Source: Nitrospinales bacterium (GTDB taxonomy: Bacteria > Nitrospinota > Nitrospinia > Nitrospinales > JAJDAT01). Taken from it: a stretch of 37,949 nucleotides of DNA. The translations under genes were made by a program, and so were the position numbers. Shown here piece after piece: positions 1 to 37,949 of this stretch (position 1 is the first letter of the stretch; every line of letters begins with the position of its first letter). The stretch lies in NCBI GenBank assembly GCA_046757665.1, contig JBHHYO010000016.1, positions 1 through 37,949 of the forward strand. Direction: 5' to 3'. The notes beneath the pieces are model-generated. The model was not told the DNA's origin and did not search any database. It saw nothing but the letters and a program-made list of their open reading frames with translations.

Positions 1-906
1 GACAACCCGTTTTTCCTGGAGGTGAGCAGCGTGGCGACGCAGTTTACCCTGGGCGCCAACGCCCAGGCCAGCGCCGACATTTCGGACAACGGTCCGAACA
101 TATTCGGCCTGGGAGCGGGAACCAGCTATTCGGAGCGGCCGACCGTGACCTATTCGCCCCTTCAGGGAGACAAGTTTATCCAGCGCGTGTTGTCGCCGGT
201 TTCGTTGGAGAACATCGCCCTGCTTTATCATTCCGGGTGGAGCGTCGAGCGCGTCTTTCGTTTGTGCCTGCAACGGTTGGGGCATTTGAACAATGCGCCC
301 GGCGCCTCCGGCCCCACCCCGCAATACGCGCCCGACTACGAGGCGTTTGCGCGCGTGGCGCGGTTGTTGCGGTCGCTCCAGGTGCGGCACGCCCTGGACC
401 TTCTGTACCAGCCGGAAACCGCGACGCTGTTGATGCGGATTGCGCCCGAATCCCTGGACTGGCCGGAAACGCGGGAGTTGTTTGGCCTGTTGAAAATCGA
501 TCCGGGGAAAACCGATCACGTTCTTGACACCCGGCCCGTTTCGGAGGGTTCCGGCCATGTCCGGGTGGAGGCTCGTTCCTTGCTGGGGATTATGTTTTAC
601 CTGTCGCAGTCCGTCGAGGTTCCGGAGCGCGACCGGAAAGAGGGCAAGGTGACCGTTACAACCTACCGGTCGGGGGAGCCGTTTGAATGGAGCCGCATGA
701 CCGGCGACCTGTTCCGCGTTCGGTCGCAGTCGGAAAAACCGTCCGATGCCTCCGCCGCGGTCAATTACCGGGGAAGCTGGTTTTTCGTGGACGATTCCGA
801 CCTCACGAGCAAGTCCACGTTTTCCCTGTTGTCGCAGATTTTTTTCCTGCAAGCGGGAAAAATAAAAAGCGCCGCGCCCCTGCTGACCTTGCCGGTAGGA
901 CAATAA
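1..906 (+). CDS. Hypothetical protein, 5'-truncated by the window edge
   Basis: Frame 1 is open from base 1 (DNPFFLEVSSVATQF...) to the TAA at 904-906, so the true start lies upstream of the window. No family recognised with certainty. Confidence 0.75.
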   Translation, partial: DNPFFLEVSSVATQFTLGANAQASADISDNGPNIFGLGAGTSYSERPTVTYSPLQGDKFIQRVLSPVSLENIALLYHSGWSVERVFRLCLQRLGHLNNAPGASGPTPQYAPDYEAFARVARLLRSLQVRHALDLLYQPETATLLMRIAPESLDWPETRELFGLLKIDPGKTDHVLDTRPVSEGSGHVRVEARSLLGIMFYLSQSVEVPERDRKEGKVTVTTYRSGEPFEWSRMTGDLFRVRSQSEKPSDASAAVNYRGSWFFVDDSDLTSKSTFSLLSQIFFLQAGKIKSAAPLLTLPVGQ

Positions 907-922
907 ACGATGCGCCGCCGGG

Positions 923-1600
923 CTAAAGCGTTTTGTGGTTGCTCAGCGTCATGGTGCTGACGGAGACGCCGCCGTTGTCTGAGTTGATGATGCGGCGGAG
1001 TTCCGGCAGGTCGGCGTCTCCCACGCGGGTGTAAGCATCGCTGTAGCTCTCCACGTCTTTCAGGACGCCGTTTTCCGGGTTGAAATAATAAACGGTGTAG
1101 CGGCTGGTCAGGTATTTGCCGTCCTGGGTTTTGACGCTGTCTTCAATGTTGATGGTGAAGGAGATGCGCGGCGTTTTGCGGTTGATCTGGCGGATGCGCC
1201 CATCCTTGATCCGGTAAAACGAACTCATGCCGTCGCCGCCGAGGATAATGCGTTGACCCAGGGGATGGCCCGGCTCGTCGCCGAATTGCAGTTTGTATTT
1301 CCCGTCCGACTCCTCGAACGACCGGGGGCCGCGGTGCATGGCGATGGAGGCCAGGTTTTCCGAGGCGAATCCCTTCAGCTTCTCGTCTTGCAGGGAAACG
1401 TCGATCTCCTTGGGGTTGCGGACGGTCACGGAACCTTGTTCTTCCTTGCCGTCCACATTGACCGTGATGTCGGCGGAAAATCCCTTAAACCCCGCCGGCC
1501 ACCGGGCGGTGTTCGCAAAAACCTTGCGCAGTTCCTCGCGCGTTCGCGGGTCGTCTTCCAGGTTGGTTTCTACGTCCTTGTCTTTTGTATAGGTTGCCAT
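923..1600 (-). CDS. DUF3386-like protein
   Basis: ATG at 1600 follows an AAGGAG RBS. The WPAGFKGFSADITV...HRGPRSFEESDG pattern resembles DUF3386 proteins. Confidence 0.65.
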   Translation of the reverse strand: MATYTKDKDVETNLEDDPRTREELRKVFANTARWPAGFKGFSADITVNVDGKEEQGSVTVRNPKEIDVSLQDEKLKGFASENLASIAMHRGPRSFEESDGKYKLQFGDEPGHPLGQRIILGGDGMSSFYRIKDGRIRQINRKTPRISFTINIEDSVKTQDGKYLTSRYTVYYFNPENGVLKDVESYSDAYTRVGDADLPELRRIINSDNGGVSVSTMTLSNHKTL

Positions 1601-1659
1601 ATCGGATACTCCTTGAAATAGATTCGGATTGATGTTGCCCGAAGGACCCGCCGGCCCGG

Positions 1660-2712
1660 TCAATACAAGACTTCGACTTTTGCCTGTTTGCGGAGTTTGT
1701 CCACATAGGTTTCCAGCCGTTGCTTGCCGTTCCGCATGAAGAGAAATTTTTGAATGCCTTTTTTCACCTCGTCATAGGGGGCGGTGTCCGCGGGGCGGGT
1801 TTCGATCAACTGGATGATATGATACCCCGCGGGAGTTTCCACGAGATCGCTGATTTCTCCCGGCTTCAGCTTGGCCACGGCCTCGTCGAAGGCGGGAGGG
1901 AAAATTCCTTTATACATGAAATCGAGGTCGCCGCCCTTGTTAGCGGACGCGACGTCCTTGGAATATTGTTTTGCCAACGCGGCAAAGTCCGCGCCGTTGC
2001 GGATGTCCGCCAGGATTTTCTCGGCTTTTTTCCGGGAGCGCTCGCTCAGTTCTTTTTGTTTTTCTCCCATGTCGTCCTTCCCGACCGTTCGCAAATCCTC
2101 CTTGGAGAAGTGGGGGATAAGAATGTGCCGGGTGTGGAAGGACTCGGGCCGTTTGAATCGGTTGATGTTGTCGTCGTAAAACTTTTTGATCTCATCATCG
2201 TTGATGTGGACGTTGCCCTCAATCTGGTCGCGGATCAGCTCGCGGATCAGGAATTCCATTTCGATGTCGTGTCTGAGGATTTTGGGTTCGAGGTTTCGCT
2301 TGGCGAGGTTTTTCTTGAATTTTTCTTCCCCGCCCATGGCTTTTATGAGGCCGGCCATTTCCTTTTCCAGGGCGGCAACGTCAACCTCTTTGTGGGCGGC
2401 CGTGGCGGCCTGGTACATCAGTTCGCGGATCACTTCCTTGTCGATGACGTCGCGGGCGAGTTCGATTTTCTTTATTCGGTCCAGCCCCTTGGGAACCCCG
2501 CCGGCCCGGCGTTTCATTTGGTTGACGATATTGTTGATTTTGAATTTGATGAATTGCGATGAGATGTCCACTCCGTTGATTCGAGCCACGACGCTCGGCA
2601 GTTTGAGGTCGTCCGCCGGGTTTGCGGCGGCCCACGCAAGCGAAGTGAAGATCAGTCCGGCCAGAAGCCCCGGACCCAACAACCCAAAAACCCGTTTGCA
2701 TTTTCCAAGCAT
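1660..2712 (-). CDS. Exported parvulin/PpiC-type peptidyl-prolyl isomerase (SurA/PrsA-like)
   Basis: Signal peptide, SurA-N-like VVARING region, and rotamase motifs RHILI, FAALAKQYS, GGDLD and GYHII. GAGGAG RBS precedes the ATG at 2712. Confidence 0.9.
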   Translation of the reverse strand: MLGKCKRVFGLLGPGLLAGLIFTSLAWAAANPADDLKLPSVVARINGVDISSQFIKFKINNIVNQMKRRAGGVPKGLDRIKKIELARDVIDKEVIRELMYQAATAAHKEVDVAALEKEMAGLIKAMGGEEKFKKNLAKRNLEPKILRHDIEMEFLIRELIRDQIEGNVHINDDEIKKFYDDNINRFKRPESFHTRHILIPHFSKEDLRTVGKDDMGEKQKELSERSRKKAEKILADIRNGADFAALAKQYSKDVASANKGGDLDFMYKGIFPPAFDEAVAKLKPGEISDLVETPAGYHIIQLIETRPADTAPYDEVKKGIQKFLFMRNGKQRLETYVDKLRKQAKVEVLY

Positions 2713-2816
2713 CAAAACACTCCTCACAAATTGTAGCGAAAATAAAAGTAAGCGAAAGCCGCGGTGGCTCTCCGCGTTTGTCGTTTGGGGTGAGTACAGG
2801 GTAACATTTTTCCCCG

Positions 2817-3233
2817 TTACAGAGTCAACAAATAATCGACCAAATGTTCGATTTCATCGGCGGAAAGAATAATGGTTTTGCCGATGACGGTGGCCATGAA
2901 GCTGTCCCGGGGCCGCGGCTTGGCGTTGCGGTACTTGAAATAGCGGGCGTTGATGTCGCGGATATCCGCGCCGCCGGATTTCCAGACCGCCGCCGGGTTC
3001 TTCAGCCATCGACTCAGCCACTCCCTGCGATGCCGTTTCCGGACGTTCTTGAGCCCCGGCCCGACCGGCTTGAATTCAGCGCCCGGCAAGGTGACATCAT
3101 GACAGAGGTAGCAGTTTTTCTCCTTGAACAGCCGCTTGCCTGTTTCGGCATCGGCAAAAGCATCGGACGCTCCAAGAACGAGTATGGAGCAAACGGCGGC
3201 GGCAAGGAAAAATAATTTTTCGGATGGAAGCAC
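2817..3233 (-). CDS. Monoheme class I cytochrome c
   Basis: Signal peptide ending AFA, CYLCH heme motif, GPGL motif and a candidate axial Met (SFMAT). Confidence 0.88.
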   Translation of the reverse strand: MLPSEKLFFLAAAVCSILVLGASDAFADAETGKRLFKEKNCYLCHDVTLPGAEFKPVGPGLKNVRKRHRREWLSRWLKNPAAVWKSGGADIRDINARYFKYRNAKPRPRDSFMATVIGKTIILSADEIEHLVDYLLTL

Positions 3234-3262
3234 GGATCACCCGGTTGCCTGAGTTCGAGAAT

Positions 3263-3895
3263 TTACTTTCTGGAACCGCGGCCATGAGAATGCCTTGTTT
3301 TATTTTTGCCGGCGGTCTGTTTTTTGCTTCCTACTATGGAGCCAACGTAATGCTCCGGAACGACGCTCCTTTTGTACCCCAACAGTTCAAAAATTTTGTT
3401 GCGGGCAAAACCGAACATGGCGGAACAAATATTGAGCATGAATTTTACCAGCCACGCGAAAACAAGAAACGCAAGAATGCCGAAGGCCGTGCCGAAAAAA
3501 ACATTGGTTTGATGGATTTTTGTCTCCAGCATGGCCTGGAGCTTGTCCCGGTCGGCTTGACTCCACAGCGACAGCCATCGGCCCTGGCCATTCGTTGTTC
3601 CGGGGATTTGTTCATCCGGCAGGCCATAGGCTTTCGCCGCTTCTTTCTCCTCCGCGGACATTTCGGTTCCGCTTTTGGTTCGCAAGCTTTCGGTTGCGGT
3701 CAGCAGGGATTTTTTTTGTTCGCTAAACCATCGCGTTATTTTTTTCTGAAAGCGGTCCAGGCTGGGTCCGCTTGTCTCGTTGCGAGTCTCCTCTTTTTCG
3801 GTTTCAGCCGGGCCGGCGGGCGCAACGCAGGGCAAAGCAAGGCAAACCCAAATAACAACGGGGACGATGCTGTAACCAGAAGGTTTCATTGTCAT
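3263..3895 (-). CDS. Hypothetical membrane protein
   Basis: N-terminal signal-like segment plus one TM helix (FFGTAFGILAFLVFAWLV). Co-oriented with and tightly packed between pepN and the cytochrome c gene. Confidence 0.6.
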   Translation of the reverse strand: MTMKPSGYSIVPVVIWVCLALPCVAPAGPAETEKEETRNETSGPSLDRFQKKITRWFSEQKKSLLTATESLRTKSGTEMSAEEKEAAKAYGLPDEQIPGTTNGQGRWLSLWSQADRDKLQAMLETKIHQTNVFFGTAFGILAFLVFAWLVKFMLNICSAMFGFARNKIFELLGYKRSVVPEHYVGSIVGSKKQTAGKNKTRHSHGRGSRK

Positions 3896-3929
3896 CCTTT
3901 TCCGGCAACAACGCTTTCCGTGGCGTGCG

Positions 3930-6521
3930 TTATTTGCCGCGCTTGGCCTCGCCTTTTTTCTCCAGGATATCCAGCCGGTCCCGGAGGGATTTGTTTTCCT
4001 TTAGTATGTCGTCCAAATCCGAGCGGAGCGCCTTGAGTTCCCTGGGTTTTTTCGCCGACTCGCGCAGGGCGGCGATGGTGTCCTCGGCCATTCTTTGCAT
4101 ACGTCCATCGACCTCGTTGGCGGCGATTTCCCGCAGGACGGGCACGGCGGCGAGGTCGTCGAGCGCTTTCAACGAGCGGACGGCGCCTATTTTACCACGG
4201 AACACGGCGGCAGTGGTGCCGCGGGTTTCCCGGGCAAACCGGGACAAATGGTCGATGGCTTCTCCGCGGCGGTGGTCGTAGCGCATGGCCAGCCGGGCCA
4301 GTCCGCGCATGGCGCTACCGCGGCTGTTGATGGGCGCGCCGTACCGTGCGCCCTCGACGAAAACCTCCCAGGACCTTTCATCCTCCAACTCGGCCAGGGC
4401 GTCGAAGATGGCGGTTCGGGTCATGTCGTTGTGCGACGGCCGGTCGAGACAGCCTTCGAGAAACGTCCGCGACGCCGGGGCCTTGATTTTCCCCAGAGCG
4501 CGGAAGGCTTCGGCCTCCACTCGGTAAGACTTGTCGCTGACGGCGAGTTCACGAAGCGCCCGGGCGGCTTTTTTGTCGTGGACAAACCGGCCGAGGGCTT
4601 GCGCCACCCCGGCGCGGATTTTCGATTGCGGGCTTTTCAATGCCCGAAGCAGGCCGTCGCGGGCGCGGTCGCCGCCGATCCGCCCCAGCGCGGAAGCGAT
4701 ACGGACGGCGACTCCCCAGAACGATTCGCTCCGCAACCGGCGGCAAAGCAGTTTGATGTCTTCCGTGGAGGGTTTGGTCTCCAGCGCCGTTGCCGCCTCG
4801 ATCCTGCCGATGGGGTCGGTGTCGCGTTGCAGTTGGGCGCGCACCATGGGACGCGGCGCCTCCAGTTTCACCTTTTTGCAGGGGCATTCGTAATCGGGGT
4901 CCAGCCGGACGAACAGCGGCTTGGATTTCAGCTTGAAACAAAATTTCTGCTCGGCTTCCCGGATCGGCACGGAAAAACTTTCCTCGCCGCGGGCAAAATA
5001 AAACCGCACCGCCAGCGGCAGATGAAACAGCAGTTCGTCGCCTTTTTTCTCCGCTTTCTGGGTTTGCTTGATCGTGACGATGGCCAGGTTTTGCTTGTCG
5101 TCCCATTGGAAGCCCAACTCCAGGGCAGGGTAGCCGCCGCGGAAAATCCATTGCTCCAGCCACTCGTCGTAGTTCCGCGAGGTGACTTCCTCCAGGCAAC
5201 GGACGAAATCCACGGTTTCCACCACGTCGAACTGGTGGCGCCGCAAAAACAGTTTCAGGGCGCGCTTGAAAAACGCTTCGCCGACGAGGTGTTTCAGGTG
5301 GTGCAGTCGCACGGCCCCGCCGGGGTAGAGGTGGGCGTCGAACAAGTCCAGCGGTTCCTTGTAAACGTTGGTTACGATGGGCCGGCGGTAGCGGGCGTCC
5401 TCGCCGAAATAGCCCTCGGCGCAACGCAGTAGCTGGTAGCGGAACTCGTCCTCGCCCTTGGACTCCCGCGTGTAGAGAGCGTCGAAATAGGTGGCGAACG
5501 ACTCGTGCAACCAGGCGTGCGACCAGTTTTTGGCGGTGACCAGGTCGCCGAACCACATATGGGCCGCCTCGTGCGCCACCAGCCCGTTGGAATTCATGTC
5601 GGGGTGCGCCCGGTCGTCATGCAGTGTCAGGTCCGTCTGCGTGGTGACGGTGAAATTTTCCATGCCGCCGAAAATGAATTCGGGAACGGCGATCTGCGTG
5701 TAGTGCGAATACGGATAGGGATAGCCGGTGTAGCGCGAGAGGAACGCGATGATCCTCGCGGTGTCCTTGAAGGCGTTCCTGCCGTGCCGCTCCCGTCCCC
5801 GCTGAACGTACCATTTGATGTCCACGTTGTGCCGCCGGTCCACGGCCTCCACGAAGTCCCCGGCGACGATCGACAGCAGGTAGGTCGAGTAAGGCAGTTC
5901 CAGCTTGTAATGGTACAGCGACTCGGCCGGCGTGATTTTTTTCCGCAACAACTTGCCGTTGGACAGGCCGAACATGCCCGGCGGCAGATGCAGGACGACC
6001 TCCGTGGTCTGCTTGAAGTTGGGCCGGTCGAAACACGGAAAATAGTACTGCGAATCCTCGTCCTGCCCCTGGGTCCAGACTGTTTGAAACCGGTCGGGGT
6101 AAAACTCGTCCGGCTTGGTGAAGTAGATGCCCGCGTGGGGTTTGGCGACCGAATGCGTGAGCGACACGTTCAGCCGCCGGGACGGTTTGGGAGGAGTTTT
6201 CAGCTTGATGACGATCTGCTTGCCGGTGTTGTCGAAGGCCACGGACTTGCCCGCCAGCCGGACCCGCGACACTTGCAGGTCCACGGCGTCGAACCGGATT
6301 TCCCGCACGCCCTCGGCCCGCGTCACGAGGTCGTAGGTCGTCGTTCCCCAGACCCGCTCCTCATCCCAGTCGAAATGCAAGTCCAGCTTGAGATGCCGGG
6401 GAACGATCGGGGCGTCCGGCGAGTAATGCGGTTTGGCCCCCTTGCCTGCGAAGGCTCTCCGGTCGAGGATTCCCCAATGCTCGGACCGCCCCTCCAGATA
6501 ATGGCATTTGCAATAGCGCAT
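3930..6521 (-). CDS. pepN: M1 family aminopeptidase N with C-terminal HEAT repeats and coiled coil
   Basis: GGMEN exopeptidase motif, HEAAH zinc motif, downstream WLHESFATY Glu, and HEAT-like repeats in the C-terminal third. Confidence 0.93.
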   Translation of the reverse strand: MRYCKCHYLEGRSEHWGILDRRAFAGKGAKPHYSPDAPIVPRHLKLDLHFDWDEERVWGTTTYDLVTRAEGVREIRFDAVDLQVSRVRLAGKSVAFDNTGKQIVIKLKTPPKPSRRLNVSLTHSVAKPHAGIYFTKPDEFYPDRFQTVWTQGQDEDSQYYFPCFDRPNFKQTTEVVLHLPPGMFGLSNGKLLRKKITPAESLYHYKLELPYSTYLLSIVAGDFVEAVDRRHNVDIKWYVQRGRERHGRNAFKDTARIIAFLSRYTGYPYPYSHYTQIAVPEFIFGGMENFTVTTQTDLTLHDDRAHPDMNSNGLVAHEAAHMWFGDLVTAKNWSHAWLHESFATYFDALYTRESKGEDEFRYQLLRCAEGYFGEDARYRRPIVTNVYKEPLDLFDAHLYPGGAVRLHHLKHLVGEAFFKRALKLFLRRHQFDVVETVDFVRCLEEVTSRNYDEWLEQWIFRGGYPALELGFQWDDKQNLAIVTIKQTQKAEKKGDELLFHLPLAVRFYFARGEESFSVPIREAEQKFCFKLKSKPLFVRLDPDYECPCKKVKLEAPRPMVRAQLQRDTDPIGRIEAATALETKPSTEDIKLLCRRLRSESFWGVAVRIASALGRIGGDRARDGLLRALKSPQSKIRAGVAQALGRFVHDKKAARALRELAVSDKSYRVEAEAFRALGKIKAPASRTFLEGCLDRPSHNDMTRTAIFDALAELEDERSWEVFVEGARYGAPINSRGSAMRGLARLAMRYDHRRGEAIDHLSRFARETRGTTAAVFRGKIGAVRSLKALDDLAAVPVLREIAANEVDGRMQRMAEDTIAALRESAKKPRELKALRSDLDDILKENKSLRDRLDILEKKGEAKRGK

Positions 6522-6603
6522 CGATCCCCCGTAATCCTTCCCCGCGCGAGGTTGGGATGAAAAATCCGATTGTCGTGAACGGCAGACAGTTTATCACAAC
6601 CAA

Positions 6604-7368
6604 CTAACTCCTTCCGACACCGTTTTTCGGCGCCCAGCCTTTTTTGCCGTCGAGCAGTTCGATCTTGTACCAGCCCTCCGCTTCGTCGCGGATGTTGACG
6701 ACCGCGCCCTCGTGAAGCTGGAAGAGGGTCACGTTATCCGTTCCCTGGGCCGATTTGACGTCGATCTGTTTTTCCAGCACGACGCCGCTGGGGTACCGCG
6801 AGTCGGTATAAAACCGCGCGCCGGCGGAAACGGTGGTGACGAGCAGAACCGCGAGCAGGACGTTGCGCGCCAGGCCGAGGGCGCTGGTTCCAAAATACAG
6901 CCAGGCCATCAGGGTCAGCCAGAACAGGCCGTTCACCGCCAGAATGGCGAGGGCATACTCCCGCGGGCTGAAGTCGTCCAGCCAGAAAATAATGTTTTTC
7001 AGGAAGGGGGGCCGGGTCTCGATGATTTTGTCCTCGGTTTGCCGGGCGACGTAGCGCAGGTTGGCGTCGAGGTCCTCGAAGCGCGGGATCAGCTTTTTGG
7101 CGCGGCTGTAGTTCAGGATCGCCCGGCCCGGACGGTGCAGGCGGAAGTAGGCGTTGCCCAGATTATAATAAAGGTAACCGTTCTCGAATCCGCGGTCGAT
7201 GAGGCGCTCATACAAGTCCGCCGCTTCCCGGTATTTTTTGTTGAGGTACAGGTCGTTGGCGCGCGCCACCTGGGGCAGGATCCCTTCTTCCCCGGCCAGG
7301 CCGGGCGCGGCCCGGAAACAGACGGCAAGCAGTAAACCGACGGCCAGAATTTTCGCGGCGCGTTTCAT
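6604..7368 (-). CDS. batE: BatE-like TPR/TM/SH3b protein
   Basis: Signal peptide, TPR (YYNLGNAYFRL), two TM helices and a C-terminal SH3b-like FQLHEG...WYKI...GW. ATGA overlap with batD. Confidence 0.8.
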   Translation of the reverse strand: MKRAAKILAVGLLLAVCFRAAPGLAGEEGILPQVARANDLYLNKKYREAADLYERLIDRGFENGYLYYNLGNAYFRLHRPGRAILNYSRAKKLIPRFEDLDANLRYVARQTEDKIIETRPPFLKNIIFWLDDFSPREYALAILAVNGLFWLTLMAWLYFGTSALGLARNVLLAVLLVTTVSAGARFYTDSRYPSGVVLEKQIDVKSAQGTDNVTLFQLHEGAVVNIRDEAEGWYKIELLDGKKGWAPKNGVGRS

Positions 7369-9293
7369 GGCTGTTTCTCAAGTTGCTTCAAAACGTCCAG
7401 GGACTCGTCCAGCAATTGGTCCGACCGGGCGTTCTGAACGTGGGCGTACTGATACGTTTCAAACTTTTCCAGCAGTTTGCGGGTGGAAAGGACCTGGGTT
7501 TCCGGATAGTGTTTTTCCTTTAACTTGGCTTCCACTTCCGACGCGGTGAACGCTGTTCCCTGGAGGTTCAGCTTGTCGCCGATGTATTCCCGCAGGATTT
7601 GCGACAGCTTGGCGGCGAAATCCCCGGAGTCGCCATCGGCGGCGAGCCGGTCGAGTTTGCCCTTGGCTTTTTTGTAGGCTTGCCGGGCGCGGGAGAAGGC
7701 GATGTCCTCCCGCAACCGAAGCTGGTGACTGTGATACGACGCGAACCCCAGAAACAGCACAACCGGCAAGACGAATCCGGCCAGGTAAAAGGCGGCTCCG
7801 CCGGGTTTTTGGTCCCGAAAATCCCGCAACACGGTGTGAATGGGAAGAATGTCCCTGCCGAGAACCTTGATGTCGCCCGATGCGCCGGGCGCGGAGCCGG
7901 CATCGACGACTTTCAGTTGCTCGGCGTCTTTTGCGGGCGTCACCGTCAAAGTCAGGGGTTTGGTTTTCAGGATGACGTACCGGCGTTTTTGCGGATCGAA
8001 ATAGGACAATGAGCTTGGCGGGATGCGGGCTTTGCCTTCGTGCAAGGGAACCAGGGCGAACTTGAAGGTCTTTGTGCCTGAGACCCGGTTGCCGGCGGTG
8101 GACTTTTGCAGTTGCGGCTGGTCGGGATAAATTTTGAAATTTTCGCGGATCGCCGGCGCGGGCATCTCGGCGTCCTGAACGTTTCCCGCGCCCGACACGG
8201 TGAGGGTGAGGGTGGTGGTGTCGCCCACCTCGACGCTTTGTTTTCCCAGGGCGGCCGAGAGTTGGAACCGGCCCACCAGGTTGGTAAAGTTTTTCGGCCT
8301 GCCCTGCATGGGCAGAGGAAGCACCTCCATGCGGATGGGTTTAGTCCGCAGGGTCTTGTGCCGCACCGTTGAGCGGCTGTTGAAGAAGGGATCGGAAAAA
8401 AAGGAATCGAACGGCCCGCGCGACTGCTCCCGGTACACCAGATCGAGGTCCACGACGGCGGCGGGGATTTCCACGGGGCCGGGCCGGGTCGGGAACAAGG
8501 CCGTGGACAATTCATAAACCTGATAGTTCAGGCCGTTGATCACCTGGGAGTATTCCCGGGCCGCGCCGAGGCTCTCCTTGCGAAACGTGTCGTAGGAAAG
8601 GTCGAGGTTGATGTTTTGCGCGTTCACCCGGCGGTACAGTTTGAACGTCAGGATCACCTGCTCGTTGACGTAAGGCTTGCGGTTGGAAACGGTGATTCCC
8701 ACGAACGCCGGCGCGCTACCGCCGGACCGGGCCGACGAGGTTTTCTTGACCGTCACGGTGATCGGATCGGAGGTGTAAACGGTTCCCGCCAGCTCCAGCG
8801 AGGCGGGGCCGATGGTGAAGACACCCGCCGCCTTGGGCGTGAGGCGGTAGTTGTGCGTCACCGACATGTCCATGCGCCCGTTGACGATCCGCATTGACGA
8901 GGAAGAGCCCGCCGATTGCACCCGGAAATCGGAAAGCGGCGGCAACCGGGGCGGCGGGGCGTTTTGCGCCCCGCTCACCGTCACCGACAACACAAGCGAA
9001 TCCTCCAGCGTCACCCGCGTTTTATCCACCGTCGCCGTGATGCCGATCTGCGCGCACCACGCCGGAGCGGTAAAACACCAGGCCGACAACAAGGCGGTCA
9101 GGAGAATGGCAAGTCCGATGCGGCCGGATAGCACTTCGTTGCAAAAGTTTGCGTTTTTGAGTTCACGCTTCAACAGAGCCTGTCCTGAGTCCGTCGAAGG
9201 ACCCAACGTGACAGTCATTTTGCCGTCCTGAGCTTGTCGAAGGGCGGCCGTTTCCCTACACGTATTTTTGCAACGAAGTGTGAGCGTTTTCAT
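7365..9293 (-). CDS. batD: BatD-like oxygen-tolerance protein, with an in-frame MITE near the N-terminus
   Basis: Ig-like BatD repeats (ATVDKTRV, SSSSMRIVNG, PYVNEQV, VGRFQL) and a C-terminal TM helix. Lies between batC-like and batE-like genes. Confidence 0.85.
   Translation of the reverse strand: MKTLTLRCKNTCRETAALRQAQDGKMTVTLGPSTDSGQALLKRELKNANFCNEVLSGRIGLAILLTALLSAWCFTAPAWCAQIGITATVDKTRVTLEDSLVLSVTVSGAQNAPPPRLPPLSDFRVQSAGSSSSMRIVNGRMDMSVTHNYRLTPKAAGVFTIGPASLELAGTVYTSDPITVTVKKTSSARSGGSAPAFVGITVSNRKPYVNEQVILTFKLYRRVNAQNINLDLSYDTFRKESLGAAREYSQVINGLNYQVYELSTALFPTRPGPVEIPAAVVDLDLVYREQSRGPFDSFFSDPFFNSRSTVRHKTLRTKPIRMEVLPLPMQGRPKNFTNLVGRFQLSAALGKQSVEVGDTTTLTLTVSGAGNVQDAEMPAPAIRENFKIYPDQPQLQKSTAGNRVSGTKTFKFALVPLHEGKARIPPSSLSYFDPQKRRYVILKTKPLTLTVTPAKDAEQLKVVDAGSAPGASGDIKVLGRDILPIHTVLRDFRDQKPGGAAFYLAGFVLPVVLFLGFASYHSHQLRLREDIAFSRARQAYKKAKGKLDRLAADGDSGDFAAKLSQILREYIGDKLNLQGTAFTASEVEAKLKEKHYPETQVLSTRKLLEKFETYQYAHVQNARSDQLLDESLDVLKQLEKQP
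9132..9280. mobile_element. MITE-like element with 15-bp perfect terminal inverted repeats
   Basis: CACTTCGTTGCAAAA (9132-9146) and TTTTGCAACGAAGTG (9266-9280) are exact reverse complements. No transposase and no clean target-site duplication seen. Confidence 0.75.
9182..9243 (+). repeat. Two REP-like direct repeats GTCCTGAG-n3-GTCGAAGG
   Basis: GTCCTGAGTCCGTCGAAGG (9182-9200) and GTCCTGAGCTTGTCGAAGG (9225-9243). They resemble the widespread CTGAGCTTGTCGAAG REP-type motif that translates as LRQAQD / ELVEG. Confidence 0.75.
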
Positions 9294-9302
9294 CGGCGGC
9301 CC

Positions 9303-10154
9303 TTACCAGTCCTTGCCCCGGTATTGCGGATTGGCGGCGTGCTTCATGATCTGTCCTTGAATAAATTTTTTCGGATTTTCTTTCAGCGAGCGGAGCCATT
9401 GTTTCGCTTCCTGCGGGGTCATCTCGCCGTTTTGCGGTTGCGCCTGGGCGGCGCCGGAGTTTTGCGGCGGCGTTTGCTTATCCCGGTTTTTGGGTTTTTC
9501 CGGATTTTGCCCGGCGCGGTCCTGGTTTTCGGGGGATTTGCGTTTTTGCTTGTCGGCGTTTGATTGCGGCTGTTTGTCCTGGCCCTTGTTGCCGGATGAG
9601 CTTTGCTTTTGATTTTGCTTGTTCCGGTTTTGCTTTTGTTGCTGTTGCCGTTTTTTGATTTGTTCTCTTGTGAACTCCAGGTTGAACTTGGCGTCCATGT
9701 CGCCTGGATTCAGTTCCAGGGCTTTTTTATACGCGCCGGCGGCTTCTTCCAGTTTTCCGAGGCGGAACAGGGAGTTGCCGATATTGTAGAAGGCTTTTTG
9801 CTGGAGCGCGGGGTCGTCGGCGCGGGCCGCCGCCCGGCCATACGCCTGAATGGCCTCGGCAAACTTGCCCGCCTTGTAATTGCTGTTGGCGAGGTCGTAG
9901 GTCAGGACCGCGTTGTCCGGCTCATCGACCTGGGCCTCGAGGAAGCGTTGCGCGGCTTTTTCATATTCCCCGTTCTTGTAATGGGAAATCCCCGCGTCGA
10001 TCCTGGACCGCAGGGTTTCCGCAAAACTCCGGACGGGAAACAAAAGAAGCATTGTCAGGAAAAAAAACCAGGCGGCGCCGACAACCCCTCCCGATCTCTG
10101 TTTGAAGCGGCCAGTCCCCCGGGCCGAATGTCTGTTCATGCAATCGTTTCCCAT
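9303..10154 (-). CDS. batC: BatC-like TPR protein
   Basis: Signal/TM segment, TPRs (YNIGNSLFRLG...YKKALELNPGDMDAKFNLE), a Q/N/K-rich linker and a C-terminal KDW. The start could be 10139. Confidence 0.75.
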   Translation of the reverse strand: MGNDCMNRHSARGTGRFKQRSGGVVGAAWFFFLTMLLLFPVRSFAETLRSRIDAGISHYKNGEYEKAAQRFLEAQVDEPDNAVLTYDLANSNYKAGKFAEAIQAYGRAAARADDPALQQKAFYNIGNSLFRLGKLEEAAGAYKKALELNPGDMDAKFNLEFTREQIKKRQQQQKQNRNKQNQKQSSSGNKGQDKQPQSNADKQKRKSPENQDRAGQNPEKPKNRDKQTPPQNSGAAQAQPQNGEMTPQEAKQWLRSLKENPKKFIQGQIMKHAANPQYRGKDW

Positions 10155-10187
10155 GTGCGTAATTTAGCAAAATTCGAGCGGGATTGT

Positions 10188-10802
10188 TCAGAAAATGGGA
10201 CTCGGCCTTGCGATGGACGGAACGGCATGATCTGCCTTGGGGAGGATTACCGTCAACACGTCGTTTTTTCGTGAGACTTGCATTTTGTCCGCCTGGACGG
10301 GCCCCGGCAGGGTTTGGGATCGCTCGAATCTTTCGTTGCGCATTTCCTTGCGGACGATTCCGCGGTTGTCTTTATGCTCCCGGGTTTCCTTCCGGTTTCC
10401 GGAAACCTTCAGGGTTTGGCCTTCCACGGTGATGTTTAAATCGGCCTGGTCCACGCCGGGAATGTTTAGCCGGACAAGGTATCGGTCGCCCTTGTCGGTG
10501 ACGGTCATCTCCTGGTCCGAAAAGGCGTCCCGCAACAGCGGGTCGATTTTGAATTCCTGGAACGAGTTTTCAAACAGTCGGTCCATGGTGCGGCGCATCT
10601 GTTCCATTTCCCGGAACGGGTCCGTGGCGGGGAAACCGAAATTATGGTCGAACAGCTTGTCCGGCCGCAACGAAATGGAACGCGGGGTCGCCGTGTTGTC
10701 CCGATCCCGGATCAGGAAATAGGATTGAATACCGACGACCGCCACCAGGATGGCAATAAGGGATAACAGCCATTTATTTGTTTTGTGGATATTCGCCGTC
10801 AT
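10188..10802 (-). CDS. Hsp20/alpha-crystallin protein with an N-terminal TM anchor
   Basis: AGGAGG RBS before the ATG at 10802. TM helix WLLSLIAILVAVVGIQSYFLI and alpha-crystallin motifs (IPGV, FERSQTLP, DVLTVILPK). Confidence 0.85.
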   Translation of the reverse strand: MTANIHKTNKWLLSLIAILVAVVGIQSYFLIRDRDNTATPRSISLRPDKLFDHNFGFPATDPFREMEQMRRTMDRLFENSFQEFKIDPLLRDAFSDQEMTVTDKGDRYLVRLNIPGVDQADLNITVEGQTLKVSGNRKETREHKDNRGIVRKEMRNERFERSQTLPGPVQADKMQVSRKNDVLTVILPKADHAVPSIARPSPIF

Positions 10803-10963
10803 GTCTCTTCCTCCTGACAAGAAGGATGCTTTGGTCTGCGCGGCCTTGAAGCGGTGGCGGGGCCGGGCGCTTATCCCCGTGTGCCCCCGGTTTTGGCCGC
10901 CGGCATCGCCGGGCAACCTCGCCGGGGGCTCGCGTTTGTCTGACCGGAAAACTCCGTCGGTTC

Positions 10964-11470
10964 TTACTTGCCGTTAATGGGTATCTTCCTTACATGCTTT
11001 TGTGCGTTCTCCGATTTTTCGAGTTTCACGGTCAGCACGCCGTTCTTGAACGAAGCATTCACCTTGTCGGGGTTGATCTCCGTGGGAATCGGAATGGCCC
11101 GGTGAAAAGCGCCATAAGCCCTCTCCAACTGGTAGTACCCCCTGCTTTTGTCCTCTTTCTCGCGTTTTTTCTCGCCCTTGAGGGTCAGGACATCATTCGA
11201 GAAAATGACTTCGATGTCTTTTTCATCCATACCGGGAATCTCGGCAGTGACCACAACTTCCTTGTCCGATTCCGTGACATCCACCCGCGGCGACAGGGAT
11301 TCGTAGGAACCCAGGCTCCTTCGCATCGGCGACAGATCGAAAAGACTGCGGGAGAAGCCGTCGAACAGCCGGTTCATGTCTCTCTGCAAGGTGTAAAAAG
11401 GGTCCAGGTCGGATTTCATGACATCCATCTCATCGTCCTTGCTCCAGGGAATAAGGTCTCGAATTTTCAT
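10964..11470 (-). CDS. Hsp20/alpha-crystallin small heat-shock protein
   Basis: PRVDV, AEIPG, ERAYGAFHRAIPIP, ASFKNGVLTV and a C-terminal IPI motif. AAGGAG RBS. Confidence 0.95.
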   Translation of the reverse strand: MKIRDLIPWSKDDEMDVMKSDLDPFYTLQRDMNRLFDGFSRSLFDLSPMRRSLGSYESLSPRVDVTESDKEVVVTAEIPGMDEKDIEVIFSNDVLTLKGEKKREKEDKSRGYYQLERAYGAFHRAIPIPTEINPDKVNASFKNGVLTVKLEKSENAQKHVRKIPINGK

Positions 11471-11532
11471 GATAATTACTCCTTTTTTGAGGTTGATGAC
11501 GAGATGAAAGCCATCCCTTGGCTTTCAAAAAA

Positions 11533-11561
11533 CAAATAAAACCGATAGAATCCCCTGTCAA
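11533..11561 (-). promoter_or_regulatory. Candidate sigma70-type promoter for the hsp20 genes
   Basis: TTGACA (11561-11556), 17-bp spacer, weak -10 TATTTG (11538-11533). Confidence 0.4.
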
Positions 11562-11588
11562 GTTACACCTCATGAAAAAAAGGCGCCG

Positions 11589-13040
11589 GTGGATATGAAT
11601 TTTCGGCTAATCGGTTTCGTCGTTGGAATTTTTCTTTTTGCCCTGGGGGTCATGATGGCCGTCCCGGCGGCGGTCGATGCCGCCGCGGGCAACGAAGACT
11701 GGCGGGTTTTTGCCGGATCGGGGTTGTTTACCGGCATGACGGGCGGGTTGTTGTGCCTTGCCACCCGGGGAGAAAAGCTCGTCCCGGGTATCCGCGACTC
11801 GTTTCTTTTGACTTCCCTGGCCTGGACGGTGGTCAGCCTTTTTGCGGCGGCGCCGCTTTTTTTTTCCTCGCGTAGCCTTGGCGTGACGGACGCCCTGTTT
11901 GAAACCGTTTCCGGGTTGACGACCACGGGGGCGACGGTCCTGTCGCATCTTGACGCGATGCCGCCGGGTCTCCTGCTCTGGCGGTCGTTGTTGCAGTGGA
12001 TCGGCGGCATCGGCATCATTGTGCTTGCCGTGGCGGTTCTTCCCTATCTGGGCGCAGGCGGAATGCGGCTGTTTCACACGGAATCCTCCGACCGATCCGA
12101 AAGGCCCATGGCCCGGCTGAAACCGCTGGCCGGCACGATCAGCCTCGTTTACCTCGGGCTTACCCTGGCCTGCGCCCTGGCGTATTACGCCGCGGGCATG
12201 ACCCTTTTCGAGTCCGTCAATCACGCATTGACGACGCTTTCGACCGGCGGTTATTCAACGTCGGATCAATCCATCGGGCATTTTGCCGCCCCGGCCGTTC
12301 AGTGGGTGGGTATCGTTTTCATGATCCTCGCCGGTTTGCCGTTTGTGCTTTACATTCGCGCCCTGAAAGGCGAGCGCGGCGCGTTATGGCGGGACGGCCA
12401 GGTGCGGCTGTTTTTCAGGTTTCTGCTCGTTTCCGTTTTGGTGTTTACGGTGTGGTTTTGGGCGGCGCGGGAGGAACCCTTTGCCGGCGCCCTGCTTCAC
12501 GTGGCGTTTCACATCACGTCCATTCTGACGACCACGGGGTATTCGACCGTGGATTACAGTCAATGGGGAACCCTGGCATTCGAGACGGTTTTCTTTCTGA
12601 CCTTCGTTGGCGGGTGCTCCGGTTCCACATCGGGCGGCATCAAGATGTTTCGCTTCGAGGTGATGTTCAATCTGATCGGGATTCAGATGAAGCGCCTGAT
12701 TCATCCTCACATCGTGCTTTCCCCAAAGTACAACGGCAAGCCCATCGACGAAGGCACGGTTCAGTCGGTGATGACGTTTTTTGTGCTTTATCTGTTGAGC
12801 GTTGCCCTGCTGGCGCTTGCCTTGTCGGCGCTGGGGCTGGATGTTGTGACTTCGGCCAGCGGCGCGGCGACGGCCATTGCGAACGTGGGTCCGGGGTTGG
12901 GGGCGGTCATCGGCCCGGGCGGCACTTTTGCGCCGTTGCCCGACGCCGCGAAATGGCTTCTCATGTTCGGAATGTTGCTGGGCCGGCTCGAACTGTTCAC
13001 GGTGCTGATTCTGTTCACGCCGCAATTTTGGCGGAAATGA
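11589..13040 (+). CDS. trkH: TrkH family potassium uptake membrane protein
   Basis: Four selectivity-filter motifs (SGLTTTG, LSTGG, LTTTG, ANVGPG), GGCSGSTSGGIK and LGRLELFT. The start could be 11595. Confidence 0.95.
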   Translation: MDMNFRLIGFVVGIFLFALGVMMAVPAAVDAAAGNEDWRVFAGSGLFTGMTGGLLCLATRGEKLVPGIRDSFLLTSLAWTVVSLFAAAPLFFSSRSLGVTDALFETVSGLTTTGATVLSHLDAMPPGLLLWRSLLQWIGGIGIIVLAVAVLPYLGAGGMRLFHTESSDRSERPMARLKPLAGTISLVYLGLTLACALAYYAAGMTLFESVNHALTTLSTGGYSTSDQSIGHFAAPAVQWVGIVFMILAGLPFVLYIRALKGERGALWRDGQVRLFFRFLLVSVLVFTVWFWAAREEPFAGALLHVAFHITSILTTTGYSTVDYSQWGTLAFETVFFLTFVGGCSGSTSGGIKMFRFEVMFNLIGIQMKRLIHPHIVLSPKYNGKPIDEGTVQSVMTFFVLYLLSVALLALALSALGLDVVTSASGAATAIANVGPGLGAVIGPGGTFAPLPDAAKWLLMFGMLLGRLELFTVLILFTPQFWRK

Positions 13041-13137
13041 GCGGCATGGCCCGGCTTTTTGAGGTTGAACCGCCGCCGCCCGGCATGAAATAATCAGCGG
13101 ATGTCCTGCATCCGCAAAACCATCGGCTGAAAACAAT

Positions 13138-14295
13138 ATGAATCAATCCCTGAAAAATTCGATGCTCTGGTTTTTCGTCCTGTTGCTTGCGGGCTGGGCT
13201 TATCAAAACTGGGGGTGGGTCGATCTCATGCTTTCGGGAACGCCCCGGGCGGAGGAACTCAGTTTCAACCGGCCCGGCAAGGGGGTGTCGCCGGCGGTCG
13301 CCTTTTCCAGCGACGAACAAATCAACGTCGATGTCTTCGAGCGGGTGCACGAGGCCGTGGTCAACATCGCCGCAACGACGCTGACCATGAATTTCTGGCG
13401 GCAGATCGTTCCCGAACAAGGGCAGGGGTCCGGGTTCATCATCGACGCCAAGGGATATATCCTGACCAACAACCACGTGGTGGAAAACGCCCAGCAAATT
13501 ACCGTCACCCTGGGCAATGGAAAAAAAATCGACGCCATACTGATCGGCCGGGACGTTTCAACGGACCTGGCGGTGATCAAGATACCGCAACAGGACGTGA
13601 CGCAGGTGGTGGCGCTTGGGGATTCGGATGCCGTCCGCGTCGGGCAAAAGGCGATCGCCATCGGCAACCCGTTCGGCCTGTCGCAGACCATGACGACGGG
13701 GATTATCAGCGCCCTCAACCGGCAAATCCAGGAGAAAAACGGTTCGACGCTGTACGACCTGATCCAGACCGATGCCGCGATCAATCCGGGAAACTCCGGC
13801 GGTCCGCTCCTCAACTCCAGCGGCCAGGTTATCGGCATCAATACGGCGATTTTCAGCGTTTCCGGGGGATATCAGGGGATCGGATTTGCCATTCCGGTGA
13901 ACCGGGTGAAAGAGGTGACGACCCAATTGATCACGAAGGGGCGGTATGCCCGGCCCTGGCTGGGAGTCTCCGGCCTGGCGCTGTCGCCGAATGTGGCGCG
14001 GGCGCTGGGACTGGGGGTGCGGGAAGGCATCATGATCGTTGAAGTCGCCCCCGGAAGCCCCGCCGATCTGGCCGGCCTGCGCGGCGGTCTGCGCGAGGTG
14101 GTGATCGGCAATCTGGCGATCCCGACCGGAGGCGATGTCGTGCTGGCCGTTGGCCGAAAAAAGATTGTCACCATGGAAGAATTGATCAAGGAGATCAACC
14201 GCCACAAGGTCGGCGATACCTTGAGCTTCAAGATTTGGAGAAACAACGCGACGTTTGACGTCGAGGTTGTTCTTCAGGAAAAACCCGCAGGTTAA
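13138..14295 (+). CDS. htrA: DegP/HtrA-family serine protease with one PDZ domain
   Basis: TNNHVV, DLAVIK and INPGNSGG catalytic triad motifs, an N-terminal anchor and a C-terminal PDZ. Confidence 0.93.
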   Translation: MNQSLKNSMLWFFVLLLAGWAYQNWGWVDLMLSGTPRAEELSFNRPGKGVSPAVAFSSDEQINVDVFERVHEAVVNIAATTLTMNFWRQIVPEQGQGSGFIIDAKGYILTNNHVVENAQQITVTLGNGKKIDAILIGRDVSTDLAVIKIPQQDVTQVVALGDSDAVRVGQKAIAIGNPFGLSQTMTTGIISALNRQIQEKNGSTLYDLIQTDAAINPGNSGGPLLNSSGQVIGINTAIFSVSGGYQGIGFAIPVNRVKEVTTQLITKGRYARPWLGVSGLALSPNVARALGLGVREGIMIVEVAPGSPADLAGLRGGLREVVIGNLAIPTGGDVVLAVGRKKIVTMEELIKEINRHKVGDTLSFKIWRNNATFDVEVVLQEKPAG

Positions 14296-14315
14296 GTGAG
14301 GAAAACGCGAAACCG

Positions 14316-15233
14316 TTGAACAGGCCGAACGCACTGAAAAAGGGCGACCGGGTCGGGGTGGTCGCGCCCGCCGGCGTCGTCAGCCCCGACGCTCTGAAAA
14401 AAGGACTGAACGCCATCGAGCGCCTGGGATTCCGCGTGACGCTCGGACGGCATGTCCTGTCGCGCCACCGGTTCATGGCCGGCACCGACCGCGAACGGGC
14501 CGACGACCTGATGGCGATGTTCGCCGATCCGGAGATCAAGGCCATCGTTTGCGCGCGCGGCGGATACGGAGTGAACCGCGTCCTGCCCCTGCTCAAGCCG
14601 AAACTCATCCGCGACAACCCGAAAATCGTCGTCGGTTCCAGCGACATCACGCTGTTGTTGATCTACCTGAACCGGAACTGCTCGCTGGTGGCGTTTCACG
14701 GGCCCATGGCGGCGGGCAGTTTCGGCCGCCGGCCCATGCCGCAATCCGAAAAACAGTTCCGCCAGGCGCTCACCGGAAGCGCCGGCGGCAAGCGGCTCCG
14801 GTCGGCCCAGGCGCGTGTCCTGCGCGACGGCCGGGCTCGCGGAACCCTCGCCGGCGGCAACCTGACCCTGATGTGCCGGTCGCTTAAAACCCGTTACGAA
14901 ATCCGCACCGCCGGCTCCATCCTGCTGATCGAGGACGTCAACGAAAAACCCTACCGCATCGACGGAATGCTGTGGCAGTTGCGCAAGGCGGGAAAGTTCA
15001 AGGACGTGCGCGGCATCGTGTTCGGCGAAATGATCAATTGCCGGCCGGCAAAAAACGATTCGTATTGCCTCGACGACGTCATCGCGGATTGTTTCAAAGA
15101 CGACTCCTTCCCCATCCTGGCGAATTGCCCCATCGCCCACGGCAAGGAAATGTGGACCCTGCCCCTGGGCGTCGAGGCCACCCTCGACACCCAATCCAAA
15201 AGCCTGACCCTGAAAGATTGCGGCGTGGTTTGA
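14316..15233 (+). CDS. ldcA: S66 LD-carboxypeptidase
   Basis: ARGGYG, GSSDIT (Ser), LIEDVNE (Glu) and PIAHG (His). TTG start. Confidence 0.92.
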   Translation: MNRPNALKKGDRVGVVAPAGVVSPDALKKGLNAIERLGFRVTLGRHVLSRHRFMAGTDRERADDLMAMFADPEIKAIVCARGGYGVNRVLPLLKPKLIRDNPKIVVGSSDITLLLIYLNRNCSLVAFHGPMAAGSFGRRPMPQSEKQFRQALTGSAGGKRLRSAQARVLRDGRARGTLAGGNLTLMCRSLKTRYEIRTAGSILLIEDVNEKPYRIDGMLWQLRKAGKFKDVRGIVFGEMINCRPAKNDSYCLDDVIADCFKDDSFPILANCPIAHGKEMWTLPLGVEATLDTQSKSLTLKDCGVV

Positions 15234-15278
15234 TCCTTTTGTTCCACGCCGCGTTTTTCTTCACACCCGCCTCCTTGT

Positions 15279-18200
15279 TTAATCTTCCGTCGGGGAGCCG
15301 AATCCGCCGCCGCCGGGGGTGAGGATGCGGATGCGGTCGCCGGGCTCGACGGTGGTTTCGTTTTTGCCGCCGAGGTCGATGACGTCGCCGTTTTTTTTGA
15401 TGAGCAGGTTTTGTCCCCTGGCTCCGGGCTCGCCGCCATGCAGTCCGTAGGGCGCGTAAAACCGGCGCGCGGAGAGGATGGCGGCGGTGAGGGGCTGGAG
15501 AAATTCGATTTCCCGGACGAGTCCGTCGCCGCCCCGGTACTTCCCGTTGCCGCCGGAGTTTCGCCGGATGGCGAATTGCCGCAGGAGCACGGGATATCTT
15601 TTTTCGAGGATTTCCGGGTCGGTGATGCGGGTGTTGGTCATGTGGGTGTGGACGCCGGAGCGGCCGTGCCAGTGCGGCCCCGCGCCCGCGCCGCCGCCGA
15701 TGGTTTCGTAATAGGCAAAACGGTCGTTGCCGAACGTCAGGTTGTTCATGCAACCCTGAGACGCGGCGGCGGCGCCGAACGCTTTCAGGATGACGTCGGT
15801 GACACGTTGCGAGGTCAAAACGTTGCCGCCGCAGACGGCGGCGGTGGCCGACGGGGCGAGCAGGGACCCGTCCTCGATGATCACCCGGATGGGTTGCAGG
15901 CACCCCTGGTTGAGCGGACTGTCGTCTTGCACAAGACAGCGCAGGACGTAAAGGACGGCGGACCAGGTCACGGCCCGGGGCGCGTTGCAGTTGCCGGGGA
16001 GTTGCGCGCCGGTGCCGGTGAAATCGAAGATAGCGCCGCCGCTCTCCCGGTCGAGGGTCAGGCGCAGGACGATGGGACTGCCGTCGTCCAGGTAATCCGT
16101 GGCGGACAGGGTGTCGGTCGGGCGCGGGGATTTTTCCGAGGACAGGCGGCGCAACATGCCGCGCACGGCGTCCTCGGCGTTTTGCTGGATGTGTTTCATG
16201 TACGCCTGAACCGTTTCCAGGGAATGTTCGCCGACCAGTTGGTCGAGCAAATCGGCGCCGCGCTTGTTGGCCGCCACCTGCGCCTTGAGGTCGGAGACGT
16301 TATCCGCGAGCGCCCGTGTGCCGTAAGGCGGCGCGGTCAACAGGGCGGCGATGCCGCGCTCCTGAAAGACACCGTTTTCGACGAGCTTGAACGATTCGAT
16401 GCAGACCCCCTCCTCGCTCAGCGATTGGGAAAAGGGCGGCATCGAGCCGGGCGAAATGCCGCCGATATCCGCGTGGTGCCCCCGGTTGGCGACAAAGAAA
16501 ACCGGCCGGCCGTTTTTGATCACCGGCGTGATGACGGTGATGTCCGGCAGGTGACTGCCGCCCGCCGTGGGATGATTGGTGACGAGCGTGTCGCCGGAGT
16601 TCAGACTGTTGCCCTGCCGGCGGATTTGGCGGCGCACCGCCTCGCCCATGGCGCCGAGGTGCACCGGCAAGTGGGGCGCGTTGGCCACCAGACTGCCGTC
16701 GCCGTCGAACAGGGCGCAGGAAAAATCCAGGCGTTCCTTGATGTTGGTGGACACCGCCGTGCGTTGCAGTGCGCGGCCCATCTGCTCGGCGATAGACATG
16801 AACCGGTTGCCGAAAAGGGAAAGCTGGACGGGGTCCGCCTCCGTGCCGACAGGTTGCGCGCCGCGTGCGGGGACGTTGATTTCCACGTCGCCGAATTCGG
16901 TAATGACGGCGCGGCTTGAGGGATCGACGAGAATGGTGGAGGTGTTGTTGATGAGAATGGCCGGGCCTGGGACGGTTTCCGCGGGTCCCATCGCCTCAAG
17001 CAGGAACACCGGCGTCCGCCGCCAGGCGCCGTCGAACCAGCAACGGGTGTGGGTTGCCGGCGGAGTGGGTTGCGTTTTGGCCGGCAGGGGCGGCCGCTGA
17101 CCGGTACCGGCGGTTTTGCCGATACCGCGCACCCGCAGGTCGTCCACCAGAATCTCCCGGTCCGCCAGGTCGAATCCGAATTCGCGGCGGTACCGGGCGC
17201 GGAATTGTTGCTCAAAACTTTCCGCATCGGAGCGGGGAATCATCATGGCGGTGTCCGTGCCTTGATAGCGCAGGTTCAGCCAATGCCGAACCCCGATGCG
17301 GTTTTCGGGGAAGCCCTTGCGTTGCAGGCCGTCGGCGGCTTCCCGGCCCAGGGCGTCCAGCCGGGCGTTGAGTTCCGGCAGTGATGATTCGCAGAGGGCC
17401 GTGGAGGCAGGCTCCTGTTTTTCCAGAACCACGTCCGCCAGGCCCAGGCCGTATGCCGAGAGGATACCGGCGAACCGGTGGATGAAGATTTTGGAAATGC
17501 CGAGGGCGCGGGCGACGGCGCAGGCGTGTTGCCCTCCGGCGCCGCCGAAACAGGCGAGGACATGATCCCGGACATCGAACCCGCGGGCGACGGAAATCTC
17601 GCGGATGACGCGGGTCATGACTTCGTCGGCGACGCGGACGAATCCCTCGGCGATCGTTTCGGGGGCCAGGGCGTCCTTGCCGGCGCGGCGGTAACAGGCG
17701 TTGACTTCCCGGGCCAGGGCGTTGAACGCCGTTTGCGCGGCGCCGACGTCCAGCGGCAGGCCGCCGGACGGGCCGAAAAGTTTCGGAAAATAATCCGGCA
17801 ACAACCGGCCGAGCACCAGGTTGGCGTCGGTGATCGACAGGAAACCGTTTTTGCCGTAGCAGACGGGGCCGGGATGGGCGCCGGAGGATTCCGGCCCGAC
17901 GACAAACAGGCCGTTTTTGAAGAACAGGCGCGAGCCGCCGCCGGCGGCGACGGTCTTGATGTGCAACTGGGGCGCCAGCAGGGCCACGCCGCCAGCCTCG
18001 GTTTCGTGCACCCATTCGAAGTCCCCGACATAGCGGGAGACGTCGGTGGACGTGCCGCCCATGTCAAAGCCGATGACGGGTTTGCCCCGGAAGCGGGGGA
18101 AGGCGGTCTTGGCGCAACCGACCACGCCGCCCGCGGGACCGGACAGGATCGCCCGGCTACCGGTGAAGCGGTCGGGTTCGACCAGGCCGCCGTCGGATTG

Positions 18201-18983
18201 CATCAAAAACAGGGGAGCGCGCCGGCCCGCCGGCCCGGAACGAAAACTTTGCAGGTAACGTTCGATAAGGGGCGTGAGATAAGCGTCCACGCAACAGGTT
18301 TGGCCGCGGTCGACGATTTTGATTCTCGGCATGACCCGGTGCGACAATGCGACATGACGGAATCCCAGCTTGCCGGCCAGCCTGCCGATTTGCCGTTCGT
18401 GGTCGGGAAAGGTGTAGGCGTGCATACAGACCACGGCGAGCGAGTCGATGCCGCGGCCGCGCAGGCCGCGCAGATCGTTTTCCAATCGCGGCAGGTCGGG
18501 AGGCTGAAGGATGTGCAGGGTTTCGCCGCCCAGGCCGGTTGTCCCTCCGGCGGTGGTTTCGTGTTCCGCGGCGAGCCGTACCCGCTCCTCGACCTCGACC
18601 ATGGCTTCATAGACCGGTTGCGGTTGCTTGATTTCCAGGTCGAAGATGCGGGGCCGGTTTTGCTTGCCGATGCGCAACAGGTCGCCGAACCCTTTGGTGA
18701 TGACGAGGCCGCAACGCACGCCTTTTCTTTCCAGCAGGGCGTTGGTCGCCAGCGTGGTTCCCATGCGGATCCATTCGATGGGTGCGTCCGGGTTGCCGGA
18801 TGAGGGGGCGAACTCGTCCAGGATTCGGCGGATGCCTTCCAGGGGCGCGTCGGCATAGTTTTCCGGATCGTCGGACAGCAGTTTGATCACCCGGTACCCC
18901 GGCTCTCCGGGGACTTCGGCGTAAATGTCGGTGAAGGTGCCGCCCCGGTCGATGGAAAATCTGAAGCGGTTGGGATTCGACAT
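15279..18983 (-). CDS. Single-chain ATP-dependent 5-oxoprolinase (hydantoinase A+B fusion)
   Basis: IDRGGTFTD, MGTTLATNALLERKG, FDMGGTSTDVS, NIKERLDFSCA, HHADIGG and HTHMTNTRITDPE. 1234 aa. Confidence 0.93.
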   Translation of the reverse strand: MSNPNRFRFSIDRGGTFTDIYAEVPGEPGYRVIKLLSDDPENYADAPLEGIRRILDEFAPSSGNPDAPIEWIRMGTTLATNALLERKGVRCGLVITKGFGDLLRIGKQNRPRIFDLEIKQPQPVYEAMVEVEERVRLAAEHETTAGGTTGLGGETLHILQPPDLPRLENDLRGLRGRGIDSLAVVCMHAYTFPDHERQIGRLAGKLGFRHVALSHRVMPRIKIVDRGQTCCVDAYLTPLIERYLQSFRSGPAGRRAPLFLMQSDGGLVEPDRFTGSRAILSGPAGGVVGCAKTAFPRFRGKPVIGFDMGGTSTDVSRYVGDFEWVHETEAGGVALLAPQLHIKTVAAGGGSRLFFKNGLFVVGPESSGAHPGPVCYGKNGFLSITDANLVLGRLLPDYFPKLFGPSGGLPLDVGAAQTAFNALAREVNACYRRAGKDALAPETIAEGFVRVADEVMTRVIREISVARGFDVRDHVLACFGGAGGQHACAVARALGISKIFIHRFAGILSAYGLGLADVVLEKQEPASTALCESSLPELNARLDALGREAADGLQRKGFPENRIGVRHWLNLRYQGTDTAMMIPRSDAESFEQQFRARYRREFGFDLADREILVDDLRVRGIGKTAGTGQRPPLPAKTQPTPPATHTRCWFDGAWRRTPVFLLEAMGPAETVPGPAILINNTSTILVDPSSRAVITEFGDVEINVPARGAQPVGTEADPVQLSLFGNRFMSIAEQMGRALQRTAVSTNIKERLDFSCALFDGDGSLVANAPHLPVHLGAMGEAVRRQIRRQGNSLNSGDTLVTNHPTAGGSHLPDITVITPVIKNGRPVFFVANRGHHADIGGISPGSMPPFSQSLSEEGVCIESFKLVENGVFQERGIAALLTAPPYGTRALADNVSDLKAQVAANKRGADLLDQLVGEHSLETVQAYMKHIQQNAEDAVRGMLRRLSSEKSPRPTDTLSATDYLDDGSPIVLRLTLDRESGGAIFDFTGTGAQLPGNCNAPRAVTWSAVLYVLRCLVQDDSPLNQGCLQPIRVIIEDGSLLAPSATAAVCGGNVLTSQRVTDVILKAFGAAAASQGCMNNLTFGNDRFAYYETIGGGAGAGPHWHGRSGVHTHMTNTRITDPEILEKRYPVLLRQFAIRRNSGGNGKYRGGDGLVREIEFLQPLTAAILSARRFYAPYGLHGGEPGARGQNLLIKKNGDVIDLGGKNETTVEPGDRIRILTPGGGGFGSPTED

Positions 18984-19028
18984 ATGCGGGGTGGCTTGCC
19001 GGGTTTTTGCGGGATTTCGCCGGTGCGG

Positions 19029-20003
19029 TCAGGGGTTCATCAGGTCGACCGTCAGGCCTTCGTGGGCAAAGAACATTTTCATCGTGCTCCTGGAATTGAT
19101 GCTTTTTAAATAGTTGCGCGACTGCTGAAGGATATCAATCAATTTGAAATCGCTGTAGGTGGGCTCGTGATGGTAAAACGCGATTTGTTTCACATGGGCC
19201 GCCAGCGCAATGTCGATGCCGACCACGGTGGAACTGTGTCCCCAGTCTTTCTTTTGCTCGGTCTCTTCCGCAAAGGTGTACTGCGAGTCGAATACCAGGA
19301 GATCGACATCCCGGAAAAACCGGATCGTCGGTTTCAAGGCGTCGGGGGTGTTTCTTCTATACTCCGCGTCTGTTGCGTAGATGAAGGACTTGCCCCGGTA
19401 GTCGACGCGAAACGCAAACGATTTTCCGGGATGATAATTGGTTTTCCAGGAGATGTCCGCATCGCCGATTTTGAGTTTCTTGCGTTCGTTCAATTGGACG
19501 AAGTCGATGTCGGCCCGGAACGTCTTGAACGAAACCGGAAAGTACTTGGGGTTTTGCTGTTGCACCAGGCGTTCCTTGATGTCTTGGTGGACGGCGTAAA
19601 ACGTGAATTGATTGCCCGCGACGTAAAACGGTTCGAAGAAGGGGATTCCCATGATATGGTCCAAATGGGTATGGCTGAGGAAGATATGGGCTTTCCCCTT
19701 GCCTTCGGCAAATTTACTTTTCATCCAGTCGCGGCCCAATTCCCGGAGACCGGAGCCGGCGTCGAAGATCAGGCGTTCATCGCCCACCTCGGCCAGTACG
19801 CATGAAGAGTTTCCGCCGAAACAGCCTTTGATATGAATGGGCAGACTGTCGACGAATTTTTTGATGCTGGCCTTGCGGGCCAAATCCTCGGGTTTCGCCA
19901 ACTGCAAGGCCTTAATGAGTTTTTCTTCGACAAGACTGGAAGTGAGGGGCGCGGGGATCGAGCCTCGCACCCCTTTGAACGTGATTTGGAATTTGTGAGT
20001 CAT
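19029..20003 (-). CDS. MBL-fold metallo-hydrolase (phosphodiesterase-like)
   Basis: GVRGSIP, GGNSSCV, FDAGSG, HTHLDH (HxHxDH), WGHS and HHEP. Confidence 0.9.
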   Translation of the reverse strand: MTHKFQITFKGVRGSIPAPLTSSLVEEKLIKALQLAKPEDLARKASIKKFVDSLPIHIKGCFGGNSSCVLAEVGDERLIFDAGSGLRELGRDWMKSKFAEGKGKAHIFLSHTHLDHIMGIPFFEPFYVAGNQFTFYAVHQDIKERLVQQQNPKYFPVSFKTFRADIDFVQLNERKKLKIGDADISWKTNYHPGKSFAFRVDYRGKSFIYATDAEYRRNTPDALKPTIRFFRDVDLLVFDSQYTFAEETEQKKDWGHSSTVVGIDIALAAHVKQIAFYHHEPTYSDFKLIDILQQSRNYLKSINSRSTMKMFFAHEGLTVDLMNP

Positions 20004-20085
20004 GAGATATCTACGGTTAGTTCCAGTTACACGGATAGTGGACGGATTGTTGTTATAACGTAGCCTGTCGATAGGGTTTTTTCTA

Positions 20086-20114
20086 TTGACCTGGGTACGG
20101 TCTCAACTTACAAT
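20086..20114 (+). promoter_or_regulatory. Sigma70-type promoter upstream of rlpA
   Basis: TTGACC (20086-20091), 17 bp, TACAAT (20109-20114) in an AT-rich divergent intergenic region. Confidence 0.6.
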
Positions 20115-20254
20115 AAAGTTCGTGCGTGGAAAATGAAACCACATATATTAGAGTAGGTTAGGTTAAAAGTCACGAGTTTTTTTCCCCGTCGCGAATTTTC
20201 GTGTAAAGAGGTCCCTTTTCCCCTGGAAATCGTCAATTCCTGAATCGATTGCCG

Positions 20255-21082
20255 ATGTTTGCTTTTGTTATCCCGGTCGGGCGCCGCAAGGTTTTTGCGG
20301 AGGCTGGTTGCGGTTTTCTGCTCGCCTGCTTTTTGGGTTGCGCTACCCATCCGTCTCTTCCTCTTAAGCCGAAGACCGTCGGGACCATGGGGCAACAGGA
20401 GATTGCAACTCCCTCTTCCGGCCTTGAGCCGGAGACCGCCCGAGTCATGGAACAACAGGAAGCGGCGATTCCCTACCGGGTGCTTGGCGCAACCTATTAT
20501 CCCTTGAAAAGCGCCGGGCGCTTTTCTCAGGAGGGCATTGCGTCATGGTACGGCCCGAAATTTCACGGCCAATTGACCTCCAACAAGGAAACTTATGACA
20601 TGAACGCCATGACCGCGGCTCACAAGACCCTGCCGTTCAACACCCGGGTGAAAGTCGTCAACCTTGAGAACGGGTTGGAAGCGGTGGTCAGAATTAACGA
20701 CCGGGGCCCTTTTGTGGGCGACCGTATCATTGATTTGAGCCGCAAGGCCGCCGAGCAGTTGGGCGTCATTGAAAAAGGCACGGCGCGGGTGCGGTTGACC
20801 GCCCTGGCGGAGCCCCGTGACGGCTCTCATTCCGCGGCGGCCCAGGCGATTGAGAGCTTCTCCGTGCAGGTGGGCGTTTTTAAGGACCGCGGCAACGCCG
20901 GGCGATTGGAACGGCAGGTGCCCAACAGCCGCACTGAGTCCCAGGTCAAGGGAGGAGAAACCTATTTTCGGGTATTGGTGGGGCGTTACGCCGATTTTGA
21001 GGAAGCTTCCAGGCAAATGGATGCGTTGCGCTCCCTGGGGTATGCCGGGGCGTTTATCGTCGCCGCCAACAAGAAGCCCTGA
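20255..21082 (+). CDS. rlpA: Septal ring lytic transglycosylase RlpA with SPOR domain
   Basis: Lipobox-like FLGC, GIASWYG, TAAHKTLP, VRINDRGPF, RIIDLS and a C-terminal SPOR (VQVGVF). Start codon uncertain. Confidence 0.9.
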   Translation: MFAFVIPVGRRKVFAEAGCGFLLACFLGCATHPSLPLKPKTVGTMGQQEIATPSSGLEPETARVMEQQEAAIPYRVLGATYYPLKSAGRFSQEGIASWYGPKFHGQLTSNKETYDMNAMTAAHKTLPFNTRVKVVNLENGLEAVVRINDRGPFVGDRIIDLSRKAAEQLGVIEKGTARVRLTALAEPRDGSHSAAAQAIESFSVQVGVFKDRGNAGRLERQVPNSRTESQVKGGETYFRVLVGRYADFEEASRQMDALRSLGYAGAFIVAANKKP

Positions 21083-21177
21083 AGCCCGCCTTGAGATCAT
21101 GTAGATTTTTTTGGCCTTTTTCACATAAAATCCCTACACTGCGGACCGGATTTTTACTTTAGGAGGAAAGCTTGCCC

Positions 21178-21663
21178 ATGCGGTTGCCCATCTTGGAAAA
21201 ACTGGAAAAAGAACTTAAGGAATCCGAAAGAGAACTTAAGGTCGATATTCCCCAGGCGTTAAAAGTCGCCACGGCCATGGGGGATTTAAGCGAAAACGCC
21301 GACTACAAGGCCGCCAAGGAGCGGCAGATGTTTTTGGAGTCCAGGATATCTCTTTTGCAAAAGCGGGTGGCAGACATCACCTCCCTCAATATTGAGCGGA
21401 TACCCAGGGATCGGTCCGCTTTGGGAAGTACGCTGGTTCTGAAAGAAGTAGAATCGGGAAAATCCAAGGTTTACAAACTGGTTTTCCCCGAGGAGGTTGA
21501 TCCCGAAAACGGCAAAATCTCGCCGGGCTCCCCGGTCGGCAAGAGCTTGTTGGGAAAACGCCCGGGGGACCAGGTGACGATTTCCATGCCGGACAATACC
21601 CGGGTTTATGAAGTGGAGCAGTTGACCACGATCCATGAGGAGTCGGGCCAGGGCTCCGCTTGA
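21178..21663 (+). CDS. greA: Transcription elongation factor GreA
   Basis: GDLSENADY with both catalytic acidic residues and ISPGSPVGKSLLG. AGGAGG RBS; TTG at 21172 is an alternative start. Confidence 0.92.
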   Translation: MRLPILEKLEKELKESERELKVDIPQALKVATAMGDLSENADYKAAKERQMFLESRISLLQKRVADITSLNIERIPRDRSALGSTLVLKEVESGKSKVYKLVFPEEVDPENGKISPGSPVGKSLLGKRPGDQVTISMPDNTRVYEVEQLTTIHEESGQGSA

Positions 21664-21670
21664 ATTCCTC

Positions 21671-22303
21671 ATGTCCGCCAAACGTTTAATCCCCTTCGAG
21701 GAAATCGCGGAGAATCATCCGTATTTTCTTGATTTGGAATCCTGCCCCGACTGGCGCGGCGTTTTTGGAAATTCTCATCCGCTCAAACTGGATATCGGTT
21801 TTGGGACGGGCGGGTTCCTGATGGAGATGGCCATCCGGGAACCGGAAGCCAACTTCGTCGGCATCGACATGTACCACAAGGGCATCCGGAAAATCATTTC
21901 CCGCGTCGACAAGCTTTGCATAGAAAATATCCGCATCGTCTATGGGGACGCCAGGGAAAAAATCGCCGCGATATTTAACGATGAGGAAATCTGCGAGATT
22001 TATATCAATTTTCCCGACCCCTGGCCCAAAAAACGGCACGCGAAAAGACGTTTGATCAAACCGTCCTTTGTCGAAACACTGGCGGCCAAACTGATGCCTC
22101 GGGGAGAGTTGCACCTGGCCACCGATTACGAACCCTACGCCAGGGAAATGTTGGCTTGCTTTGAAGCCGAACACCGCCTGAAAAACAAATCCGGCCAGCC
22201 GGGCTTTTTGCCTTTGCGCGACGGCATCCCCAAATCGAAATACGAAAAAAATTATCTTCGCGCGGGGAAAACGATCTTTTATTTGGATTTCTTCAGGGAA
22301 TAA
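21671..22303 (+). CDS. trmB: tRNA (guanine-N7)-methyltransferase
   Basis: LDIGFGTG, FPDPWPKKRH, ATD and SKYE motifs. Confidence 0.93.
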   Translation: MSAKRLIPFEEIAENHPYFLDLESCPDWRGVFGNSHPLKLDIGFGTGGFLMEMAIREPEANFVGIDMYHKGIRKIISRVDKLCIENIRIVYGDAREKIAAIFNDEEICEIYINFPDPWPKKRHAKRRLIKPSFVETLAAKLMPRGELHLATDYEPYAREMLACFEAEHRLKNKSGQPGFLPLRDGIPKSKYEKNYLRAGKTIFYLDFFRE

Positions 22304-22378
22304 GTTATATCTCTTGGTATCCCATTATCCGCCCGGCGGCCTTGCCGGACAACGATTCACCCTCAAGTGGAGGACGTT

Positions 22379-24412
22379 TTGCAAAAAGAACGCATACTGA
22401 TCGTCGACGATGAAAAAAACATCGTCAGCTCCCTGGAAGGGATTCTGTCCGACGAAGGCTATGACGTGACCTCCGCGGAGGACGGACTGGATGCCCTGGA
22501 AATCGTTCAATCCGATCCGCCCAACCTGGTTCTTCTGGATATCTGGATTCCGGGTATGGACGGCATAGAGGTTTTGCGGACCATCAAGGCGTACAACCCT
22601 GAAACCGATGTTCTGATCATGTCGGGTCATGCCTCCATTGATACGGCGGTCAAGGCCACCAAGCTGGGCGCGTCCGATTTTATTGAAAAGCCGTTTTCTC
22701 TGGATGAGCTGGTCAAATCGGTCAAAAACGTTTTCCGGGAACAAAAGAACCAGGTGCCGCCGGATGAAAAGGGATTCCTGCAAAAAATCGACCTTCTCCT
22801 TTCTTTTCACAAGATGATGGCCGTCAAAAAGAAGATGAAACAAGCGGAGAGCCATACCGAGCCTGTTTTGTTGCTGGGGGAAAAGGGGACCGGCAAGTTG
22901 CTGGTTGCCCGGGAGATTCACCGCCAGAGCGGAATCGCCGGCCGTCCTTTCATAAAGCTCAATTGCTCCGTGGCCCGCATTGCGGAAATTCAAACCCGGC
23001 TGTTCGGCGCGGTAAAAAAGAACTTCTCCGCCGGCAAACCCGCCGGCCGGCCCGCCGGAGCCGGAGAAAAAACGCTTTACCTGGGCAACATCGAATCCTT
23101 GAGCAAAACCATGCAGGAGAAACTGGCCGCGGAACTCGACCAGCATAAAAGACAAAAGGGCTCGTCAAAGCTCCTGCCGGCGCGGTTGTTTGTTTCCTCT
23201 TCAAAGGATTTGAAAGCGCGGGTCAAAAAAGGTTCCTTCAATGGCGATCTGCTGAACCTGTTGTCGGACAACATCATTACAATCCCGCCACTGCGGGAAA
23301 ACGCCGGAGACATTCCCGCGCTGATTCGAAATTATATTCAAGAATCCGCCAAACTCGGCAGAGCAGTAGGTGGGATCGACGAAGAAGCGATGGATGCGCT
23401 GTGTAATTATCATTGGCCCGAGAACATGAGGGAGTTGCGCCTGGTGCTGGAGCAGATTCTGGTCAAGGGTTCGGCGCGCGACCGGATCAGCCTGAAGGAT
23501 TTGCCGCCGGCCATTCGTCGCAAAACCACCGCCAGGAATGCGAAAACCGCCGGCCTGAACGCCAAAAAGGGCAAAACCCGGCGCCTCATGCAACGCACCC
23601 TGAAACGAAGCGTCGTGCTTTGCGGAAGCGGCCTGCATTCCGGAATCAAGACCGGCCTCATTCTTCAGCCCCTGCCGCCGGGCTCCGGGATTATCTTCGG
23701 GGATATTTCAAGCGGCGACACCGTTCCCGCCCGACTGGAAAACGTGCAATCCACCGACTATTCCACCTGTTTGAAAAAAGGGTTTACCTCCGTGGCCACC
23801 ATCGAGCATATCATGGCCGTCCTGCACATGTACCGCATCACCAATCTGCTGATCAAGATTGGCGACGAGGCCCCGGTTATGGACGGGTCGGCAAAGGATT
23901 TTTGCCGCCTCATGGAAGACGGCGACTTCGAGGAACAGGACGAGCCGTATCGGGAAATCGTCATTGACAAACACTACTCGTTCAGTTCCGGGGAAACCGG
24001 CGGCCCTTGCATTAGCATTGAACCTGCCGAAAAATTTACGGTCAGCTACCACATGGCCTATCCCGAACCCATAGGCGTTCAGGACTACACCTACGAGTTT
24101 ACCGATAAGGAAAGCTTCAAAACGCAAATCGCGCCCGCCCGCACCTTCGGGTTTCTCAAAGACGTCGCTCAGTTGACCAAAATGGGCTTTGCCTGCGGCG
24201 GCAAACTCGACAACTTTATCCTGCTGGGCGACAAAAAAGTCCTGAACACCGAGTTGCGCTATCCGGACGAATTCGTCCGCCACAAAATCCTCGACATTAT
24301 CGGCGACTTCTATCTGCTGGGCCGGCCCATCCGGGGGCTTATCAAGGCCCACAAGTCCGGCCACACGGAAAACGTCGGGTTACTCAAGCAAATCCAGGCC
24401 AGCTTGGCCTGA
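22379..24412 (+). CDS. lpxC: Fusion of an NtrX-like receiver, a degenerate sigma54-type AAA+ domain and LpxC (UDP-3-O-acyl-GlcNAc deacetylase)
   Basis: Receiver motifs ILIVDDE, LLDIW and EKPF; Walker A GEKGTGK. LpxC from ~23588: QRTLK, GLHSG, TIEHIMA, PVMDGSA, ARTFGF, RHKILD, KSGH. GGAGG RBS 5 nt before the TTG at 22379. Confidence 0.9.
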   Translation: MQKERILIVDDEKNIVSSLEGILSDEGYDVTSAEDGLDALEIVQSDPPNLVLLDIWIPGMDGIEVLRTIKAYNPETDVLIMSGHASIDTAVKATKLGASDFIEKPFSLDELVKSVKNVFREQKNQVPPDEKGFLQKIDLLLSFHKMMAVKKKMKQAESHTEPVLLLGEKGTGKLLVAREIHRQSGIAGRPFIKLNCSVARIAEIQTRLFGAVKKNFSAGKPAGRPAGAGEKTLYLGNIESLSKTMQEKLAAELDQHKRQKGSSKLLPARLFVSSSKDLKARVKKGSFNGDLLNLLSDNIITIPPLRENAGDIPALIRNYIQESAKLGRAVGGIDEEAMDALCNYHWPENMRELRLVLEQILVKGSARDRISLKDLPPAIRRKTTARNAKTAGLNAKKGKTRRLMQRTLKRSVVLCGSGLHSGIKTGLILQPLPPGSGIIFGDISSGDTVPARLENVQSTDYSTCLKKGFTSVATIEHIMAVLHMYRITNLLIKIGDEAPVMDGSAKDFCRLMEDGDFEEQDEPYREIVIDKHYSFSSGETGGPCISIEPAEKFTVSYHMAYPEPIGVQDYTYEFTDKESFKTQIAPARTFGFLKDVAQLTKMGFACGGKLDNFILLGDKKVLNTELRYPDEFVRHKILDIIGDFYLLGRPIRGLIKAHKSGHTENVGLLKQIQASLA

Positions 24413-24457
24413 TCGCACTTTCCCTTCTTGCGGAATGAGGAGGATGGCCTGCGCGGC

Positions 24458-26227
24458 CTATCGGCGTTTGAGGACAAACAGGTTGCCCGCAACCCATTGT
24501 CCCCGGTCCTTGCGGAGGTCCGCCGACCGGTGCGATTCCACCGAGAACCCGTGCTCGACAGCAAGCGTTTGCACGTAAGCCCGGGAGTGCGCGTATCGTC
24601 CGGTAGGACGCAGAACGTAGTCGGCGGGTTCCGAGGATTTCTTTTTGGCCAGCCAGCCCCGTGCTCGTTTGAGCCTGCCCGGATTTTCTTCGTCCGGTTT
24701 TTCGACGGAAAAAACGAAGGGGGCGCCCGGTGCGGCGCAATGGGCGACGGCCTGGAAAATCGGCCGCAAGTTGCCCAGGTACACAAAAACATCCGTGGAG
24801 ATGATCAGGTCGTATGTTTCCCCGGCGGTGTTGAGGATTTCGATGATGTCCCCGACGCGCAGGTCGTCGTAGATATTTTTTCCCCGAGCCCGTTCGATCA
24901 TTTTGGAGGAAATGTCGATACCGCTCAGGCGGTCGGCGATATCGCGAAACGCCGTTCCGCCCAGTCCCGTGCCGCAACCCAGGTCAACGGCGTTTTTAAA
25001 CCTCGCGTTTCCGCGCAGGCGGTCCAGTTCGCGCCGCAGTAAGGCGGGCGTTTGGTACTCCAGGTTGTCGATCAGGTGGTGGTCGAACTTGGTTGAAAAT
25101 TCGTCGAACAGGTCCTTGACGTATTCCGTCGAGGCGGTTTCCGGCGTTTGCCCCGTCAGGGCCGCCAGCATGTGGCGGGTGGAGGCGTTTTCGGGGTCGA
25201 GTTCCAGGGCGCGTTCGTAAGCGGCCCGGGCGTCCTCGTAGTGGTCCTGGTCCGCCAGCGCCCCGCCGAGGTTGGCGTAGGCGTTGGCGTAGTCGGGTTT
25301 CAACTCGATAGCGCGCCGGTAGCAGACGATGGCTTCGTCCCGCCGGTCGCATTCTTTCAGAGCATTGCCCAGGTTGTTGTGCGCCTCGGCGAAATCCGGG
25401 TCGAGGGCAATGGCGCGCCGCAGGCAGGAGGCCGCGGCTTCCGCCCGGCCCAGAAACCGCAACATGTTTCCCAGGTTATTGTGCGCTTCGGCGGAATTCG
25501 GATTGATGTTGAGAGCCTGTTGAAACGCCCCGGCCGCTTCGTCCGGCCGCCCCAGGTCCTTGCAGACGTTGCCCAGGTTGTTGTACGCCGCGGCGAATTC
25601 AGGATTGATGGCGATGGCCCGGCGGTAGGCGGTCTCGGCCTCTTCGGGTTTACCCTGGTCTGCCAGCGCCCGTCCCAGCTCGTATTGCGTTGTCGCGTCG
25701 CCGGAATTCAGGGCGGCGGCCTGCCGGTACGACGCCAGCGCTTCGTCGTTTTTACCTTGGCGGCCGAGCGATTTGCCGAGATTGATATGGGCTTCGACAA
25801 GATGCGGATTGAAGGCGGTGGCCTGCCGGCAAGCCGCCTCCGCTTCCGCAAACCGGCCCAGATCGCTGAGCACGACGCCAAGATGGTTATAGGCATCGTC
25901 GAAATGCGGGTCGATGGCGACCGCCTCCCGAAAACACGCCGCGGCTTGTTCCAGCCGGCCCAGGCGTTGATACGCAAGGCCAAGGCTGTTACGCACCTCG
26001 GCAAGGCGGGGCGCGCGAGCCACCGCCTTGATCAACAGATCCACCGCCGCCTCGTGGTTGCCCAACTGTGTTGACAGCACGCCCAGAAGATGCAACGTCT
26101 CCGCATTCTCCGGCTCCGCCGCCAGGATTTCGCGGTAAAGGGATTCAGCTTGTTTTAAGCGCCCTTCCTTATGATGTTGCAGGGCCAGGTAAAAATTTTC
26201 CTGGAAGTTGGCGGATGAGTTGCTCAT
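24458..26227 (-). CDS. TPR (10 repeats) + class I SAM-dependent methyltransferase, paralog 1
   Basis: 34-aa TPR repeats, YVKDLFD, DLGCGTG, DVFVYLGNL and GRYAHS. Start chosen by alignment with the paralog N-termini. Confidence 0.88.
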   Translation of the reverse strand: MSNSSANFQENFYLALQHHKEGRLKQAESLYREILAAEPENAETLHLLGVLSTQLGNHEAAVDLLIKAVARAPRLAEVRNSLGLAYQRLGRLEQAAACFREAVAIDPHFDDAYNHLGVVLSDLGRFAEAEAACRQATAFNPHLVEAHINLGKSLGRQGKNDEALASYRQAAALNSGDATTQYELGRALADQGKPEEAETAYRRAIAINPEFAAAYNNLGNVCKDLGRPDEAAGAFQQALNINPNSAEAHNNLGNMLRFLGRAEAAASCLRRAIALDPDFAEAHNNLGNALKECDRRDEAIVCYRRAIELKPDYANAYANLGGALADQDHYEDARAAYERALELDPENASTRHMLAALTGQTPETASTEYVKDLFDEFSTKFDHHLIDNLEYQTPALLRRELDRLRGNARFKNAVDLGCGTGLGGTAFRDIADRLSGIDISSKMIERARGKNIYDDLRVGDIIEILNTAGETYDLIISTDVFVYLGNLRPIFQAVAHCAAPGAPFVFSVEKPDEENPGRLKRARGWLAKKKSSEPADYVLRPTGRYAHSRAYVQTLAVEHGFSVESHRSADLRKDRGQWVAGNLFVLKRR

Positions 26228-26266
26228 GGGAGGCATTGGCGACACGGTTGACTATTGTTTCGCCGC

Positions 26267-26295
26267 ATGTTATCACGATAAACACCAAGAGACAA
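26267..26295 (-). promoter_or_regulatory. Candidate promoter for paralog 1
   Basis: TTGTCT, 17 bp, TAACAT with an extended TGn motif. Confidence 0.45.
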
Positions 26296-26368
26296 AAAAT
26301 TGCGGAACCCCCCGGCGACCCGGGAGCGCGGGCTTTCCGGCCTGCGCGCGGAAACAAAATGGTATTTC

Positions 26369-28231
26369 ATGGATAGAGCGGAGCGGCGGCGCCGGGAAAA
26401 ATTGCAGAAAAAATTCGGCGACACGCCACCGGTTTTTGATGCCCGGAGCTCGCTTCAGCAAGCCGCCTCCCATCACCGGGCAGGGCGCTTGCGGGAGGCG
26501 GAACAATTGTACCAGCAGGTGCTGGCCGCCGAACCGGAAAACGCCGAGGCCTTGCACTCGCTGGGAATCCTCGCCCGGCAAATCGGGATGCCCGATGTCG
26601 CCCTGGAACTGATCAAAAAAGCCCTCGCCGCAAACCCCGGCGAAATCCTTTATACCGGCAACCTGGGAAACGTGTACAAGGACCTGGGACGGCTGGAGGA
26701 GGCGGAAACCTGTTACCGCCAGGTCTTGCAGGCCATGCCCTATTCGGACGTGGCGCACGGCAACCTGGGCATTGTCTTGCAGGAGCGGGACAAGCTCGAC
26801 GAGGCCGTTGCCTGTTACCGCCGCGCCCTGGAACTCAATCCCGGTTACGCGGAAGCGCATTGTTGCCTCGGTGGCGTGTGGCGGACGCGAAACCGGCTCC
26901 GCGAGGCGGAGGACGCTTTTCGCCAGGCTCTGAAAATCAATCCAAATTATGTGGACGCGCTGTGCAACCTCGGCGTTGTGCTCCAGGAACAGGGGAAATC
27001 GGAGGAGGCAGAGGCTTCTTTCCGTCACGCACTGCAAATCGCTCCCGAATCGCCGGTGGCCTGGTTCAACCTGGGCGCCGCTCTGCAAGCCGCGGGCAAC
27101 CTGGACGAGGCCATTGACTGTTACCGCCGCGCCCGGGAACTCAATCCCGCTCATCCGGAATCCCACAACAACCTGGGCGTCGCCTTGCAGGCCGGGGGAC
27201 GAGTGGACGAGGCCATTGAGTGTTACCGCCGCGCCCTGGAAGCCGACCCGGATTATGTCGAGTCGCGCTTCAACCTCGGCCTCGCTTTCAAGGAAACCGG
27301 GCGGTCGGACGAGGCGGTTTCCGTCTGGCGCCGTGTTTTGCAAATCGACCGGGGCCATGCCGGAGCGTGTCGGCATCTTTGCGAGGAGCTGTTTTCGGCC
27401 GGACGCCTGGACGAGGCGGAAACCGTAGCGCGCGAAGCCGCGGACCTTGACCCCAAGGCCGCATACCCTTGGTCCCTGTTAGGCCGCATCAGTATCAAAC
27501 GCAACGACCCCGGCGGTGCGGAGTCCCATTTTCGCCATTGCCTGAGCCTGGACGCCGCCGACCCCTTCGCCGTGCGCCTGGAACTCGCCGCTCTGGGGGC
27601 GGACATTGTGCCCGACCGGGCCTCGGACGCCTATATCCTCCGCCATTATGCCGAACAGGCGGTGAACTGGGACAAAACCGTCGCCACCGAAACCTATCAC
27701 GGACACAACCTGGTCCTCACTGCGCTTGAGCCGGAACTGCGAAAAACTTCGCGTCCCGCCGTGCTCGACGCCGGTTGTGGAACCGGGGTTTTGGGGCCGC
27801 GTCTCCGCCCATCCGCAAGCCGCCTGGACGGCGTTGACCTGTCGCCGCAAATGATCGCCGCCGCCCGACGCAAAAACGTGTATGACCGCCTGGAGGTGGA
27901 GGACGTGGTGACTTTCATGCAGTCGAACGCCGACGTTTACGATATTGTCATGGCCGCCGCCGTGTTGATTCACTTTGGCGACCTCGGCCCGGCGTTCGCG
28001 GCGGCGAAAACCGCCTTGCGGAAAAACGGACTGTTTGTGTTCACGCTGTTTAAAAGCAGTGGGGCCGACGTTGCCGCGTCGGATTTCCGGTGCCATTTGC
28101 ATAGCCGGGCCTACGTGGCCGCCCAGGCGGAAAAATCCGGGTTTCGGGTCGAAGCGATTCGGGAGGCGGCGCATGAATACCGCGACAGCCGGCCCATAGA
28201 GGGATTGGTCGTCTCCCTGCGGAAAGAATAA
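26369..28231 (+). CDS. TPR (~11 repeats) + SAM methyltransferase, paralog 2 (inverted, divergent)
   Basis: TPR repeats, LDAGCGTG, GVDLSPQM and HLHSRAY. Leader MDRAERRRREK. Confidence 0.88.
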   Translation: MDRAERRRREKLQKKFGDTPPVFDARSSLQQAASHHRAGRLREAEQLYQQVLAAEPENAEALHSLGILARQIGMPDVALELIKKALAANPGEILYTGNLGNVYKDLGRLEEAETCYRQVLQAMPYSDVAHGNLGIVLQERDKLDEAVACYRRALELNPGYAEAHCCLGGVWRTRNRLREAEDAFRQALKINPNYVDALCNLGVVLQEQGKSEEAEASFRHALQIAPESPVAWFNLGAALQAAGNLDEAIDCYRRARELNPAHPESHNNLGVALQAGGRVDEAIECYRRALEADPDYVESRFNLGLAFKETGRSDEAVSVWRRVLQIDRGHAGACRHLCEELFSAGRLDEAETVAREAADLDPKAAYPWSLLGRISIKRNDPGGAESHFRHCLSLDAADPFAVRLELAALGADIVPDRASDAYILRHYAEQAVNWDKTVATETYHGHNLVLTALEPELRKTSRPAVLDAGCGTGVLGPRLRPSASRLDGVDLSPQMIAAARRKNVYDRLEVEDVVTFMQSNADVYDIVMAAAVLIHFGDLGPAFAAAKTALRKNGLFVFTLFKSSGADVAASDFRCHLHSRAYVAAQAEKSGFRVEAIREAAHEYRDSRPIEGLVVSLRKE

Positions 28232-28247
28232 AACAGCCGTCTGCTTC

Positions 28248-29669
28248 CTACGAGGTTTGTGCGCGTGGCAGACGTTTCAGAATATAAATATCCCCCGCCA
28301 CGCCTTTCCCCTGTTCCTTGCGGATTTCCGCGGGCGTACACGTTTCGACGGTGAAACCGAATTCCCCGGCCAGCGACCGGATGTGGTTTTGCGAATGAGC
28401 ATAACGTCCGGTAGGACGCAAAACGTAGTCGCCGTCGTCGGCGTGTTCCGTGGAAAAAGCGAAATAGGCCCCGTCGGATGAGGCCTTCTCCACGGCCTGG
28501 AAAACCGGCCGCAAATTGCCGAGGTACACAAAGACGTCCGCGGCGGTGAACAGGTCGTACGTTTCGTCCGCCCGGTTCAGCCACTCGACGAAGTTATCGA
28601 CCCGCAAGTCATCGTAGATGCTTTTTTCCCGCGCCTTGTCGATCATTTTGGGAGAGAGGTCGATACCGTGAAGGGTTTCGGCGATGGGGCGAAAAGCCGT
28701 ACCGCTGAGCCCCGTGCCGCACCCCAGGTCCATAACGCGGCGCGGCGGCGTATGTTTATCTGTGAGCTTGTCGAATTCCCGGCGCAGAAGGGCAGGGGTT
28801 TTGTAGTCGAGCATCTGCGTCAGCTCGCGGTCGAACTTGCCGGCAAACCCGTCAAACAGTTCCTTGATGTATTGAGGAGGCGCGGATTCCGGAGTTTGCC
28901 CCGTCAGCGCCGCCAGCATGTGCGCGGCGGCGGCATTGGCGGGGTCGATTTCCATGACGCGGCGGCAACAGGCGGCCGCTTGCTCCAGTTTCCCCTGATT
29001 GCGGTACAGGGTGGCCAGGTTGCCGTGCGCCTCCGCGTAATCGGGCCGGATGGCGATGGCACGGTCGTAGCAGGCGATGGCCTCCCCCTGTTTGCCCTGT
29101 TCCGTCAGGGCGATGCCGAGGTTGTAATGCGCCTCGGCGTAACCGGGGTCGATCTCGATGGCCCGCCGGTGTGCGGCGACGGCCTCCTCCTGGCGGTCCA
29201 GCTCGCCCAGCGCATGGCCCAGGTTGTTGTGAGCCTGGGCGTAGTCGGGCCGGATGGCGATGGCGTGCCGGTAGCAGGCAATCGCCTCGTCCAGCCGGCC
29301 TTGCAGGGCCAGCGCCTTGCCCAGGTTGTCGTGCGCTTCGGTAAAGTCCGGGTTGAGGGTGACGGCCTGGCGGTAAGCATCGGCGGCCTGTCCCAACCGG
29401 TCTTGCGCGCCGAGCGTATTGCCCAGGTTGTTGTAAGCTTCGGGGAATTCCGGACGCAACTGGATCGCCCGGTTGATCAGCGCGGCGGCGTTTTTGTGGT
29501 CCCCCCCCTGGTAGGCCAGCACGCCGAGAAGATGCAGGGCGTCCGGCTGGTCGGGAACGGTTTTCAGGATTTCGCGGTAAATATATTCCGCTTCTTCCAG
29601 GTCTCCGGACTGGTGACTTTGTACGGCAAGATTGAGCGCATCCTGGATGCTGACGGGTTCACGGTTCAT
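28248..29669 (-). CDS. TPR (7 repeats) + SAM methyltransferase, paralog 3
   Basis: YIKELFD, DLGCGTG, DVFVYLGNL and GRYAHS. ATGA overlap with the upstream paralog. Confidence 0.9.
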   Translation of the reverse strand: MNREPVSIQDALNLAVQSHQSGDLEEAEYIYREILKTVPDQPDALHLLGVLAYQGGDHKNAAALINRAIQLRPEFPEAYNNLGNTLGAQDRLGQAADAYRQAVTLNPDFTEAHDNLGKALALQGRLDEAIACYRHAIAIRPDYAQAHNNLGHALGELDRQEEAVAAHRRAIEIDPGYAEAHYNLGIALTEQGKQGEAIACYDRAIAIRPDYAEAHGNLATLYRNQGKLEQAAACCRRVMEIDPANAAAAHMLAALTGQTPESAPPQYIKELFDGFAGKFDRELTQMLDYKTPALLRREFDKLTDKHTPPRRVMDLGCGTGLSGTAFRPIAETLHGIDLSPKMIDKAREKSIYDDLRVDNFVEWLNRADETYDLFTAADVFVYLGNLRPVFQAVEKASSDGAYFAFSTEHADDGDYVLRPTGRYAHSQNHIRSLAGEFGFTVETCTPAEIRKEQGKGVAGDIYILKRLPRAQTS

Positions 29670-31195
29670 GATTGGGTTTGGTTGGATTGTTTTGTTTTTG
29701 CGAGAATGAAGAGGTCTCCCGGAATGCCCCGGTCCTTTTCCTTGCGCACGTCCACCGACCGGCAGTACTCGATGGAGAAGCCATACCGCTCTGCGAGCGA
29801 CCGGATATACGCCCGCGAGTGCGCGTAGCGTCCGGTAGGACGCAGGATGTAATCGCCTTCCTCAATGCTTTCGTTGGAAAACAGGAAATAGGCGCCGTCG
29901 GCCGCGCAATGGGCCATTGATGCGAAAACAGGTTGCAGGTTGCCCATGTACACGAACACGTCGGTGGCGAGGATCAGATCGAATTTTTCCTCGGTTTGGC
30001 TGACGAATTCGATCAGGTTGCCGACCGAAAGTTCGTCGTAGACACCTTTTTCCCTGGCCTTTTCCACCATTTGAGGAGAGATATCGATGCCGGTCAGCCG
30101 GTCGGCGATGTTGCGGAACTGCACTCCGGCCAGGCCCGTGCCGCATCCCAGGTCGATGGCGTTGTGGAACCGGACGCCTTTTTTCAGCAGGTCGCCGAAT
30201 GCCTGGCGGATCAATGCCGGGACGTCATATTCCAGCACCTCGACCAATTGATGCTCGAATTTTGCGGAGAACAGGTCGAACAGATTTTTGACATATTCCG
30301 GCGGGGTGGATTCCGTGGTTTCTCCGGTCAGGGCGGCCAGCATGTGGCGCGCCGAACTGTTGTCCGGATCGATCTCGGCGACGCGCCGGTAACAGGCGAT
30401 GGCTTCGTCCAGTTTGCCCTGGTCTCCGAAGGCGATGGCGAGGTTATGGTGGACGCTGGTGAAATCCGGCTTGATGGCGATGGCCCGCTGATAGGCGCTT
30501 ACCGCTTCGTCCAGCCGGTTCAGGTCGGCGAGGGTCGTGCCCAGATTGTAGTAGGGCTCGGCGAAGTTCGGGTCGATGGCGATGGCGCGCCGGTAGCTTG
30601 CCATCGCTTCCTGCGTTTTGCCTTGGGCGGCCAGGGCGATGCCGAGGTTGTTGTACGCGCCGGGGAAATTCGGAATCACCGACAGCGCCTGCCGGCTACA
30701 GGCGATGGCTTCGTCCAGCCGACCCAGGTCGGTGAGCAGTTTGCCGAGGTTGTTGTGCGCCGGGGCGAATTCCGGCAGGAGGCTGACGGCGTGCCGGTAG
30801 CAGGCCAGGGCTTCTTCCGGTTTGCCTTGCTCCCGAAGTGCGTTACCGAGGTTGTTGTGAGCTTCGATGAAGTTCGGGGTGAGGTCGATGGCGCGCCGGA
30901 AAGCGCTGACCGCCTCTTCCCACCGGCCTGCCGCGGTGAAGGCGTTGCCAAGGTTGTACCAGGCTCCGGAATCGTTTGGTTCGATGTGCAGTGCCTTGTC
31001 GATCATTTCGATGGCGGTGGCGGCTTCCCCCGATTGGTACGCCAGCAGGCCGAGCATGTGGAAAGCCCCGGCATGGTGTGGGGACGTTTCCAGAATGTTC
31101 CGGTACAAGGCCGCGGCTTCATCCAGCCGCCCGGCCTTGTGGTGCTGGAGGGCGAGGTCGAATGCCTCCCGGGGGTTGTCGGGCCGGTCGCTCAT
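29666..31195 (-). CDS. TPR (8 repeats) + SAM methyltransferase, paralog 4
   Basis: Start MSDRPDN at an ATGA overlap (31192-31195); YVKNLFD, DLGCGTG and GRYAHS. Confidence 0.9.
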   Translation of the reverse strand: MSDRPDNPREAFDLALQHHKAGRLDEAAALYRNILETSPHHAGAFHMLGLLAYQSGEAATAIEMIDKALHIEPNDSGAWYNLGNAFTAAGRWEEAVSAFRRAIDLTPNFIEAHNNLGNALREQGKPEEALACYRHAVSLLPEFAPAHNNLGKLLTDLGRLDEAIACSRQALSVIPNFPGAYNNLGIALAAQGKTQEAMASYRRAIAIDPNFAEPYYNLGTTLADLNRLDEAVSAYQRAIAIKPDFTSVHHNLAIAFGDQGKLDEAIACYRRVAEIDPDNSSARHMLAALTGETTESTPPEYVKNLFDLFSAKFEHQLVEVLEYDVPALIRQAFGDLLKKGVRFHNAIDLGCGTGLAGVQFRNIADRLTGIDISPQMVEKAREKGVYDELSVGNLIEFVSQTEEKFDLILATDVFVYMGNLQPVFASMAHCAADGAYFLFSNESIEEGDYILRPTGRYAHSRAYIRSLAERYGFSIEYCRSVDVRKEKDRGIPGDLFILAKTKQSNQTQS

Positions 31196-32904
31196 GAGGT
31201 GTGGCTCTCCTCCGCCGCGGCATCGGTTTTTCTCAGGACATAAATGTCTCCGGTGACCCACCGGCCCCTGTCCAGGCGCATGTCCACCGACCGGCACGAC
31301 TCGACGGCGAAACCGTGGTCCCGTGCCAGGGAGCGGATGTAATCCCGCGAGTGAGCGTAATGCCCGTTGTGTTTCATACTGAAATCGCCTTGGGCGCCGC
31401 TTTCCGTAGAAAACACGAAAAGCGCGTCCCGCGCCGCGCAATTGCCGACGGCATGGAAAACAGGTTGCAGGTTTCCCAGGAGGGAAAAGACGTCGGCGGC
31501 GGCGATTAAATCATATTTTTCGCCGGAACCTTTGGAAAAATCCATGATATCGGCGACCTGCAAGTGATCGTAAATGCCCTTGGCTCTTGTTATCTTGATC
31601 ATTTTAGGCGAAATGTCGATGCCGCTCAAGCGCTGGGCGATATTGCGGATGGTCGCTCCGAGCAATCCCGCGCCGCATCCCAGGTCGATGGCATTTTCAA
31701 ACCGTTTGCCGTTGCGCAGTTTGTCGATCTCCCGTTTTAGCAGGTGCGAGGCTTTTGTGGGGAGTTTGTCTTCTTGCGGCGTTTCGTTCGAGCCCTGCGG
31801 TTGCGTCGCTCCCGGGGGCGCGAGGGTGTTGGTGAGTGTCTCCAGGAAATGGTTCGCCGAGGGGTTGGAAGGGTCTATCTCTATGGCGCGGCGCGCCGCG
31901 GCCTCGGCTTTTTTGAACTCCCCTTCACTGGCGAGCGCCAGGCCCAGGTGAAAATGGGCATCGGCGTAATTTGCGTCGATGCCGATGGCGCATTGGAAGG
32001 CGGCGACGGCCTCTCCGGGTTTGCCCCGGTTGCCCAGCGCCTTGCCCAGGTTGAGGTACGCTTCGGCAAAATCCGGACGGAGGGCGGTGGCCCGGCGGAA
32101 AGCATCGGCGGCCTCCTCCGACCGGCCCCGGGCGCCGAGGGCGTTTCCCAGGCCATGGTGCGCGTCGGCATCGCCTGGGTTGAGTTCGACGGCCCGTCGA
32201 AGGCAGGGAATGGCTTCTTCCGCCTTGCCTTGTTCCAAAAGCGCGTTTCCCAGGTTGTAATGCGCGGCGGCGAAATTCGGCATCAGGAGCGTAGCCTGGC
32301 GGTAGGCGTCGACAGCTTCCTGTGGTTTGTCCTGGTCGCCGAGCGTTTTGCCGAGGTTGTACCAGGCTTCCGCGGCGTTCGGGTCGAGGGCGACGGTTTG
32401 CCGCAAGGCGTCGGCGGCTTCGTCCAGTCTTCCCTGGGCGCCCAGCGCCAGGCCCAGGTTGTGGTGGGCTTCGGCGAAGTCCGGTCTGAGGTCGGCGGCC
32501 CGGCGGCATTGGGCGGCGGCTTCCGCCGGCTGGCCCAGGTGGGCCAGCGCCTTGCCCAGGTTGTTGTGCGCCTCCGCGAAGCCGGGGCGCAGGACGAGAA
32601 CCCGCCGGTAGCAGGCGATGGCCTCTTGTAGTCGCCCCCGCTCACCCAGGGCGTTGCCGAGGGTGAAGCGCGCCTCGACAAAATCGGGGTCGATCCGCAA
32701 TGCTTTCTCAAGCGCTTCGATGGCGGCATCCGGTTTTCCCAACTGCGTGCAAACCATTCCCAGCAAGTGCAGGGTGTCGGTGTTGTCGGGCGCGGCGCGG
32801 AGAATGTCCCGATAAAGCCGTTCCGCTTCTTCCAGCCGCCCCGCCCGGTGGCGGCTGACGGCAAAGTCGAGCGATGCCTGAAGATTTGTCGATGGATTAT
32901 TCAT
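31192..32904 (-). CDS. TPR (10 repeats) + divergent SAM methyltransferase, paralog 5
   Basis: Start MNNPST at an ATGA overlap (32901-32904). DLGCGAG is present but the YVKxLFD segment is missing. Confidence 0.88.
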   Translation of the reverse strand: MNNPSTNLQASLDFAVSRHRAGRLEEAERLYRDILRAAPDNTDTLHLLGMVCTQLGKPDAAIEALEKALRIDPDFVEARFTLGNALGERGRLQEAIACYRRVLVLRPGFAEAHNNLGKALAHLGQPAEAAAQCRRAADLRPDFAEAHHNLGLALGAQGRLDEAADALRQTVALDPNAAEAWYNLGKTLGDQDKPQEAVDAYRQATLLMPNFAAAHYNLGNALLEQGKAEEAIPCLRRAVELNPGDADAHHGLGNALGARGRSEEAADAFRRATALRPDFAEAYLNLGKALGNRGKPGEAVAAFQCAIGIDANYADAHFHLGLALASEGEFKKAEAAARRAIEIDPSNPSANHFLETLTNTLAPPGATQPQGSNETPQEDKLPTKASHLLKREIDKLRNGKRFENAIDLGCGAGLLGATIRNIAQRLSGIDISPKMIKITRAKGIYDHLQVADIMDFSKGSGEKYDLIAAADVFSLLGNLQPVFHAVGNCAARDALFVFSTESGAQGDFSMKHNGHYAHSRDYIRSLARDHGFAVESCRSVDMRLDRGRWVTGDIYVLRKTDAAAEESHTS

Positions 32905-34739
32905 GCCAACCCGCCCGGCGGGCGCCCGGTTTTGCGAAGAACGAACAGGTCGCCCGCAACCCACTGGCCCTTGTCCTTTCTGATGTTCTCCCGGCGGCAG
33001 GTCTCGACGGCGAAGCCGAACGCGACGGCCAGGGATTCAATATAGCCGCGTGAATGCGTGAAGCGTCCGGTGGGACGCAGAATGTAATCTCCGTCGTCGG
33101 AGCTTTCGGTCGAAAACACGAAATAAGCCCCCTTGGCGGCGCAGTGCTGAACGGCGTTGAACACAGCGCGCAGGTTTCCCAGATAAACCAGGACATCGAC
33201 GGCGGCGATGAGGTGGTATGTTGCCGTGGCCGAGGCGTTGAGAAATTCGATGAAGTCGCCGACGCGCAGGTCGTCATAGACGTTTTTCTCACGAGCCTTG
33301 GCGACCATTTTGGGGGAGAGGTCGATGCCTTGCAGGCGGTGGGCGATGGTTCGGAATTCCGCGCCGCTGAGTCCCGTGCCGCATCCCAGGTCGATGGCGT
33401 TTTCAAAAAAGGCCTGTCCGTCGAACAGCCGGTCCAGTGTCTCGCGCAACAACCGGGGAGTCCGGTATTCCAGGTTGTCCACGAGTTGCCGGTCGAACTT
33501 TCCGGAGAACCCGTCGAACAGGTCCTTGACGTATTGCGGCGAGGCCGACTCCAGAGTCTGCCCCGTCAGGGCCGCCAGCATGTGCCTGGCTGAAGCGTTG
33601 TCGGGGTTGAGTTCCACGGCGCGGCGGTAGGCGGCGGTGGCTTCCTCCGGTTTGCCCAGGTCGCCGAGGGCGATGCCCAGGTTGAAATACGCATCGGCAA
33701 AATCCGGACGGAGGGCGGTGGCCCGGCGGAAAGCATCGGCGGCCTCCTGCAATGCATTGTTTTCGACGAGGACGACGCCGAGGTTGTTGTGAGCCTCGGC
33801 ATAGTCGGGGTTGATGGCAATGGCGCGGCGGTAGGCGTCCGCGGCTTCCTTCGATTGGCCCATGTCGCCGAGGGCCTTGCCGAGGTTGTTGTGGGCCTCG
33901 GCGGAATCCGGTTTCAGTTCCGCGGCGCGTCGGCAGGCATCGACAGCTTCCTTCGCTTGGCCCAGGCCGCCCAGCGCGATGCCGAGGTTGAAATGCGCGT
34001 CGGCGAAATCCGGGCGGATAGCGATGGCGCGACGGTAATTCTCCACCGCTTCGTCCGGTTTGTTTTGCCGGGCGAGGACGTTGCCGAGATTGTAGAGAGC
34101 TTCGGGATAGTTGGGTTCGATGGCGATGGCGCGGCGATGAGCCTCGACGGCTTCGTCCAGTTCGCCCAGGTCGGCGAGCGCGGCGCCGATATTCTGGTGG
34201 ACTTCGGCGAAGTCGGGGGCGAGGGCGACAGCACGGCGGAACGCTTCGATGGCGGTCCGCGTTTTGCCCTGCTCGTGCAAGGCCTTGCCGAGGCTGTTGT
34301 GCGCGTCGACGAGGCTGGGGTCGATGGCGATGGCGCGGTGAAACGCCTCGACCGCCGCTGTCGTCTCGCCTTGATGGGCAAGCATTTTGCCGAGGTGATG
34401 ATGCGCCCCGGCGAGGTTGGGGTCGATGGCGATGGCGCGGCGGAATGCCTCGACTGCCGCATCCGTCTTGCCTTGCTCTCCCAGCGCGTTGCCCAGGTTG
34501 TAGTGGGCGTCGGCAAACTCGGGATGAATGTGGATCGCTTTGCCTATCAATTCGACGGCATGGTCGTAATTGCCCAACTGGGACAAGAGCGTGCCCAGCA
34601 GATGCAGGGTGTTGACTTCTTCAGGCGCAACTTTCAGGATTTCCCCGTAGATGTGCTCCGCTTCTTTCAGTCTTCCCGCCTGATGGTGCTTGACGGCCAG
34701 GTTGAGCGCATCTTGAAGGTTGAAGGCTTGGTTATTCAT
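32901..34739 (-). CDS. TPR (11 repeats) + SAM methyltransferase, paralog 6
   Basis: YVKDLFD, DLGCGTG and GRFTHS. Start is 34739 or 34745; the latter abuts the upstream TGA. Confidence 0.9.
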   Translation of the reverse strand: MNNQAFNLQDALNLAVKHHQAGRLKEAEHIYGEILKVAPEEVNTLHLLGTLLSQLGNYDHAVELIGKAIHIHPEFADAHYNLGNALGEQGKTDAAVEAFRRAIAIDPNLAGAHHHLGKMLAHQGETTAAVEAFHRAIAIDPSLVDAHNSLGKALHEQGKTRTAIEAFRRAVALAPDFAEVHQNIGAALADLGELDEAVEAHRRAIAIEPNYPEALYNLGNVLARQNKPDEAVENYRRAIAIRPDFADAHFNLGIALGGLGQAKEAVDACRRAAELKPDSAEAHNNLGKALGDMGQSKEAADAYRRAIAINPDYAEAHNNLGVVLVENNALQEAADAFRRATALRPDFADAYFNLGIALGDLGKPEEATAAYRRAVELNPDNASARHMLAALTGQTLESASPQYVKDLFDGFSGKFDRQLVDNLEYRTPRLLRETLDRLFDGQAFFENAIDLGCGTGLSGAEFRTIAHRLQGIDLSPKMVAKAREKNVYDDLRVGDFIEFLNASATATYHLIAAVDVLVYLGNLRAVFNAVQHCAAKGAYFVFSTESSDDGDYILRPTGRFTHSRGYIESLAVAFGFAVETCRRENIRKDKGQWVAGDLFVLRKTGRPPGGLA

Positions 34740-34745
34740 TTTCAT

Positions 34746-36164
34746 TCAGTCGGCGGTCTTGTCGGTTTTGCGCAGAACGAACAGGTTGCCCGTAACCCAT
34801 TGACCGCGGTCCTTGCGGATATTCGCCGGGCGGCAGACCTCGACGTCGAACCCGCATTGCCGCGCCAGGGACTCGATATAATCGCGGGAATGGGTGAACC
34901 GTCCGGTGTCGGACAAAACATAATCGTGGTCGCCGGCGCTACTTTCCGTGGAGAATGTGAAATACGCCCCGCCGGAGGCGCGTGTTTCGATGGCATGGAA
35001 AACCGGCTCCAGATTGCCCACATAACCGAAGACATCGGCCGCGAGGATCAGGTCGTAGGTTTCATCCGTCGTGTTGAGGATTTCGACCATGTCACCGACG
35101 CGCAGGTCGTCATAGACGTTTTTCTCACGAGCCTTGGCGGCCATTTTGGGGGAAATATCGATCCCGCACAGGCGGTCGGCGATGGGTCGGAACTCGACGC
35201 CACTCAACCCCGTGCCGCATCCCAGGTCGAGGACGTTGCGAAAGCGGGCCTCGCCGTTGATGATTTCGGCAAAGGCGCGGCGTAACAGAGCCGGTGTTTG
35301 ATACTGCAATCTCTCCAGCAAGTGCCGGTCGAACTGGGCGGAATAGCCGTCAAACAGGTTTTTGACGTATTCCAGGGGCGCGGTTTTGGGCCGCTCTCCG
35401 GTCACGGCGTCCAGCAGAAACTTTGCCGCGGTGTTGCCGGGCTCCAGTTCCAGGACGCGGCGGTAGGCGTCCGCGGCTTCGTCATGTTTCCCCAGTCCTT
35501 GCAGTGCCGCGCCCAGGTTGTAGTGCGCTTTTGCGAGGTCGTCGATTTCGAGTACGCGGCGGTAATAGGGAATCGCCTCTCCGTACTTGCCTTGGTCCTT
35601 GAGCGCCACGCCGAGGTTGAAAAGCGCTTCCACGTGGTTCGGCTGGATGGCAACGGCGCGCTGGTAGGCGGCCTCGGCTTCCTGGGGGTTGTTTTGGTCC
35701 ATGAGCAGATTCCCCAGGTCGCAACAGACGTCGGCCTGGCCGGGGTTGACGGCGATGGCGCGCCGGTAGGCGGACGCGGCCTCGCGCGGCTTGTCCTCCA
35801 GGGCCAGCGCCTTGCCCAGGCTGTAATGGGCCTCGAAATAATCCGGATTGAGGGCCACGGCGCGCCGGTAGGAGGTTATGGCTTCGCCCAGTCGGCCCTG
35901 TTCTCCGAACGTACTGCCCAGGTTGTAGTGTGCTTCGGCAAAATCCGGCGCGGCTTGAATGACTTTGCCTATCAGTTCCATGGCGGTTTCATATTTTCCT
36001 AACTGGGACGAAAGCACGCCCAGTAAATACAAGGTGTCCAAATGACCGGGGGAATTTTGCAAGATGTCCCGGTAAAGATTTTCCGCTTCCTCCAACTGTC
36101 CTGCCTGATGGCGGCTGAGGGCCAGGTCAAGCGTCTTTTGCAGGTTGTTGGCTTGCGGGTTCAT
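34746..36164 (-). CDS. TPR (7 repeats) + SAM methyltransferase, paralog 7
   Basis: YVKNLFD, DLGCGTG and GRFTHS. First gene of the five-gene coupled run. Confidence 0.9.
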   Translation of the reverse strand: MNPQANNLQKTLDLALSRHQAGQLEEAENLYRDILQNSPGHLDTLYLLGVLSSQLGKYETAMELIGKVIQAAPDFAEAHYNLGSTFGEQGRLGEAITSYRRAVALNPDYFEAHYSLGKALALEDKPREAASAYRRAIAVNPGQADVCCDLGNLLMDQNNPQEAEAAYQRAVAIQPNHVEALFNLGVALKDQGKYGEAIPYYRRVLEIDDLAKAHYNLGAALQGLGKHDEAADAYRRVLELEPGNTAAKFLLDAVTGERPKTAPLEYVKNLFDGYSAQFDRHLLERLQYQTPALLRRAFAEIINGEARFRNVLDLGCGTGLSGVEFRPIADRLCGIDISPKMAAKAREKNVYDDLRVGDMVEILNTTDETYDLILAADVFGYVGNLEPVFHAIETRASGGAYFTFSTESSAGDHDYVLSDTGRFTHSRDYIESLARQCGFDVEVCRPANIRKDRGQWVTGNLFVLRKTDKTAD

Positions 36165-36201
36165 AAATAAAGATCGACTTTTGGATGACGCGGTTGCGAT
36201 G

Positions 36202-36210
36202 ATTTTATCA
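36202..36210 (-). promoter_or_regulatory. Candidate extended -10 element for the five-gene TPR-MTase operon
   Basis: TGATAAAAT about 40 nt upstream of the ATG at 36164; no good -35. Confidence 0.4.
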
Positions 36211-36294
36211 CGTTAGCGGAAAAGGCATCAGCTTAAATTTTTGCCCGCGAAAACGGGGTGTGCTCTTCGGAAACACAGATGCGGAGCGCTGTTT

Positions 36295-37023
36295 TCAGGC
36301 CCGGTGTTTTTTTTTGTTTTTTTCTTTCCAGAGGATCAGCCAGTGTTGCAACAGGCGTAGCGGCTGGGTGCCCTTGAATTTTCGACGCATGAACTTGGGG
36401 GTTTTATCGTGTTGCAGTCTGGCGATTGCAGTGGCGGCGGCGGTTTCTTCCAGCCAAACCCCGCGCTGGGCGTGTTCCAGGTTTTTGGAAACGCAGGCAT
36501 CGCGGAAAGCCACCACCAGCCGGCAGTCCAGAGGCCGGTCCTCGTAAATGATACAGCTTTGCTCCCCGTCCAGAAACGGGCAGGGCTGGTTGATTACCAA
36601 GCGATGCCAGTTGATCGTTTCGAGGTTTGTTGCGGATTTCAAGGCTTGCCGGACCCGGTCGATGGATTTGGCGGCGCCGGCGATGACCGCGTTCAGGTCG
36701 ATGTTTTTTTTTCGGGCGGCGTTGACGATGCCTTCCCATTCGATTTGGGTGACGGAAACGCCGGTGTGGCAACAATGGGCGCAACCCCGGCCGCATTTCA
36801 GGGCGGGAGTTTCCGTGGCAAAGGCCTGGTCGAGCGCGGCCCAGAGCCCTTGAAGAGGTGAGACGCCATCCGCCCTTGCCCGTGCCTTGGCCTCGTGAAG
36901 CAGACGGTCGTATGCGGCCTGAATTTCCTCCTGCGTGAACTTCCGGCGCAGGTAGACTTTGAGTTCCTCATCGTCCGTCATCCCGCGGATGAACAGGCCG
37001 TTATGATCCGTTTGCAGAGCCAT
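36295..37023 (-). CDS. YkgJ-family (CxxxCxxCC) Zn/Fe-S cysteine-cluster protein
   Basis: CGRGCAHCC ... CPFL ... CIIYEDRPLDCR. Confidence 0.85.
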   Translation of the reverse strand: MALQTDHNGLFIRGMTDDEELKVYLRRKFTQEEIQAAYDRLLHEAKARARADGVSPLQGLWAALDQAFATETPALKCGRGCAHCCHTGVSVTQIEWEGIVNAARKKNIDLNAVIAGAAKSIDRVRQALKSATNLETINWHRLVINQPCPFLDGEQSCIIYEDRPLDCRLVVAFRDACVSKNLEHAQRGVWLEETAAATAIARLQHDKTPKFMRRKFKGTQPLRLLQHWLILWKEKNKKKHRA

Positions 37024-37074
37024 GATGGAAAATCCCGGCGGTGGTCCGGGGGTTGTGGAGGCGCCGAATGCGGG

Positions 37075-37470
37075 TTATTTGCTTTGGGCAGACACAAATT
37101 TCATTTGCAGTTCATACGTCAGTTGATGGAGCAGTTTTTCTTCCTCTTTGTTCAGGTTGCCCTGGGTTTTTTCCTTGAGCATGGAGAGGATATCGATGGT
37201 TTGTTTTACGGCGGAAAGATCGGTTTTTTTCTCTCCGGTTTGCGGGTCGGGGATGTCGCCAAGGTGATAAAACGCCGAGGAGGTCAGGGACAGTACGAAT
37301 GTGGAAAAATCGATTTGAAAGTCATCGGGGATCCGTTTCTCCGCCGCGTCTTTTGCTTTGGCTTCTTCATCCGCCCGGGCCTGGTCCGCTTCTTTTATTT
37401 CTTCATCGGATTTGTGGGTGTGGCGTTTGTCCTTGATGACGAACCCCTGTCCCTTGGTTTCTTCGTTCAT
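37075..37470 (-). CDS. DUF1844 family protein
   Basis: DFSTFVLSL...LGDIPDP...AVKQTIDILSMLKEKTQGNL...YELQMKFV pattern. Confidence 0.85.
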   Translation of the reverse strand: MNEETKGQGFVIKDKRHTHKSDEEIKEADQARADEEAKAKDAAEKRIPDDFQIDFSTFVLSLTSSAFYHLGDIPDPQTGEKKTDLSAVKQTIDILSMLKEKTQGNLNKEEEKLLHQLTYELQMKFVSAQSK

Positions 37471-37492
37471 GATAAACAGTCTCCGGTTGGTT

Positions 37493-37744
37493 TCAGGTTC
37501 CCGGGTCCTCATCCGACGAATCTACGAGCAGTCGCACCGAAAATCCCAGAACGATCATAATCAGCCCCAGAATCAGGGAGAGATACCCATCGCCTTCGAT
37601 GAATTCCATATATGTTTTTCCCAGGATCGGCCATTGTCGGATGATGCCGATGGCGACAAAGACGCAACCCGCCGCCGTCAGGATTTTTTTCATCCATTTG
37701 AGGGTTGGTTCGTCGTCGGGTTCGACTTGCGGTTCTTCTTGCAT
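37493..37744 (-). CDS. Small hypothetical membrane protein (2 TM)
   Basis: 83 aa with two hydrophobic helices, downstream of a strong promoter match and an AGGA RBS. Confidence 0.7.
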   Translation of the reverse strand: MQEEPQVEPDDEPTLKWMKKILTAAGCVFVAIGIIRQWPILGKTYMEFIEGDGYLSLILGLIMIVLGFSVRLLVDSSDEDPGT

Positions 37745-37829
37745 GATCCTGGTTCTAAAGGAGTGTGCGGGGTAATGGTTTCAAGAGGAGCGACTTTGAT
37801 TACAAATGCCGGCCCCTTGGGGATATCTC

Positions 37830-37858
37830 ATCTTAGCAAATCGGAATTTTCATGTCAA
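37830..37858 (-). promoter_or_regulatory. Sigma70-type promoter
   Basis: TTGACA (37858-37853), 17 bp, TAAGAT (37835-37830) with an extended TGn motif. Confidence 0.7.
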
Positions 37859-37899
37859 AATCAAGCGTTCCGGTTGTTGGGGCTCGGGGCATCTGCTAG

Positions 37900-37949
37900 C
37901 AGGTTGCTGAAAAAGTCCCAAACGGACGGATTAAATTGTAAAATGACCG
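37900..37949. mobile_element. Possible end of an IS or MITE, truncated by the window edge
   Basis: CTAG followed by CAGGTTGCTGAAAAAGTCC, resembling IS5/IS1182-type termini. The partner repeat is not visible. Confidence 0.35.

Follow-up and report, generated by a model that had tools for sequence, protein, structure and literature searches.

A response-regulator receiver fused to the only LpxC of a Nitrospinales bacterium suggests direct control of lipid A synthesis by a sensor kinase

LpxC is the enzyme that commits the cell to the synthesis of outer-membrane lipid A. Lipopolysaccharide synthesis is controlled at this step, and antibiotics are being developed against the enzyme. Its regulation is well understood mainly in enterobacteria, where it operates through FtsH/LapB proteolysis. 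Response regulators with an enzymatic output are known from other pathways, including CheB, in which a receiver is joined to a methylesterase, PleD and WspR, in which it is joined to a GGDEF domain, and RpfG, in which it is joined to an HD-GYP domain. RpfG-type proteins are mentioned in the accessible text of one preprint (bioRxiv 10.1101/2021.11.05.467447). According to the available part of PMC7240162, loss of NtrYX in R. sphaeroides raises lpxC mRNA 8.8-fold and increases LPS, and a review of how lipid A is regulated, published in 2025, describes lpxC transcription as inhibited by NtrYX in R. sphaeroides and C. crescentus, with effects that are indirect and transcriptional only (PMC12444477). 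The words receiver, fusion, fused and response regulator are absent from the text of that review. For DVU2934, a σ54-type regulator, lpxC was the single DAP-chip target, and in S. fumaroxidans lpxC adjoins the orthologous regulator operon (PMC3333781, from its accessible portion). A description of a receiver-LpxC fusion was not found in the literature; supplements and subscription journals may still mention one.

The DNA analysed here, called the window, is a stretch of 37,949 nucleotides from a Nitrospinales bacterium (assembly GCA_046757665.1, contig JBHHYO010000016.1). A reading made from the sequence alone had claimed a single unbroken frame for the fusion gene, which was borne out: the uninterrupted ORF runs on the + strand from 22367 to 24412, with the stop codon at 24410-24412, and encodes 681 aa from a GTG at 22367 or 677 aa from a TTG at 22379. 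A Shine-Dalgarno-like GGAGGA can be read from the sequence at 22369..22374 (+), 4 nt 5′ of the TTG. Since the database copy of the protein (P0002, 100% identity) is 677 aa long, the TTG start, which is the coordinate given in the sequence-only reading, fits. Pfam identifies three conserved upstream neighbours on the + strand, an rlpA-like gene (20249-21082), greA (21172-21663) and trmB (21635-22303), and the order rlpA-like, greA, trmB, fusion is found in all five relatives' loci, which come from 4 families. These genes are probably co-transcribed with the fusion. A single + strand σ70-like site lies at 20086-20114, with site numbers not above chance (2 promoter-like sites versus 1.9 expected, and 6 terminator-like sites versus 7.8).

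The N-terminal part of the protein is a receiver (REC) domain (residues 10-119, 22394..22723, + strand), which matches Pfam PF00072 (Response_reg) with an E-value of 5.7e-33 and 113.8 bits against a cutoff of 30.2. The receiver motifs named earlier were all recovered, namely DDE (14-16), LLDIW (with D58) and KPF (with K108). The quintet D14, D15, D58, S86 and K108 is present, and each residue is conserved in 114-118 of the 118 family members, with D58, S86 and K108 conserved in 117-118. The codon of Asp58, the predicted phospho-acceptor, lies at 22538..22540 (+), and the position is D in 117 of 118 members with 1 gap. In the 118-member alignment, mean pairwise identity is 82% for REC and 83% for LpxC, but drops to 54% in the AAA+ core and 48% in the lid; a receiver conserved as well as the enzyme strengthens the case that LpxC may be under direct phospho-control. 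A divergent cluster, P0138, has Ser at the Asp58 position, so phosphorylation would not be obligatory in all members. The linker from REC to AAA+ (residues 120-147, 22724..22807, + strand) is poorly conserved, with 33% mean pairwise identity, and in the predicted structure pLDDT falls below 50 at residues 128-138.

The linker leads into a degenerate σ54-type AAA+ core (residues 148-299, 22808..23263, + strand; PF00158, Sigma54_activat, 84 bits, E 1.1e-23). Walker A (GEKGTGK) is retained. The Asp-Glu pair of Walker B is replaced by GN, so that the motif reads LYLGNIE, with Asn at the Glu position in 114 of 118 members, and the arginine finger is replaced by N, Arg being found at that position in only 2 of 118. 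GAFTGA is absent in all 50 aligned members, where a variable low-complexity loop takes its place, and pLDDT is below 50 at residues 217-230 within the core. The AAA+ lid follows (residues 310-393, 23294..23545, + strand; PF25601, AAA_lid_14, E 1.4e-17), with a conserved sensor II motif, N..EL. The description of this region as an AAA+-like middle understated the change: it is a pseudo-ATPase that has lost the acidic residues of Walker B along with the arginine finger and GAFTGA, and from these substitutions the domain is predicted to be unable to hydrolyse ATP or contact σ54.

The basic linker that had been claimed before LpxC was found at residues 394-408 (23546..23590, + strand). It is short, ends in Met408 (23588-23590) and replaces the HTH of the relatives; the spacer is 51 aa in the window's protein, whereas 89 of 120 relatives have one of 100-109 aa, and pLDDT is below 50 at residues 387-403. 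Pfam gives no HTH_8 match (PF02954, the C-terminal Fis-type HTH) in the window's fusion, which is without any DNA-binding domain. HTH_8 matches above the cutoff lie between lid and LpxC in P0124, P0127, P0131, P0133, P0136, P0137, L114 and L115. In the spacers of the closest long-form relatives, HTH_8 is the top match in one of three and is sub-threshold there (E 0.0097; 16.1 versus 22 bits), so the long spacer is read as an HTH on the strength of the more distant members, whose matches at this position exceed the cutoff. The placing of LpxC where the HTH would normally be therefore holds for the window's lineage but not for relatives, which have the HTH between lid and LpxC; their arrangement indicates that the original event was an end-to-end joining of a whole regulator and LpxC. 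The features expected of a bacterial enhancer-binding protein (GAFTGA, the Walker B Asp-Glu, the arginine finger and the Fis-type HTH) are all missing from the fusion. With the HTH lost and the ATPase apparently dead, the output in the window's lineage cannot be transcription.

The C-terminal part is an LpxC deacetylase domain (residues 409-677, 23591..24397, + strand) that matches PF03331 with an E-value of 1.7e-80 and 270.8 bits against a cutoff of 27, the match covering positions 1-267 of the 268 in the profile, and it scores 234.3 bits on the NCBIfam lpxC equivalog TIGR00325, above its cutoff of 187.25. The motifs reported for it, EH (480-481), HKILD (639-643) and SGH (664-666), are all in place. 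E480, H481, T593, H639, K640, D643, D647 and H666 align with their equivalents in solved LpxC chains, and all eight are invariant in the family (118/118). We take the zinc ligands of LpxC to be His, His and Asp and the catalytic residues to be Glu, His, Thr, Lys and Asp, as assigned from LpxC structures. The sequence-only reading had proposed checking whether this is the only lpxC, and the genome, which is 97.56% complete, contains 1 PF03331 match. LpxD and LpxB are each present in one copy, which indicates that the lipid A pathway is in use. The fusion is thus, by predicted activity, the organism's lipid A deacetylase gene. The Zn_ribbon_LapB model has two matches in the genome but also matches 10 of 14 control genomes, Gram-positives included, so the presence of LapB cannot be judged from it.

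The gene is not unique but belongs to a family found across several phyla. REC, σ54, lid and LpxC domains occur together in 116 of 120 database proteins among the matches listed. Exactly one LpxC match was found in 39 of 41 relatives, always within an open frame of 678-797 aa, and the two exceptions are genomes that are 65% and 78% complete. Across the phylum, 108 of 120 genomes have one LpxC match, and no stand-alone-sized LpxC frame was found away from contig ends in the 120. Shorter forms, REC-HTH_8-LpxC and REC-LpxC, are spread over several phyla and in most cases follow ntrY. One branch of the tree has the fused LpxC domains together on the same side, and among 44 fused rows the presence of AAA+ switches at least five times; in lineages that lack both AAA+ and HTH, the REC-LpxC join is always retained. 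Judged by these domain contents, the transcription-factor parts are dispensable and the link between REC and LpxC is not. The forms can be arranged as a putative reduction series, from REC-AAA+-HTH-LpxC to REC-pseudoAAA+-LpxC, REC-HTH-LpxC and REC-LpxC, which would illustrate clearly how a transcription factor is pared down stepwise to a post-translational switch.

We agree with the earlier observation that no cognate kinase lies within the window, and the gene order of relatives points to a candidate elsewhere. Elsewhere in the phylum, in 4 of 5 loci from other families, the fusion immediately follows DUF4390-ntrY and occupies the ntrX slot; outside the phylum it immediately follows ntrY in 8 of the 12 loci that could be judged. 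A single NtrY_N kinase is encoded in the window's genome, on contig C6; its gene is preceded by a DUF4390 gene and has no regulator next to it, and NtrY is without a neighbouring regulator in all five genomes examined. The operon is split in the window's taxonomic order, leaving DUF4390-ntrY as an orphan on a separate contig. NtrY_N was found in 41 of 41 relatives; because NtrY and the fusion are both universal in the clade, their co-occurrence weighs little. Over 669 aa, a kinase adjoining a short fusion shares 37% identity with the NtrY of the window's genome. From the relatives' gene order we infer that the partner kinase is an NtrY-type sensor with a periplasmic DUF4390 (PlrP-like) partner; in principle, about 27 other NtrC-family paralogues in the genome are also possible partners of NtrY. 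The NtrX label of the fusion rests on gene position in relatives, since its N-terminal half is not NtrX by the sequence model: NF051870 gives 245.4 bits where 600 are required, which ranks the fusion 8th in its own genome, behind seven other regulators.

A receiver and the sole LpxC on one predicted polypeptide suggest that a sensor kinase may control the enzyme directly, since phosphorylation can gate catalysis within such a protein. With moderate confidence we favour the reading that an NtrX-derived regulator has been fused to the only LpxC and that phosphorylation of Asp58 by NtrY would alter LpxC activity. The persistence of the receiver beside LpxC where AAA+ and HTH were lost, and the naming of NtrY as a candidate kinase by gene order, strengthen this reading, and the reported ties of NtrYX and DVU2934 to lpxC offer a functional precedent. 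In this scheme, NtrY would phosphorylate Asp58 of the receiver and the resulting change would be passed on by the AAA+/lid scaffold, most probably by altering the dimer or oligomer state or by releasing an autoinhibitory contact. LpxC activity could go up or down, and lipid A flux would then track a signal from the envelope with no need for new transcription. The predicted structure of the fusion has a pTM of 0.49 and no confident inter-domain arrangement, and a predicted complex of REC-AAA-lid (1-398) with LpxC (405-681) scored 0.00 (mark 0.32) in a run without controls, which carries weight neither way. Somewhat more tentatively, with chances we put a little short of even, this may be a third general form of LpxC control besides proteolysis and transcription. 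The lpxC repression by NtrYX in alphaproteobacteria would then be an unfused version of this functional pairing, and the form found here, with LpxC domains carried on a dead AAA+ ring scaffold, would switch the enzyme by an oligomer change driven by phosphorylation.

Phosphorylation might instead set the stability of the fusion, the receiver/AAA+ part exposing or hiding a degron, with FtsH, Lon or ClpXP adjusting the amount of LpxC. Proteolysis is the established control of LpxC in enterobacteria (PMC12444477, available sections), the low-confidence linkers at 128-138 and 387-403 could be protease entry sites, and the comparative evidence that leads from NtrY to REC fits equally well. However, C-terminal ends differ among family members and there is no conserved C-terminal tail, and we consider this explanation unlikely. 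The fusion might also be a frozen accident in which LpxC is constitutive and the receiver serves as a phosphate sink for NtrY, as a partner for other proteins or for co-expression in fixed proportion. The lack of a confidently predicted inter-domain arrangement, the one member cluster without Asp58 and the clear decay of the AAA+ domain all suit such an origin, but a useless appendage to an essential enzyme would not hold 82% identity and invariant phospho-residues across an order, nor would REC be expected to stay beside LpxC through the repeated AAA+ changes seen across several phyla; this, too, we think improbable. Information could also flow in the reverse direction, with the LpxC domain sensing substrate or product and informing a receiver/AAA+ part that acts on other partners. 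The long forms of other lineages contain HTH_8, which leaves room for DNA binding in some members and for a coupling of LpxC occupancy to transcription. The window's protein, with no HTH and a dead ATPase, has no evident output besides LpxC, and as the sole LpxC of its genome, with invariant catalytic residues, that domain must work as an enzyme, which makes reversed flow very unlikely.

Two further explanations would do away with the fusion protein itself. Met408 stands immediately 5′ of QRTLK, the motif that opens the LpxC domain, and is presumably the original start of a once stand-alone LpxC, so that a separate LpxC of about 30 kDa might be made from 23588. The sequence-only reading had seen no clear ribosome-binding site there, and neither do we: the closest stretch rich in purines, AAGGG, stops about 15 nt short of the codon, and there is no Shine-Dalgarno sequence within 5-10 nt. 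Met408 is also retained in only 7 of 118 members, the commonest residues at the position being Pro (52) and Leu (34), and a sequence scan of the + strand found no promoter-like sites inside the fusion gene. With a methionine that is neither conserved nor preceded by a Shine-Dalgarno sequence, separate translation is most improbable. That an assembly error or frameshift hides a stop and fuses two adjacent genes has a practically negligible chance, as we found no point in its support, the same frame layout recurs in 39 of 41 relatives and the four domains recur in the database proteins counted above, and two other assemblies, the Logan contigs of runs X1 (23,138 b) and X2 (32,102 b), each cover 22300-24500, including the 23500-23600 interval singled out for a read check, with 0 differences and 0 gaps. 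X1 and X2 may be the source samples, in which case their agreement tests the assembler and not the sample; run X3 gave only short, unlike pieces. Taken together, these results confirm that the fusion is a real, intact gene in this genome.

By 'Rosetta stone' reasoning, the fusion argues for a functional pairing of NtrYX and LpxC, and it is a self-contained protein for testing phospho-control of LpxC in vitro. With the likely sensor named as NtrY plus a PlrP-like periplasmic partner, one can ask what signal from the envelope governs the flux into lipid A.

The closest known system is NtrY/NtrX of R. sphaeroides, C. crescentus and Brucella, whose kinase has the same NtrY_N-HAMP-PAS-HisKA-HATPase_c architecture. 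PlrP-PlrS-PlrR of Bordetella likewise has a DUF4390 (PlrP-type) gene 5′ of the kinase (PMC13001219, from the text available). NtrX resembles the fusion in being REC-AAA+-(HTH) without GAFTGA (bioRxiv 10.1101/2023.06.06.543975, in its accessible part), and NtrY/NtrX has a functional tie to lpxC and to the level of LPS (PMC7240162 and PMC12444477, as above in part). Unlike in NtrY/NtrX, the regulator here is joined to LpxC itself, it has neither an HTH nor, apparently, a working ATPase in the window's lineage, the ntrY and ntrX genes lie apart in the window's genome, and the fusion falls far below the NF051870 cutoff. DVU2931/DVU2933/DVU2934 of Desulfovibrio vulgaris are similar in their role as described in the source portion available, an NtrC-family regulator being dedicated to lpxC, but they represent transcriptional control by separate proteins. 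FtsH, LapB (YciM) and LapC (YejM) act at the same control point, where lipid A flux depends on how much LpxC there is or how active it is (PMC12444477, sections consulted); theirs is proteolysis by separate proteins, whereas the fusion carries its putative regulator in cis. LpxC-FabZ (NF009667) is likewise a natural LpxC fusion, and its model gives 198 bits on the LpxC of the present fusion versus a cutoff of 465; there a metabolic enzyme is attached at the C-terminus, here a signalling module at the N-terminus. CheB, PleD/WspR and RpfG share with the fusion, as read from its open frame, a receiver and an enzyme in one polypeptide, and differ from it in that the fusion has a decayed AAA+ domain between the two.

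The fusion gene is a single open frame of 681 aa without internal stops, running on the forward strand from a GTG at 22367 to the stop codon at 24410-24412. A TTG at 22379, the start given in the sequence-only reading, is an alternative that fits the length of the database copy of the protein (P0002, 677 aa, 100% identity) and lies 4 nt after a GGAGGA (22369-22374). Pfam detects a response-regulator receiver (REC; Response_reg, residues 10-119, E 5.7e-33), an AAA+ domain (Sigma54_activat, residues 148-299, E 1.1e-23), AAA_lid_14 (residues 310-393, E 1.4e-17) and LpxC (residues 409-677, E 1.7e-80), which bears out the uninterrupted REC/AAA+/LpxC frame first proposed. The LpxC part exceeds the NCBIfam lpxC equivalog cutoff (234.3 bits vs 187.25), and solved LpxC chains align with it end to end (E 1.1e-50); in this structure-sequence alignment the motifs EH, TFGF, HKILDxxGD and SGH, which we take to be the LpxC zinc ligands and catalytic residues, are in register. 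Antisense shadow ORFs lie over the fusion at 22325-23155 and 23708-24364 (reverse strand, 276 and 218 aa) and, in a relative, at 10150-12222 of locus L014 (690 aa); none has a family match.

The earlier reading had left room for a stop hidden at 23500-23600 by an assembly error. Contigs of two public runs, made with a different assembler (23,138 and 32,102 bases, depth 12-14), each cover 22300-24500 without a single difference or gap; as both runs may be source samples, this agreement checks the assembly, not the biology. The conservation of the fusion across relatives provides an independent check against an artefact. REC, σ54, lid and LpxC domains are present in 116 of the 120 database matches listed; REC is absent from the listed domains of P0026, P0038, P0069 and P0116, three of which are shorter than the other matches. 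The fusion is confirmed as a real gene and not an assembly artefact. The 41 same-order genomes sampled represent 15 genera and 4 families; LpxC is matched exactly once in 39 of them, in every case within an open frame of 678-797 aa, and the two genomes with none are 65% and 78% complete. Across the phylum, 108/120 genomes have one LpxC match, and LpxC frames shorter than 600 aa are contig-end cases or short fused forms only. The window's genome, 97.56% complete, has one LpxC match, so the fusion is its only lpxC; LpxD and LpxB are single copy each.

The state of each domain was read from an alignment of the window's protein and 117 database matches of at least 650 aa (n = 118). Mean pairwise identity is 82% for REC and 83% for LpxC, of which the LpxC value is inflated and the REC value is not since the matches had been ranked by the LpxC region, and 54% for the AAA+ core, 48% for the lid and 33% for the REC-AAA+ linker. 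As the sequence-only reading held, the receiver is intact and the LpxC motifs complete: the receiver quintet is near-invariant (D14 in 114, D15, D58 and S86 in 117 each, K108 in 118), and E480, H481, T593, H639, K640, D643, D647 and H666 of LpxC are kept in 118/118. In the AAA+ core, Walker A is retained, the Walker B Asp-Glu is replaced by Ser, Thr or Gly followed by Asn (Asn in 114/118), Arg occupies the arginine-finger position in 2/118, and, in place of GAFTGA, the alignment shows a variable loop with gaps. In divergent members the Walker B Asp is retained, the Glu is not, and GAFTGA is absent throughout. Since the available text of one preprint reports that NtrX also lacks a classical GAFTGA (bioRxiv 10.1101/2023.06.06.543975), its absence in the fusion was probably inherited, and the Walker B loss would be additional decay. 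Judged by its residues, the AAA+/lid scaffold of the window's protein would be incapable of ATP hydrolysis, σ54 contact or DNA binding. In an AlphaFold2 model built from 50 sequences the domains fold confidently (mean pLDDT 82.1) and their arrangement is uncertain (pTM 0.49), with low confidence at residues 128-138, 217-230 and 387-403. One divergent full-length fusion, P0138 (695 aa, a one-member cluster), carries Ser at the Asp58 position (LVSLW), and its Walker A is degenerate; it is either a phosphorylation-independent member or a sequencing error.

The lid-LpxC spacer is 51 aa in the window and 100-109 aa in 89/120 relatives; the long-spacer consensus resembles a Fis-type HTH, which Pfam detects weakly in the closest long forms. 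An exhaustive search over 1.84 billion representatives was followed by Pfam scans of 40 matches. Among these were 13 divergent full-length fusion clusters (identity down to 36%), five of which (P0124, P0127, P0131, P0133 and P0136) have HTH_8 above cutoff between lid and LpxC, together with one REC-HTH_8-LpxC form (P0137, 491 aa, named Candidatus Entotheonellia) and 18 REC-LpxC clusters without AAA+ (419-483 aa). These divergent members and shorter forms suggest that a complete REC-AAA+-HTH regulator was originally fused end to end with LpxC, and that the HTH, the AAA+ or both disappeared later. Outside the phylum, the short form is found at full length in MAGs labelled by their submitters as Binatia, Acidiferrales, Syntrophobacteraceae, Syntrophorhabdus, Thermodesulfobacteriota, Bdellovibrionales and 'Deltaproteobacteria'. 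Identity to the window's LpxC is 49-75% for fused LpxC domains and 36-42% for unfused ones. A maximum-likelihood tree built on 67 LpxC domains has one branch that separates 44 fused from 23 unfused (SH-aLRT 99.9), and AAA+ presence among the fused rows requires at least 5 changes. The tree, a quick, unrooted search with a small unfused sample from one query's matches, is compatible with a single origin of fused LpxC and does not prove it.

As first noted, the window holds no cognate kinase. The window's genes run in the order oxoprolinase, MBL-fold gene, rlpA-like, greA, trmB, fusion, opposite-strand array; rlpA-greA-trmB-fusion is kept in 5/5 loci of 4 families, none with an adjacent kinase. 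The array (24458-36164, reverse strand) comprises six tandem paralogues, in each of which a class I methyltransferase domain comes after TPR repeats (24458-26245, 28248-29669, 29666-31441, 31192-32964, 32901-34745 and 34746-36164), with two ORFs without Pfam match between the first and second, and occupies the place that purN-lolA-rseP has in relatives, downstream of the fusion. Elsewhere in the window, a BatD-domain gene lies between TPR genes in a Bat-like cluster at 6604-10154 (reverse strand), adjoined by an HSP20-domain gene. In three families (L014, L020, L021), one or two HDOD-domain genes, absent in the window, precede rlpA-greA-trmB-fusion by a few kb.

In other families of the phylum a kinase adjoins the fusion. 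The order is DUF4390, NtrY-type kinase, REC-AAA+-lid-LpxC (740 aa), purN in L118 (family f9); DUF4390, NtrY, REC-HTH_8-LpxC (505-514 aa), purN, lolA in L114 and L115 (f5); and epimerase, DUF4390, NtrY, REC-LpxC (447 aa), rseP in L116 (f7). In L119 (f6) the fusion is full-length and the kinase is not adjacent. Outside the phylum, 8 of 12 judgeable loci (L023, L026, L027, L028, L030, L031, L034, L037) have an NtrY-type kinase directly upstream on the same strand (NtrY_N-HAMP-PAS-HisKA-HATPase_c, 739-778 aa); it is absent from L022, L024, L025 and L032. In L024 the REC-LpxC frame (7065-9278) is also about 320 aa longer N-terminally, without Pfam match, which reflects an ORF called too long or else an extra domain without assignment. 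The position of ntrY suggests that the fusion fills the ntrX slot of the ntrY operon in relatives.

NtrY_N matches once in the window's genome, to a frame of 794 aa on another contig, C6, with the architecture of the fusion-linked kinases and 37% identity over 669 aa (E 1e-148) to a kinase adjoining a short fusion. It forms an orphan reverse-strand pair (about 31263-34175; L103 7263-10176) with an upstream DUF4390 gene, the genome's only copy (tblastn, 40% identity, E 1e-45), and no regulator gene lies beside it. The context mutS-epimerase-DUF4390-ntrY-Lcl_C recurs in 5/5 genomes examined, and NtrY_N occurs in 41/41 relatives, 40 with a single match. The available text of PMC13001219 proposes DUF4390, the PlrP family, as a periplasmic third component in a subset of NtrYX-type systems. 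Within the family, the window is set apart by its split ntrY-ntrX operon, its deleted HTH and the most decayed state of the AAA+ domain.

The best available reading is that two-component phosphorylation would control LpxC directly, which is favoured because REC is conserved as much as the enzyme and because repeated domain loss always keeps REC joined to LpxC. NtrY and its DUF4390 partner would sense an envelope or periplasmic cue and set Asp58 phosphorylation; by way of the AAA+/lid scaffold, the receiver would then alter an autoinhibitory contact or the quaternary state, and LpxC activity would rise or fall. Phosphorylation might instead govern the stability of the fusion and not its catalysis, and the available evidence fits both equally and cannot tell them apart. 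Separate translation of LpxC from Met408 (23588), immediately before the conserved QRTLK that starts the LpxC domain, is disfavoured: that column has Met in 7 of 118 sequences (Pro in 52, Leu in 34) and, in line with the earlier remark that no clear RBS precedes 23588, no SD was found at a working distance. Scans inside the fusion gene, which perform at chance level here, found no promoter-like sites. Because Met408 is poorly conserved and lacks both an SD and an internal promoter-like site, the LpxC enzyme is most likely made as a fusion of ~75 kDa. Two relatives, L021 (9204-9677, genome G008) and L116 (9223-9600, genome G108), have a gene for a lone receiver domain (126-158 aa) shortly downstream of the fusion; its product might act as a sink for phosphate, or the same kinase might have it as a second target.

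Links between such regulators and lpxC have been described. In the available text of PMC7240162, loss of NtrYX in R. sphaeroides raises lpxC mRNA 8.8-fold and increases LPS, and no NtrX site is given at lpxC. [quoted passage not shown] The available text of PMC3333781 gives lpxC as the single target of the D. vulgaris σ54-type regulator DVU2934 and places S. fumaroxidans lpxC next to the operon orthologous to that of DVU2934. No published description of a receiver-LpxC fusion was found in a search that had supplements and subscription journals outside its reach. By sequence model, the regulator half is not NtrX: NF051870 (NtrX) is its best regulator model, yet scores 245 bits vs a cutoff of 600, and scores higher for seven other NtrC-family proteins of the window's genome. 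The NtrX label is used because of the gene position in relatives and the common absence of GAFTGA. Like NtrX, the fusion lacks GAFTGA, but it has lost Walker B and misses the NtrX model cutoff. Taken together, these results add a named kinase, NtrY, and a clear evolutionary history to the sequence-only reading, and suggest that the fusion belongs with the response regulators whose output is enzymatic and forms an NtrYX branch that would reach LpxC directly.
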